A stretch of 61,240 nt of DNA, the filler included, from Rhizaria sp. SCN 62-66 (Eukaryota), in NCBI GenBank assembly GCA_001724265.1. It is 4 parts of 4 records of this genome, joined end to end, with 100 filler letters (N's around TTAATTAATTAA, not from the genome) between each part and the next. Parts side by side here need not be neighbours in the genome. Positions count along the whole stretch, not along the records: positions 48,869 to 61,240 come from MEDY01000679.1; 3 more parts are not named here. One strand, given 5' to 3'. Shown here in pieces: positions 1-61,240 of this stretch. The notes below the pieces were generated by a model. It ran no database searches. It saw only the letters and a program-made list of their open reading frames with translations, and had not been told where the DNA came from. The position numbers and the translations under genes are program-made. Within the stretch, counting starts at the first letter, position 1. Each line of letters opens with the position of its first letter.

Positions 1-444
1 ATCAGTGCCATCGACCTCCGGAACACTACGACAGCGATGTACACAGTGTACGATCCGTTTGTCCAGGCTGTTTCCCACATTGCTTTTAACGATGACAATT
101 CGTCATTTATTGTCAGCGGGCTAACCGAGTACGTCAAGAAAACAACTCGTATTGAATGCAACATCGATCAAATGCTGTTTTGGTCCGTTTATCCAGAATA
201 GCACGTGTTTCACGTCTCACGTCATAATATATTATTTACCCTTAATGCTAACTTGTTTTTCATACGTAGCAACACTCTGTACAAGGTTGACAGTGCTGGT
301 GTTGCCAAAGCGGTTACTAATGAGAGTGGAACATGGAACGTGGGCGTGAACCACGATGGGTACGCGACCAACTCCATTTTCATTAGTCACGACACAGTGT
401 TTAGTACAAACAGCAAGGGTGGTGTGTCTATTAACACAATTTGA
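1..444 (+). CDS. 3' end of a WD40-like repeat protein (partial; exons <1-128, 270-444)
   Basis: Frame 1 reads ISAIDLRNTTTAMYTVYDPFVQAVSHIAFNDDNSSFIVSGLT, which is WD40-like. Intron 129-269 (GTACGT...GCTAAC...TAG, 141 nt) splices in frame to DNTLYKVD...HDGYATNSIFISHDTVFSTNSKGGVSINTI, ending at TGA. Confidence 0.55.
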
Positions 445-788
445 AGCATAATTCGAAATGCTAATATATTTTTTTCAAAAGGCAGATGACAAGGGTACTG
501 TACAGACCGATAAATTGACGGTTCGGGGGAAGAAGATGATGTGTGTCGATACAATGTGTGTACACACACTGAGAGTGTTGCTTTCTCCTTCGTGCCAGCG
601 TATTTTAAAAGAATAACCTGAAGACAAAATGTATGACAATACGGCGTTTATTTGTTTTGTAGGCGGATGACTACCGTGACTAGTTTGAACATTTAGGAAT
701 GAATAAAACCTTAACAAAGTTCAATATACATGCAGTCAATTACCCATGTCATTTTGTTTCGCTGTCGTGAGCGTCACCACACTCTCTC

Positions 789-3689
789 TCACACGGCTGT
801 AGCGGCAAATCCTTCTCTCAAAGTGAATAGCTTGACAAGCGGCGCATCAATGATTGGATAGCGTGCCGTGCGCAGCAGCACGAGGCCCCACGCAAACGAC
901 GAGAACCAGAGTGACGTGAAGGTGTTTGGAACGTAACGTCGCACGACGATGGGGTGCGGCACGGGCAGCACACCCACCGCGGTGCATTCGCTCAGCATCG
1001 CCAGCGCAGCTGCCACGGGCACGGGGCCCGCGGCGTCATGGCTCAACCGCAGCAGGCGCGGCTGTACGAATTCAATCAGCCGCAGCGTTGTCGCCAGCGG
1101 TAGTTTGCTCTGCCACGCGCACGCCCATTCGCTCGTCGGACGCCACCGTGTTGTTACCGCCACTGTTGCAGCGAGCGCTGTCGCGGCAGTGCCTGACGCC
1201 GGTGCGGCGGGAGCAGCCTTCGCGGCTCTGATGCTCGCAGTAATAATGGCAGCAGCAGCAGCGACAGGCGTTGCTTCTGCAGCAATAGGCGCGCTTTGCG
1301 CGGCGGCGACGGAAGCATCTGCAGCGGCAAGATCCGCCTGCGATGGCAGCTGCAGCGGCGATCGGAGGGCGAAAAACGTGCGCGGCGAGCGCGCAATGGC
1401 GTAGACAAGGGCTGTTGATCCGGCGTATTGATACTGGAGCAAATTGTTGAAGGCTTCGAGCAGCAGCGCCAGGTGCGCGTGGTTATGTGAGTTGGCAAGC
1501 AGAAAGCGCGGCGCAGCCAGCGTCTCAAACAGCTCCACGAGACGCAGCGCCGTAGGCAGTGCAATACGCATGCAGAAAGGCGAGAGGTTGGCGAGCACTG
1601 TGAGCACGACTGAGAGCAGCGAGTCAAGCAAGTTGGGCGCGGCCGCGATCAGAGCGTGCATTGTGATGATAAGCGTATCAGCGTAACTTATCGATGTGCC
1701 GGCCAGCGCTGCCATTTCAGGCCCTAGTGGCAAGTCGTGCGGATACGAGGCGTTAAGCGCGACACAAAAAGATCGTTCGCCACAGAGGCGCAGCAGTAAA
1801 AACACGCACATGTACGTCACCACCACCTTGGCAGGGTCGGCGCGCGCCTCGGCCAGAAAGAATAGCAGCGGGCGTGCGAGGCGCGGCGCGTCGAGCGTGG
1901 CGGTGGCGTCACGCATAATCGCGGGTGAAAGGTCAAGCAGATGCCAGAGCAGCGCTAGAAGCTCCTGCTCGCAACGCACGCGCTTGACCGAGTTGGGCAG
2001 CCACGCAGTGGCTGCCTCGAGCGGGTTCCCCAGCAGCTCGCACAGCCCCAGCAGCGTTACTCGCCGGTCTTCGACTGAGAACTGCGCCAACATTAGCCGC
2101 AGCACGTTTACCGGCGCGCCCGCGCGCGGCGCCGGCGGTAGCGCTGGAGTCAATGCCGCGCTCACGACCGCAGCCAGCGTCGGTGGCAATGAGCCAGCGG
2201 TTGATGAGCTCATGCCGTTCGTACCACCGACCGCAAGCATAAGCGCGGCTTCGCGGCCTAATTCGTCGCCGGAGGCGGTAGTGGCGGTGATTGCAGCGGG
2301 GTTGGAGCTTGCGCCGGGGCCGGTGCCGTCAGCAGCAGCGGCGAGCGCGGCGGTGGTTGATGCCTGCGCCGCCGCGCACGCCGCGGCGAGCGCGGCTGCG
2401 ACGCCCGCAGAGCCAACGGGCGCGCATTGCGCGGGGTCAAAGTCGAGCGCGGCGAGGAGCAAACCGAGAGCGAGCGTGACGAGGGGCCCACGTTGGTCAC
2501 CGGCGACTGAGTGTGCGTAGGGCAAGTAGGACAACACTTGACCGGCAGGGCAGTAAGCGAGCACTGCGTTGAGCAGCGACACAAACAGCGTTGGCGCCAT
2601 TGCGTGTGCCGGTGCGCATAGCTCCAGCAAGTACGGATTCGGCACAGTGCGATATGTTGCAGATGGGCGATATACGGGCGCAGAGCATGCGGCAAGTAAA
2701 CAGCGCAGCAACTCGACGCGGTTGCGGTCAAACGCATCGCGCGCCGAAGACTTTAACACGCGCGGACCAACGCCGCTGAACCATACCTTGCCCAGGTGCA
2801 CGTACAGCTCCAGCTCGCCCCCCGATGCGGCAGCAAATGTGGCATCTGTGGCGGCTTCGGCAAACGAGTCTACAGCCACGTCAGCTTCGGAGGCAAACAG
2901 GCCGCTGCCGCGCGCCGAATCCAAGGGCGCGAGCCTGCCGCTAGGCAGCGAGGGTCCTGCAGCACCGCCCAGCGGAGGAAATGCACCAGTTGTAGCTGCA
3001 GGGGCACCGACCGTCGCGGCGGAGACTGCTGCGGTAACGGCGTCACTGGCGGACGAAGCAGCAAGCGCTGCGCGGCGTGATGAGGCGTAGACCGCGGCAT
3101 TACCAGCGGCGGGCGTGGAAAAGGGAACCCTGCCGGTAAGGCCAGAGGGCCCCATGGTGAAACCGACGAGAAAGAGCGCGGCGGTGAGCAAGCGTACTGT
3201 CTGTGCACCGGGCACCAGCTGGGAAATCTTCGCGCCGGGGCCTGCGTAGAGCGCTACCAGCTCGCGGTGCGAGCGTTGTACGTCATCCCTACTTTCGCCG
3301 GGCAGGCGTGGGAGACGGAAGCTCCACATAAACAGCCGCTCGAAAGCATCTGGCGCTGAGACTAGCACAGTGAGGCAGCGTGTGAGGATGCGAACGGCCA
3401 ACAGCAGCGAGCCATGTGCTGACGTGTCAACCGGCTGCAGGGGCGAGAAAACACAATTGGCAATCGTGGACAGACACTGACACACAAGCGCGGCCATGTT
3501 AAACGGGATGGTTGCCTTGAGTTTGCGCAGGAAGTTAAGCGAGAAGAGCTTCCAGATCAATTCCTCAGGTGCGTTTTCAATCTCCCACAACGGCGCCCAC
3601 TCAGCCCGCGTGCGCATAGGCGCCGCCAACAGCGAGTTGGCAAACGCCTCGAACTGTTCCTGTGCAAGAACGGAGTTGGATCCGCCCAT
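789..3689 (-). CDS. HID1: HID1/Ecm30 family Golgi protein
   Basis: 966-aa ORF. N-terminal MGGSNS is a myristoylation-type start. Motifs LLLEAFNNLLQYQYAGSTALVYAI and LPVPHPIVVRRYVPNTFTSLWFSSFAWGLV...VKLF match the HID1 C-terminus. Ends TGA. Confidence 0.9.
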   Translation of the reverse strand: MGGSNSVLAQEQFEAFANSLLAAPMRTRAEWAPLWEIENAPEELIWKLFSLNFLRKLKATIPFNMAALVCQCLSTIANCVFSPLQPVDTSAHGSLLLAVRILTRCLTVLVSAPDAFERLFMWSFRLPRLPGESRDDVQRSHRELVALYAGPGAKISQLVPGAQTVRLLTAALFLVGFTMGPSGLTGRVPFSTPAAGNAAVYASSRRAALAASSASDAVTAAVSAATVGAPAATTGAFPPLGGAAGPSLPSGRLAPLDSARGSGLFASEADVAVDSFAEAATDATFAAASGGELELYVHLGKVWFSGVGPRVLKSSARDAFDRNRVELLRCLLAACSAPVYRPSATYRTVPNPYLLELCAPAHAMAPTLFVSLLNAVLAYCPAGQVLSYLPYAHSVAGDQRGPLVTLALGLLLAALDFDPAQCAPVGSAGVAAALAAACAAAQASTTAALAAAADGTGPGASSNPAAITATTASGDELGREAALMLAVGGTNGMSSSTAGSLPPTLAAVVSAALTPALPPAPRAGAPVNVLRLMLAQFSVEDRRVTLLGLCELLGNPLEAATAWLPNSVKRVRCEQELLALLWHLLDLSPAIMRDATATLDAPRLARPLLFFLAEARADPAKVVVTYMCVFLLLRLCGERSFCVALNASYPHDLPLGPEMAALAGTSISYADTLIITMHALIAAAPNLLDSLLSVVLTVLANLSPFCMRIALPTALRLVELFETLAAPRFLLANSHNHAHLALLLEAFNNLLQYQYAGSTALVYAIARSPRTFFALRSPLQLPSQADLAAADASVAAAQSAPIAAEATPVAAAAAIITASIRAAKAAPAAPASGTAATALAATVAVTTRWRPTSEWACAWQSKLPLATTLRLIEFVQPRLLRLSHDAAGPVPVAAALAMLSECTAVGVLPVPHPIVVRRYVPNTFTSLWFSSFAWGLVLLRTARYPIIDAPLVKLFTLREGFAATAV

Positions 3690-3903
3690 TAGTTCTTTGC
3701 GCGGTCGGCGGGTCTAAAGCAATCACGTGCGTGCGGTACAGCCGACGGAAGGAGATGTGTGAGAGAGGGGATTTTTCGCAAGGGTTGGAAGAAGGAACAG
3801 ATTTAACTAAATTGAACACGGCAATCCGTTGCTTAGAATGCGAACCACCACACGGGGGGTCGGCAAAAAAAATTACGTTACGCCGTGGGCAGTAACATCT
3901 TAC

Positions 3904-4070
3904 ATTTTACTAATTCAGTATCAACTCGCCATATTTCACCAGGATCAAACGCACTCCGGTGCTCGCTCGGGGGAAAAAGCACGCCAACTTGTTGGCGTGA
4001 TTCCCGAGCGAGCACCGGAGTGCGTTTGATCCTGGTGAAATATGGCGAGTTGATACTGAATTAGGAAAAT
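3904..4070. repeat. Long near-perfect inverted repeat (foldback; MITE or hairpin-RNA candidate)
   Basis: 3910-3971 is the exact reverse complement of 4003-4064 (62 bp). Inner stem CACGCCAAC-TT-GTTGGCGTG at 3980-3999. Outer extension ATTTT/AAAAT follows one mismatch. Confidence 0.9.
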
Positions 4071-4489
4071 CTCAAATGATGGGCTGCGGGGAGGGGTTGA
4101 TCAGTTGAACACTCTAGATTACTGGTTGCTTCGATGACGGATAGCAACGGGTCTCCGCTCGATACAGCTCTTGTTTCTTCGTCGCGACCGGGAATTAGTG
4201 TTCGTTCTAGCGACTAATACCAGGTCCTAAGATTGGAATGTTATGATGTCTTGTGTTGCTTTATGCGGATTTGTGCAGGCATTTTTATTCCCCAATTCGC
4301 CAAGTCATGAGGCAAACCTGACGTCTGTTTCTGGTCTTCAACGGAATGGGAACGGCCCCCTCAAGGCTTATTCCGACAAGGAAAAATACGCGCATAGTGA
4401 TTGTCACCGGGAATATAATCAAACAGCATAGCTTATTAATTTCATGCAAGTATAATGTTTGTATTTCTTCCTGTACATTCATTGTTATT

Positions 4490-5830
4490 ACCCCTAACTC
4501 CTGGCCTCTCTGTCTACTCTCTCTTTGGACCCTCCATACTGCTCTGCACAAAAGGTCATGGCGTTCCTTGCAGACTGCAAAAGGTGCGCACAAAACCTCA
4601 CTTGCGACGGAGAGACTTGTCCCGTACCTTTTTGAGCTGCGAGCTCCGCGTTGGTTATGCCGAGCATCTTCCTAAACCTCTTGATCGCGAAGAGCATTGC
4701 CGGCGTGGACTTGAGCACGAAGAGCATCGCCTGCATGCGCGACATCATCTTGGCGGCCGAGACCCCCTTGCGACGAACGTCGACTCCGCTCACGTCTTTC
4801 GAGCAGCCCGCAAGCGCGTAGAGAAAGTCATGCTGGCGCAGCCAAGCGTGATATGACTTGATGACGTGAGGTCGATCGAGTAGCTGGAGCAGGGACGTCC
4901 CGTAGACAGGGACGTGAAGTAGCGTCACGTCGTTGTGATAACACCACTTGCGGAGCGACGCCCTGGGGTGGCTGCAAGCGGAGTCGCAGATGGGCACCAT
5001 GGCACAGTTCTTGGAGCGGCCCACGAGCGTTGTGTCGCGCAGGAGCTGCACGTGCTCGGTGAATATCTCGCCGGTTGACATGTGCTGCTATTCACCTGAA
5101 CGATCATGTTGGACGGAGGGTTCGCGCACTCCGTCTCGTTGTAGTTCAAAAATTCTTGGACACGGTATTCATGTCTGTGTGGCGCTCGGAGTACTTTAGC
5201 CCCGCATTGATTGTCTTCTGCGCTACAATGTCAAGAGCTTCCTTTACTGTCTTCGTCGCGTCAGACAAAGTCTCTGGCTCAGCAGCACGCGCGACTTCGG
5301 TCGCGGGCGCAAGCGCAGGAAGAACACCATCCTCTTGTTCCTCTTCTTCGTCGTCGCCGTCGTCGCGCGCGCTTGTCTTGCTCTAGGTCGCCCACCGGCC
5401 CTTGCGCGAGCAACACCACAACGCATTACCTGCTTGGTGGCCGTATCAGCGGCGAGCGCGGCAATAAAAAGGTTGCGAAGCAAGAGGTGGGGGTGGTCAA
5501 GTGGCCTGCAAGCTACCGTGAGCCGGGTGACATCAAGTCATTGGAGCACATCGATTCTCGGTCTCGCTGACCGCACAGGGGCAAAGGCATCTGAGGCCTA
5601 CTTTGACGCAGTCTACGCGGCATACAATGAGACTATGCTTTACCACCCCTGCGCGAGCAGTTGCGTTGACAGGGTCGATGGCACGGTTCTTGACGAAGTC
5701 GACAACGTCCTCAAGGAGGGCAGCAAGAGCAGCTTCTAGACGCAGATCCTTATTATCAGCAAAGCGAGCGCGCGCCGCCGCAAGCGCGCCGCCAAGACTC
5801 GGCGCGGCCCGGCGCAAGTAAAGCGCAAGC
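4490..5830 (-). mobile_element. Decayed pogo/Tigger-like (DDE_1) transposase pseudogene
   Basis: ORF 4494-5081 has ICDSACSH...VTLLHVPVYGTSLLQLLD, resembling DDE_1 D..SH...LPP.TTS.LQPLD. A different frame upstream has RILNYNET (N.DET motif with D->N). 5533-5817 has LEAALAALL, weakly CENP-B HTH-like. Frameshifted; no TIRs found. Confidence 0.55.
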
Positions 5831-6583
5831 GGAGTCGGTCCAAGAAAGAGCGACTCGCAGCCTGTTACTCTGCTGCTGCTCTCGGTTACGTGTACCGCGG
5901 CGGCAGCGACGCTATTGATGCGCTAACTGCCGCCGCGCCGCTGCTGCCCACGGTCGCCGGCCTCGGTCTCTTGCTGCTTGGCTTCATCGTTGCCGCCCCC
6001 CATACTGGACACGCGGCTCAAAGTAACGATGTGAGAATTGGCTCTGTCGCAGGTGGCGGCGTGTTCATGTCCGGCAGTGGCCTAGACGGCTCTGGTCTAA
6101 CTGGCGTGGCTGGATACAAGGCAAATGAGCCGTATTTGTCGGTGGCGGCGGCGTCAGCAGCTGGTGTCGTCGTCGTCGGCGCGAGTCATGCGCTCGGCGG
6201 CGGCGGCAGATAATAACCGTGACTCCCGTGTTGTGGCCGCGGCGGGACAGGTCTACATCGCCGCAGGCCCCGAACTAATCGCGTCACACACCACTGCCGC
6301 GGGCGCGAGGCAAGGGATGCTGTATTTTGTCGACCTCTTAACTTGAACAAAACCCGGAGTTCAGTCATGTTAACCAGTATATAAGGGGCTGAATATGGTT
6401 ATGTTAGAATAAACAACACGTTTTGATTCATATACTTTTGTTAATTGCATGATTGATTTGTATTTTCAGAGTGCATGACTATGTGACCTCTATATGGAAA
6501 CGTCAATCAATCCATCGGTCAGCATGTCGATAGTCGCACGTATTTCGCAGGGTTTGCAACACAGCAGAAAGGCATCAATCCGA

Positions 6584-7425
6584 TCAGAGCTCCATCTTAG
6601 GGAGTGCGGCATGAAGGAGATCAGCAACTTCGACGTTCTCAGCACCAACTGCGAGGTCCAATGGGGTGTCACCAATGTTGTTGGGAACGCGGATCATGTC
6701 AGGAGCAGCAGTGAGTAGAAGCTCGACAACATCAAGGTGGTCCTTGAATGCAGCACTACAAGGGATAGATAGGCAATAAAAAGGGACAAATAAGGTTTAG
6801 ACAAAGGATAAGAAGATGCAGTACACACACATCAAGGAGAAAACAATACATAGAGCAAACACCTCGTCCGACTATACCATTAAAAAAGTGAGTGGACTCG
6901 CGTCGTAATGTACCGAGAAAGAGGGGTGTCACCGTCTGATGTCTGGACGCGGGGGTCCGCACCAGCGGCGAGAAGCTCGCGGACAATTTCCGTGCGGCCC
7001 GTGCCAGAGGCGAGCACAAGCGCGCTCCAGCCGTCGCGGTTGGCGGCGTTGACGTCGGCCTTAGCAGAGATAAGCTGGCGGACAATGTCACCGTGACCCT
7101 GTTGCGCAGCGCGCATTAGCGCTGTGCCGCCATTGGAGTTGCGCACGTTGACGTCAGCGCCAGCGGCAATGAGCATATCAGTAATCGAGGCGTGGCCCGC
7201 GACGGCGGCCCAGATGAGCGGAGTCCACCCGTCGTTGTCCTGATGGTTGAGCGCGGCGGCGTCAGGGCCGGCAAGAATGGACTTGACCAGCTCACTGTCG
7301 CCCTCGTCGCACGCCTTGGACAGCGCAGTCGTGCCGTCGGCGTTGATGTCAAAAGCAAGCGCCATCAGCGGGGCGGTAACCAGAGCCAGCACGACGACCA
7401 GAAAAGTCACGACGGAGAAGCGCAT
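6584..7425 (-). CDS. Signal-peptide ankyrin-repeat protein with C-terminal KMEL (exons 7425-6914, 6755-6584)
   Basis: Hydrophobic N-terminus MRFSVVTFLVVVLALVTAPLMALA. Repeats GTTALSKAC, GWTPLIWAA, GGTALMRAA, GWSALVLAS. Intron 6913-6756 (GTACAT...TAG) restores GDTPLSRAAFKDHLDVVELLL. Exon 2 continues GDTPLDLAV...AALPKMEL-TGA and is absent from the ORF track. Confidence 0.85.
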
Positions 7426-7964
7426 CGCGTTGCACACACTGTTTGCAGCAGCAAATCGGATAGTATGAAAGAGCAGACAGATTTGTCGTCAAATGAAGGT
7501 TCCAAGATGAAATAAAAAATAGGATGCAAATGCGCTCATATAGAAATAAAAAAACGACCATATATCCACATTAACGGTCACAACTAGGCTCACGTCCTTT
7601 GCAAACATTGCTAACCAATCACGACAAGAGGACCGACAAACTCGGTCTTATCAGTCGAGCAAAGTCAAGCCGCAAGTCGAGTCCGAGGCCACAGGTCAGC
7701 TTTCTTTAGACATCCTGTAGCGAGCCGGCACGTCCGTCAAACGCAGCATGAGCACTTTGCCGGCATTGTATTGGAGCGGGTCTCTCGGATTTTCTTGTTG
7801 GTTTTTCAAATGACTTATGTCTTTCCCGTTTTGCACTTCCGTTCTGCGCAGCCTCTTCGCTCTTCTTTCTTCTCTCTGAACCTTTGCTTCGCGACCGTCC
7901 AGCTTGGCCCCGTTCGCCTGCCCGAGTCCCTTTCTGCGTTATTCTTGCGCTCCCCTTCCGCACG

Positions 7965-8934
7965 ATGCAGCACCCCCAGAGCCAGAACCAGGGCCCGATG
8001 CCCCCGCACGGCGGGCACATGGTTGCGCAGCAGCAGCAGCAGCCTTCGGGCCCCGTGCGTCTGCCTGACGAGCTGGTGATGCTCGTGGGCGAGCTGCTGC
8101 ACCCCGGCGAGCGCCGCGTGCACGCGCTGGAGAAACTCATCCGCTACCACAACTCCGTTGACGTCTTCGGCTTCCTGCTGTGGCATACGCCCGGTGTGAT
8201 GGCCGCGCTGGTGCAGGAGATCACGTTTCTCTACCCGATGCTTGACTCGCTTACCAAAGAATCATCAGGCCGCTGCTGCAACACGCTGGCGATGCTGCAG
8301 GGCGTGGCGTCCAACGCGGACGTGCGCATCCCGTTTGTGCGCTCGCAGATCTTCATGCTTGTGTACCCGTTCCTAGCAATCAAGGTTCCCAACAACACCT
8401 ACATGGACAACGTGCGCGTGACTGCGCTGGGCGTCATCGGCGCGCTCGTCCGCATGCCCGACCCCGAGGTCATCGAGGTGCTGCTGCAGTGCGAAATCTT
8501 CCCTCTGTGTCTCTCCAACATGGATTCCTCCGTCGCCATGCCCGCCGCGCTGTCGACGCTCATCCTGCTCCGTCTGCTCTCCGTTCCCAATGGCATGCAC
8601 TACGTCACGCAGAGCTACGAACGCTTCTACTTCATGCTCTCCGTGCTCGCGCGCGTTGCACAGCGCATCGACTCGCAACGTCTCGCGCGCTATCTCATCG
8701 GCTGCTACGCCAAGCTCGCCGCAAGTGTGTCGCCCCAGGCGCGTCTGACTCTGCGCCAGCTGATCCCACCCATCATGCGCGACGACTCGCTGCTCGCCTT
8801 CGTGGGCCAGGATGACGTGCGCGCCATGCTGCTCTAGCTCAAGGCCTTCTGCACTGAGCCCACGCTCGCGCCCGCTGCGGCTACCGCGACCGGCCAGTCC
8901 AACCCCGCCGGCATGGGCATGCAACAGGGCATCA

Positions 8935-8993
<59 letters not shown>

Positions 8994-8997
8994 CAGC

Positions 8998-9034
<37 letters not shown>

Positions 9035-9137
9035 GCAACAACAGCAACAGCAGCAGGGTCATGTTGTGCAGCAGCACCACGGTGTGCAGGTGCAGCAACA
9101 GCAGCAGGGCGGGCAGCCACAGGGCCAGCACCCCTGA
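7965..9137 (+). CDS. CNOT9: CCR4-NOT subunit 9 (Rcd1/Caf40) with in-frame TAG at 8835-8837 and a polyQ tail
   Basis: Rcd1 motifs LLWHTPGVMAALVQEITFLYP, SGRCCNTLAMLQGVASN, LVYPFL, VRVTALGVIGALVR and LLQCEIFPLCL. The frame stays open after TAG (LKAFCTEPTLAP...MGMQQGINV-Q39-...GQHP) to TGA 9135-9137. Confidence 0.9.
8940..9056 (+). repeat. CAG/CAA trinucleotide repeat encoding about 39 Gln
   Basis: Uninterrupted CAG/CAA run, in frame with CNOT9. Confidence 0.95.
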
Positions 9138-9615
9138 GCACGAAGCTTTGTAGTTGTGTAACGTGAGTTTCACAAGCACTTGTTTTGTCTTTCTTTCCTA
9201 TAGTCTCGCGTGTGCGTGGGATTTGTACTTTGTGAGTAGATTATGTAAGTAAGGTGTTGTACTGCGTCTGATGTTGTTGTATTGGTTACTCTATTATCAC
9301 ACACGAGACACACATGTTATTTCCATCTTCATTAGCTAGGTAGTCATCATAGATTTATCATAGAATAGTGAACAGCCGCAACAACAAAAAACGGTCACAC
9401 AAGCGGGCCGTGGTTGACTTTGACTGACTCTCTCTTGAACATCTCTGCTTCAGGATTCTCATCAACAGCGTATTGTAACAATACACGCATAACTATAACA
9501 ACAAAGCGAGACTCTTCATATCGTATAAATATTCAGCTCTTGATCTCATTTTTGTGCTCACATTGATCTTGAACTTCGCTATCAATCAGCGCCTTTGTGT
9601 GACATGTGATATCAC

Positions 9616-11511
9616 TCAGTCAGTCTCAAACATGTGCAGAGGCACCGAGGCCGCATACGCACGCAGTGCGTCGTCGCAGAAAGCTGCTAGCTCGGCCTCC
9701 AAGTCTGCGGGAAGCCCCCCAGCACCGGTACTGCCGAGCGCAGGCCCCTCGGCGGACCGCAACACGTGCTCCCGCAGCCGCGCCATAAGAGGGACCGCCT
9801 GCGCCTCTGCGCGCGCGCAAATAAAGGGCTCCAGTCCGCGCGCGGCGGACATCGGGATGCCGGCCAGCAGTCGCGGGCGCAGCGCGGCAAATACCAGCAA
9901 GTACTGCACGTGCGGCGGCGTAAACGCACCGCGCGCCTGCGAGAGGATAAGCTGCAGCTTTGGCCGCCACTCAATCACTTCGACAACGTCCTCATCGGCA
10001 ACAATCCCCAGGTCGTGACCCACGGCGGCGTTCTCGTACGCCTCCTTGGCCTGCACCAGCATTGCGTTGAGCCGCTGCACAAGAGCACGGAACGCCGGGA
10101 AAGAAAAGCGCAGCGTTGAGACCGTGGGCGCCACCTCAAGCGGCGGCCACAGTCCCGCCGCGGCCAAGTGCGCATTGGCGTCGAGCGTGTGATCCACGCA
10201 GCCGCGCAGCGCGGCCAGCACGGCGTCCGCGCGCACACGGTCCACGCCCTCCAGCTGCGGCTGCGCCTGTGCTAAGCAAAGCGCAGTGGTCGATCCGCCA
10301 GCGCGCAGCGGCGCAAAGCCCTCGAGCAACCGCGCCTGTTCAGCACCAACGGCAAAGGCAAGCGGGATCTGGAAGCCTTCGTACAGGTGGCCCAGCGCGC
10401 GCGCGTGCGCCATCATGTCGTCCATGATAACCACCGCGTCTAAACCGAGAGCGCGCAAGTGCGAGGCCTGTGCGGCGGCAGCCAACAGAGCGGCATGCTG
10501 CTCCAGCGGGGGCGCGCCTGCGTCTGCAAAAACGACCGTGGTGAGCGGCGCGAGCGCAGCGTCGGCAAGCAATGCCTGCACGCGCGCCAGGTGCGCGGGC
10601 GTCTGTCCGACGCAGGCATACACGAGCACTGTCGGTGGCCGCGCGGCCTCGCCAGCGGCGTCAGCGGGACCGTTCTGCGCCACCAAAGCGGCCGCGGCGG
10701 AGACGGCCAGAGTGGGCAAGTCAGCAGAACGCTCGCCGACAAGCGCGACGCGCATGCCGCGGCGCAGCGGGTGCAACAGATCGACGTGTTTGAGACCGGA
10801 GAAAAACACCGCACCTTCGAGAGCGCGCGCCGCGATAGATGGACACGCCGTCACAGCAGCCGCAGCAACAGCAACAGCAGCAGAAGACTCGCTATCTGCC
10901 TTGGCCGATGACATTGCTGTGGAGTGCGAAAGAGGCTGGTGCGTCAGATGCGTGGGCGCGGGCGCGGGCCGGCCGTCGAGCGGGACGCCGCACGCGTCGA
11001 CCGTGCGCCCGAGCCACGCTGCGCCGCAGGGGAAGCGCAACACGCGGTCAGTGGCGCGCTCGGGGACTGTGACGGCGTCGCCCGCAGCGACCTGGTGGCC
11101 CTGTGCGAGCAGTGCGGCAACCATATCGTGCTCCTGCACGCGCACAACCTGCGCGCGGACAACGCCGACACCGGGCACGGACGAGTGCACGTGCACGAGT
11201 GAACCCTGAGCGGCCTCGGGCACGCCGGTGAAGGAAATAACGCAGCCGCGGGAGACGCTCTTGACCTGTGGCAGCAGCGAGGGCGGCTGGCCCGCGGTGC
11301 CGTAGATGTAGTCGTCCTCGGTCACTTTGCGCTGCAGCGAGGCGGACTCCTGCGTCGGCGCCATACCCAGACCTATACCGGAGAACGAGCGGCGCGACAA
11401 CGAAGAGGAAGCATGGGGCAGCAGGGAAACGCCGCCTGTGGACCGGGCGGCGCGCATGGATGTGAGCAGCGCACGGGAGGACGCAAGCCTCTGTGTGACA
11501 CGGCTCAACAT
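9616..11511 (-). CDS. Divergent F1-ATPase alpha-subunit-like protein with probable mitochondrial presequence
   Basis: LGRTVDACGVPLDG, SGLKHVDLLHPLRRGMRVALVGER, VYACVGQ, VVIMDDM, ARLLE and GGSTTAL are collinear with F1-alpha motifs. The N-terminus MLSRVTQRLASSRALLTSMR...RRSFS is Arg/Ser-rich and lacks acidic residues. Walker A GKT is absent. Confidence 0.8.
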   Translation of the reverse strand: MLSRVTQRLASSRALLTSMRAARSTGGVSLLPHASSSLSRRSFSGIGLGMAPTQESASLQRKVTEDDYIYGTAGQPPSLLPQVKSVSRGCVISFTGVPEAAQGSLVHVHSSVPGVGVVRAQVVRVQEHDMVAALLAQGHQVAAGDAVTVPERATDRVLRFPCGAAWLGRTVDACGVPLDGRPAPAPTHLTHQPLSHSTAMSSAKADSESSAAVAVAAAAVTACPSIAARALEGAVFFSGLKHVDLLHPLRRGMRVALVGERSADLPTLAVSAAAALVAQNGPADAAGEAARPPTVLVYACVGQTPAHLARVQALLADAALAPLTTVVFADAGAPPLEQHAALLAAAAQASHLRALGLDAVVIMDDMMAHARALGHLYEGFQIPLAFAVGAEQARLLEGFAPLRAGGSTTALCLAQAQPQLEGVDRVRADAVLAALRGCVDHTLDANAHLAAAGLWPPLEVAPTVSTLRFSFPAFRALVQRLNAMLVQAKEAYENAAVGHDLGIVADEDVVEVIEWRPKLQLILSQARGAFTPPHVQYLLVFAALRPRLLAGIPMSAARGLEPFICARAEAQAVPLMARLREHVLRSAEGPALGSTGAGGLPADLEAELAAFCDDALRAYAASVPLHMFETD

Positions 11512-12084
11512 ACTGCGAGTGCGTTGCGTTGACTAGTTAGGGTAGTGCTTTGACAAAGGTCCGTTAGGCAATATCAAGGCTGTGTAAAGGGCGAAGTTCT
11601 GAGCGCCGATTGAAGGGTATATCAAGTGTAATAGAAGTGTGAGCGAGAGTGGTAATAAAAAAAAAACACTTCATGTAGGATAAGGCACAGCAGTCGCTAT
11701 TCAACGATGCCAGCTGGTGGTATAGGCCGTCGCAATTGGTCTCCAGTCAATCCTTCTTTCGGTCGGTTGGTCAGCAAAGGTTCGCAAAAAATCAGGGCGG
11801 GAGGGCAGCAGCGAATTGCAACTACCCCCTTATTTAAATGCCCTGTATTACGGTTTTATCTTCGTGAATGCATATTTACTTTTCAAACGAGAACAGCCGT
11901 AGACCTAACTTATTACAAAACCATATTATTTTTCACGCGGCGGTTGAAACCATAGCCTGGTACGAAGATTCGTTCCCCCCTCTCAACCCGCTGCTCTGCT
12001 TTGATTCACTCTGCCGCCTGCTATTTGTACTTGTCCAGGTCTTAGTCGTTCAGTGCCAACCGGAACGTTCCCTTGGTGACAACT

Positions 12085-15000
12085 ATGGGCGCGTGCGAAG
12101 GGCGTGAGCGCTCGGCCTCCGATGCTGACGCGAACAACAGCACTCCATGGGGTCCGGACGGCTACCCTGCCAGCGGTGACGGAAGCAAGCAGGGCGATGA
12201 CAACCCTCTAAACACTCCCGTGCCCCGCGGCGGACCGCGTAAGCATACCAAGGTTTCTGAGCAGGATGATTCAGATCTATCATCGCCACCAACACCAGAT
12301 ATAGACCCAACCGAGGTCGAATTCCATGATGAACCCATTATGACGACAGGCACCTCATTCCTTGCGATGAGCGACGACGTCGTCTTCACACCGCTGCCCA
12401 TCGACGCGGACCCTAACGACGAGCTGGGCCGCCGTGTCCCGGTCCTGCTTAACCCCAACCCCGTTCCGGGCACTGGCGCTGACGCCGCTGTTCCCACTCC
12501 TGCTGACGTGTTAGCTGTCACTGCTGCTGTTGCTGAGGCGACAGCTGCCTCTCATGCGTCATACCCTGCTCCTGCGACAGCTCCCGCGAAGGACACCGCG
12601 GTCGTTGCTCCTGACATGCACAGCCCCTGCGCCGCCGTGGACGCTGCGCCGCTCTTCTCAAGCACCGCCACGCCCGCAGCTTCCACTGGCGACTGTCTCA
12701 CATCGCTGCCCAGTGCCAACGTCGCTCCCAGTGAGACCAGCAATAGCGCAGCCGTCAGCACTGCCAGCTCGACCTCTGACGCCGGCGCGGGTCTCTCAAC
12801 CGCCATCACGCCCGTTTCCGCCAATAGCGACGACGATGACGACAACGATAACACCGCCACGACTCAGACTGCGAGCACCAGCAACAGCAACAGTGTCAGT
12901 GTGAGCGATCTCAGTCTCGTGCGCCCCGCTTCTCCCCGCTCGTCAACCTCCGCAGCCTTCGACTCATCAGAGGCGCAGTTTATGACCCCTGTGCAGGCCT
13001 CGGCGGACGCGCTTGCACACGCTCTCGTCGTGCCCACAACGGCCGCGACCATGGCTGCCTGCGTCACCACTGCCAATGCCAATGCTCCTCTTGTCTCGAC
13101 CGCGTTTACTGACTCTGCGGCGGCCTCTGTAGTGGCGCCTGTCTCGTCAAAGGCCAGTGCTAAAGAGAGCGCTCAGACTAGCGCTAAGAGCAGTGCTGCA
13201 CAGGCTGCCGCCGTCTCTGTCTCTGACTCGTCATCCGAGGTCGAGGCTGAGACCAAGTCTGAGCCGGACTCTGTTGCTGCTGCCAAACTTAACGTCTTGA
13301 AGCCCTCTGCCGCCAACGAGCAGCAACAGCTGGCTCAGGCTCAAACCCAGATTCAGCAGCAACAGACTCAACAACAGAAGCCTGCGCCCGCAGCCGCTTC
13401 TGCACCTGCGTTGACTGCTGCGTCCACTAGTACTGCGCCCACGACTGCTGCGCCTGCGTCTGCGCAGGTGCAAAAGCCCGAGCCCGTCGCCCTCGCGCTC
13501 GCTGTGACCGACACCACCACGGAGACCGAAGTCGTCGTGTCCCCCCGTGGCGGCGACGCCGACCAGGGCCTCAGCAGTCTGCGCCTGTCCGCGCCGCAGC
13601 TCTCCGACGCCGTGCTGGTGCCCGCCGCGCTGCTGTCACCCGCGCGCCCCGTCTCAGTCTCCGCCGAGGCCGCCGCGCTGCGTGCACTGGGCGCCGGCGT
13701 GCTGGACCTGGCCCCCGTGGCCGCGCCCACGCCCGTGTCCCGCTCGCAGCGCAACGCCGCGCGGTCCACACTCGTCCCCGCAGTGCCGCAGTCGCCCGCG
13801 ATGCTCAACTCCATGTCGCTCACGACTACATCGTCGCTGTCGGCGTCGGCGTTGGCGTCGTTACCGCCGGCATCACCGGGTACCACGCGCGACCGCCGCG
13901 CGGGAAGCAAAAGCGGCAAAGCCATCAAGGCCGCCGCCGCTGTTGCCGCCGCCTCGGCCACCTCACCTTTTGCCGGCGCGCTTACTCTGGATAGCAGTCG
14001 TCTGTCCTTCTCGTCCAACGGCTCCCCGGCGGGCGGTCTGACCGGCGTCCCAGGCTCGCCCGCTTTCTACCCGCCTCTGTCCGCTTACGCCTCGTCGCCA
14101 GCCTTTGCGCCTTACGCCGGCCTTACCTTCGCGCCGTACCCGGGCTACATGGGGCCCGACACCGCGCCCTCACCCATGAGCTCGCCGCTGGGCACGCCGA
14201 TGCTGGGCTCGCGCGACGCCTCCGCCGCGGGGCCCAGCTCGCTGGCCACGGCTTTTACCGGCGGCGCAGCCAATGCCACGGGCGACAGCAAGACGCGCGC
14301 GCACAGTCTCAAAACCGCGCGTGATGGCGCGGGCTCCGAGAGCGACTCTGCGGCCACGCCCACGCTCACTGCGGAGCCGCTGTTGAACACGCCGTCGCCG
14401 TCGCAAAACACTAGCTCCGGCGACTTTGCCTCGACTAGCAGGCGCTACAAGCGCTCGCAGCGCGTTGACGCTGACGCCGTTGCCCTCGCACCGCCCACCG
14501 TGGCGTCCGCTGCTCTTGTTTCTCCAACTGCTGCACCTGCCAAGGCCGCGGCCGCTGTGTCCACATCCGCGTCTGAGACTGCGTCCACTTCTGCGTCGAC
14601 GACTGCGGCTGCTGTTGACACGGCCAAGGCTGCAAACAAGGCCGCCGCTGAGGTTGCGGCAAAGGCAAAGGCTGAAGCGGATGCAAAGGCTGCACGCAAA
14701 GCGGAGGCTGATACCAAAGCGGCTACTGCCGCTGAGGCGAGAGCTGCCGCCGAGGCCAAGGCTGCCGCCGAGGCCAAGGCTGCCGCCGAGGCCAAGGCTG
14801 CCGCCGAGGCCAAGGCTGCCGCCGAGGCCAAGGCTGCTGCTGAGACCAAGGCTGCTGCTAAGGCCGCCAAGGCTCAGGCAAAGGCTGAGAGCGAAGCCGC
14901 TGCTGCTGCCGCTGCCGCAGTCGCCGCGACTGCGAAAAAAGCCGCTGATGAGCATGCTGCCACCGCAAACGCCGCGGAGATCGCCGCCGCCGCTGCCGCT

Positions 15001-15933
15001 GCTGCTGCTGCTGCTGCTGCTGCTGCCGCCGCCAAGGCCGCCGCCGAGGCCGCCGCTAAGGCTGCCGTGCCTGTGCGCGACTACGTCGAATCCGACGTGT
15101 TCCCGCGCTTCACGGCGGGTGAAGAAAAGCCCAAGAACCGCTGGGACGAAGGCGACCCGACACGCGTCAAGGTGCGCGGCAAGCAGTACATGAAGGATGA
15201 TGTCAAGATCACGGCCGTGGAACCTGCGTTTGTGACGTTGGGCATGGTCGTGGTCAAGACGCCAGAGCCCGTGACGCACTGCGCGGCGCGTCTGCCACGG
15301 CTGCGTGAGTTCCTCGACGAACAAGTCGCTAATTTCCCATTTTTTGTCATTTTCACGTGGATGTTGCCTGGCGACAACCCGCTGACCGTGGTGCAGGTGT
15401 GCGGGCGCACGCTGCCGCGCGGCGAGGACGAGAGTTTTGACCGCGTGTTTGACACGTATGTGGCCTCTGAGGACGCGTACCGGCGCGACCGCATCAAGTT
15501 CCTGTGCTCAATGGAAACGGCGCCGTGGGTCGTGACGTTCTCGCTCAACAACCTGGCGGGCAATAAGCCTGCGCTAATTGGCAACAAGCTCGAGTGCTCA
15601 CATTTCACGGGGCCTAACTACGTCGAGATTGACATCGACGTCGGCTCCAGTAAAATCGCATCCGCACTTAGCGGCATTATCTACTCCAACGCCAAGGCGC
15701 TGGCACTGCATCTAGGCTTCATGGTTGAGGGCCGTTGCCCAGAGGAGCTGCCCGAACGCCTTATCTCCATCTCCAAGTTCATCCACGTTGCGCCTAAGGT
15801 TGTTTGCCAGGAGTACACCGCCGATGAGCTGCTGCCCGCGCTTGCAGCCGACGCAGAAGCCGCGCGCTCGCGCCAGAACCGCGAGACATACGCCGCGGAG
15901 AACGGCTCAACACCCGGGACCGTCGAGAAATAA
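12085..15933 (+). CDS. Large low-complexity protein with C-terminal EDR2_C (DUF1336) domain
   Basis: C-terminal WDEGDPTRVKVRGKQYMKDDVK, RDRIKFL, KPALIG, YVEIDIDVGSSKIA and GFMVEGRCPEELPERL are typical of DUF1336. First ATG at 12085 (MGACEG). Ends TAA. Confidence 0.8.
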   Translation: MGACEGRERSASDADANNSTPWGPDGYPASGDGSKQGDDNPLNTPVPRGGPRKHTKVSEQDDSDLSSPPTPDIDPTEVEFHDEPIMTTGTSFLAMSDDVVFTPLPIDADPNDELGRRVPVLLNPNPVPGTGADAAVPTPADVLAVTAAVAEATAASHASYPAPATAPAKDTAVVAPDMHSPCAAVDAAPLFSSTATPAASTGDCLTSLPSANVAPSETSNSAAVSTASSTSDAGAGLSTAITPVSANSDDDDDNDNTATTQTASTSNSNSVSVSDLSLVRPASPRSSTSAAFDSSEAQFMTPVQASADALAHALVVPTTAATMAACVTTANANAPLVSTAFTDSAAASVVAPVSSKASAKESAQTSAKSSAAQAAAVSVSDSSSEVEAETKSEPDSVAAAKLNVLKPSAANEQQQLAQAQTQIQQQQTQQQKPAPAAASAPALTAASTSTAPTTAAPASAQVQKPEPVALALAVTDTTTETEVVVSPRGGDADQGLSSLRLSAPQLSDAVLVPAALLSPARPVSVSAEAAALRALGAGVLDLAPVAAPTPVSRSQRNAARSTLVPAVPQSPAMLNSMSLTTTSSLSASALASLPPASPGTTRDRRAGSKSGKAIKAAAAVAAASATSPFAGALTLDSSRLSFSSNGSPAGGLTGVPGSPAFYPPLSAYASSPAFAPYAGLTFAPYPGYMGPDTAPSPMSSPLGTPMLGSRDASAAGPSSLATAFTGGAANATGDSKTRAHSLKTARDGAGSESDSAATPTLTAEPLLNTPSPSQNTSSGDFASTSRRYKRSQRVDADAVALAPPTVASAALVSPTAAPAKAAAAVSTSASETASTSASTTAAAVDTAKAANKAAAEVAAKAKAEADAKAARKAEADTKAATAAEARAAAEAKAAAEAKAAAEAKAAAEAKAAAEAKAAAETKAAAKAAKAQAKAESEAAAAAAAAVAATAKKAADEHAATANAAEIAAAAAAAAAAAAAAAAAKAAAEAAAKAAVPVRDYVESDVFPRFTAGEEKPKNRWDEGDPTRVKVRGKQYMKDDVKITAVEPAFVTLGMVVVKTPEPVTHCAARLPRLREFLDEQVANFPFFVIFTWMLPGDNPLTVVQVCGRTLPRGEDESFDRVFDTYVASEDAYRRDRIKFLCSMETAPWVVTFSLNNLAGNKPALIGNKLECSHFTGPNYVEIDIDVGSSKIASALSGIIYSNAKALALHLGFMVEGRCPEELPERLISISKFIHVAPKVVCQEYTADELLPALAADAEAARSRQNRETYAAENGSTPGTVEK
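14743..14850 (+). repeat. 18-bp coding tandem repeat (AAAEAK)n
   Basis: GCTGCCGCCGAGGCCAAG x5 exact, plus one variant GCTGCTGCTGAGACCAAG. Confidence 0.9.
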
Positions 15934-16580
15934 TGCGGTCACTGGTCGTGTTTCTTGTGTCATCGACCGACATCCCAGGATTTTGCCCTTCTGTGAGTCG
16001 GTACAGCTTGCTTAGTGGATTTTATCGTGCTTCTTTGAGTATGCCTGGTGATATCTTTTTGTATTTTTGTATAGTTTGTTCTACCTTTTCATTACTTTTA
16101 GTGTCTGCGTGTGTAATGGTGTATGCCGCCCTCGTCGCTGTGCGGAGGCCTGGCGTTGACCTTTCGACGGTCCGCCGAGTACTACTGGCCTACCGTTGCG
16201 CGAGCGTGCGTGTGTATCATTGCATACGCCTCAGTGTTGTCTTTTTGTCACCACTATTTTTTCCCGCGCTTCAGTCTTGCCTCCTGTCTGTGGCGCAATG
16301 TAATTGGTTTTTATATCTTCCACCCCTTCTCGATTCTGTCCCTCTCAACTGCTTGTACGACACTACCAGTACATCCACCATCATCAATCGCAAATGCAGG
16401 GCATCCTGCTTGAATACATGTGCTTACCTCTAGCAATCATGCCCACTTTATTTTCAACCCACCACAAACGCGCGTTGTGATGCAAGCGAAATGAAGGGCT
16501 CGATGACGCCTCCTGTAATTCGCTATGGTTTGACTTTAATTGATCGCCAATAGAACTGTGCTTCCACCACCTGTTAAAAC

Positions 16581-17453
16581 ATGTCTATTTCAAAACGTGT
16601 CGTTATTGTAACTGGCGGAGCACGCGGTCTTGGTCGTGCAATTGCCACCAGCTTTCTTGAGAAGGGCGACCGCGTGAGCATCGCCGACGTTGACTCCACC
16701 GCTTCGGACACGTTCTCCCAATGGTGCGAGGAGAACGGATTCAAAGACACAGTGCAGTTTCACAAGGCAGATGTTTCCGTTGAGGCCGACGTGAAGCGCT
16801 ACATCGCTGACACACTCGCCGGATTCAAGGCAGATACCATCAACGTCGTCGTGAACAACGCCGCCCTCGCGAATCCCTTTTACGCAACCTCCACCACTGC
16901 CGACACATCTGCCCCTGCTGACAGCTCCCCCGCGCTGCCCGCGCTGGCTTCACTGAGCTTTGAGACGTGGTCGCGGTTCTTACACGTGAACTTGTCGTCC
17001 GTGTTTCTGGTCACAAAGCACGCCACACCCGCGCTCGTCGCAGCTGCTCGCGCGAAGCAGGGCGCCAGCGTCGTCAACATCTCCTCCACACGGGCACGCA
17101 TGAGCGAGCCGGCGACCGAGCCCTACGCGGCAAGCAAGGGCGGCGTTGACGCCCTTACACACGCGCTCAATGCTTCGCTCGGTCCCTTTGGCGTTCGCGT
17201 CAACGGCGTTGCGCCTGGCTGGGTCGACACAACGGGCCCTGTCCCCGCGCGCGCAGACGCTGCTGAGGCATACGGCTCGGGCGTCCGCGAGCAAGACCAC
17301 GCGTTCCACCCCGCGGGGCGCGTGGGGCTGCCGCGCGACATCGCTGCTGCTGTGTTGTTCCTCGCTGACCCCGCCGCTTCGGGGTTCATTGCGGGCCAGG
17401 TGGTCGCAGTCGATGGAGGCGTCACTACCAAAATGGTCTATCCCGACGAGTGA
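16581..17453 (+). CDS. Classical short-chain dehydrogenase/reductase
   Basis: TGGARGLG (TGxxxGxG), VNNAA, NISS, YAASK (YxxxK), VRVNGVAPGWVDT, FIAGQVVAVDGG. Ends TGA. Confidence 0.95.
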   Translation: MSISKRVVIVTGGARGLGRAIATSFLEKGDRVSIADVDSTASDTFSQWCEENGFKDTVQFHKADVSVEADVKRYIADTLAGFKADTINVVVNNAALANPFYATSTTADTSAPADSSPALPALASLSFETWSRFLHVNLSSVFLVTKHATPALVAAARAKQGASVVNISSTRARMSEPATEPYAASKGGVDALTHALNASLGPFGVRVNGVAPGWVDTTGPVPARADAAEAYGSGVREQDHAFHPAGRVGLPRDIAAAVLFLADPAASGFIAGQVVAVDGGVTTKMVYPDE

Positions 17454-17465
17454 GTTGCCAAGAGA

Positions 17466-17565
17466 NNNNNNNNNNNNNNNNNNNNNNNNNNNNNNNNNNN
17501 NNNNNNNNNTTAATTAATTAANNNNNNNNNNNNNNNNNNNNNNNNNNNNNNNNNNNNNNNNNNNN
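17466..17565. other. Artificial contig linker N44-TTAATTAATTAA-N44
   Basis: Exactly 100 nt. The core gives stops in all six frames. Identical at three places in the window. Confidence 0.97.
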
Positions 17566-17566
17566 T

Positions 17567-17692
17567 CTCGTCGAGCTCCACGGCGGCGTCGAGCACATCA
17601 AGGACTTCGAGGCCCAGCTCGAGATGGCCGGCGTCACCGTCGACCGCCCCGCTGAGGAGGAGGCTGTTGCCGAGGAGGTTGCTGCCGAGTAA
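17567..17692 (+). CDS. RPS3A: C-terminal fragment, probably ribosomal protein eS1/S3a
   Basis: LVELHGGVEHIKDFEAQLEMAGVTVDRPAEEEAVAEEVAAE-TAA resembles the eS1 tail LMELHG...G.KVERP. Strongly biased codon usage. Truncated by the linker. Confidence 0.55.
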   Translation, partial: LVELHGGVEHIKDFEAQLEMAGVTVDRPAEEEAVAEEVAAE

Positions 17693-17976
17693 GTGAATGA
17701 TGCACCTTGTGTGCACCATTGACGAAATAACCAAATACAATTGACCACGCCATGTTTACATCCGCATCTAATATTTCAGCTATCTACTTGATCAAAAATG
17801 TCGTACTTATCTCGATGTATTCTGAATTAACGATGGGATTGTGTATAGAAAATGAAACGTGTGATCTATAGTAATCTATCTACAGGCGACGTTGTGCACA
17901 GCATTTTGCAACCATGCGAATGCACAACTGTCCGCTAAACGTATTCTTGTTCTGTGCAGCAGCAGAGTTGAAGTGT

Positions 17977-19385
17977 TTAATAAAAGTCCCTCTGCTGCTG
18001 GTTCTTCTGCACCCTCTTGGCGACCTTCTTGCCGCACTTGTAGTGCATGACGACGCAGGCGCCGTCGCCGCTGACGACGATGCCCATGTCCTGCGTGCCC
18101 GCCGCGTAGGCTGCGACGTGCTGGCTGTCTTCGGCCAGCGCGTGCGCCGCCTTGGCCGCCACAACGGCCGAGAGGATGTGCGGTGGCAGCGACCCGCCCG
18201 GCTCGGACAGCAGCAGCACGGGGTAGACCGACACGACGGTGCGCTCGCCGATGAGCTTCATGCACTCGGGGCAGCGCGACGTCGGCATCACCACCAGCGC
18301 CGGCTGCCGCGCGCGCAGCACCTCCTCCTTGGTCTTGAGGAAGTGCATGCGGTGCAGCGCGGCGGCGATCTGCATCGTGCGTCGGTGGTGCAGCAGCTCG
18401 GGTACCGCGCGCGACAGGTACGGCATCGCGGCACGAAGCGGGAACGAGTCAGGCAGCACCGAGAGCACGTCGAGCGGCGACAGGTGGCGCCAGTGGTCGC
18501 GCAGGATCGCCATCACGTGCTGCAGCCACGACGCGCCGGCGCCCTCGGCCGCGGCCGCGCTGGCCTTGTTCGCGGCCGCGGTGTGGGTCACCACGCGCCG
18601 CAGCCGCGGGTCGAAGGCGTAGTCGACGTGCGGCATCTCCTCGGGGCTCTCCGTCGGCAGCATCGACACCGCCGCGCTCGCGGAGCTGCCACCACCACTT
18701 GCGGCACTGCTGCTCGAGGTGGCAGCGGCGGCAGCGGCGGCGGCAGCGGCGGCGCGGCGCGGGGCGCTCGTCTCGCTGTTGTTGCTCGCGGCGGCCGCGG
18801 CCGCGGCGCGGCGGTCGTAGTCCTGCAGCGCGGCGGGCGAGACGTCGAGCACAGCCTTGAGCGTCGAGATCACAGTGATGGCGCCCGTGGCGCCGATCGT
18901 CTTAGCCGTCGTCACGCCCGCCAGCGCGCCCGCGTCGTCGTCGCCGTCGCCCTCGCTGTCGCTGCCGCTGCCATCGCTGGCGCTGGCGCTGGCGCTAGCA
19001 TCGCTGCGGCCGCCGCTCTTGCTCTCGTCGCCGCCGCGGCCGCCACGGCGGTCACGGCCACGGCGCTCGCGGACGCTGCGGTCGTAAGATGCGTCCTCGT
19101 CGTCCTCGTCCTCGTCGTTGTCGTCGGCGTCGCCGATGTCGATCTTGGCCAGGTCCGCGACCTCGCCCGCGCTGGCGGGGTGCGCCGCGCGGAACCCGGC
19201 CGAGCATAGCGCCTGCAGCAGCAGCGCGTACACGTTCGGTGGGGTCAGCGCCGCCAGTGGCACCATCGGGCCCGCGCTGGCCGCAGCTGCAGCCGCAGCC
19301 GCCGCGGCAGCCGTGGTCGCGGCGGCGGCAGCGGCGGCTTTGCTGGCGCTGGTGCCGTCTTCCTCCGCGGCGGCTGCGGCGGCCG

Positions 19386-19417
<32 letters not shown>

Positions 19418-22400
19418 GCGGCCGCGGCAGGGTGCGCGGTGACGTCGCTCGCGGCCTCGTAGTATTCGCACACGCGCTTCTGATGGTAGTCGGCGACGTA
19501 CGCGCAGTAGCGCAGCGCGTTGCCGACCTCGCCGAGCCCGGTGACGTACATGGTGACGACCTCTGCGTGGCGGCCCAGGCGCGCGTAGAGCACGATGCGC
19601 TCGGCGACGAGGCTGCCGCGCACGGCAGCGGGCTCTGTCGCCGCCAGCAGCGCGCGCACGTCGTACTGGTCGTTCGACTGCAGGAACGCGCGGAACCGCG
19701 CGCGCGTGGCCGTAAGCAGCGCCGACGCTCGGGCCAGCGCGCGCTGGGCCAGCAGCAGCGCCTCGAGGCGGCGCGACACAAGCTCGCTCGCCGCGGGCGT
19801 CAGGCTGCTCTGGTCAGCAGCCAGCAATGCCTGCTGCAGCGCGACGGCGGCGGCGCGGACCGTGGTATTGACGCGGGCGCGGGCCGCGATGAGCGCGAGC
19901 GTGGTCGTCGTATAGCGCTCGGCCAGCAGCGTCGCCACGGGCCTGTCGAGCGGGCCGTTGGAGCCCGCGGTCGTGAGCGCCGAGCTGGTCAAGCCGGCGC
20001 CGGCGGCCGCGTGCGCCCCTGCGTGGGACGGGTGCTCTAGCTCGTACGCCAAAAGGGCTTCCACGAAGTCACTGTTGGTCACGCTCGCGGCCGTGCTCTG
20101 GTAGACGTTGTACGCCGGCGCCGAGGCAGACGGAGGCGCGGGGGCGCTCGCATCGGCGGCGCCAAGGCTGGCGGAGAACGGCACGGCGTGGAACTGCGGG
20201 AGCGCGATGGTGTCTTTGAGCGCGATGCCGGCCGTGACGCTGCTGGCGATGTTGCTCGCGGCCTGTGTCGGCGACTGCGCCTGCGCCGGCGCCTGCGCCT
20301 GCGAGAGCAGGGCCGCCGTCTGCCTGCCGAGCGCGGCCGCGACGGACTCTGCGCTGGCGCGCGCGCCCACGGTCGCGGCCGCGGCGGGCGTCCAGAGCGC
20401 GTAGACGAGCGCGTCGTCCTCGGCGTCGAAAGCCAACGCGGACGCCACGGCCACGGCCACGGTGTCGGGCTCGGGCGCAGACTGGGGCAGCAGCGCCGCC
20501 AGCAGCGCCGCGGGCGGTGGCAGGCACGGCGCCCCGGCCCGAGTCGTCGGCGCCGCGGCGCCGGCTCTCGACCCGGCGACTACGACGGCGGTCGAGCCAG
20601 CACCGGCGCTCGCGTTGGTGTAGGTGTTGGCGCTGGTGAGCGCGAGCACGGGTGTGGTCTTGACCAGGACTTGCTGCGCGGTGCGGACGTAGGCCATGAC
20701 CGTGGCGCGGGGAATGCGCGTGGCGCGCAGCGGCGAGATGAGCGTGTAAAGGCCGGCGCCGGGGAGACAGGCCAGCAGCCACCAGTTGTACTCGAACACG
20801 CACCACAGACCGAGGCCCGCGGTCGCGCTCGTGGTGGTTCCCGAGCTGACGGCGCCGGCAGCGCTCGCGTGCAGCGAGAGGGTGTTGGCGGGAACGATGG
20901 GAGTGTTCTCGTCGAGCAGCGCGAGGATGCGGGCGGTGAGGTACGACCAAGGGCCCGCCATCGACACCGCCAGGGCGCGCTGCGAAGTCAGACTGTTGCT
21001 GCCGCCGCTGTTGCTCCCCGAGGAAGACGACTGGGCAGCGACGCGCGGCGCCGTGTAGTTGTACGGCGTTTGCGCAAGCAGCGAGGCGGCCTCGGAGAGC
21101 ACGGAGCCGGCGGGGTACTTGGACGACGCCGCGGCCGCCGCGGACGACTGCATCGGCGACCCGCCGTCGGCCGAGCTGCTGACGCTGCTGGAAGTCAGGC
21201 CGCGGCCCGACAGCGACGCGGCGGCAGGACGCGTGCTCTTGCGGCGACCGCCCTTGTTGCCGCCGTCCTTACCGTTACCTCTGTAGGTCGAGTCCTTGTC
21301 TCTACTGTTGGTGTGCGACAGCGCCATCTGCCGCGCGCGCGCAGCCAGCGCGGCGCCCTCGCGGTCCGAGTCGGCGTCGGAGTCGGCCGAATCGTCCTCC
21401 TCCTGGTCCAGAGCGCCCGACGCCAGCAGCTTGGTGACGCCGTCACCAGCATCGTCGCTGCCGCCGTCTTCATCCTCATCCTCGTCTTCGTCCTCGTCGT
21501 CGATGTCGTCGTCCTCGTCGTAGTCCTCGTCCTCGTCCTCGGCGCCCGTGTGGCCGTTGGCCTCGTGATCACTCTCGGGAACGGGGGACTTGTCGCCGCC
21601 ATCGGGATTAGCGTCAATGACGCGGCTCGACTTCGCGCTGCCGCTGCCGTCCCGCATGTAGTCCTCGTTGACCGTGAGCAGCATGCCTCTGTTGCCGCGC
21701 GCACGGCCCGCCGCGCCGCCACTGCTGCCGCTGACAACGAGCTCGTTTCTGCTGCCGCTGCGGGAAAACCGCGCCGACCCGCGGCCCGTGCGCGACTGGC
21801 TCGCGGGCCCGCTCGGCGACGAGATGAACACGTCGCCGCCGCCGCTGCGCCGGCCGCCGATGCCGCCGCCAAAGGCGCGGCCGTGACGGGGACCGCGGGT
21901 CTGGCCGCCGTGCGCCGCGGCGGCGTCGCTGGCAAGCGCGACCGTCAGCGTGCGCACGAGCGCGACGGCGGCGGGCGGCGCAGACAGGCGGCCCAGCGCG
22001 AGCGCGCGGTAGAGCTCGAGCGAGAGCAGGTGCAGCCCGGCGCTGTGACAGAGCAGCGCGAGCAGCGGGAAATGGCCGTGCGCCGCGAGCGTGGTCAGGA
22101 TGAGCGGGAACAGCAGCTGCGGGCGGCTCGAGCCGCTGTTCAGCGCCGCGTTGCCGTTCACGCCGTTCGCGCTGCTCGTGGCGGCGCTGCCGGCGTTGTT
22201 GGGGTTGGTGTTGCGCGTGACGTCAATGAGCATCGTGGCGGAAGTCGCACCGCCCGGCACGCCGGCGCCGGCGCCGCGGCCGCCGGGCAGAGTGACCGTG
22301 GGCACCGCAGCGCCGGCCACGAGCGGGTACCCGGCGCCCGACGCCGCGCCGGCCACGGCAGCGGACTGGGGCTGCTGCGCGTGATGCGAGTGCAGCAGCG

Positions 22401-25400
22401 ACGCGTGGCTGTGCTGGTAGTATGGGAGGATCGTCGAAATGAGCTCCGGGAGCGTGAACGGCAGCAGTGACGTCAGCACCGAGCTGGACTCGAACTTGGT
22501 CTGCCCGTTGCTGCCGAAGCCGGTGAAGCCGCCGTGGTCGCCGCCGTGCGCGGACCGCGAGTAGGCGTGGCCGCTGTGGCGGGTGCCGCTGTGGTGCGCG
22601 TCGTAGCCGTCGTCGTCGTCGTCGTCGTGGTAACCATCGTGCTCGTACATGTCGTCGCCGTACTCGCCGTAGTCGTGGCCGTCGAGGTCGCCGCCGTCGT
22701 CGCCGTCGTCGTCATCGTCATAGTACGCCGCCGCAGCAGCCGCAGCCGCGGCCGCGTCGGCCTCAGCCTTCTTGCTGCCGCCCTTGCCGGGCCGCAGCTT
22801 CGCCAGCGTCTTCAGCGGCGCAATCGACTTGAGCGAGTTGAGAATCTTCCGCGCGGCGCGGCGGCCGATGGGGCGGCTGGCGCGCTCCTTCTCCTTAAGC
22901 GCCGCCGCGGCCGCAGCCTCGCGGCGCGCGACCGCGGCGGCAATTCGTGCCTTGGCGGCGGCGTGGCGCGCGCGCTCACGCTCAGCGGCCGACACGTGCG
23001 AGTGGTATGCGCCGATGAGGCTGGTCATGCCCGTGATCGTCGACAGCACGCCCAGCGAGGACTTGAGCAGCATGAAGGGCAGCGAGAGCCCGCGCAGCAG
23101 CAGCGACGAGTTGGCCACGCGCGTGCGCGCCTGCGCCAGTGCCGTCTCGAGCGCCTGCGGCGAGTAGAGCGACACCGACGACGCGCGGCCGTCGGGCGAG
23201 ATCAGCACACCGTCGCCGCCCGCGCCCGCGCCCGCGGCCGGATTCGCGCCCGTGACGCGGGACGCGGCGGCCGCAGCGGCGGCGCGGGCCGAGGGCGGCA
23301 GCGCGGCAAGCGCGAGGTCCATGGCGAGCGTGGCCTTGACGCTGTCGTTGGCGGCGGACACCATCAGCGGCGCCAGCCAACCAGGGCCCACGGCGACGCC
23401 GCCCGCGCTCGAGCTCGCCGCGCCGGCGCTGACGCTCGCAGTGGCGGCCGCGACGGCCCTGGCCGTGGCGCTCGCGTTGTTGCCGGTGCCGACGTGCTCA
23501 GTGGACGTCTCCGGGGCAAGCAGCCCGACGCCGAGAATGACGAGTGCCGAGTCTACCACGGTAAGCAAAAGGGACAGCACGCACATGCTCGCCGTCTCGC
23601 CGTCGCCGTACGACGAGCGACGGCCCCGCAGCAGCGCGGCCGCCGACGGCGCGGCCTGGCCGAGCACCGTGTTGCGGCGGCCCGAGGCGACCTCGGGGGC
23701 GGCGGCGCCCGTGGCCGTGAGCGCGAACGGCGACGCGCGCGGGGCCGTGGAGAAGGGTGTGAGCACGGCGCACCCGCGCTGAGGCCACGAAGCCTCCTCC
23801 TCGGCCTCGGCGGCGGCCACGGCCAGTCCGGCCGTCGCGGCCGACAGCGCGGCCGGGGTCGGGCCCGCCAGCAGACGGGACCGAGACCGAGACCGAGACC
23901 GAGACCGTGAGCGCGACCGCGACCGGGAGCGGGACCCATCGTCGTCGTCGTCGTCGTCCTCGAACGGGTTGCGCGGCCCAGCCGGGTTGCGGCGGGCCGG
24001 GGCGCGCGCAGTGACGTCCCGGCCGCGGCCGCGCGCTTGCCCGGCACCTGTGGCGGCGGCGCTGGCGCTGGCCTCTTTGGCGGCGGCCGCGGCGGTGGCG
24101 GCGGCCGCGGCGTTAGCGGCGCTGACGACGGCGAGCATCGCGCGCTCGTGCTGCTGCTTGTGCTCGATCTGCGCCACGAGCTGTCCGCGCAGCGCCCAAA
24201 GGTACCGCGACAGCGCGATGCGCGCGGTGCTCACCAGCGCCGCGCCTAACAGCGGCAGCGCGGCCGCCGCTGCGGCCGACGCCGCGGACGCGGCCGCCGA
24301 GGCGATGGACGAGCTGTAGCTGCCCGAGCCCGCGCTCGGACTGCTGGTACTAGCGTTGTTCACGTTCGCCCCGCTGTTGTTTGTGGTGAGGGTCTCGATG
24401 AAGTTGACCGCGTCCGTGGGGATGCCGCTGTCGTCAGCGGGCGTCGCGGCGGCGGAGCCGGGAGTGCCCGCGCTGCCGCTGGCGCCGGCGGCCGGAGAGC
24501 CGAGGGCGTTCTCACTCGCCGTCATTGCGGGGGCGGAGGCGGCCGAGACGGGCGCGACAGAGGCGGAGCCCGACGCAGACGCGGACGCAGAGGACGAGGA
24601 CGAGACAAGGGAGGAAAAGAAGGACACGGGCGACGTCGTAATCGTCGCCGTCGTGACGGCGCCGGAGGCGGGGGACAGCTGGCCCGCGGCGGCGGTGGCA
24701 GCGGCGGCGGCGGCGGCGGCTGCGCTGGCCGCGGTGCTCTGCCGCGATGCCAGCACGGCGTTGATGATGCGTGCCACGGTCGGCGGGGCCCCGTTGGCGC
24801 TGATGTTCGCCGCAGCGGCGGCGGCGGCGGCGCTGTGGCCGTTGCCGTGGCCGAGACCGAGCATTGTTGCCGTCACGGGCGAGCTGACCGCGCTGCTGCT
24901 GCTGACCGGCAGTGCGAGGGCCTCGTAGTCGAGCGGAATGCCCGTCACGGGCACCCAGCCAGCCGCGAACGAGCCGCCCGCCGCGGCCGCGCTGCCCGCA
25001 GCCGCGCTGGAGCTGGCGCCGGTGGCGGGGCTCACGGTCACTGCGGAATGCGCGAGCAGCGCGTCGAGCTCGGTGGCCAGCAGCGCGAGCGTCGGCGTGT
25101 GCAGCGATGTGACGGCCGCGACCGACGCATCGGCGGCGGCGGCGGCGCGCGCGGACAGCGAGGCGGCGGCCGCGGGGGACAGGAACGACGCCAGGAACGA
25201 GGTCGGCGACAGCGCCGCGCCGGGGGGCAGTGCCACAGCCGTGGTCTCGCTCGAGCTCGCACTTGAGCTCGAGCTCGAGCTCGTATAGGGGAGATTCGCA
25301 AAGATGTGCGACGCGACGGCACTCGCGCACGCGTCCTTCGTGTCGCCGCTCTTGCTACTGCTGTAAGCGTTGGTCTGTTTGGCGTCGACGAAGTACTGCG

Positions 25401-26885
25401 TGAGCGCCTGCAGCGGCAGCAGGTCCGGGAAGAGCGCAATGACCGCGAGCGGGGACGCGCCGCCGAGCCGCAGGTGTTCGAGCGCGCGGTCGAAACGCAG
25501 CGCGCGCAGCAGTGCACAGCCGGCGCGGACGTGGAACTTGGCGAGCTGCGTGACCGTGGGCGAAGTGCGCAGCAGCAGCGCCAGCGCCTCGTCGACGGCC
25601 AGCCGCGCAAGGTATTGCTCAACCTGCGCGGCCGTTGAAGTGACCGTGAGCAGACAAACCTCGGAGTCGGAGGCCACGTAGCACGACGGCGGGTGCGGAA
25701 AGGGCGCGCGCGCGCAACCGCCCGTAGGCGTGGGGTCCCGGTCTGCCGTCACCGCGAAGGCGCCGCGGGGCACGGTGCACGCGGCCGCGGGCGCGGCGGC
25801 GACCGAGGGGATCGTCTGCGCAACGCTCGAGTCGACCATGGAGATGGCGGCGGCCGCGCCGTCGGTGCCCAACACGACAGTGTACTGCGGGCCGACTGTG
25901 GTGATGGCCAGCGGCGGGCTGGTGATGGTCGCCGGGTTGCGCTGCGCGGGTTCGCCGCTCTCGCACATGAACACGGCCAGGTCCGCGCGCGTCACCAGAA
26001 ACTCGTTCGTGGTGGAAATGGCCGTCACGCAGGGCGTCGCGCCATCAAGCGGCAGCGGCACGTCGACGACGGCGCCCGTCAGTGCGTTGACGATCGAGTA
26101 CTCGCGCTTGTAGCCGATGCAGAAGCTGGCGCCCGTCCACGCGATCGTGAGCACCGTGTCGGGGATCGCAAATTCGCGGATCAGGTCGAACTTCTCGCCC
26201 AAGTACTGGTAGATCATCACCTTGCGCTTGGCCTTGTGCGGGACGACCAGCGACACGGGTGCGCCCATGTGCGTGGCCGAGTCAGCGGAAGACGTCAACG
26301 GACTCAGCGCAAAGCACGTGCCGGCGTTGGCAATGTCGGTCTTGTCGGGAAACTTGCGGAGGCCCTCCAGGTCGAAGAGCATGAGCTTGGAGTCGGCCAG
26401 CACGATGAGCGCAGAGAGGCGCGGGCACACCTGTAAGGAAAAACAAATGAAGATAACAATGATACAACGATCATAATTAAGAGTAGAACCGTGCATTAAA
26501 GACGATTAGCGCGTATTATCGCTAGGTGGAAAGTAGAACTCGACGATGTGACAATAGCGTTGAGAACTAAGCAAAGACGTACTTGTAGCTGAGTGACGGG
26601 CTTCTTGGCAACGACAGTCTTCTTGACGACGAGATCAAACGTCGTGGACAGCGCGCCGGAGCTCCTGCCTGCGCCACCAGCGCCATCGCCGCCCGCGCCG
26701 CCGCTGGGCGATGACGCGTTGAGGTCTGAGCGAACGTACTGGTAGAGAAAGCCCAGTTTGGTGCCGACGTAGACGGAGACGCCCCAGGCCGCGATCGAGG
26801 CGATGCGGTCGCCCGAGGCAACCACGTCGGCGCCGATCGCCGTGCGGTATGCATGGAACGCCTCGAAGGAGGACGCGCCCGACAT
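17977..26885 (-). CDS. VPS39/TGFBRAP1 (Vam6/Vps3) family protein, about 2918 aa (exons 26885-26583, 26430-17977)
   Basis: CNH-like N-terminus (SIAAWGVSVYVGTKLGFLYQY, KKPVTQLQV, IREFAIPDTVLTIAWTGASFCIGYKREYSIVN). CHCR-like RARFRAFLQSNDQYD and ERIVLYARLGRHAEVV. C-terminal LDVLSVLPDSFPL...CPECMKLIGERTVVSVYP...HYKC zinc finger. Intron 26582-26431 (GTACGT...CAG) keeps frame. Ends TAA. Confidence 0.85.
23875..23935 (-). repeat. Hexamer repeat encoding an (SR)n dipeptide tract inside the VPS39-like gene
   Basis: Plus-strand (CCGAGA)n-like run; translation SRSRSRSRSRSRSRSRSR. Confidence 0.8.
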
Positions 26886-27849
26886 GTGCGCTGGGAGAAG
26901 GCCGGTGGATGCTGCGGCGCGAGCGCGAGCGAGGTGAGTGGAGAGAGACGAGTCGGGGTGACAAGAAAGAGGTTGGGCGACGTAGGTCACGCCAGTTCTC
27001 TCGGTCCTAGAAGAGCGAGGGAAGCTGCTGTAAAAGCGCCAGTGTATGAACAAGTAGATATAATAGAGGGAATTTGTGTCAGAAAGATAGATTTGATAAA
27101 GGTGAGAGATCTGGACGACGATATGGCAGATTTAAGAAGGGCAAGGGAGGTGTATCACAAGGGTGACATTGGGACAGTTATACACATGACAGGTGGGAGC
27201 TGTATCAACAAAAAGTAAATGCCTGGTAATCAATGCAAGTGGACAGTCGCCTATTTTAAGCATATCGCTGTTGACGGATTCCTGACCGAGAACAGAGTAG
27301 ATTTTTAAAGGCTGATTAGAGCTCTGCCACTGACCGTGTGGCGGCCTAACTTTCCGCCCAAGAGCTCTGAACTGCACTGGAGCAACCATATTTTGCCCTC
27401 GTAAACGGTATTACCAGCCAGCTATAGAGATAAGACCGGCGTATTTGTCATTTCCCGTTCTTGTCAAACTCTGTGCATCTGATATATTGCGTCAAGACCT
27501 TTACCAGCCGTACCAAGCATTAACAATAGGTGTTGCCTTCAAGTTCTGTGGGGCTCTTCGCACACCGTGCGCAACGGGTCTTGTTCTCGCCAGAGACTCC
27601 GTCAGCGATAAAACGAATACGATTCTCTATTGCACCTCGCACGGAAACCTTGCTCATTTCTTTACTGCGTCTTCCCTTGCCGATCTACCCTTCCCCGTAG
27701 GCTCTTTTCGTTCCGACTTCTCGAGTCTGCCCCACTCTGACACAACTGCTACTCCCCCAGCAGCCCTCGCCTCGCCGCCGCACCGCCCCTCTGCACACCC
27801 GCTGCTGAACCGCGCCTCCCGGGTTCTGCTTTCTAGTCTGCGCGCGCGC

Positions 27850-30800
27850 ATGCCTCCCCGTCCCTCCGCCGGCGCATCCGGCGGCTCGCGCAAGCCCTCC
27901 TCCGACAAAGCTCACCATAACAACAAAAAGAGCAATAACAACAGCAACCACAATGGCAGCTCCTCCTCCAAGAAGCAGCAGCTGCAGCAGCAGATGGTCG
28001 ACGCGGACGCCGAGCCCGCTGCGGCCGCCCCACCCGCGCCCGTGCCCGCGGCGGCGTCGGCCGAAGCGCTGAACCAAGCGACGGCGGCGCTCAACAACGC
28101 TCTGTCCAAGTCGTGGCGCGTCGCGCGACAGCACAAGAGCAGCTACATCGGCGGCCGCGCGCACCTGGCGGCGGACGCGTCTTTCGTGGCGTGCTGGGAC
28201 AACGACGCGGTGGTGTTCTTGGACGTGACGAGCGGCGAGGTGGTGCACCGTGTGGTGACGGCCGAGGAGGACGCCATCACGGCCTTCGCGCTGTCGCCCG
28301 ACGACCGCACGTTGTACACGGCGCACAAGCGCACGATGGCGATCAAGAAGCACGACGTGGCAACGGGCGCGCTGATCCGCCAGTGGCCCGGGCACCAGCT
28401 GCCCGTGATGGACATGGCGCTGTCGCCCGACGGCCGCTTCCTCGCCACGGGTTCGGCGGACCGCACGGTGCGCGTGTGGGACACCGCGGGTGCGTTCGTG
28501 ACGCACAACTTCACCACGCACACGAGCATGGTGATCAAGGTGGCGTTCCACCCGCACGCGCGCCGGCTCGAGCTGGCCGCCGCCTGCGACAACGGCTGCG
28601 TGCGCTACTGGGCGCTCACGGCCGCCAAGGGCGCCGACAACGGCTTCGAGGTCAAGGGCCACATGTCGGCTGTGACGTCGCTCGCCTACAGTCACTGCGG
28701 CACGTACCTCTACACGGCCGGCCGCGACTCGGTCTTCACGGTATATAACACACTCAAGCGTGAGGCCGTGACGACGGTGCCCGTGTTTGAGGCCGTCGAG
28801 GGGCTCGTCCCGCTCCACCCCGCGGCCGCCTTCCCCTTCAAGCCCGCAAGCGCCGCCGCCACGGGTGCGAGCGCGGCGCCCGCGCCCTACGTGGTGATCG
28901 CGGGCGACAAGGGCCTGGTCCGTGTGTATGATGTGCTCTCGCGGCGCTGCGTGCTGACGTACTCGCCCGCCGCCGACGCCCTCATCCCGGGTTCCCACAC
29001 CGACCTGCACAGTCAGCTGGGGCTCGCCGCGACCGTGACGGACAAGGACGGCGTCTCGGCCTCGGCCTGGGTCGCCATCACGGGGCTCCTGCTCGGCTCC
29101 AAGGCCGCCGCACCCGGGGGCTACGTCCCGCTGCCGTTCGTCGCCAGCGCGCGCGCCGCGGCACGCCGGGCTGCGCGCGCCAAGGCGCTCAAGAGCGGCG
29201 ACGCGGTCGCGCTGCATGAGGCCAGCAAGAGCGACAGCTTCACGGGCCACGGTCTCAATGACGACGACGACGAGGAGGGCGAGGGCGCGGAACAGTACGA
29301 GGACGAGGAGGAGGCCGCGGCCGCCGCCGAGGCCAAGGCCGAGCGCGCCGCGGCGGCCGAGCTGGCGGGCCGCGCGCTGTTCAACGAGCCGTGTCTGATC
29401 GCGGTCACAGCCGAACACAACTTCGTCTTCGTGCCGCTGTCGACGCTGGCGCGGCGCAAGGTGCTGGTGGGCTTTAACGACGACATCGTCGACGCGCGCC
29501 TCATTCCCAACACGCGCAAGGTCGTCGTAGCGACCAACTCGCCCCAGCTGCGCATCTTCGACCTGGACGACCTCTCGGCCGAGCTGCTGTCGGGCCATTC
29601 GGACTGCGTGCTCTCAGTCTCGGTCTCCTCCTGCGGCCGCTTCATCACCTCGGCCGCCAAGGACAACACCGTCCGCGTCTGGCTTGTCAACCCGCCCCAC
29701 GTGCCCGCGCAGGCCATCGTCAACGGCACCGTGGCCGTGCCCGCGCTGCCCGGCCGCCGCACTCAGCGGCCCTTCGCCCAGCTCGTCGCCGTGGGCCACG
29801 GCCACACCGAGGCCGTCGGTGCCGTCCAGCTCTGCTCCAAGACGCCCGAGTTCTCGCTCTTCGCGTCGCAGCACAACCCGGCCGCGCGGCAGTTCTCCTA
29901 CGCCGCCGCGCCCTTCTTTGCCGTGTCAGGCTCGCGCGACCGCACGGTCAAGTCGTGGTCTCTGTCGCATCTCCTCGCGCTGGCCGACCCCGCCAACCGC
30001 GAGCGGCTCGAGCGCTACCTGGCCGACGCCGGCAACACGCGCACCGCCGCGCTCGCCGCAGCAAGGAAGAAGGCCAAGGCCGACGAGACCGAGGCCCTGA
30101 AGGACGCCGCGCTTGCCGCCACCAAGGGTGCGACGACGGCAGCCAACGTGTCGTCCGGCGGCGGCAAGGTGGCCGGTGCCAAGGCGGGCGCGCAGTCGCC
30201 CGAGCAGCAGGCTAACGCTGAGATGGCACGCGCGATGCGGCTCTCGCAACACGCCGTCTTCACCAAGGTTGACGGCGCCGACGTCGACGTCGCCTCGGCG
30301 CTGTGCGTGCCGCTGCGCCTCGCGGCCTCGGCCACGGCGCTCGCACACGACAAGGACATCAACACCATCGCCGTGGCGCCCAACGACCGGCTCGTTGCCA
30401 CGGGCTCGGCGGACCGCACGATCAAGGTCTGGTCGCTGCCGACGCTGGCGCCCGTCGCGGTGCTGCGCGGCCACAAGCGCGGCATCTGGGCGCTCGCCTT
30501 TTCCCCCGTCGACAAGGTCCTGGTCTCCGCGGGTGGCGACAAGGTGCTCAAGCTCTGGTCCATGGCCGATTACTCGTGCATCCAGACGCTCGAAGGCCAC
30601 CAGACCGGTGTGTTGCGCGCGTCCTTCGTGCGCCGCGGGCAGCAGGTCATGTCGACTGACTCGGACGGCGTGGTGAAGCTGTGGACGATCAAGACCTCAG
30701 ACTGCGCCGCCAGCTACGACACGGCGCACGAGGGCAAGGTGTGGGCGCTCACTGTTGCCGATGCGAGCGTGGTGGACCCCGCGCGCGCCGAGAAGGTCGG

Positions 30801-32244
30801 CATGGTGCTGCCCACGCTCGCGGCCGACTCGCGCACGCACAAGGCAGCCGTCGCCGCCTCGCAGTCGGCGGCGGCCGCGGCGGGCAGCTCCGCGCGGCGC
30901 TTCCACCGCGGACCGCGCGCCGTGCTGCTGGAGCCCGTGATGGTCACCGGCGGCATCGACTCTACACTGACTGTGTGGCGCGACGTCACCGAGGAGGAGG
31001 CGCTGGCGGCCGACAAGCTGGAGCAGATGCGCACGCTTAAGGAACAGCAGCTCCTCAACGCGCTCAAGAAGCGCGAGTACGAGAAGGGTTTCGAGCTCGC
31101 GCTGCAGCTCGGCCACCCGCGTCGCCTCTTCCTCGTCCTCTCCGACCTCACTGACGCAGAGAACCGCTACAAGCGCTTCCGCTACCTGACCAAGAAGCGG
31201 CACGATGAGCGTGACGCGCGCCGCGCCGCCCGCAAGGAGGGCCGGTTCCGCGCGCTGCGCGAGCGGCTGCGTGACGCCGAGGCCGCTGCCGTCGTCGCCG
31301 CTAAGGCCGCCGCGGCGGGCACCGGCAAGAAGGCCGAGGCGCGCGCCGCGCTGGCCGCCGCGCGATACAAGGGCAAGACGGCGGGCGAGCTCGCGGTCGA
31401 GGACATGTCGTCCGAGAGCAGCGACGAAGACCCCGAGGAGGAGGAGTACATCTTCGCCGAGGCCAAGGAGAACCTCGAGCTCAAGGTCGTCAAGCCGAGC
31501 ACGAGCGTGCGCAAGCTGGTCGAGGCACGCACGGTCGAGGAGTTGGGCCAGTGCGTGGCTATGGCGCAGGAGTGGAACACCAACGCCAAGCACGCGCCCA
31601 TCGCGCAGTACCTGCTGCGCACCATCCTCACCTCGGTTGCGCCTGCAGTGCTGCGCCAAGTCCCGCGCATCAAGGACGCCGTGACGGCGCTCGCAGTGTA
31701 CTCGCAGCGGCACTTCAACCGCGTCAACACGCTGCTGCAGGCGTCGTACTTCATCGACTTCACGTTCCAGAGCATGAACCTCCTCGTGCCCGGCTCGCTG
31801 GGCTTCGGCGTCAGCGAAATCGACGAGCTGAGCGACGACGACACCGCTCTCTCTACAACCGCTAAGGGCAAGGCCAAGGCTGGCGCGAAGAGGGCGTCGT
31901 CGTCGTATATGGCCAAGATGCTGTCGTTGGACGTGGACGAGAGCGAGATCGAGGCCGAGATGTCGCACACCGACACCGACAGCGACAGCGACGGCGACGA
32001 CAACGACGAGGGCGACTATGACGAAGACGAGGACGAGGATGAGAATGATGCCGAGGCTGACGGCGAGGGCGACAACAGCGACGATGTTGCTGCTACGCCC
32101 GACGCCGACGCCGACTCTGGTTCTGAGTCGGAGGTCGAGGCTGCTCCTCAGGTCAAGCGCTCCAAGCCCGCAGTCACTGCTGCTGCTAAGTCCAAGGATA
32201 CTGTCGCCAAGGACGCCAAGCTCGCTGCCAAGCCCGCTGCCGCC

Positions 32245-32282
<38 letters not shown>

Positions 32283-32844
32283 CAAGGCCAAGGCCAAGTC
32301 TGCCGCCAAGGACGCCGCCTCTGCAGGCGCTGGTGCCCCTGTGGCGGGAGCGCTGTTCGACCCCAGTGAGGCGCAGGTGGCGGCTATCGTGGCGCGGATG
32401 GACGCCGCGCGCGCGCAGGCGCTGGCGCAGGCGCAGAAGGCCGGCGGCTCGCGCGTGCTGTCGTCGGCACTGCTCGCAAACATGGACGCCAAGGTCGCCA
32501 AGGCCGAGGCCGATGCTGCTCAGAGCAAGAGTGGCAAGAAGGCCTCCAAGAAGGGCGCTGCCGCCGCTGCCGCGACTGCTGCTGCTGCTGATGCGGAGGC
32601 TGAGGCCGAAGATGGATTCAAGATGAGCGCGGAGGATGAGGCCTTCTTCAACTCGCAGAGTTCCTGGGGCCCGCCCAAGACCTCCTTCGGCACCGCTCCC
32701 GCTGCCGCAGCCACTAATGAGGGCAAGGACAAGAAGGACAAGAAGGCTGCGGCCAAGGTGGCTGCGACTGCTGATGATGAGAGCAAGGAGCACGACGCTG
32801 TTGTCAGTGACAAGAAGGGCACCAAGCGTGTTCGCGCTAAGTGA
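27850..32844 (+). CDS. UTP13: U3 snoRNP WD40 protein Utp13/TBL3 with long acidic/Lys-Ala tail
   Basis: Many WD40 repeats (LATGSADRTVRVWD, AHDKDINTIAVAPNDRLVATGSADRT, LRGHKRGIW). Utp13 signature VGFNDDIVD...VVVATNSPQLRIFD. C-terminal EWNTNAKHAPIAQYLL...YSQRHFNRV...YFIDFT. First plausible ATG at 27850. Ends TGA. Confidence 0.93.
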
Positions 32845-33175
32845 AGGAAGTAACAAAGCCGCACGGCAATGGCCGGCATCACTGGCGTTACTCAACTGAG
32901 GCCGACGGAAGGCCCTTATAGATTATTCAGAGTATAGATGGGCTCTTATCATAAATTTATCATCACCCAAGGTTAAATATGCGTATGCCAATACATATAG
33001 GGAACTATTTAAGACTAGTAGCAACAAAAATTCAGATACAGAGGTCATGGTACGATGATTTTACTGGGGAGGCATTTCAGTGAGCATTACTGTGGGCACC
33101 GAGCGATCGAGACGAAGAGATGGGTTTAGAAGGTATTATTAAGCTCCAAAAGTTATTGTATTGCGTGTAGTTACC

Positions 33176-33464
33176 TTACTTGCGCATAGCGGCAATGCGG
33201 GAAACCTCGGGGAGGCGGCGCTGGGAGGGCTTGACGCCCTTCTGGGGCTTGCCGGGACCCTTCACCTTGACGCCGGGGCGGGACTTGACCGCGGGGGCAC
33301 GCACGCGGCGCTTGGCCGCAGAGCGGGAGCGGACGTAGCGGGCGTGGACGGCGCACGAGATGCAGTACTGCTGCTTGATGTACAGCTTGGGGAGGGTGTA
33401 GGTGCCGGAGGGGTAGACGGACGCGGCAGCGAGGTCACCCTGGGCAGCAGCCTCGACCATGTTG
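33176..33464 (-). CDS. RPS26: 40S ribosomal protein eS26 (5' truncated by linker)
   Basis: [17 protein letters not shown]...[27 protein letters not shown] is diagnostic of eS26. Ends TAA. Confidence 0.95.
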
Positions 33465-33564
33465 NNNNNNNNNNNNNNNNNNNNNNNNNNNNNNNNNNNN
33501 NNNNNNNNTTAATTAATTAANNNNNNNNNNNNNNNNNNNNNNNNNNNNNNNNNNNNNNNNNNNN
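33465..33564. other. Artificial contig linker N44-TTAATTAATTAA-N44
   Basis: Same 100-nt linker. Confidence 0.97.
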
Positions 33565-36242
33565 CCAAGTCCGCCGAGGACGCGGCCGGCGCAGAGGCAG
33601 CGGCAGCGGCGCTGGCGCCGCCGGCGCCGCTGGGGGCGTCGGCCGCGGCGAGCGCGGCGGCGGCGACGGCGGGCGCCGGCGGGGCCGCCTGCAGCACCAA
33701 CGGGTCGGCGACGGCGGCGCGCGCGGCGGCCAGCGCGCGCTGGTACTGCTGCTCGTCGGTGATGTTGTCAGGGCTACTGCTGCTGTTGCTGTTGTTGTTG
33801 TTGTTTTCGTTAGCGGCGACGAGGACCTGCTCAGTCATGGCGGCGATGTTGGCCGCCGCGGCGGTGACCTCCGCGCGCGCGCGATCGAGCCAGGCGCTGT
33901 TGACGACGTCGTCGACGCCGGCCTTGGCGCGCGCCTCAACGAAGGCCACCATGCCGTGCGGGCGGAAGGCGACGAGGCGCAGCGCGGCCACCAGCTCGCC
34001 CCAGCGCTCGCACAGCGCGGCGTGCGTGTCCTGCAGCCGCAGCAGCGAGCGCGACGTCAGCTCTGCCTCGGACTGGAACAGCGCCAGGTGCCGCACCACC
34101 GTCTTGGCCTCGGCAGAAGACGGCGGCTGCAGCGACACCGCGTCGGAGTCCGCGTCCGCCGCGCCCGCAGCGGCGGCAGCAGCGGCGGCGGCAGCATCGG
34201 CAGCGGCAGAGCCTGCATTGTGCGCGCCAGCGCCGCCAGTGCTGGGCGTGGGCAGGTGCGGCAGGTTGAGGGGGCGTGAGACGACGGCCGTGCCGCCAGT
34301 GGAGGCAGGCGCTCCGGCGCCGGCAGCAGCGCCAGCGCCCGCGGCGCCGGCGCCCGCGGAGCCCGCGGCGAGGGCGCCGGTGTGGGGCTTCGCGAAGTGC
34401 ACGGTGGCGCGCGGCGGGCGGGGGCCCTTGGGCAGCTGCGGGGGCGCGCCCGACAGCGAGGCGCGCAGCGGCTGCACGCCACCAGCGCTGCTGCTGGCGC
34501 TTTGGGCGGCTGCGGCGGCGGAGGTGGCGGAGACTGCGGCGGCATAGTTGGCCGCCGCAGACGCGTTGCCGCTGCCGCTGCCGCTGCCGCTGCCGTTGCC
34601 GTTGCTGCCGCTCTGGGACTGTGACTCCGAGAGCGCGGCGGGCGGTAGCAGGGGCAGCGCGCTGGCAGCGGCGGCGGCGGCGGCGGCGAGCGGCGCGACG
34701 GCCGTGGCGGGCGACAGCACGGGCGAGCCCAGCGACACGGCCGAGGGCGCCACGACGGGCCGCTCCGGCGGGGGCCCGAAGACGAAGTCGGGGTGCTCGA
34801 TCATCGTCTGCACGCAGGCCAGCGCGAACGGGTTGTCGTGCATCGAGCTCTGGACCTGCGGGGGGAAAGATGATTGCAGAACAAACATAGATATAAAAGA
34901 TAGATAAATAATTAAAAATAAAAATAAACAAAAGTATATTCTTAAATCGAGAGCATATATCTGGTGAGCGTACCGTCTCAACCTGCGGGCGGAGGAGGTT
35001 GGGCGCGAAGACGATGGCGAGGTTCTGCGCGGTCATCTTGTTGGTGGCGCTCTCTGCGGCGACGGCGGCCAGGTGAAGCACGAGGAACTGCAGGAAGCAG
35101 CGCGACTCGTGCGGCAGGCGGCCCGCGACGGAGCGCACGGCGGCGGCGCGCGCCATGGGGTCGGGCTGGCCGCCGAGCGCGGCGTTGGGTGCCGTGTTGC
35201 TGGTCTTGCCCGCGGCGATGAAGGCGTCGTAGAGCGTATGCGTCATCACGGGCTCGGGCAGCAGGCGCACGGCGAGCTTCAGCAGCGCGGCCAGCGCGTG
35301 CTCGTCGGCGCACTCGCGCAGGTCCGGGTACTCGGTCTTGTCCCAGCTCAGCTTGAGCGCGTCGACGACCGTCTTGTCGCCGGACACGCGGAACAGGCCC
35401 TGCATGGGTGCAACGCCGCGCCGGCGCAGCTCCAGCAGCACGGCGACGGCGATCGACTTGGCGCGCCGCACCGTAAAGGTCGCGACGGCGGCGCGGAAGT
35501 TCTCGAGCGCCTCGACCGACTCTGCGCGCAGCAGGAAGTCGCGCTTGGCGACGCCCGCCGCCGCGCCCAGCTCGAAATCGCGCGGCGAGAGGTCGGGGCG
35601 CGGGCGGATCACGCTGCCGCCCATCGGGATCGAGCCCTTGGCCTCGGTCGAAGAGGGGTCCTCCTGGTAGTAGAGCGTCGCGCCCTGGAACACGAACCAG
35701 CGCTTCTTGTACGAGGTCAGCGTGCCGCCGCCCTTCTTGTACAGGTAGCCCGTGTACAGCGCAGGGTCGTTGGGGTCGGAGCGCAGCGCGGAGCGGCGCG
35801 CAGCGTCGCCAACGTCGCCCTTGGGCACGAGCGTGATGTGTTCGAGCCGCTCCTCGCGCAACGCCTCGTCGATCAGCGGCTTGTCGCGGAACACCCACGA
35901 CACAGCCACCAGCTCCGCCACAGTCGAGTCGAAGGGGAAAAAGACCTCCGAGTTGGCGATTTGCGCCGTGTACTCGGCGTCCAGGTCGAGCCCAATGCCG
36001 CAGTCGGCCGCGCGGCGGTCGAAGCCGGTCTGGCCCTGGGACTTTGCGCGCGAGGCGAGGAAATCCAGCGCGACCTCGCGCAGCGGCGTCTGCGGGGGCG
36101 TCTCGAGCGTCACGGCGTGCGGGCCCAGCCGCACGCGCAGGCGGTACACGCCACCGTCGTAGGCCGCGGCCAGCGCGGCGGCCGCCACCGCAGCGGGGGA
36201 CTGCGCCGCGGGGTCCGTCTTGAGAGACAGGGAAGCGTCCAT
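33565..36242 (-). CDS. PH-domain RhoGAP (exons 36242-34974, 34855-<33565; 3' truncated)
   Basis: PH: TGYLYKKGGGTLTSYKKRWFVFQGATLYY...KGSIPM. RhoGAP: QGLFRVSG (Arg finger), ALLKLAVRLLPEPVM, NKMTAQNLAIVFAPNLLRP. Intron 34973-34856 (GTACGC...CAG) restores VQTMIEHPDFVF. Confidence 0.9.
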
Positions 36243-37108
36243 GGCGGCAGATGACAGTGCGTTTCACTCTTACACTCGGACAAGTGCTTGCGTTATGTGT
36301 GCTATGCGGTGCTTTGCTGAGTTATCGAGCTCAAGGGGCAGATAAAAGCACCGCCGGGGGCAACAGAAGCCTGAGGGAAGGGCAGGCACCGTGCGGAGCG
36401 GAAGCGGGGAGCGCGGGGGAAGGCGCGGAACGCGGGACGAGGGCTGGAGAACAGGAGCGCGTGTGGCGCGCGAGGCGGGCAGAAAAGGGGATTGTGAGCA
36501 CAATAAAAGAAAGGATAGTCAGAATTAGCAGAGGAAACATGGGTAGTGCTAAAATTAGGATGACACAGCGGACGTATTCGTCCAGCAGAGCCTGTGGTCG
36601 CGAGAAACAGGAATGTGGTGACGCGAGCGCAGCAGGGCCTGTCAGGGTGTCTCCTTGACCGGGACCTTTCGAAGGTCAGACAGTGTCATTAACGGAAATA
36701 GATAGCTGTAATATATAACTTCAATAGACAAAAGCGACAGGCAATTGCGAGACACTTGTCAATATCCACTATCAAGCTTCCACTGGACTTGATTGCGACT
36801 TGCTTTGCATGCACACGCCAAGCCTCCTCACCAGGCCCACAGCCCCAAAGAAACCGCACCGAGCTCCTTTGCTTTCTACCTCTGCAGCCCTCGATATAAC
36901 CCCCAGTTGTGCATAAACACAATGTTGCGCGTAACCTACGTTTGTTTCATAACTTTAACATTTGCTCTTATTTGCTTATAATAAGGATTCATGGTGATAT
37001 TAGTCATTTTGCGCAACATGCGGACCAAGCCAGCAGTCCGCTAGCTCACTATATTTATTTAAATTTTGTCCACAAAAACCAACAATTTTCGGGCATCCGA
37101 AAGTTAAA

Positions 37109-37181
37109 GCCGTCGTAACTCAGTCGGTAGAGTGTTCGGCTCTTAACCGATTAGCCGCGGGTTCGAGCCCCGCCGGTGGCT
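37109..37181 (+). tRNA. tRNA-Lys(CTT)
   Basis: Acceptor GCCGTCG/CGGTGGC, D-arm AACTCAGTCGGTAGAGT, anticodon arm TCGG-CTCTTAA-CCGA, T-loop GGTTCGAGCC, followed by an oligo-T Pol III terminator. Confidence 0.92.
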
Positions 37182-37689
37182 TTCTTTTTTTGCCCGTTCA
37201 TACCATGCACATCCCTTACTTTTCCGGTTCTTCTCTCTTATTTTGCTCCCCAGCGCTCTCACGGAATCACCCGCCGCCTCTGTAACGCGTTGCGCCGCAC
37301 CCCAGCGCACAACCAACAGAGAATCGTGAGCTTGCCACCACGACTGCAGTGTCGGTAGGTCCATCATAGTGGCAGGACCAACTTGATTTTTTGTTACCAC
37401 CGTGTTTGTGCCGTCCTGGTGATGTTAGATATGTGCTTATTTTCGCTCAACGACTCAGTCTCGAGCCACCAGTTGTTCAACAGTTGTTTTTGCGCCGCTT
37501 TCTGCGCGTGACCGAACTAGATGATGACGGATGGCGGAATTGGATGCGTTCGAGTTATGACTGTCCTGCGATGAAACCTCCGTCTTTCTAAATTTTGTTT
37601 GACAACCATAATTAATAACTCTTATTTTACACTTTCTCAAATTCGAATTTCTCGATTTGCTCATTCGTGCTCTGTAGAGCGATCGAAAG

Positions 37690-38025
37690 ATGTTCGATGC
37701 GACGGCCTCCGCCAAGCGCAGCCCCAACATCCTGCAGCGCGGCTCCGTGGTCGGGCTGCTGTCTTTCCTGCTGCTGATCGCCTTCACCATGTTTGCGCTG
37801 CGCTCTAACGGCTTCACGCCGACGCAGAAGAGCCCCATGGAGGCGCTGCTGTCGGGCGCTGGCAGCAAGCTCGGCGCTGCCGCCACCGGCGCTAGCGCTG
37901 GCAACACGGCTGCAGCCTCCGCCTCCGCCGCCGCCGCCGCTGCCGCCGCGGGCAACACCGCCACGGCCGCCGACGGCTCCGGCGCCGCCGCTGGCGCCTT
38001 CACCCCCGGCATGCCCAACGTCTGA
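37690..38025 (+). CDS. Small single-pass membrane protein of unknown function (111 aa)
   Basis: ATG ORF with genome-typical codon bias. One hydrophobic segment VVGLLSFLLLIAFTMFAL and an Ala/Gly-rich tail. Ends TGA. Confidence 0.6.
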   Translation: MFDATASAKRSPNILQRGSVVGLLSFLLLIAFTMFALRSNGFTPTQKSPMEALLSGAGSKLGAAATGASAGNTAAASASAAAAAAAAGNTATAADGSGAAAGAFTPGMPNV

Positions 38026-38609
38026 GTCTGAGAAGTGAATCGGACGCACAGCAACAAGTACGCTCGCTGATGTGTCGCGGCTATCTGCTCAGGGTCACGA
38101 CTGCTGCGTTTTGGCAAACTCCTGTATTTGACGCTAGCAGCGCAACAAAGCACTTTTCCCACACTTGACTCGACGCTGAGCTCTGCGAAGCACCACAAAC
38201 ACTGAATACATTAGACACCATTTTGACACTCCGAAGTATGCTTCTCACTCATGCTTAAATCACGCATATGTGTATTAAAACACTTCAAATAAACACAAAT
38301 TAATTTAATTCACAACAAAACACTGAAAATATAGTTGGTGCCGGGTAAGTGAGGTCCCTCACCGTCTTGGAGCAGGCGAAGGTTACGAATGCCATTAACA
38401 GTGCAAAAAGTTGTTTTTGTTGGTCTGTTTTTGTTGGTCTGTTTTTGTTTGTGAGTGGTGTTTAGACAGCCTCACTATATCTTAAAGCAGCCCCCGTAAT
38501 CACGCAAACACTCGTATTTACGTCCGTACATATGTACACAGATAACTCTTACAAGCACAAGAAGACATTTCTCTTATCTCTTGCACTATACAGCCCATCA
38601 CTTACTATT

Positions 38610-41600
38610 TCACTCGCTCTTCGCAGCGTCAGCGCCCTTGGCGTCGGCGCCCTTAGCCTCGACGCCGGCCTTGGAGGAGAGGTAGGAGATGACGACCTGC
38701 TGCAGCAGCAGGAGGTCGTCAACCATGAGCGTGCCCACGTCGTTGCGCTTGCCGATGCTCACTAGCTGCGGGTTATCGTCCATGCCCTTAAGCTGCGTCA
38801 GCGGCACGGCGACGCTGTAGCGCCGGTCGGCCGCGGCGGGGGCGCCAGCGACGGCGCGCAGCGTCATGGTCGCGGCGTCGAAGTCGAGCCGCGAGTCGGT
38901 CTGGAGGAAGCCGCCGCGGCCGACGTGGTGGGCGTACACATACTGCAGCACCGCCTCAATCTCGCGCCCCGTCGCCCAAATCAAGCAGACCTGGGCAGAC
39001 CAAAGGGACAAGCAGGCAAGGAAGAGAAGAAAAGAAAAGGCAGAGAGTGAGAGCTTGAGAGGAGTGATTACACATGAACAAGAATCAACAAAACAAAACA
39101 TAAAACAATTAAATGACATCAGAACCAAATATAACATAGATAAATATTTTTTTGTGCTTCTGCAATAACTGGACAGGTGCGTACCTGGTTGTCGCTGAAA
39201 GGGAGCTCGGACATGACGTCGATGAACTTGACCTCCCCGTTAGCGTAGTCCCTGTTGCCGCGCACCTTGCCGGCGGGCAGCAGCACTGCCTCGACGGCCA
39301 GCGCGGCCGCCAGGCAGTCGGCCAGGAAGCGCGCCATGCTGTTGGGCCCGTCGCGGACGTTGCGCGAGGACAGCGGCGGCGCGCCCTCTGGCACGCGATA
39401 CAGCACCTGCGAGCCCGCCGCCTCGATGATGGCGCGGCCCTCGGCCACCAGCGCCGTCAGCGGCGCGTGCTGTGCCAGCGTGGGGAAGAGCGCCATGATG
39501 TCGGCGACCTGCGTCGTCGTCGTCGTCACGAACTGCGAGTGCGGGTGCCTGCGCCGCACCGGCCGGGGCATCTTGCGCAGCACGCTCGCCGTGTGCGAGA
39601 CGGCCACGGCCTTGTCGTCCACCAGCACGTTGCGCGCGCGCACCGTGCGGCACGCGTGCGCGCCGTCGCAACCCTGGCCCAGCGCCGCCAGTGGGCAGCC
39701 TTCGACCGCGCACAGCGCCGAGCACGCGCCCGCGCCAGAGACCATCGCCGTCGCCGCGTCGACCGCGCCCACGGGCGGCGTCAGGCCGGCGGCCGCGGCG
39801 GCCTCGGCGGCGGCGGCCGTAGCGGCGGGGCCCGCGGTGTAGGCGCCGGCAACCAGCGACGCGCTGCGCTGTAGTAGCGACGGCGGCGCCAGAGTCTGCC
39901 CACTCGCACCTGAGGCGGCGGCGGCGGCTGCGGCGGCGGCGGCGGCATGTTCGGCGGCGACGACGATGGCGGGGCGGAAGTCGACGATGTTGACGAGGCA
40001 GTAGATGGCGTCGGAGCCGGCCTTGCAGAGGCGCACAGGCGGTGTCGGCGCCAGCGCCACGGGATCCGCCACGCGCCGCACCGCGCGCGGGCCCTTGGCC
40101 AGACACGCGCGGCACTGCACCACGCCCGTCCCGTTACCGTTGCCGTTGGAGCCGGGGGACTGCTGGGCAACGGCGGGCTCAGCGCCGGCCTGCGCGGTGG
40201 CGGCACCGGCGGCACCGGCGGCGGTGGCCGGGGACGCGTGCGCGGGCGCCGCGGGGGAGGTCGCCGCGGAGGCCGAGGGCGCGGGTGAGGGCTGGCGGCT
40301 GAGTGCGCAACCGCTGTCATGCTCGGCCGCGTGGTCGTTGTCCTCCTCGTCGTCGTCCTCGTCGTCGTCCTCGTCGTCAGCAGCCCGGGGGTTGGAGTTG
40401 CGTGAGCCGGCCGACGCCGAGTCAGAGGGCGCGGGCGAGAGGCGGATGTCGATGCTCGTCACGGCGCCCTGGGTGACGTCCACCACCGCCGCAGCCGCGG
40501 CAGCCGCGGCCGCGGCGCCGCCATTCTTCGCGTTGAGCGAAAGCGCGCCGAGACCGGACTCAGCCTCAGCAGCGGCAGCGGCAGCGGCAGCGGCAGCGGC
40601 AGCGGCAGCGGCCTCGGCGGCGGCGGCGGCCTCGGCCCTGGCCTCTGCGTCGCGCGCGGCCTGGCGCGAGGACGCGGCGACGACGGCGGGCGCCTCCTCG
40701 GGCGCGCGCGGCAGCGAGAGCGACCGCAGCAGCACGGCCGAGGTCTCGCTCACCGTCGCGCCCGCGCTCGACACGGAGCTGGAGCTGGAGCTGCGGCTCA
40801 AAGAGTCGCCCCCGTCCGCCGCCGTCACGTACGGCGCGGGCGCCGCCGCGATCGAGGCGCCGGCGGAGGGCAGCGGCGCGAGCAGCGTGATCGTCGAGGC
40901 TGTGTTGCCAGCGGCGGAGGCAGCAGCAGAGTCGGCGGCAGCGGCAGTGGAGACGGCGGCAGCGGCAGTGGAGACGGCGGCAACCTTCTCAGTCCCTGCA
41001 GCTGCAGGGGGGGCGCCGGACACGACGGTGTTGCTTTTGGCGGCCTCGGCGACGGCGGCGGCGAGGATAGGCGGGTACGAGCCATCATTGGCGACGACCG
41101 TCTCGCAGTAGAGGTCGTGCTCGTGGCCGCCCAGCACGAGGTTCAGCGCGGGGCACGCGGCCGCCAGCGCGCGGTCGCGCGGCATGAACTGGTGCGTCAG
41201 CGCGATCAGGTAGTCGGGCAGCGGCGCCGACTTGCCGCCGGAGGGGGTCGCGCCGCCCCGAGACGAGAGCGTCGTAGGGGCGTTGGACGCGGCGTCGGCG
41301 GTGTCAGCGGGGCTGGGCGTGGTGACGTAGGAGCCGCGGAGCGCGTCGTCGATGTCGGCGAGCGCCTTGGGCAGCACGGGATCCATGCGCAGCGGCAGCG
41401 GCTTGCCTTCGCCAGCGCAGATCCGCATGTTCTCCTCCGTCTCCTCGGTGAGGTAGCCAAACAGCGCGACCACGGCGCCGTTGCCCAGCGTCTCAAAGCG
41501 GTGCGGCACGCACTGCGCGCGCACGCCCTGCGTTTCGGGCGCCAGGAAGTGCACGTTGGAGTTGAGCAGGTGCGGCTGGAAGGCGTTGAAGCGCTCCGTC

Positions 41601-41974
41601 AGCGCCGGCCACTCGATGTCGAACTCGTGGTTGCCGAAGCACGCGTGCGTGACGCCCAGCTCGTTGAGGCACTTGACCATCGTGGCGCCCTTGTCGAAGA
41701 GCGCGAGCGTCGAAGGCGAGAGGAAGTCGCCGTTGCAGGTAATGATCACATCGTCGGCCTGCGCAGCCACGCGGTGCTCGTCCATGAACGTCTTGAGCGC
41801 GGGCAGCAGGTCCAGCTCGTACACGTCGTTGATCGTGTAGATCACCAGCCGGTGCGACAGCGGGTTCTTCGCCGGGAGCTGCAGCTCAGGGCGCTCGTGC
41901 CAGGGCAGCGGCGCAGCACGCTTGCTGCCAGAAGATGAAACGGGGGCACCCGCGACAGCAGTGGGCTGAGACAT
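38610..41974 (-). CDS. 5'-nucleotidase/apyrase-family metallophosphoesterase (exons 41974-39185, 38990-38610)
   Basis: YTINDVYEL, NGDFLSPS, FGNHEFD, ALTHQ and LVLGGHEHD. C-domain SSRNVRDGPNSMARFLAD, AGKVRGNRDY, ELPFSDN, GGFLQ. Intron 39184-38991 (GTACGC...CAG) is in frame. Ends TGA. Confidence 0.88.
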
Positions 41975-42534
41975 GCTGTAGCGTTACAGGTGATGCTTTG
42001 GCGTACAAAAGACGTGCGCGAAAGCGTTCAACGGCGATGTGAGGACGTTAAAGGCGCAGCTCTTGTTCACCAACACGAAAGATTGGTGGGCCTCTGCTGT
42101 CATTCGCCACGGGAGTGGGTGCGAAGATCAGATCGGACAATATATCAACGAGAAGACAGGGTCAGATAAGGGTGCGGGCAAGTTGAAGGTGTTATGCGGC
42201 ACCAGTACATAAAAAGTCGTCGCAGCAGACAGATATCGTGAAGCCAAACGGCTTTATCATCGTCCAAAATCATGACGCGAGATCGACTGGAGGTCGAAGC
42301 ACGAGGCAATTTAAAAACACCAACTTGAACCCCTGTTCAAGGTTTGAAACAGCATTTAAAAGAAAAATGAAAACTTTGCGTGCGTTTGGCACCGAAAATA
42401 ACATCTAATCACAGTCCTGCGATGCCTTTGCTGAGATATTTAGGTCGAATCTTACCTCCTCGGCATTCGTGACCTTGTTCGAAAACAATCCCTCTGAGCA
42501 CGGAACAAAATATACCCAAATGGCCTAGATGGTA

Positions 42535-42980
42535 TTCTTTGATAAATTAAATAATTTAATAAATATTATAAAAATATAATAAACTGATTTAAATATTTTT
42601 AAGTAGGAAATTAACTAATTATCCAAATAAGCATTTTGAAAACATTTGTACGAAATAATAATAATGAAACAATTTTTTATGAATATTTTATAACAAGAAA
42701 ATTAAATATTTTATGATAGAATTAGCTTTTTTACCCCAATCAACCTGAAAGGTATTTACTCAATTCATACAAATACCTGGCTTTCTTTAATTATAAATAT
42801 AAACAAAAAGATCAATAATTATTTCAAAACTCTTTAATTATTATTAATGCTTATGAATTATAAAAAGTAGCGGTTGTTTTTAAATTCATGTGTTTCTTTA
42901 TTAATATAATAAAAACATTTTATTATATTAATAAACTATTATTTACAAGCTAAGTTTTTAATTTAACTCTATTCTATAGA
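42535..42980. other. Very AT-rich island with an 18-bp-arm hairpin at 42897-42935
   Basis: Almost G/C-free stretch in a GC-rich contig. Contains TTTATTAATATAATAAAA-ACA-TTTTATTATATTAATAAA. Confidence 0.75.
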
Positions 42981-43757
42981 GCTTATCAGTTTTGGGCAGG
43001 ATGCGTCAAACACAGTGTCCGAGGAAGATACAATTTGTCTGTTAAGTTTGTCTATTTGTCTATCAGGTTATGCTATTCTTGAGCATGCACTCCCACGTCG
43101 TCTTCCCGCAGGACGACGCAGGCCGCGGCGTGACTCCGCGGATGGTCATGATGCGGGACCTCCGGTACTAGAAGAGTATCAACGACGTTGAGTACCTAGC
43201 ATTCTGAACGGTCGCCGTGTCGCCAGCGCCGAAAATGATCACCCCAGGGGTGGGCATCAAAACATATTTTGCCAACTGCGTCATGGCGTGGCGTGATAAT
43301 ATTTAATATTACAAGGACAGCTGTATAATACCATGTCTAATATTAGTACTAGTAACACCAACGTCCGACTGAGTGCGCACTCAAAGCAATTCGACAGTTG
43401 CAGACTGCGCGCATATGCGGTCGATGGCGGCCATGAGAGTGTTGCCGGAACGCAGCCACGTCTCCATGAGCGCCATCTTAAATTAATATCGACACGGGCG
43501 GCGTCTGTGATTTTGAGCATGAATGTGAGACGTGTTGTCAGGTCAGTGCGCGGCCCTACAGCACCTTTTTGCTCCCCGGATCTCGTTGATACCGTTTAGT
43601 TGCTCGTTACTTACTGATATGCACGTCACTTTAATAATGACTTGCTTTAAAATGAAACTTGCATTCAGTATGCAGCTAGTCTTTAACTATAAAATTTTGC
43701 CGGATAATCACGAAATCCTCAGAATTTGCAAGACTTTGAAGATTCTTAAGGATATGT

Positions 43758-43838
43758 GGTGTCGTAACAAAGTGGTTACTGTGGAAGACTAGAAATCTTC
43801 TGCCTTCGGGCGCGTGAGTTCGAATCTCATCGACATCG
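43758..43838 (+). tRNA. tRNA-Ser(AGA)
   Basis: Acceptor GGTGTCG/CGACATC with G discriminator. Anticodon arm GAAGA-CTAGAAA-TCTTC. Long variable arm GCC-TTCG-GGC, T-loop GTTCGAATC and a downstream T-run. Confidence 0.92.
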
Positions 43839-44082
43839 TTCTTTTTTTTTTTTGCTTGCCCGACCGCGCGCTCAGCCTTAGCCCGCCCGCGAAGGCCCAA
43901 CATCAATTCTTTTTTGCTTCTCACAACGCCTCAGGTCTTGACCAAAGTATGCACAAGCGTCACAATCAACAACTGCTCATATGTATTCATTCTAGGTATT
44001 CATGTTGTAAGTGTTCTCCGCAATACTGTCACTCTAACTACTAGTATCACATCGGTGTCCAGTCGCGCACTCAGTTTGGTCT

Positions 44083-45346
44083 TTACTGCTGCGCCTCTGC
44101 CTCGGTGGAGGCGTGCGACTGAAGAATGAGCCCCGCAATGGCCTCCGCGACGCTTCCGCCGTCACTGCCCCCCTCGCTCTGCCGCCCCCGCACCGCATTC
44201 TGGCCGTCACCATTCTTGTTATAGCTGTCTTGGTCGTCGCCGTGCGAGGTGGGCAGCGCGAGCAGCTCGCGCACGCGCCGCAGCACCCCCGCCGTCTCCG
44301 GGCTTGCGGGCCTGGCAACAGCGGCGGCGGCGGCAGAAGCGGCGCCGTCGCCGTCGCCGCGGCCGCCGCCGCCGCCGCGGCCGCTGCGCACGGTCACGCG
44401 CAGCCCGCTCTCGTCATCATCATAATCGCCGCCGTCGCCGTCGCCGTCGCCGTGGTCACCGCCAAGGTTGACAGCCTCAGCGTCGACATCAGCCTCAGCG
44501 TCGGCCGCCGTGTCGGCGTCCGCAGCCGCGAGCAGCGCCGCCGCGTCCGCGTCCCCCGCGGCCTCCGCCGCCGCCCCAGCCTCCTCCGCATCCACATCTC
44601 CAGCGCCCGCGCCAGCGGACCTTGCGGCTGAGGCGGAGCCCGCGAGCAACGCGTCTGCGTCGGCGCCGGTGCGCGCCTGCAGCGCCTCCCAGCGCGCGAC
44701 GCCGGCGCGGTAGCGCGCCGTCGGCAGGTGCGCCGACAGAGTCAGCTCCAGCTCATGCTGCTCGCTCGCAGCAGCCACAGCGGCAGCAGCGGCAGCGGCG
44801 TCAGCGGTGTCGAAGTGAATAGTGTCGGCGTCGGCGTTGTAAGCGGGAGCAGCGGCGTCGCTCTGAGACGTCCGAGCACTTGCACGCCTGGCGTTAAGAT
44901 GATCGTTATCGATGTGATTGTTGTTGTAAGAGCGCGCAGTGGGAGCCCCAGGACTGTTGGCCGCAGACTCAGTCACGGCCTCCGCGTCCGCGTCCGCGTC
45001 CTCAGCCTCGGCCACGGCACCCAGATTCGCGCCAGCGCCAGTGTTCGAGCTCGAGCTCGCAGCAGCGACGCCGCTCGCGGTGGCCGCCGCAGGGGCCGCA
45101 GTTGCCGAGAGTGGAAACGGAAGCATGAGCAGCTTGCTGAGAGAGCCACGGGCGCCGACACCGCCGGCGACGACCGCGGCGGCCGCGGCGGCCACAGCGG
45201 CGGCGTCCGCGCGCGCTGCCGGCGGCGCCGCCGGCGACGACAGCAGCGGCGGCAGCGACGGCGTCGCAGCGGGCGCCGCGGCCGCCAGCGCGAGGCTGGA
45301 GCTCATGTGCGCGATGTCCCGCGCCACAGCGCTACTGCTGCTCGTC

Positions 45347-45390
<44 letters not shown>

Positions 45391-45576
45391 GCTGGCGCGA
45401 GTGCTCGCAGCGGCGACTGGAGCGGCGACGGGAGCGATGGGACTGGGCTGGGGGCTCATGAGAGCAGGCATAGCTACCGTTGCAGCAGAAACAGACACAG
45501 CTACAGCTACAGAAGGGCTAGAGCCGGCGCCAGCTCCAGCACCAGCGCCAGTCGAGGCAGGCCCAGCGCCGCGCTG

Positions 45577-45608
<32 letters not shown>

Positions 45609-48600
45609 CGGCCCCGCTGGTCTCGCTGCCGCTGCCGCTGCTGGAGGGCGCGGTTTGGCAGAGCCGAGCGAGCAGCTCCTTGCGCGGGGGCAGGATCGTC
45701 TTGAGCGAGTGCTCCAGCGCCGCCGCCTGCGCAGTGAAGGCCGCAGCCGTGGCCGCCAGCGCGCTCTGCGCCTGCCCCACCACCGCGCACACGCGCGCCA
45801 GCACGCGGTGCCGCACCGCTGCGGGGGAAAGACGAGAAAAAGAGAAAGAGAAGGAAACAGAAGAGAGTCGAGTGAGCAATGAATGCGTTAGATAAGATCA
45901 GACATACGACTTAAAGAAATGAGTTAAAATCAGTTTTACGAATCAAATCGAGTTGTTTTCGGTTTGTTTGCATTAAGATGTGCTTATGCACACCGCTTTT
46001 GCTTGTTGACGTACCGAAGTGGTGGTTGTTGAACTGCGGGTGCGGCTTAACATAGGGGTTGTGGAAGAGGGTCAGTTGTCGCATCGCCGCCGCGGCCGCG
46101 GCCGCGGGCGCAGCCGCCTCGGCCTCGAGCGCCTTGGCGCTCTTGCCCACCCCCGCCACAGAGCCCCCGCTGCTGCTGGCGCTGTCGTCAGACGCGGAGA
46201 CGGAGAGAGCGGTGGAGAGGGAGGTTTTGTCCTGCGAGGACCGGTCGTGTCCGAGGCGCTCGCCGAGCGCGTGCTGCGCAGCGTGGAAGGCGTGGCGACA
46301 CTCGACGCACACGAGGCGGCGCTTGGGCCCGTCGGGCAGCCGCTCGACGCCCTTGAGCGCGCAGCCGTGGCAGAGCGCATGCCCGCACGGCCACAGGATG
46401 TACGGCGACGGCAGCAGCGGGCCGAAGCAGCCCGGGCACCGCAGCTCGGCAGCCAGGTGCTGGTCCAGCGCGGCCACTGCGGCGATGCCGGCTTGGATTG
46501 ACCGCACGTGGCCCGAGAAGGCCGCGGTCTTGGCCGTCAGGTCTGCCCACAGCGTGTCGTGCGCCACAAGCGCCTGGGTGGGGGAGAGAAAACAATAATT
46601 GCGGATAGAAGTGGGGATATGAGCAAGAATTGTGGTGTTGTTTCATAAAACTAGTAGGACATATCAAAAGCAACATAAATACTTAACAATATCTTTAAAA
46701 CTTGACATTGCAAAGAAAAAGTATCTTTTAGAGTTCTGTTTAAGTCATCTCGGTCGTTGTTATTTCAAGTCAAGGCTTGCTAAGTCGCTTTGCTTTGTTT
46801 CACAAACATACCTGGATAACCTCTTGGCGGAAGTGGAGCAGCTGGCGCTGGCGGCGCGCCTGCGCGGCCTTGAGGTCGTCGCGCAGCGCGACGAGCGCGG
46901 TGCGCTTGCCGCCCAGCCGCGTCCCCAGCGAAACCAGGTCCGCCCGCGCGGCCGCCGCGCCCGCCATCGCCGCCGCCACCGCGGCCGCCGCCGCCTCGGC
47001 CTCGGCCGCCGCCTCCGCGCGCAGCGCCTGCAACATCAGCTCCGCCTTGGCCACCGTCGCTGCCGCACCTGCGCCCGCGACAGAAGCGACGCCTGCATTA
47101 GTTGTTGTGGAGGTCGCGCGCACGAGCTCGGCCGCCGCGGCCGCCGCGTCCACATCCACAGTACTGCTGCTGCCGCCGCTACTGTTGCTGCTCCCGCTCT
47201 TCTGCTGCGAGCGGAGCCCGGCGTTGACGAGCGCGAGCTCGCGCCGCGCGGCCGCGAGCTCGGCGTCAGCCGCGACGGCCTCCTCGCCCGCGCGCGCGGC
47301 GGCTTCAGCGCGCAGCCGCAGCCGCTCCCGCAGGAAGCGGACCAGCTCCCCCACCGGCAGCGCCCCGCCGCCGCCCCCGCCGCCAGCACCGGAGCCAGCG
47401 CCGCGCAGCAGCCGCGCCTCGACGCCGTCATGATCGTCGTCATCATCATCGCCGTCGTCGCCGTCGCCGTTGCCGTCGCGACCGTAGAGCCCAGCGAGCG
47501 CGGCGGCGTCTGCGGCGTCGTCCCCGGCCGCGGCGGCCGCCTCGGCGCTAGCCACGGCGGCGCCTGCGCGCGCCTGCTGCCGCAGCGCCTCGTTCTCGCC
47601 CCTGAGCCGCGCGGCCTCCTCCCGCGCTCGCGCGAGCTCGGACAGCGCCGCCACAGCCTCGGCCAGCTTCGCTGCATAGCCGGACACGGAGCCTTGCAGG
47701 CGCGCGGACTGCGAGGCGGCGCGCGCGCGGGCGGCGGCGCGCGCGGTGGCCGTGGCGGCGGCGACGCGGGCCTGGAAGGCGCGCAGCAGCCGCGCGCGCT
47801 GTGTCTGCAGCCGCGCGAGGAGCAGTGTGCGATGCTGCTGCTGCGTCATGACCGTGGGCACGCCGTCGCCGCTGCTGCTGCGCTCGCCCGCCATCAGCTG
47901 CTGCTGCTGCTGCTGCAGGGGCAAGGAGGCGGCGGGCAGCGGCACTGGGAGCCGCGGCACCACTTGCGGACCGGTCGTCTTGAGGGCGACCGCGTTTCTA
48001 GCGCTCTCGCTCGCGCTGGCGCTCGCAGCGGCAGCAGGGTCTGAGGCAAGGTTGAGGTGACTGAGCGAGGACTGGGAGCTCGAGTGCAGAGAGGAAGATC
48101 CCGCGGTCAGGAGGTAGCCGCCGCTGCTGTTGTTGTTCCGGCTGTGCGTACCAGTAGCTGAGGGCGGATGTTCTGCCCAGACGAGGATGCCCCCGCCAAC
48201 GCCGCCAACACTGCCGCCGCCGCCGCCGCCGCCAGGGACGCCGCCGGCGGCGTAGGCGGGCGCGAGCGCCGGCGGCACTGCGGGGGCGGGCGCCGGCGAG
48301 GGGCCCGCAGTCACCGTCGCGCGCGCCCCCACCACAACGCCAGTCGCGACGGCGTCTGCGGTACGGTCAGCGCTGTCGCCGGCGTCGGTGGGCGCGGCGT
48401 AGGCCTGCTGCTGCTGCTGCTGCTTGAGGTGCTGCAGGTGCTGCTGCGAGAGGCCCGAGCGGGTGCCGGTGCGAGAGAACGAGAAGGCTGGGGCCGCGCG
48501 CAGAGTCGCCCGCGCCGCCGCCGCCAGCGCTGAGCCGTCGCCGCCGCCACCGGCGCTCGCAGCCGCGCCCGCGCTGTTGCCGCGCAAGCTCTGCTGCTGC

Positions 48601-48768
48601 TGCTGCTGCGGGAGCGTGAGCCCCGTGCCGACGAGGGACGCGCCCGCGACGCCCGGGCCAGTGGGCGTGGCCGCGGCGCCGGCGCGGTAATGGCGCGGCA
48701 GCAGCACGGGGAGCACGCTGCGCCGCGCCAGCGCCGCGGCCGCGCGCGGCGGGCGCACGGCGGCGGCC
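44083..48768 (-). CDS. Coiled-coil plus C3HC4 RING protein, putative E3 ligase (exons <48768-46812, 46573-46015, 45818-44083; 5' truncated)
   Basis: RING motif CPGC...PCGHALCHGC...CVECR follows heptad-like segments. Introns 46811-46574 (GTATGT...CAG) and 46014-45819 (GTACGT...CAG) join three ORFs in frame. Ends TAA. Confidence 0.75.
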
Positions 48769-48868
48769 NNNNNNNNNNNNNNNNNNNNNNNNNNNNNNNN
48801 NNNNNNNNNNNNTTAATTAATTAANNNNNNNNNNNNNNNNNNNNNNNNNNNNNNNNNNNNNNNNNNNN
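48769..48868. other. Artificial contig linker N44-TTAATTAATTAA-N44
   Basis: Same 100-nt linker. Confidence 0.97.
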
Positions 48869-51241
48869 ACCGCCCAAGCCGCCGCCCCGCTTGCGACAGT
48901 GTTGTCGCAGCTCAAGCTGTACACTGCGCAGTCAATGAGTGCTGAAGAGAAGAGGCTCGCAAAGGCATGCAGCGACCTCGAACGCATCAGCAAATCTGTC
49001 GCTGCGCCCGACGTCACGGCGTTGGCCGCACTCGTTGCAGCAAGCCCTGGCTGGCCCGCGAGCGTGGGCCCGGAGCTCGAAATCAGTAACGTCAAGTATG
49101 CAGCCGCGCGCAAAGCTTTTGAAGCCGCACTCGCTGATGCCGCTACGACCACGACTCCACGCGAAGTTGTTTTTGAGGCTGATGTTCCTGCTTCTGCGCT
49201 CGCCACCGACTTCGCCTTGGGCACAGCTGAGCTGTGCGGTGTGCGCTTTAGTTTCAGTGCGCGCCGTGGCTGCAACTGCGCGTCCAAGCCTTTGTCTAGC
49301 AGCTTAGGTGTGCGCGTCAGTGGCGCCGGTGTGGAGGACGTGAACGCGCACTGCGCATGTGGGCTTGAGTGCAAGGTGAAGGCAGAGCCAGTGTGGAAGG
49401 CCCTGGCCGCGCTTTACAAAGCATGTGGTGCACGCGCGCTCGCTGTTGATAAGCTTGTCTCCACCAACAACGACGATAGCGACGACGATGAAGACTGCCA
49501 CATCAACGGCGCTGTAGGCACTCCATCTATTGATAATTCTGCAATCAAAGCTGTGAATCCGGCTGCCACTGCTGACGTGCTTGTTGCTGCTCCTCCTCTT
49601 ACAACGGTTGCAAGCACATTTGGCTGCGTGAACGTCTCCGTTACTGCTGGCGTGAAGTCGGAAAGTAGCAACCAAGGCCAGACTCGCGGATCCGGTCAGG
49701 TGTGGTTGACAGGAGGCAATCATGATGTGGGCGAGGATGCAAACGAAAGCAAGTCTCATGTGGAGTCCGACATCAACGCTAAGAACGCAGCGTCTGCTGT
49801 TGAATCGGGAAACGGACGCACAGCCGTCATCACGGTAGGCCTTCCGTCAGCACTAAACGTTGCGCTGTCTCAACACAATGCAAGTAACACCCAAACAAGC
49901 AACAACACCACTGTGTTGCGTGTGCGCTGCAGTGTGTCGTTTCCTGACGTTGTGCAGCAGGCGCGCGCATTGCAGCTGTGCGTGGACGCTGTGGCAACCG
50001 ATATCGTTGCACAAGCCGATGCCAACCAGCAACGTGTGCTTGCGCTGGAGGCAGAGAAAAAGGTTTGGCAGGTTTCCAAGGCCGATTATGAGAAAAAGAT
50101 TCTCATGCTAGAGTGTCACCAGGAGAAGTGCAAGGTCGATTATGAAAAGAGGGTTCGTTTGCTCGAGTCTGACAAGGAGGCGTTGCAGAACAGGCGAAAC
50201 GCGTTGGAGACTGAAAAGCGGAGTTGGCAGAAGTGCAAGATGGATTATAATTCCAGGATTCGTTCGCTAGAGACTGACAAGGAGGCTCCGGAAACTAAAC
50301 TAACGCCGCACTGGCAGCGAGTTGCTGATGATGAAGCATATGAAAAGACTAAAGCAGAAGAGGAAGCTAAGGCAAAGGCAGAGGAAGTGGAGGCTCGACG
50401 TCGAGATGCGCCGTGGGTTACTTTACTGAAGTCTTCTGCGTGGGAGGCCGAGTTCAACACGCACATCGCGCATACTCTTAGTGTCGCTGGTATTTGGGGT
50501 TTTCGGCCCCCTAAGCGCAAACTTCGCGCGCCATCGTCAGCGGTACTTGGTGCTCTGCAAAAAAAGGCGCGTGATCGCATGTTGTCTTACTCAGCATTAA
50601 CTCTAAAGACCGCATATCATTCGGATTTTTTAATGAAGGCACAATTTCGTGACCCTCAGACGCAAGAGTTTGTGGATTACTGTGTGGTAATCCGGCTTGA
50701 TGATGCAAAGTTTCCCGCCACCGCCGCTTATGTTCGCTTTGCTGTGAGTAAGTGGAACTTCTCCTACTTAGTGCACCATTGTTTTGTGCCACCTGGCCAT
50801 AGTACAGCAGCAATGCCTTTTTTCACGCTCTGCCGCGACGATGTCAACGTGTTATGTAAAGATGAGTATTTAATGGTGCTGCCGGACGCTGATATCGTCT
50901 ACGGGGAGTATACAGCACCTGGTGCTGACGCAGGCCTGATCTATCCAGTCGGCTCAGTGCTCGTTTATCCGCACTGTGTGGTACCTTCTCCATCTTTCTA
51001 TGGTGACACACCTATATTCATCGTTGTTTAGCCCTGCGCAGCAAGTCTCCTGCGCGGTGCAGTGCCAGTCGGTCGCGTGATGTCATGCGTGCAGGGGACA
51101 ACAGCGACGAAAGCAGACAACAGTAGCATGCCTTTCGATGATGCTGTGATGCGCCGGTTTACGCATCATTGCAAGAGTGGGGAGTGTGATAGGGATGCGA
51201 GCACGTACTCCTATTGCGTCTTTAATAAATTTATGGAATGA
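48869..51241 (+). CDS. Coiled-coil protein with divergent C-terminal cyclophilin-like domain; in-frame TAG at 51029-51031 (5' truncated)
   Basis: Long ORF with repeats (K.DYEK.I..LE). VVIRLDDAKFPATA, YPVGSVLV and DTPIFIVV*PCAASLLRGAVPVGRVM parallel cyclophilin IVIEL...PKTA, PG.LSM and SQFFI...LDG...FGRV. The frame stays open for 69 codons after TAG, to TGA 51239-51241. Confidence 0.55.
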
Positions 51242-52129
51242 GTCGAATGATCTATTGTGAAGTGTTTCGACGTGATTTAGTCAATAAAGTGTTGGATAAG
51301 CATTTGCATAAACATGACAATCTTGGAACGATCACGAGCTCACTCGTTTATTCATGGTAGATGGAGGTCGCGCTCTATCACTGCGTCATACGCAGCGCCG
51401 AGCCAGTCGTCACATTTGCAGGTGTTCTTCTCGCAACCGCCGTTGACGTTAACGCTACTTTCGGAAGCAGTACCAATGTTGTTGCAATCGTTGTCGCTGG
51501 TGTAGTTGTCATCATGAGTCACCGTAGGATCAATGATGGCCGGCGCGATGTCCGATACGACGGGTGCAGTCAATGAAGGCTGCGGACTGCGAGGCGCGTG
51601 TTGTCGCACTGGTTGCGAGTTGTCGCACTGGTTGCGAGACTTGTGGGTGAAATTGCTGCTGAATTTGTGGCTGTGGCGCGGCACGTAACAACGGCAGCTG
51701 ACGAAGGTCTCGTCTTCCAAAGGGTTGCGGTTGCAGCACGTTCTCATGTGATATCGCGGGGCGTTGTAGACGTCACAAACGTGAAGCTGCGCCCGACGTA
51801 AGAACCGAGATTGACACATTCTTGCATGCCTGCAGTGGCACTTGTGATTGCCGACCGCTGTGAGCGTCTCGACCTGTATGAGTTGAAACTCGGTGAGACG
51901 AGACTGGGTGAGACAAGAGCCGTAACAGCATGTGTGGTCGACATGGAAAAGGCACAAAAGGCTCTGAGCATGGTAAGAGCTTGACGAGAGGGAGCTGTTA
52001 TGAGCTATCGGTCACAGGTTAGGGGTATTTATTCGGGTACATGGGTGAAGAGAATTATAATTAAATCATTCTGAACACGCAATTTTGATGTGCCGTTTGA
52101 CACACGAGTGAAACGATTCGTTTCTTGTT

Positions 52130-55100
52130 TTAGAATGGCTGGTGCACGCGCAGTCCGGAGCCAGCAAGTTTCTTCAGCTCCTCAAGCATCTCGTCAGCAC
52201 TCATGCCGCGCTCAACGCCCACTGCAGCCGCTGCGACCTCGCTCTCAGTCGCCACCGGCCCACTGACACCGGCAGTTGCGGCAGTTGCGGCGGCGGCACC
52301 TGGCGTCATCACCGCGATCGCGCCATCATCATCATTTGCCACAGTGTCGGTTGTTGCGCGAGTACCACTGGAGTTACTAGCCGCAAGCAGCGCGGCGCGC
52401 GCCTAGGCGTTGTTGCAGCGGACAGGCCCGTGTGAAAAGAGCCCACTGGGGTCGTCCTCCGCACTCCACGCCGCCGAGTCGCCAACCCCGGGCCCGCGCG
52501 GGCGCCGCGGCGGCAGCGGCACGGGCGGTCCCCCGCCGCTGACGCTGCCCATGCGCAGCTGTTCGAGTCCCGACTCCGGATCTGCCTCGGTCCACGCGCG
52601 CAGCCCCATGGTTTCGAGTGCTTCGTTGCGCGCCACGCCCTGCAGCGACAGCGCGGCGACACGCTGCTGGTTGCCCCAGTGCTCCAGCGTGAGGTTGCGC
52701 ACGGCGAGCACGGCCCACTCTCGGAGGAACGGGTTGTGCGCGCGCACGAGGCCGGCCGCGGAGGTCTCGCCCGCACCAGCCGCGGCGGTGCAGTCGAGAA
52801 CGCGCTCCGTGGCGCCCACAGCGCCGAGGGCAGTCTGAGCGCCGCCGCGGGCGTCCAAGTGTGCGGCGTTGCCCAGCAAGCGTACGCAGTCGACCTAAGA
52901 CATATTAAGGGGTTAAGGGAGATAACAAATTTCATACAAATTGGTTAGCGTTAATAGATATAAAGAGCTTTTAAAAAGAATGCACGAATGATGAGATACT
53001 TAAACTAAACGTCGCAAATTTCGGTGTACAGACACATACCTGGAATGAGAAGGGACTGCGGTACTTGCCGGGCCGCTTCTTACTGGCGGCCGGTTCCGTC
53101 GTCGCATCAGCGCTAGCGCCTTCATCCTTCTCTTCCCCGTCATCGCTCACCGCCGAACTGTTGCCATCGTTGCTGGTGCTCATGTTCTTACCGGCCGCAA
53201 TCGCGCGGGCTTCGTCCTTGAGCTCGGCCAGTCCGTCGCCGGCGCCTGCGGGGAGCTCGTCACACGCGGCAGCGGCAGTGAGCAGTTGCACTGCGACAAG
53301 CAGCGGGGATACGAGCAAATCACACCGTAGCGCACCGATTGAGTCACTGCTCGATTGCGACTGTGACTCTGACTGTGAGTCCGCTGACCGAGACTAAGAC
53401 TGTGGTAGGGTCTGTAACTGTGACTGGGGCTGAGGCGCGGGCACAGCGCACCGTGCGGCGGCGGCAACGAGTGCAAGCGTGGGGCCGTGTGTCCGCAGGA
53501 CACGGGCAGCCGGACCCTCACTCTCAGCCACTCTCTCAGTGTTACCCGCAGTCGCACTTGCACTCGCGATCCCCGTCTCGGCGGCGGTCGGACTTGCGGT
53601 CTGATCGAGGGCGAGTCTGACTGGCAGCGGGCCGGGCGCCGGGTACAGCGCACGGTCCAGCGCGTGCAGCGACGGCGCCAGCGCGGCCAGCGCGGCGTCG
53701 GCGCGCGCGCTCGCGGAGGCCCACGCGCGCGCGGAGGCCGAGGCGGGGAGCGGTTGCGGCAGCGGCGAGGGCAGCGGCGGCGGGGCGCGGCCTGTGGAGT
53801 CAGCAAGCAGCAGCGAAGGGCGGAACACTGAGCCCCATCCGTTGCGCACATCAGCGTACACCACCATCTCACTCTCACTGTTTTTATCGCTCGAATTGCG
53901 ATTGCTATCGCTAGTGCTGATGCTGTCGGTGGGGCTTTGGGCGTCGTTGGTGGCAATCAGCCCTTCCGCCTCTGCCTCGGCATCGTCCGCAAGCAGCGCA
54001 GCGAGCCCCGACAGCGCGTGCACGGCAGGATGCGCCCAGTGCAATAACCCTGCAGACGACACAAGCGCCGGGGTCAAACCAGTCGCGGCCGCGGTCACCG
54101 CAGCGGTCGCAAGCACTGACCGCGCGACAGGCGCAGTCTTCGCGGCAGCGGCAGTCGCATTCGTCGCAGAGGCAGCGGCACTGCCAGCACTCGCGGCATT
54201 GGTGGCGGGCGGCGGGGCAAGCAAGTCAAGCGGCGACATGCGCAGCGGGGCGTCGAGCCAGCCAGCCACCGCCGGCGCCTCAAATCCGCTGCTCAAGGCC
54301 ACAGTACAGCCGCTACCAGGGCTGTTGTGAGTGGTGTGAGCGCTCTGTTGGGGGCGGCGTGAGTCGCAAAGTGCGTGCGCGCGCGTGGCGGCAGCAACGC
54401 GGCCCACGAGGTCCATCGCCGCGCCAGTCGCCGCGGCCAGCGAGCGCACCTCCGGCCGCAGCCGCGCCGCCGCGCCGCCGTCGGTCAGCGGCAGCCATAG
54501 AGATCCGGGGGCGCCGGGCCGCGCGCCCGCAGCAGACGCGGCGCCAGCCGCGGCGGCCAGGTCGCCCGCAGCGGTGTCGATGGCGGCGAAGAGACGCGCA
54601 GAGGCGACCGTAAGCGCGGCCACCGACCGCAAGCGTAGTTGCCGCAGCCGGCGGAGGCACCGCACGAGCCCGCCAGGAACAGGCGCAGCGGCGGCGGTCA
54701 GCGCGGCGGCGGCAGCAGCGCGCGCGGCGTCAGCGTCCGTCGCCTCCAGTGCGGCCGCGGCGGCGACGGCAGTGGCAACGGCGCGCGCGGCATTGGGCGC
54801 CCTGGCAAAGGCCTTCTTGGCGGCGGCTTCCGTAGCGACGGCAACGTCCGCGGCATCGGCGAGCATCGCGGCGGCGGCACGCGGGACCAAGAGCGGGTCC
54901 GCGGCGAGCGCAACGCTTTCAAGCAGCGCGCCGCGCCAGACCGACAGCGGGCGCGCGCAGGCACCGCGGGTGAAGGGCGCCTCGCCGGGGTCAGCGGTCG
55001 GAGTCGCGGTCGCGCTCGCCGACACCAGCGCCGCAGTCGCATTCGGCAGCGCACCGGCGACACCGCTCGTACTGCTGCAGGCGGTTTCCTGTGCGTGGGC

Positions 55101-56948
55101 GCCGGAGCGCGTGTGCGGGGCGGGCGCAGGCGGCAGCGGCGCGGCGTGCGGCGCCGCGAGCGCGAATAAACCACGCTTGATCCCATTTGCACTCAAAGTT
55201 GCAGCCGCAGTAGAGAGAGGCGCAGTCGAGAGAGGCGTGGGGGCGGGCAGGGCGGCGTCAGGCTCTGTGGTAGAGCGCGCAGGCGGCTGGTACCACCCGG
55301 GGCGGCGGCCCGCGGTGGCGGGCATGTCTGCGTCAAACGCAGGCTCACCGTCATCATCTGCAGCGACAACATCGTCTTGCTCCGGCACATCGTTGTCATC
55401 AATCGCATCGTCATCGGCGTCTTTGTCGTTCGCGTCGCAGTGTTCGGGGTGAGCCAGGAAGATGTCGTGTGCGGTCAAAAGCTCTTGCGCGGCCTCCTCT
55501 GCGGCGTCGTCGTCATCGTGGTCCCATTCGCCGTCGCTGTCAGCGGCGTCGTTGTAATCATCAGCCTCATCGGTGCTATCAGCCTCGTTGTCAGCGGCGA
55601 TCTCGGCGTCCCACAGTGCGCCCCACGCCGGCGAGTCCTCAGCTAAAGCCAACGCAGCGCTTAAACTCCTCGCATCATTCTCATGCTCACGGTCACAGCC
55701 ACTTGACCTTTGCTCACAGTCGCTTGCGGAGCGGGGCGCACGGGCCGTGGTGTCGCTGTTGCGGCGCTCACGGGGCACCCAGCGCGCGGCGCGCGTCGCG
55801 ATCGCAGGCGCCGCGGCGGCAAGCTGGGGCAGCGTCGGTCCGAGCAGCAGCGGCAGCAGCGGCGCCCAGAGGGCAGACTGCGACAGCGCAAGCGCACGGA
55901 CGCGGCTCACCACGGCACCGTTGTTGCCGTCACTGGTATTACTATTGGCAGTGGGATTGGCGTTTAGTGCAGCGACAGACCACGAGAAAAGCGCGCCGTC
56001 GTCGTCATTATTAGCGATGTGGTCTTCTGCGTGTGCATGTGCATTCTTATTGTTGTTGTTGTTGCCAATGTTGACTGTGAGCAACAGGGAAGAATGAAGC
56101 AGCCCCCAAAAGGCGTCAGCAGTCTCGGCATCAGCGTGGGTAGCAACGCAGCGCCACACACGCGCACGCCACGCCTCTTTATCCACACAGTCGCTCCTTG
56201 CGCCTTCACTGTTGTTGCGTGCGTTAGAGTTACTGCAGTTGCTGTTGCTGCTGGTGCTGATGATAGAGGCAAAAAACAGAGGGAAGAGTTGGGCGCGCGC
56301 GCTCGCAGGGGCGAGGCCCGGGCCGGCGCAGGCGTTGGCTGCAGTGCGCATCAGAGCGCGCGCAAGACGGGCGAACGGCCCCGCAGCAGTCACAACAGGA
56401 CGACCGTGACGGCGACGAGTGTTTGCGGTGGACGTCAGAGGTGCAGACCGCTCAGTGCGAGAGAGTGCGTCAGGCACGTTGTCGCCGTACAACGCGCAAA
56501 GAAGACGCAGCAGCACGTCCACGACGCTGCGCTGCGCGGCACCGGAGACGGGGAAGGGGCGGGTGAGTGCGGTGGCGACAGAGGCTTGTGCGCCGGCAAA
56601 CGCGCCAGCGGCCGCTGCGGCACACGGGAGCGCCCACATGCGGGCCAGGCGCGAAGCGGTCATCACCGTGGCTGTTGCGGCGGCGGCGACGGCGGCCTCA
56701 GAATTAGCGCCTGCGTCCGCGTCGGCGTCGGCATCGGCACAGTCGGCTGCGACGGCGCGGTAGGGCGTGTAGGCTGCGAGGGGCAGCGCCACGGTGTGTT
56801 CGGCAAGGGCGAGGCAAGCACTCGCAATAGAAGACGTGAGCTCAGGCGTAGGCTCCGCGGGGAGAGCACCGCGCTTGACTTGATCGACGAAGGCGGCGAG
56901 CGGCGCGAGCGCGGACTCGAGTGCCGCCACGGCCTCTGAGTCAGACAT
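52130..56948 (-). CDS. Ataxin-10/Ctr86-domain protein, about 1557 aa, with two in-frame TAGs (exons 56948-53040, 52894-52130)
   Basis: FQVDCVRLLGNAAH...VLDCT...HNPFLREWAVLAVRNLTLEHWGNQQRVAAL is the ataxin-10 C-terminal domain. Intron 53039-52895 (GTATGT...GCTAAC...TAG). ORFs 53394-56948, 52971-53318, 52403-52879 and 52130-52342 join into one frame if TAG 53394-53396 and TAG 52403-52405 are sense. Ends TAA. Confidence 0.8.
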
Positions 56949-57283
56949 CGCGAAGCGAGGGATTTGAAGAGGCGAGAAAACGACCTTCTGATCGACAACA
57001 TTAGGTTATATAAAGGTATATGAGTTTTTTCAAAGTGTTTCATAAGATTCTTAAATTATATTTCTTGAATCAGTCTGTGTGTGTCAATATTTATATTTTC
57101 ATTTCGTCTAACCTCAACCCACTTTTCCCGCTCCACCACAATCGCTCCGCCAACCACATTCTTTAATTTGCGCACTCGACTCTCTGCTGCCATTGCCACC
57201 ACACATTGATTCATGCACCACCCCATCTTGGCCACCTGCTGGCATTTGTGCGTACCCGTCGTCGCTTTCTGTGTCTCAGCAGG

Positions 57284-59649
57284 ATGTCTCAGCAGTACTT
57301 TGGCTCGTACGTCCTCTATCTTCGCCCTTCTCCGTTCTATACGTCTCTCTCCATCTGTGTAGTCATGATAACCTATGCTCACACCCTGTGATGGTACATC
57401 TTTTTATATTCTTTAGTGACATTTCTGCGACGCCCGACTGGGGCTCATGGCTGCGCCGCAGCGCCTCCTGGGTGGCCACCTTACTCCCTTCCGCTTCCTT
57501 ATCTTCTCCCTTCTCTATCTTCGGCTCCAGTGCTAGCACCGGCGGCGCAGCGCGTTCCCGTCGCTCCACCGCGCTGTCCACCGCCGCGTCAGTCTCCGCG
57601 TTTACAGTGGCGTCGCTTGGCGAGGACTCCACTCTGCTCACAGTCACCAATAGCATGATCAACAACAGTAACAACAACATTAACGGTAACACCAACTTGA
57701 GCAGTGTCAGCAACGCCCCTAGCGACGGCGTCCTTCGCTACCGCCCTCCCACCGCCGGCACCGGCACCGGCGCTGGCGCTGGCGCTACTCTGCGCACCAC
57801 AGCGTCAAACTCCGTTTCCATCTCTCACTCCTCCTCCGCCGCCGCTTTGTCTTATAGCAGGTCTAGCGGCTCACATGGTAATAGCAGCGCCTTGGCGCGT
57901 GTCGGAGGCACTGCGCTGCGCTGGGGCCTGCGCCTGGCTGCCGTGGCTGCCGTCTACGCCGCCACGCTGTACTTCCTGCAAGACGCGCTCATCTACATGC
58001 GCCGCGGCTACGGCGGCGCTGACGCCAGCTACTACTCCCGTGTACGCGCCCGGGGCGTGCCGCTGCCTCCGCTGCCGTCGAAGCAACCCTCTGGTGGCGT
58101 ATCACCGTCTGTGCCAGCACGCAGCGCGGTGCACAGCGCGAGTGTGAGCGTTGTGATGCACTCCGGTGCGCCCTGGGCCGCGGCGGAGTCCGCTGCACAC
58201 ACGCTCGCGGCCGCGGACCCGCGGTTCGAGCCCATGTTCCCGAAAGTTAAGCCGCTCACTGCTGTTCATAGTCAGTTCAAGTCTGGCGCCACGTCTGTGC
58301 TGGTGTCTGCGCTGCCGCTGCTGCCTGTGCCGTCGCTGTCGTCTGCGGCGCGCGCGGCCGTCGCCGCGGCTGGGGCCGCTGCGCCCGCGCCGTCCGCGGC
58401 GGCGCTGGCACGCGCTGGCGTGTTCTGGGTCGTGCCCCCGCCTCCTGCGGCAGAGAGCTCCGCAATGACTGAGAATGCGCCTGCGGGTACGGCCAAGAGT
58501 GCAACAGCGACCAAGACTGCGACTGTGTCAAGTGAAACAGTGACCGTGGGCGCGTCGTGGAACCCTCTCCAGGGTGATGTGCTGCCAGCAGACTTTTATA
58601 CTGAGCCCCACGCTGTCGTCGTGCTCTTTGGTGGCAACGCACAAACCGCACTCGACTGGCCCTTTTTTATCCAGGGCATCTACGCCGCGCGCGCTTTCAA
58701 CCTCAACCAGAACGACAAGGATGCCGCTGGCGCCGAAGGTAAGCCGGCGCGGCTCGCTTTCGTGGTGGTGGACTATCCCGGCTACGGTTTGAGCCCCGGC
58801 TCGCCATCGCCTTCGACTGTGCTTGCTAGCGCGCGCGACAGCATCGAGACGTTTCTCTTGCTCACTAACGCCGCAGGCGCCGCCACTAGTGGTGCGAGCG
58901 CAAATGCGTCGGCCTCGAGTAAGACGCAGACTCATCCCCACACTCAGATGCAGACGCAGACGCAGTCGCGCAGTGTGAATGTTGTGGTCGCTGGCCACTC
59001 GCTAGGCTGTGCCGCAGCGCTGCTGCTGGCCGAGTCGCTTCTCGCGAATCCGCTCACTTTGACCGCGCCCTCCCCGTTCGGCGGCGTCGCGTCGAGCGTG
59101 AACGGTGCTGCGGCGCCGAGCGTGCGGGTGGGCGGCGCGCTGCTGCTGTCGCCGTTTTCGTCGATGCTCGCGATGGCGCGCGCGGTGGTGGGCCCGATCC
59201 CGCTGCTGGGGCTACTGTTGCGCCACAACTGGGATAACGAGCGCGCGCTTGCATCCATTGATAAGCTCCACAGTGTGTCTATTACCAGCAACAATAACGA
59301 CAACATCGACATTAACAGAGATAAAAGCAGCGGTAAGCTGCCTGTGAGTGTGTTCCACGGTGTTGCTGATGAGATTGTTCCCGTGTTGCAGGCGCGCGCG
59401 CTCACTGCGCCGTATCTCCTGCAGCAACAGCAGAAGGCGACTGTGAGCGGTGCCGGGGCGACCGTAAGTGCCGGGATGACTGTGGGCAGCGGGGTTAGCG
59501 TCAGCTACCGTGAAGTGCCGCGCGCGGGACACAACAACCTGATTGAGGCCGCGGCGCGGGACGTTGCGGAGGAGTTTGAGCGCGTTGTGCGCGCCGCTGC
59601 TTCTGCGTCTGCGGCTGTGACTGTGGCTGCGACCGCTGAGGGTAAGTGA
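57284..59649 (+). CDS. ABHD12/13/17-like alpha/beta hydrolase with N-terminal membrane anchor (exons 57284-57306, 57417-59649)
   Basis: LYFLQDALIY, LFGGNA, DYPGYGLSPGSPS, GHSLG nucleophile, LLSPFSSM, FHGVADEIVP and AGHNNL. Predicted intron 57307-57416 (GTACGT...GCTCAC...TAG) gives MSQQYFGSDISA. Ends TGA. Confidence 0.85.
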
Positions 59650-60988
59650 AGCCAGTGACCGCGTGCACCTGACCGTGCGCTTGAGATCCGCGTGACTGTC
59701 CAGTCGGGTCCAATGCGAATTCGAACTTAAAGCTATCAGCGGCAAAGCTATCGTATGACGTGACGCTGATGATGATGGGCTGCATGCAAAACTTCTTAGA
59801 GTGTCACGAGTTCCGGCTTCAAGTTGATGTCGCACCCGAACACATCAAGAGCTATGATGACTGGTGACTGTTGTGAGTTCAAAGAGGTATTGGGCAAGGG
59901 GTTGAGAGCCGAGAAAAGGAGCAGATGACATAATATACTGGTGAGTAACAGTAGCGATCAAAAGGACACCGATTTTAACCACTTAAACCTTAACCGTCAT
60001 CAGCCACCTCGCTCCTCGCCTTGCTCACAGTCAACAGGGTCATTCCAGCAATCGCTATGTGCAGGCCAGGCCTCTAACCACCGAAGAAACATCGATATTT
60101 TGCGTAGTTGATCGTCAATACATGTATAGCCCGGGCACCTCTGGCCTAATGTTGAATATTACACTATTTGTAAAAAAATCCTCCAATAATTCCGATGTGT
60201 ACCCATTAATCGACGGCTCAAATTCCCGAACCGACTTCAACCCCGTCCACCGTCCACGCTATCTCCTGCATCTCAAACTGTGTTTCTACTCCTAGAGCCC
60301 AATGTCAACTAATATGGGTAAATGTTGCAAGTTATGTTGCAAGCCTCATGTTGCGTCTTCTGGAAGTCCAGCCATGAACATCTGCGTGAGTTGCTTGATG
60401 GTACGTCTACACAAATTGTTGACCTGAGTTTCTTGGACAACACTTTTCGACTGCAACACAACTGAGCTACGAATTGTATTCGGGAAGACAACGCAACGTT
60501 GTCAAGTAATCTTTGACTAGCGACCAACGTTTTTAAACTGTAGTGCTCCTGTTTTTTGTGTTGTATGTTGCTATAGGCTTAGTTCGCGCTTCTCAACTCA
60601 GAGCCTTCCAATGTAGAGCCTTCCAATGTGACTGTCCCATTGCCTTCCGCCGCTGTCGCAGCAGCAGCAGCAGCAGCAGCAGGCACCGCAATCACCACTC
60701 ACATCCTACCGAACAACCACAACGTACGCTTCTTTCCCTAAGGCTGCGTGTCCGTAATAATCGCATCTTCTTTGCCGCTGACAAATGCAGTCTGTGCAAG
60801 TAATTCTTGAACTTTTGAATGATACTGAACTGGATACCAGAGTTGTATCAGAACTGCATCACGTTCGTTACAATGCTCTGTGTTGATAATATTATTTTCC
60901 ATTATCTGCGCTCATTTAATTTTTTCTGCACCCCCGAAATCCATTATGTTCTTTTCCCAACTGCTTTGGACCTTTGATGCTCGCACAG

Positions 60989-61189
60989 TACTGCCACCGA
61001 CACGAACACCCGATTGAGATCATCAACTGGTGCGACACCTGCAACACCACCGCGTGCGCGCAATGCGCATACCTGTTCGGCGAGCACAAGGATTACACGG
61101 GCCGCTTGCTGACCAGCGTGCGCACTGAGCTGCGGACACGCGCAGAGCAGCTACCGCCGCAGCTGGCTCGCTTTGAACGCGACGTTAGG
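60989..61189 (+). CDS. Probable internal exon encoding a B-box zinc finger plus coiled-coil start (TRIM-like; partial)
   Basis: YCHRH...WCDTCNTTACAQC...EHKDY fits B-box spacing, with the last His replaced by Tyr. Flanked by a CAG acceptor and a GTACGG donor-like site. Confidence 0.55.
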
Positions 61190-61240
61190 GTACGGATGCA
61201 CTTTGAAACACTTTGAACCATTCACGTAATGTAAATCTTT

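Follow-up and report, generated by a model that had tools for sequence, protein, structure and literature searches.

The TAG codon at 8835–8837, which lies in frame within the gene for CNOT9 (Rcd1), a conserved subunit of the CCR4-NOT complex, is probably translated. In the window, the whole stretch of 61,240 nucleotides that was analysed here, the evidence points to a GC-rich, intron-poor eukaryote in which UAG is likely to be a sense codon, and UAA and UGA the stops. Coding goes on in frame past a TAG in three genes, as judged by protein homology in one of them and by codon statistics in the other two.

Reassignment of UAG alone has precedent in nuclear codes, in only a handful of lineages according to the available excerpts of two reports (PMC5304391, PMC11687900). 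A further UAG-only case, in a GC-rich, intron-poor and non-ciliate genome, would be useful if true, and, with UAG used so sparingly, it would show the capture of a stop codon at an early stage. Gene callers that assume the standard code have truncated the public entries, CNOT9 at residue 290 and another protein at its own TAG. Which amino acid does the codon specify? Two of the sites can be anchored in protein families and these two point to different residues, so one well-chosen site can mislead. The features discussed are collected in Table 1.

Table 1. Positions of the features in the window, with the evidence or remarks for each
Feature	Position	Strand	Evidence or remark
CNOT9/Rcd1 coding sequence before the TAG, codons 1–290	7965..8834	+	Pfam Rcd1, human CNOT9 matches, AlphaFold2 (AF2) model
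In-frame TAG (codon 291), mid-way along the predicted final helix (283–297)	8835..8837	+	Sequence, translation, AF2
Predicted CNOT9 coding continuation, 99 codons	8838..9134	+	Codon score, GC3, composition
Poly-Gln run in the CNOT9 tail, 39 CAG/CAA codons	8940..9056	+	Sequence
TGA, likely true stop of CNOT9	9135..9137	+	Sequence, translation
Divergent ATP synthase alpha/beta-family protein, nucleotide-binding domain only	9616–11520	-	E = 3.9e-15
CNH-domain (Vps39-like) protein, about 2,800 residues	17977–26505	-	In-frame TAG absent
Spliceosomal intron, 152 nt	26431–26582	-	GTACG start, C/T-rich tract and CAG end
Utp13 homolog, about 1,650 residues	27334–32844	+	In-frame TAG absent
Spliceosomal intron, 118 nt	34856–34973	-	GTACG start, C/T-rich tract and CAG end
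tRNA genes Lys(CTT) and Ser(AGA)	37108–37182 and 43757–43839		In spacers; neither reads UAG
Spliceosomal intron, 196 nt	45819–46014	-	GTACG start, C/T-rich tract and CAG end
In-frame TAG, gene of an unnamed family (ORF 48821–51241)	51029..51031	+	Collinear; 15 of the 16 homologs have Lys here and one has Arg
Post-TAG coding part with invariant LLRGAVPVG block, ends in TGA	51032..51241	+	HMM of 16 homologs
Predicted coding continuation, 118 codons, to putative GTATGT 5' splice site	53040..53393	-	Codon score
In-frame TAG in a Gln-Ser repeat, large unnamed gene (ORF 52971–57005)	53394..53396	-	Sequence, codon score

The CNOT9 gene and its in-frame TAG

The CNOT9 reading frame starts with the ATG at 7965, meets the TAG at codon 291 and has its next in-frame stop in the TGA at 9135–9137. 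The first-pass annotation had described a TAG in frame within an otherwise intact CNOT9 ORF, and both sequence and translation agree with that description. The protein belongs to the CNOT9 family by an Rcd1 domain that scores above the curated cut-off and by an all-helical armadillo fold that is superposable on solved CNOT9. The Pfam Rcd1 profile (PF04078) matches residues 48–285 over profile positions 8–248 of 260, with a score of 192.4 bits (cut-off 37.7; E = 1.2e-56), and the matches to human CNOT9 chains span residues 36–285 (E = 7e-45). Both of these local matches end 6 residues ahead of the TAG. CNOT1, the bearer of the CN9BD, is absent from the window.

The translation around the TAG is ...MRDDSLLAFVGQDDVRAMLL-TAG-LKAFCTEPT.... 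Downstream the frame continues with LKAFCTEPTLAPAAATATGQSNPAGMGMQQGINV, the CAG/CAA run and a short His/Val/Gln-rich end before it reaches the TGA. This continuation comprises the end of the helix, an Ala/Thr/Pro linker and a Gln-rich tail, and the composition becomes AT-rich only past 9137. Reading the TAG as sense completes the last armadillo helix and adds the poly-Gln tail. The best explanation is a CNOT9 protein of 390 residues, with its last helix running through the TAG and its Gln-rich tail ending at the TGA.

A structure model was made with AlphaFold2 from the query, with the TAG read as Gln, and 76 of the 99 family homologs described below; these were hand-picked, mainly near-duplicates being dropped. 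The model has a mean pLDDT of 91.7, and in the region of the final helix the pLDDT is 97 for residues 281–290 and 93 for residues 291–300. According to the model, a stop at codon 291 would cut a confidently predicted final helix mid-way. Human CNOT9 and yeast Caf40 account for the 12 best-ranked PDB matches listed, which reach to rank 15 (TMt 0.91–0.95); against human CNOT9 structures the TMt is 0.92–0.94. The human and yeast structures (PDB 2FV2, 4CRU, 4CV5) have the same Rcd1 armadillo fold (TMt 0.92–0.95, rmsd 1.4–1.7 A over about 266–271 columns) at an identity of only 31–36%, and the motif of their last helix is also found in the window protein. The latter differs from them in that the helix is poorly conserved after the TAG (LKAFC as against LLxNL), and in its long poly-Gln tail and the in-frame TAG itself. 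This comparison was made without residue-level superposition and does not judge the alignment register of the TAG.

Coding signal beyond the CNOT9 TAG

A codon log-odds score was trained on 11 confident genes of the window (10,600 codons, zero in-frame stops). The first 30 codons past the CNOT9 TAG score +0.74 bits per codon in frame 0 versus -0.90 and -0.55 in the other two frames, and have a GC content of 0.71 and a GC3 of 0.87. In the 90 nt past the TAA or TGA ends of the 11 control genes, the frame-0 score ranges from -0.66 to +0.21 and the GC content from 0.07 to 0.57, and the next in-frame stop comes after 2–20 codons. The 30 codons past the CNOT9 TAG look coding in frame 0, unlike all 11 control flanks.

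Openness of the frame past the TAG means little here, since the stretch is GC-rich and carries the CAG/CAA repeat and all three forward frames are open across the region. Within the poly-Gln repeat the codon score cannot tell the frame. The score is also high for antisense shadow frames, and it is therefore taken as support and not as proof. A scan of the window for stops flanked by coding-like sequence was dropped as a count, since antisense shadow frames of GC3-rich genes confound it.

The TAG at 51029–51031

The best evidence for decoding of TAG in the window is the site in ORF 48821–51241. When the C-terminal 268 residues of this ORF were searched, 17 proteins were found, the query itself, which ends at the TAG, and 16 homologs with 32–47% identity. 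Most of these homologs cover 85–99% of the region (two cover 65–67%) and so run past the TAG position. All 16 are from unnamed contigs in ENA, Logan or MGnify, and no Pfam match was found for the gene. Aligned with them, the query has ...TPIFIVV-TAG-PCAASLLRGAVPVGRVMS where the homologs have ...WFIVFKPCAATLLRGAVPVGRVMS, and the alignment is collinear across the TAG. The family-invariant L-L-R-G-A-V-P-V-G is located after the TAG.

An HMM of the 16 homologs gives 261.8 bits for the full region and 165.4 bits for the part ahead of the TAG. The 69-residue tail behind the TAG retains all of the invariant family residues and by itself scores 81.3 bits (E = 7e-26), or 100.3 bits (E = 4e-32) without entropy weighting. 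With a tail that scores 81–100 bits against its family, this TAG must be read. The posteriors at the site are 0.42–0.85 for Lys, 0.10–0.13 for Arg, 0.009–0.056 for Gln and 0.004–0.03 for Leu.

The GC3 of this gene is 0.54, much below that of the neighbouring genes. Since it has this low GC3 and is part of a multi-copy family, it could be a young pseudogene. Two database versions of the protein, 4 residues apart, both stop at the TAG. A run of N lies within the 5' end of the gene, and the database copy (P0178) reads through this gap. Some members of the family have a Cys/His-rich N-terminus (..WCDTCVNVVCGHC..).

Other in-frame TAGs and stop codon usage

When ORFs were delimited by TAA and TGA only, three long ones were found to carry a TAG inside the coding part. 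In the large unnamed gene on the minus strand, the TAG at 53394–53396 lies within a degenerate (CAG TCN) Gln-Ser repeat, ..CCA CAG TCT TAG TCT CGG TCA... This TAG stands where the repeat mostly has Gln, and a single transition separates it from CAG. Over codons 30–120 past this TAG the frame-0 scores are +0.71, +1.10 and +0.44, and those of the other frames are negative. The ORF runs into a donor-like site, GTATGT, at about 53039.

Two further ORFs with TAGs are less clear. ORF 4942–6213 on the plus strand, also delimited by TAA and TGA, has two TAGs, with coding-like scores on both sides of the second; a TAG of this ORF is at 5737–5739. The ORF has no sensible start codon and no Pfam family match on either strand. 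It was left as uncertain, and may be an intron-containing gene or merely a shadow frame. ORF 4491–5087 on the minus strand (197 codons) has a sub-threshold match to the DDE_1 transposase (E = 0.0013) and a weak HTH match, and ends in AGT TAG GGG TAA TAA. The TAG may be the stop or the second-to-last sense codon; either reading fits, and the site is uninformative.

Of the 11 control genes, 7 are terminated by TGA and 4 by TAA, and TAG is absent as a terminator. The absence agrees with a code that lacks UAG stops, as weak evidence, since the sample is small and a flagellate of the fornicate group with the standard code is given as having UAG at only 7 of 170 stops (excerpt of PMC9161772). Counting the three TAGs as true stops would give an unremarkable stop usage of 3 in 14. 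The standard code does not easily explain why it is only the TAG flanks that look coding or conserved, and none of the 11 TAA or TGA flanks.

The well-supported in-frame TAGs number only 3 in about 14,000 codons, and all lie in the last quarter of their ORFs as delimited here. That UAG is far rarer here than in known UAG-sense organisms speaks against reassignment. Neither this rarity nor the last-quarter position of all three TAGs is explained by reading UAG as a sense codon.

If UAG is sense, it would be decoded by a tRNA with the anticodon CUA or by a near-cognate tRNA-Gln or tRNA-Lys. The release factor eRF1 would presumably no longer recognise UAG well, and a loss of UAG recognition by eRF1 has been proposed for Iotanema in the excerpt of PMC9161772. 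Rfam and tRNA scans of the window found no tRNA(CUA), the only tRNA genes being tRNA-Lys(CTT) and tRNA-Ser(AGA). An eRF1 gene was not found among the window ORFs that were scanned against Pfam.

Position of the CNOT9 TAG in the Rcd1 family

An exhaustive HMMER search with CNOT9 found 979 relatives at E <= 0.001. The full-length relatives that head the list, self excluded, have 35–41% identity, and no close relative was found in the homolog searches, the best non-self match being at about 40%. The named top matches are taxonomically mixed and include an ichthyosporean, a mite, Cryptosporidium, a chytrid and a diplonemid. A protein atlas search with the unaltered part ahead of the TAG gave no usable match. 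From 171 fetched homologs with a domain hit, the 99 in which the domain was covered through the C-terminal helix were kept and aligned by MAFFT L-INS-i, and HMMs were built from them without the query. The end of the family reads F-x-x-V-L-K-D-D-x-x-T-K-R-[W/C]-L-x-Q-L-L-x-N-L. In its Gln column Q is present in 66 of the 99 sequences; the next most frequent residues are T (8), R (6), N (4), K (4) and H (3).

Is this the column of the TAG? The first-pass annotation had placed it on the conserved Gln of the last Rcd1 helix, and this is the best register by hmmalign, hhalign and a register scan, with moderate confidence (0.4–0.6). By hmmalign the TAG is on the Gln column, with one gap and a posterior of 0.4–0.5. 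By hhalign, local as well as global, it is on the same column, with a confidence of 5–6. In an ungapped register scan of the helix, from which the TAG residue was omitted, the Gln register scores +3.0 bits, the next best register -3.2 bits and the register with the TAG on the conserved Leu -5.3 bits. In a MAFFT alignment of 14 full-length sequences the TAG came to lie on the preceding column. This register was set aside and the profile methods preferred, because the family QLL had been dragged into the poly-Gln tail.

The residue itself is less well constrained than its position. Summed over all alignments by HMMER Forward, reading the TAG as Gln changes the score by +2.0 or +3.1 bits relative to X, and reading it as Leu by -0.3 or -0.2. 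In posterior terms Gln has 0.13–0.25, Leu 0.06–0.07, and Lys, Arg and Glu about 0.06–0.08 each. The window CNOT9 is divergent, having the family consensus residue in 31 of the 70 columns that are as conserved as the Gln column. At the four columns with a Gln consensus it has M, Q, Q and L. Cutting the protein at the TAG loses only 0.7–1.4 bits of family score. The CNOT9 site tells little about which amino acid is inserted, and its single-site case for Gln is weak. The suggestion that it is the best single-site evidence for Gln is not upheld, given the low Gln posterior and the far better anchoring of the TAG at 51029–51031, on Lys.

Gln, Lys or Leu

When the posteriors of the two anchored sites are multiplied under a flat prior, Lys receives 0.48–0.83, Arg 0.11–0.12, Gln 0.04–0.11 and Leu 0.003–0.03. 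The two family alignments point to different residues and together favour Lys over Gln. The CNOT9 site and the site in the Gln-Ser repeat lean toward Gln, and the best-anchored site toward Lys. The first-pass annotation had argued for Gln rather than Leu. Leu is disfavoured at CNOT9 as well as in the joint estimate, and Lys competes with Gln.

Precedent leans toward Gln: PMC5304391 names the reassignment of UAG or UAR to Gln as the commonest variant. No nuclear code in which UAG means Lys was found in the literature searched, which does not prove that there is none, and no GC-rich organism with rare in-frame UAG is named there. Our overall estimate is about as follows. Gln comes first, at somewhat below an even chance, and Lys and a mixed or other reading come after it on level terms.

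Gln, Lys and Tyr are the residues that near-cognate tRNAs insert at UAG, and both anchored sites would be compatible with a mixture of such decoding by tRNA-Gln and tRNA-Lys. A less likely but still serious view is that UAG is a rare non-Gln sense codon in a GC-rich non-ciliate, which means Lys or is decoded ambiguously by near-cognate tRNA-Gln and tRNA-Lys. In the ambiguous case release factor 1 would have stopped recognising UAG with no dedicated suppressor tRNA in existence, and the reassignment, if true, would be at an early, low-usage stage. In the Lys case, if true, the nuclear code would be a variant absent from the literature searched.

Alternative explanations

The alternative that survives best is that UAG is still a stop, leaky or subject to programmed readthrough, at which near-cognate tRNAs for Gln, Lys or Tyr act often enough to be useful, so that each protein is made in two lengths, the longer with a mixed residue. 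We consider this rather improbable. It stays alive because in-frame TAGs are so rare and because each of the three comes within the final quarter of its ORF. The base after the TAG is C at two of the three sites, and C is known as the leakiest +4 base in eukaryotes. In addition, the residues to which the anchored sites point, Gln and Lys, are among the near-cognate insertions at UAG. Readthrough mediated by tRNA-Gln is noted in the available part of a preprint (PMC13192750). However, the invariant block of the 48821–51241 gene comes after the TAG, and a product that is mostly truncated would lack the best-conserved part of the family. Two motifs known to stimulate readthrough are UAG-CAR-YYA, of the TMV type, and stop-CUAG; both types of context are absent, the three sites reading TAG CTC AAG, TAG CCC TGC and TAG TCT CGG. 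Nor is TAG the terminator of any control gene.

Improbable to a greater degree is the standard code. In this case the TAG is a true stop, CNOT9 has 290 residues, and the downstream sequence is a 3'UTR or the relic of a recent truncation; the other two TAGs are true ends or young nonsense mutations. Database gene callers do end CNOT9 at L290. The family homology of CNOT9 past the TAG is negligible (+0.7 to +1.4 bits), the TAG is one transition from the abundant codon CAG, and 3 TAG ends in 14 would be ordinary. Yet the TAG flanks are coding-like and the 11 true 3' flanks are not, and the 69-residue tail of the second protein keeps its 81–100 bits and every invariant residue. A stop would also halve the confident CNOT9 helix. 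In itself it is improbable that about 17 genes would contain three nonsense mutations that are tolerated, with a conserved CCR4-NOT subunit among the genes hit.

An error of sequencing or assembly, or a private polymorphism of the sequenced isolate, is highly improbable. It is true that the scaffold is a draft and contains runs of N. However, two lengths of database ORF, 279 and 290 residues, are 100% identical to the window protein and end exactly at L290, and ORFs that end at the CNOT9 TAG come from 6 contigs (JGI/IMG, ENA, MetaClust, Logan), which may share reads. The TAG at 51029 is common to two sequence versions that differ at 4 residues, although these assemblies too may share reads.

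We give the least credence to a very short in-frame intron that removes the CNOT9 TAG, a possibility that the first-pass annotation had raised in its 21-nt form (GTGCGC...CTCTAG, 8817–8837) and for which a 27-nt form (8817–8843) can also be drawn. GT and AG dinucleotides are present for both, and homology is neutral on the question because spliced and unspliced HMM scores are about equal, at most about 1 bit apart (237.2–237.6 bits for the 21-nt and 240.9–242.5 bits for the 27-nt form versus 238.2 and 241.6 bits unspliced), but the candidates are unlike the introns of the window in GC content, donor motif and length: the three delimited introns are 118, 152 and 196 nt long with a GC content of 0.30–0.39, start with GTACG and have a C/T tract at the end, whereas GTA[CT]G is absent from 8600–8840 and in-frame GT..AG pairs across the TAG can begin only at 8802 or 8817, with a GC content of 0.62–0.72. 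Splicing would also remove the residues aligned with T-K-R-W-L, and an intron is no explanation for the TAG at 51029, which is collinear in its family alignment.

Comparison with known codes

In the nuclear code of Iotanema spirale UAG means Gln, and UAA and UGA are the stops (excerpts of PMC5304391 and PMC9161772). The code proposed here is like it in that UAG alone is sense, in a non-ciliate protist, with Gln as one of the two leading candidates. The in-frame UAGs of Iotanema are described as numerous enough for statistical analysis, which gave Gln with near-certainty, whereas the present window has 3 sites in some 14,000 codons, the best-anchored of them on Lys. A change in the GTS motif of eRF1 is also reported there for Iotanema.

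The rhizarian exLh, as described in the excerpt of PMC5304391, has a UAG-only reassignment to Leu, with UAA and UGA as stops. Its transcripts carry 384 in-frame UAGs in 71 genes, a far higher density than that seen here. UAG is likewise Leu, and UAA and UGA stops, in uncultivated phyllopharyngean ciliates (excerpt of PMC11687900). In contrast with these UAG-Leu codes, Leu is disfavoured at both anchored sites of the window (0.06–0.07 and 0.004–0.03).

The AT-rich ciliate Oligohymenophorea sp. PL0344 reportedly reads UAA as Lys and UAG as Glu. A change of a UAR stop to Lys would then be possible in a nuclear code, although it is UAA there, and not UAG, that means Lys.

Context of the window

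The genes of the window are GC-rich (GC3 0.54–0.90) and the spacers AT-rich; both strands are used and introns are few. In addition to the three delimited introns there is a fourth putative splice donor, GTATGT. Introns are rare; two ORFs run for 2,842 and 1,836 codons without one. A homolog search with the dymeclin protein of the window found only the self match. The runs of N, which mark gaps in the assembly, are at about 17466, at about 33512–33560 and at 48812–48870. Within a gene-free gap, the 1 kb at 42001–43000 has a GC content of only 34%. The CNH-domain and Utp13 proteins are laden with low-complexity sequence, in long runs of Ala, Ser, Asp and Glu. The protein of the ATP synthase family has an Arg/Ser-rich N-terminus that resembles a targeting sequence.

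Follow-up and report, generated by a model that had tools for sequence, protein, structure and literature searches.

Few nuclear genetic codes are listed as separating UAG from UAA, namely those of Iotanema, the rhizarian exLh, Scotinosphaera, Protocruzia, and some phyllopharyngean ciliates. The code described for Iotanema spirale (Fornicata) reads UAG as glutamine and keeps UAA and UGA as stops (PMC5304391, PMC9161772). The account of this organism gives 204 in-frame UAG codons in 126 genes, with the meaning established from 28 hyperconserved sites (PMC5304391), and its eRF1 is reported to be altered at the GTS motif (PMC9161772). UAG is described as leucine in the rhizarian exLh, with 384 in-frame UAG codons in 71 genes (PMC5304391), and in three metagenome-assembled genomes (MAGs) of uncultivated phyllopharyngean ciliates, where UAG occurs in 81–91% of genes (PMC11687900). 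The assignment of UAG to serine in Scotinosphaera is cited in the latter paper (PMC11687900).

Here, we analyzed a DNA stretch of 61,240 nucleotides (the window), which consists of four joined contigs from an assembly of environmental data and holds about 14–18 genes. We consider it likely that the organism has reassigned UAG alone, keeping UAA and UGA as stops, and that two TAGs in an ataxin-10-family gene are translated within one intact gene because UAG has left the stop-codon set. UAG-only sense codes are already known from nuclear genomes but are rare.

As in Iotanema, UAG alone is found in frame, TAA and TGA end the genes, and glutamine is the likeliest meaning. In contrast to the 204 UAG codons reported there, only four to five are observed here, in genes that are very GC-rich and together comprise ~15,000 codons, and no site is decisive in the way of the 28 hyperconserved ones. 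The window also differs in that it contains no tRNA(CUA) or eRF1 gene; an Rfam scan of the window found two tRNAs only, tRNA-Lys(CTT) and tRNA-Ser(AGA). The leucine and serine codes, some of them described from MAGs that had been gene-called under the standard code, share the reassignment of UAG alone, but exLh and the ciliate MAGs are reported to use UAG heavily, whereas the present sequence uses it sparsely. In-frame stops in functional-looking genes are likewise a feature of ambiguous stop/sense codes, which are described as involving two or three stop codons, in contrast to TAG only here (PMC12005148). Amoebophrya sp. ex K. veneficum was rejected as a source because its genome is described as AT-rich and as carrying each of the three stops in frame, unlike the GC-rich sequence with TAG only in this window (PMC12005148). 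A literature search, mostly of records without full text, did not turn up a UAG-only code reported from any eukaryote that is GC-rich and not a ciliate. GC3 is 0.67–0.88 in the window, and this range, together with a 145-nt intron, presumably makes a ciliate origin unlikely.

The ataxin-10-family gene

Table 1. Coordinates of the ataxin-10-family gene, its parts, and the other TAG-containing loci in the window
Feature	Position	Strand	Description
Ataxin-10-family gene	ATG 56948 to TAA 52130	minus	Single frame, broken only by TAG1, one intron, and TAG2
Exon 1	53040..56948	minus	1303 codons; ATG at 56948; Ala-rich; TAG1 is codon 1185
TAG1	53394..53396	minus	In frame, within an X-Ser dipeptide run; context tct TAG tct
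TAG1-to-intron segment	53040..53393	minus	118 codons; conserved block LLTAAAACDELPAGAGDGLAELKDEA, then RSPFSFQ
Spliceosomal intron	52895..53039	minus	145 nt; GC 0.32; GTATGT...TCTTAG; phase 0
Exon 2	52130..52894	minus	254 codons plus TAA; TAG2 is its codon 164; begins VDCVRLLGN
Atx10homo_assoc domain core	52586..52741	minus	Exon-2 residues 52–103, NPFLREWAVLAVRNL; PF09759
TAG2	52403..52405	minus	In frame; context gcc TAG gcg
Tail behind TAG2	52133..52402	minus	90 codons; GC 0.62–0.65; codon usage in frame
Near-C-terminal motif MSADEMLEELKK	52169..52204	minus	Resembles VDDMLSELKEEY / VTEILQELKEKE of homologues
Terminal TAA	52130..52132	minus	GC falls here, 0.61 before and 0.42 after
CNOT9/Rcd1 gene	7965..9137	plus	In-frame TAG 8835–8837, then 99 open GC-rich codons to TGA
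TAG in 789-codon gene (48869–51241)	51029..51031	plus	Then 69 open codons to TGA
TAG between two open frames	5737..5739	plus	179 + 157 codons; GC-rich DNA

The first-pass annotation had described an ataxin-10-like gene interrupted by two in-frame TAGs (TAG1 and TAG2), and all of its sequence statements hold when the frame is re-read from ATG to TAA, including the 90-codon run behind the second site. Frame 0 of the minus strand is open for 1184 codons up to TAG1, where it reads PQPQSQLQTLPQS-TAG(53396-53394)-SRSADSQSESQSQSS, and then runs on unchanged through another 118 codons until the GTATGT donor at 53039. Splicing joins RSPFSFQ to VDCVRLLGN, fitting the NRSPxSFKVDxIxALxN of homologues. The surroundings of TAG2 read RCNNA-TAG(52405-52403)-ARAALLAASNSS, with 90 more codons to the TAA at 52132-52130. 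These observations support a single intact two-exon gene of 1557 codons, interrupted by both TAGs. In its product, a long Ala-rich N-terminal region would be followed by the Atx10homo_assoc domain encoded by exon 2 and by a C-terminal tail.

In the ataxin-10 family, an armadillo-type repeat body precedes the C-terminal domain. The membership proposed at first is borne out by a profile search, in which exon 2 matches Pfam PF09759 (Atx10homo_assoc) with 46.7 bits (E 3.1e-12), above the curated cut-off of 28.9. Forty-three library proteins match exon 2 at E <= 1e-3. The closest relatives are environmental ORFs, in which PF09759 is present too, and they have a C-terminal D-x-M-L-x-E-L-K motif in common. 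A profile built from the five closest homologues and used to seek named relatives returned only four of its own five members, and a scan of exon 2 against the genome contig collection gave 335 pattern matches, none of them confirmed. The gene differs from the family in length (1557 residues, against 63–1234 in the library homologues listed) and in the 1184 Ala-rich residues ahead of TAG1, which match no family: no Pfam match was found in the 1203 residues scanned upstream of TAG1, nor did the 1184-residue frame match the five-homologue profile.

The only Pfam domain of the protein lies behind TAG1, in line with the earlier claim that a stop there would cut off its conserved part. When searched against 1189 ORFs of the window, the five-homologue profile ranks the 118-codon segment between TAG1 and the intron second (E 0.0042), and its matches to this segment (277–369) and to exon 2 (369–457, E 2.9e-28) are collinear and adjoining. 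P0014, a single ORF of 830 residues, aligns across TAG1 in four collinear blocks (residues 129–169, 470–497, 626–660, and 669–757). BLASTP places blocks of this protein ahead of TAG1 at window residues 669–710 (E 0.005) and 965–992 (E 0.003), and behind it at residues 46–80 after TAG1 (E 0.007).

The tail behind TAG2 has no significant homology, with E 2.7 for the full profile and E 0.34 for a tail-only profile, by which the ORF behind TAG2 ranks second of the 1189 in the window. A likeness of MSADEMLEELKK to the C-termini of P0013, P0015, P0017, and P0018 (VDDMLSELKEEY / VTEILQELKEKE) is suggestive only, with a BLASTP E of 0.022 in a single comparison. The homologues stop 9–75 residues past the domain and TAG2 is located ~60 residues past it, so that, judged by homology only, TAG2 could be a stop.

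Codon usage reveals a same-frame coding signal behind both TAGs that exceeds chance. From TAG1 to the intron, the log-likelihood per codon is -3.90 in frame versus -4.35 and -4.68 (margin 0.45); behind TAG2, it is -3.82 versus -4.41 and -4.64 (margin 0.59). The control margins, from 129 stretches of 90 codons in other genes, have a median of 0.50 and a 5th percentile of 0.19. A six-frame margin test on 50-codon flanks, which gave only 0.24/0.01 and 0.06/0.12 at the two TAGs, was dropped as evidence because of its low power and because it also flagged a tRNA and a 5' leader.

Stop codons across the window

Under the standard code, it would be normal for TAG to be the first stop in three to four genes out of about 14, and the case therefore rests on the sequence downstream. 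Five TAG-ended ORFs belong to supported or probable genes, and all of them run on, for 140, 90, 99, 157, and 69 open codons. In contrast, 2–22 open codons follow the 13 gene ends at TAA (5) or TGA (8), each of which shows a fall in GC (Mann-Whitney p 0.0008). GC in the 60 nt after TAG is 0.55–0.73, versus mostly 0.28–0.58 after the TAA/TGA ends, and in 5/5 TAG cases it stays high up to the next TAA or TGA and then drops. UAA and UGA remain terminators, neither being found in frame in 14,866 codons. TAG itself is a very rare codon in frame (4/14,866, ~0.03%), and the four counted TAGs all fall within joined contigs 1 and 4, whereas contigs 2 and 3 have none among their 7,666 codons (Fisher p 0.055).

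Three of these TAGs (TAG1, TAG2, and the one in CNOT9/Rcd1) lie in well-supported, conserved protein-coding genes; the other two cases are weak. The CNOT9 protein matches PF04078 with 191.8 bits and PDB 4cru_B at E 7.3e-45, and its best named relatives are from a chytrid, an ascomycete, a beetle, and bean (35–38% identity). The Pfam match is nearly complete ahead of the TAG (profile positions 8–248 of 260), and the region behind it corresponds to the end of the last helix, followed by a poly-Gln tail. GC is 0.73 after this TAG and 0.40 after the TGA.

The case of the TAG at 51029 is weaker because in-frame GTRHGT...YAG intron candidates exist around it. The gene has no Pfam match, and a PDB search returned nothing at E <= 1. 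As a lead only, its best Atlas score is 0.82, to cyclophilin-like clusters. The TAG at 5737 is a weak case because the gene belongs to no family. Four further short TAG-ended ORFs (6756, 9151, 16431, and 36302) meet a next stop quickly and are followed by AT-rich DNA, and their margins are low. The one at 9151 reads the CNOT9 poly-Gln tract in another frame, and a Pfam scan of the other three, together with six other frames, gave nothing relevant.

The same interruptions recur in public ORF calls. P0056 (1184 residues, from the ATG at 56948 up to TAG1) is called on 7 contigs. P0011 ends at TAG2 on 7 contigs, with restarts behind TAG2 in P0012 (2 contigs) and P0055 (5 contigs), and P0001 and P0054 end at the CNOT9 TAG on 4 and 2 contigs, respectively. 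ORF calls that end exactly at the TAGs on several contigs make sequencing error unlikely.

Alternatives to reassignment

An ambiguous or leaky UAG, which would still be a terminator and be read through in part or by context, with long and truncated forms coexisting, is the alternative that survives best, and we regard it as unlikely. Among the supported genes of the window, none has a TAG end with AT-rich DNA behind it; the short TAG-ended ORFs that show this pattern have low margins and, in the three scanned, no Pfam family. TAG2 is placed where homologues could end, but TAG1 sits 370 codons ahead of the gene end and upstream of the sole Pfam domain, so that termination there would give a product that lacks the domain of the family. 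The base after the five TAGs varies (T, G, C, A, and C), which speaks against a shared read-through context, and their contexts have no motif in common. The extreme rarity of TAG in frame is compatible with leakiness, and ambiguous stop/sense codes are described in Condylostoma, karyorelicts, Blastocrithidia, and Amoebophrya sp. ex K. veneficum (PMC12005148).

Real nonsense codons under the standard code, by which the ataxin-10-family gene and the CNOT9 tail would be truncated or decaying, are a still less probable explanation. The choice of stop codon is compatible with it: among the codons counted, with TGA precursors left out, one-step precursors number 1707 for TAG versus 484 for TAA, which makes TAG the most easily produced nonsense codon in the present codon usage, and TAG-only interruptions are thus also expected from random nonsense mutation. 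Judging by the homologues, the protein could end near TAG2, and the CNOT9 domain is nearly complete ahead of its TAG. However, two nonsense codons would have arisen in a gene whose 1557 codons show neither a frameshift nor another stop, and such mutations would need to have hit three to four genes out of about 14. Codon usage downstream is on a par with that of control genes, GC stays high until the next TAA or TGA in every case, and identical ORF ends recur on 7 contigs. The preference of the first-pass annotation for reassignment over two nonsense mutations is supported by codon usage, by homology, and by three further TAGs with long, open, GC-rich frames.

The possibility that the 1184-codon frame ends at TAG1 and that an independent gene with the ataxin-10 domain lies behind it, raised at the outset as two transcription units, is very improbable. 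The upstream frame, with neither a Pfam family nor a homologue-profile match, would suit this explanation, but no AT-rich spacer is found at TAG1, where GC per 100 nt is 0.56–0.70, in contrast to 0.22–0.39 at the two ends of the gene. In addition, the frame is shared on both sides, P0014 is collinear across the codon, and the conserved block precedes the first ATG behind TAG1, which is codon 71. We give equally little credence to sequencing or assembly error, for which the composition of the window from four joined environmental contigs could speak, or to TAGs inside short in-frame introns, since the same ORF ends occur on 7, 7, and 6 contigs, the flanks are GC-rich in contrast to the real intron, and an intron hiding either ataxin-10 TAG is made improbable by the lack of any in-frame pair of GTRHGT donor and YAG acceptor among the 203 and 154 GT..AG pairs, respectively.

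Meaning and implications of UAG

If UAG is translated, glutamine is its most likely meaning, a preference we hold modestly. It is favored because TAG is one transition away from CAG, occupies a CAG-type slot at TAG1, and falls on a conserved Gln in a gapless reading of CNOT9. The earlier claim that TAG1 fills a Q slot of a QS run stands in part. The X slot of the X-Ser run contains CAG, TAG, CGG, GCG, CAG, GAG, CAG, and CAA, so that TAG sits where single-base variants of CAG sit; this fits Gln but is no proof of it. The CNOT9 TAG is the only one in the window near a conserved column. Its gapless reading places it on the Q of WLxQLL (Q in 6/8 homologues, N in one, and E in one), whereas a MAFFT alignment places it on the following Leu. 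The profile assigns it no column: the hmmsearch match breaks off 7 residues ahead of it, and in the hmmalign output it is unaligned. Leucine or serine is also possible.

By analogy with the UAG-only codes described elsewhere, the amino acid would be inserted by a tRNA with a CUA anticodon, and eRF1 would have lost recognition of UAG, which would thus be removed from the stop-codon set with UAA and UGA retained. More tentatively, and with somewhat less than even confidence, we propose that the sequence comes from an undescribed, fast-evolving, GC-rich eukaryote represented in environmental assemblies only. Its reassignment would be independent and at an early stage, with UAG a non-stop codon at ~0.03% of codons that appears first in the genes of lowest GC3, and public ORF catalogues would cut its proteins at every TAG.

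On the reassignment reading, gene calls under the standard code would be wrong for this organism, splitting the ataxin-10-family protein into three ORFs and losing the tail of CNOT9. Codes that split UAG from UAA are relevant to the question of how eRF1 distinguishes these two codons. If the proposal is true, a GC-rich lineage that still hardly uses the codon it has freed would show in nature what the beginning of a reassignment looks like.

The ataxin-10-family gene across TAG1 and TAG2

The ataxin-10-family gene carries one in-frame TAG in each of its two exons, TAG1 in exon 1 and TAG2 in exon 2. The frame, both TAGs and the 90 codons leading to the TAA were re-checked on the sequence, and all sequence statements of the first-pass annotation proved correct. 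The Atx10homo_assoc profile with which it proposed to search (Pfam PF09759) scores 46.7 bits on exon 2 (cut-off 28.9).

Features of the ataxin-10-family and CNOT9/Rcd1 genes
Feature	Position	Strand	Length	Remarks
Start of frame	ATG 56948	minus		barely inside AT-rich spacer; GC 0.22 at 57000-57099
Open frame, ATG to TAG1	56948 to 53396-53394	minus	1184 codons	
TAG1 to GTATGT donor	donor at 53039	minus	118 codons	frame unchanged
Intron	exon 2 resumes at 52894	minus	145 nt	GC 0.32; ends ...TCTTAG
Exon 2 start to TAG2	52894 to 52405-52403	minus	163 codons	
TAG2 to TAA	TAA 52132-52130	minus	90 codons	GC 0.61 to 0.42 at TAA
CNOT9/Rcd1	7965-9137	plus		PF04078 191.8 bits; PDB 4cru_B E 7.3e-45

Searching 1.84 billion representative proteins with exon 2 yielded 43 matches at E <= 1e-3. 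The top two are ORF calls of the same locus, and the closest true relatives (P0013, P0014, P0015, P0017, and P0018) are environmental ORFs of 331-830 aa. A homologue profile built from these five was scanned against every stop-to-stop ORF in the window (1189 in total). It matches exon 2 at profile positions 369-457 (E 2.9e-28) and, at rank 2 of 1189, the ORF directly behind TAG1 at positions 277-369 (E 0.0042); the two matches are therefore collinear and adjoining. Upstream of TAG1 the profile has no match. The conserved block behind TAG1 (...LLTAAAACDELPAGAGDGLAELKDEA...) lies ahead of the first ATG (codon 71 behind TAG1), and the splice junction RSPFSFQ/VDCVRLLGN mirrors NRSPxSFKVDxIxALxN of the homologues. 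Given this block, the collinear match and the junction, the segment behind TAG1 cannot be expressed from a start of its own. Four blocks match P0014, which is one ORF of 830 aa: window residues 669-710 (E 0.005), residues 965-992 (E 0.003), residues 46-80 behind TAG1 (E 0.007), and the domain, with the order kept throughout. No AT-rich spacer is found in the TAG1 region, where GC is 0.56-0.70 per 100 nt.

The homologous proteins end 9-75 residues past the domain and TAG2 lies ~60 residues past it; on such sequence comparison, homology alone is not decisive as to whether TAG2 would be stop or sense. The 90 codons behind TAG2 have a log-likelihood per codon of -3.82 in frame versus -4.41 and -4.64 in the other frames, a margin of 0.59 (129 control windows: median 0.50, 5th percentile 0.19). 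GC holds at 0.62-0.65 up to the TAA. The tail ending, MSADEMLEELKK, twelve residues short of the C-terminus, resembles VDDMLSELKEEY and VTEILQELKEKE at the equivalent position in four of the five relatives, a likeness that is no more than suggestive (BLASTP, E 0.022 in one comparison). The tail gives E 2.7 with the full profile, and rank 2 of 1189 (E 0.34) with a tail-only profile. The kept frame and codon usage, the sustained GC, and the tail motif speak for translation past TAG2.

The public protein collection represents the organism's genes solely by ORF calls of bacterial style, in which GTG and CTG starts are written as M and which halt at every TAG (52133-56948 (-) and 7965-8834 (+)). 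As a result, the ataxin-10-family gene is split into three unrelated entries (P0056, P0011, and P0012/P0055).

TAG codons elsewhere in the window

The best case outside the focal gene is the TAG at 8835-8837 of CNOT9/Rcd1, located in the last helix, 7 residues beyond the confident alignment. The 99 codons behind it contain a long poly-Gln run and lead to a TGA, at which GC falls to 0.40. In the public collection, the ORF calls P0001 and P0054 terminate at this TAG, on 4+2 contigs. CNOT9/Rcd1 has diverged unusually far, sharing 35-38% identity with its best relatives, and reading TAG as sense gives it a tail with a poly-Gln run about 45 residues long.

Stops were surveyed at ORF ends whose preceding 60 codons look coding, and then in a curated set. 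Where supported genes end in TAA or TGA (13 ends), another in-frame stop follows 2-22 codons on and GC falls. Behind the TAGs at 53394, 52403, 8835, 5737, and 51029, the frame stays open for 140, 90, 99, 157, and 69 codons (TAG versus TAA/TGA ends, Mann-Whitney p 0.0008); over the following 60 nt GC stays at 0.55-0.73. The base directly behind the TAG varies (T, G, C, A, and C), so no read-through context is shared. Two of the five are weaker cases, 51029 having intron candidates nearby and 5737 lying in a gene without a family. TAG is the first stop in 3-4 of about 14 genes, which would be a normal share under the standard code; the absence of TAG terminators is thus not independent evidence, and the argument rests on the sequence behind the TAGs.

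In-frame TAG is very rare (4/14,866 codons). All four lie on joined contigs 1 and 4 (GC3 0.72 and 0.67) and none on 2 and 3 (0.88 and 0.83; Fisher p 0.055). Codon usage between contigs correlates at 0.88-0.95, making one organism plausible. At 1-444 (+), a partial gene with GC about 0.42 has a TAG at 199-201. The sequence behind it is AT-rich and ends ...CATACGTAG; this TAG may adjoin an intron rather than be sense.

The window is four contigs end to end, not a single molecule, and the ataxin-10-family finding sits on the fourth. The spacers (17466-17565, 33465-33564, and 48769-48868) each consist of 44 N, TTAATTAATTAA, and 44 N, where TTAATTAATTAA places stops in all six frames. Genes are cut at the joins: an SDR gene stops 12 nt ahead of the first spacer, and the gene beginning at 48869 is without its 5' end. 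The window is eukaryotic, with GC-rich coding blocks between AT-rich spacers, GTATGT introns, and two tRNA genes. Single-exon genes of great length, 17977-26505 (-), 27334-32844 (+), and 12046-15933 (+), span 2842, 1836, and 1295 codons, with small domains (CNH, WD40/Utp13, and EDR2_C, respectively) inside Ala-rich sequence, and on the second contig GC3 is as high as 0.88. A RING-finger exon at 45914-46802 (-) (zf-RING_5, E 6e-5), after a GTATGTTTG donor at ~46802, enters an AT-rich stretch ahead of the TAA at 45911; its gene model is tentative and may or may not include the ORF 44083-45897. A small, secreted-looking ankyrin-repeat protein is encoded at 6880-7488 (-), with a hydrophobic N-terminus, Ank repeats (E 9e-30), and a TAA end.

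Alternative accounts of TAG1 and TAG2

UAG might be ambiguous or leaky, which we consider unlikely. Four short TAG-ended ORFs soon reach another stop. Three of them, when scanned, show no family, and the fourth (9151) is an alternative frame over the CNOT9 poly-Gln tract; they do not look like genes, although some may be. Even less probable are true nonsense codons. Random nonsense mutation would here also favor TAG-only interruptions (one-step precursor codons, by our own sum over the counted codons and for TAA and TAG only, number 1707 for TAG and 484 for TAA), but two would be needed in 1557 codons, with neither a frameshift nor a loss of codon bias, and the focal TAGs are not isolated, the others in the window behaving alike. 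Separate genes, the two transcription units that the first-pass annotation named as its refuting scenario, are highly improbable and find no support, given the conserved block ahead of the first ATG, the lack of an AT-rich spacer, and the collinearity of P0014 on both sides of TAG1. A sequencing or assembly error is just as improbable, since the public collection holds the identical 1184-aa ORF ending at TAG1 on 7 contigs, an ORF ending at TAG2 on 7, and ORFs restarting behind TAG2 on 2 and 5. Introns over TAG1 and TAG2 were rejected: 0/203 and 0/154 in-frame GT..AG pairs, respectively, have a GTRHGT donor and a YAG acceptor, and the flanks are GC-rich, unlike the gene's genuine intron.

Frame, codon bias, and homology continue across TAG; genes end at TAA and TGA, and the positions of the ORF ends are reproducible. 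Together with the like behavior of TAGs elsewhere in the window, this supports the reassignment proposed at first pass, and we consider it likely that TAG is translated here within a changed code.

Meaning of TAG and relation to UAG-only codes

The X slots of the X-Ser run at TAG1 (CAG, TAG, CGG, GCG, CAG, GAG, CAG, and CAA) comprise CAG and its one-base neighbors. In a gapless reading of CNOT9 (RAMLL-TAG-LKAF against RKWLAQLLQAV), TAG falls on the Q of WLxQLL, a column with Q in six of eight homologues, N in one, and E in one. MAFFT opens a gap and moves this TAG to the next L, and HMMER leaves it unaligned; neither TAG1 nor TAG2 is in an alignable column. Gln is the commonest meaning among known cases. 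UAG-only codes with Leu or Ser meaning also appear in passages of PMC5304391 and PMC11687900.

By analogy with Iotanema and ciliate MAGs, as passages in PMC9161772 and PMC11687900 describe them, a tRNA(CUA) would decode UAG and eRF1 would no longer recognize it. Within the window, neither a tRNA(CUA), among two tRNA genes, nor eRF1 is found. Literature searches listed such codes for ciliates, Iotanema, exLh, and Scotinosphaera and for no other organism, an absence that is weak evidence. Like UAG-only nuclear codes, the window has in-frame UAG in conserved genes and keeps UAA and UGA as stops. Unlike in the described cases, UAG usage is very low and the genes are very GC-rich. The window is probably a further case among the UAG-only nuclear codes.
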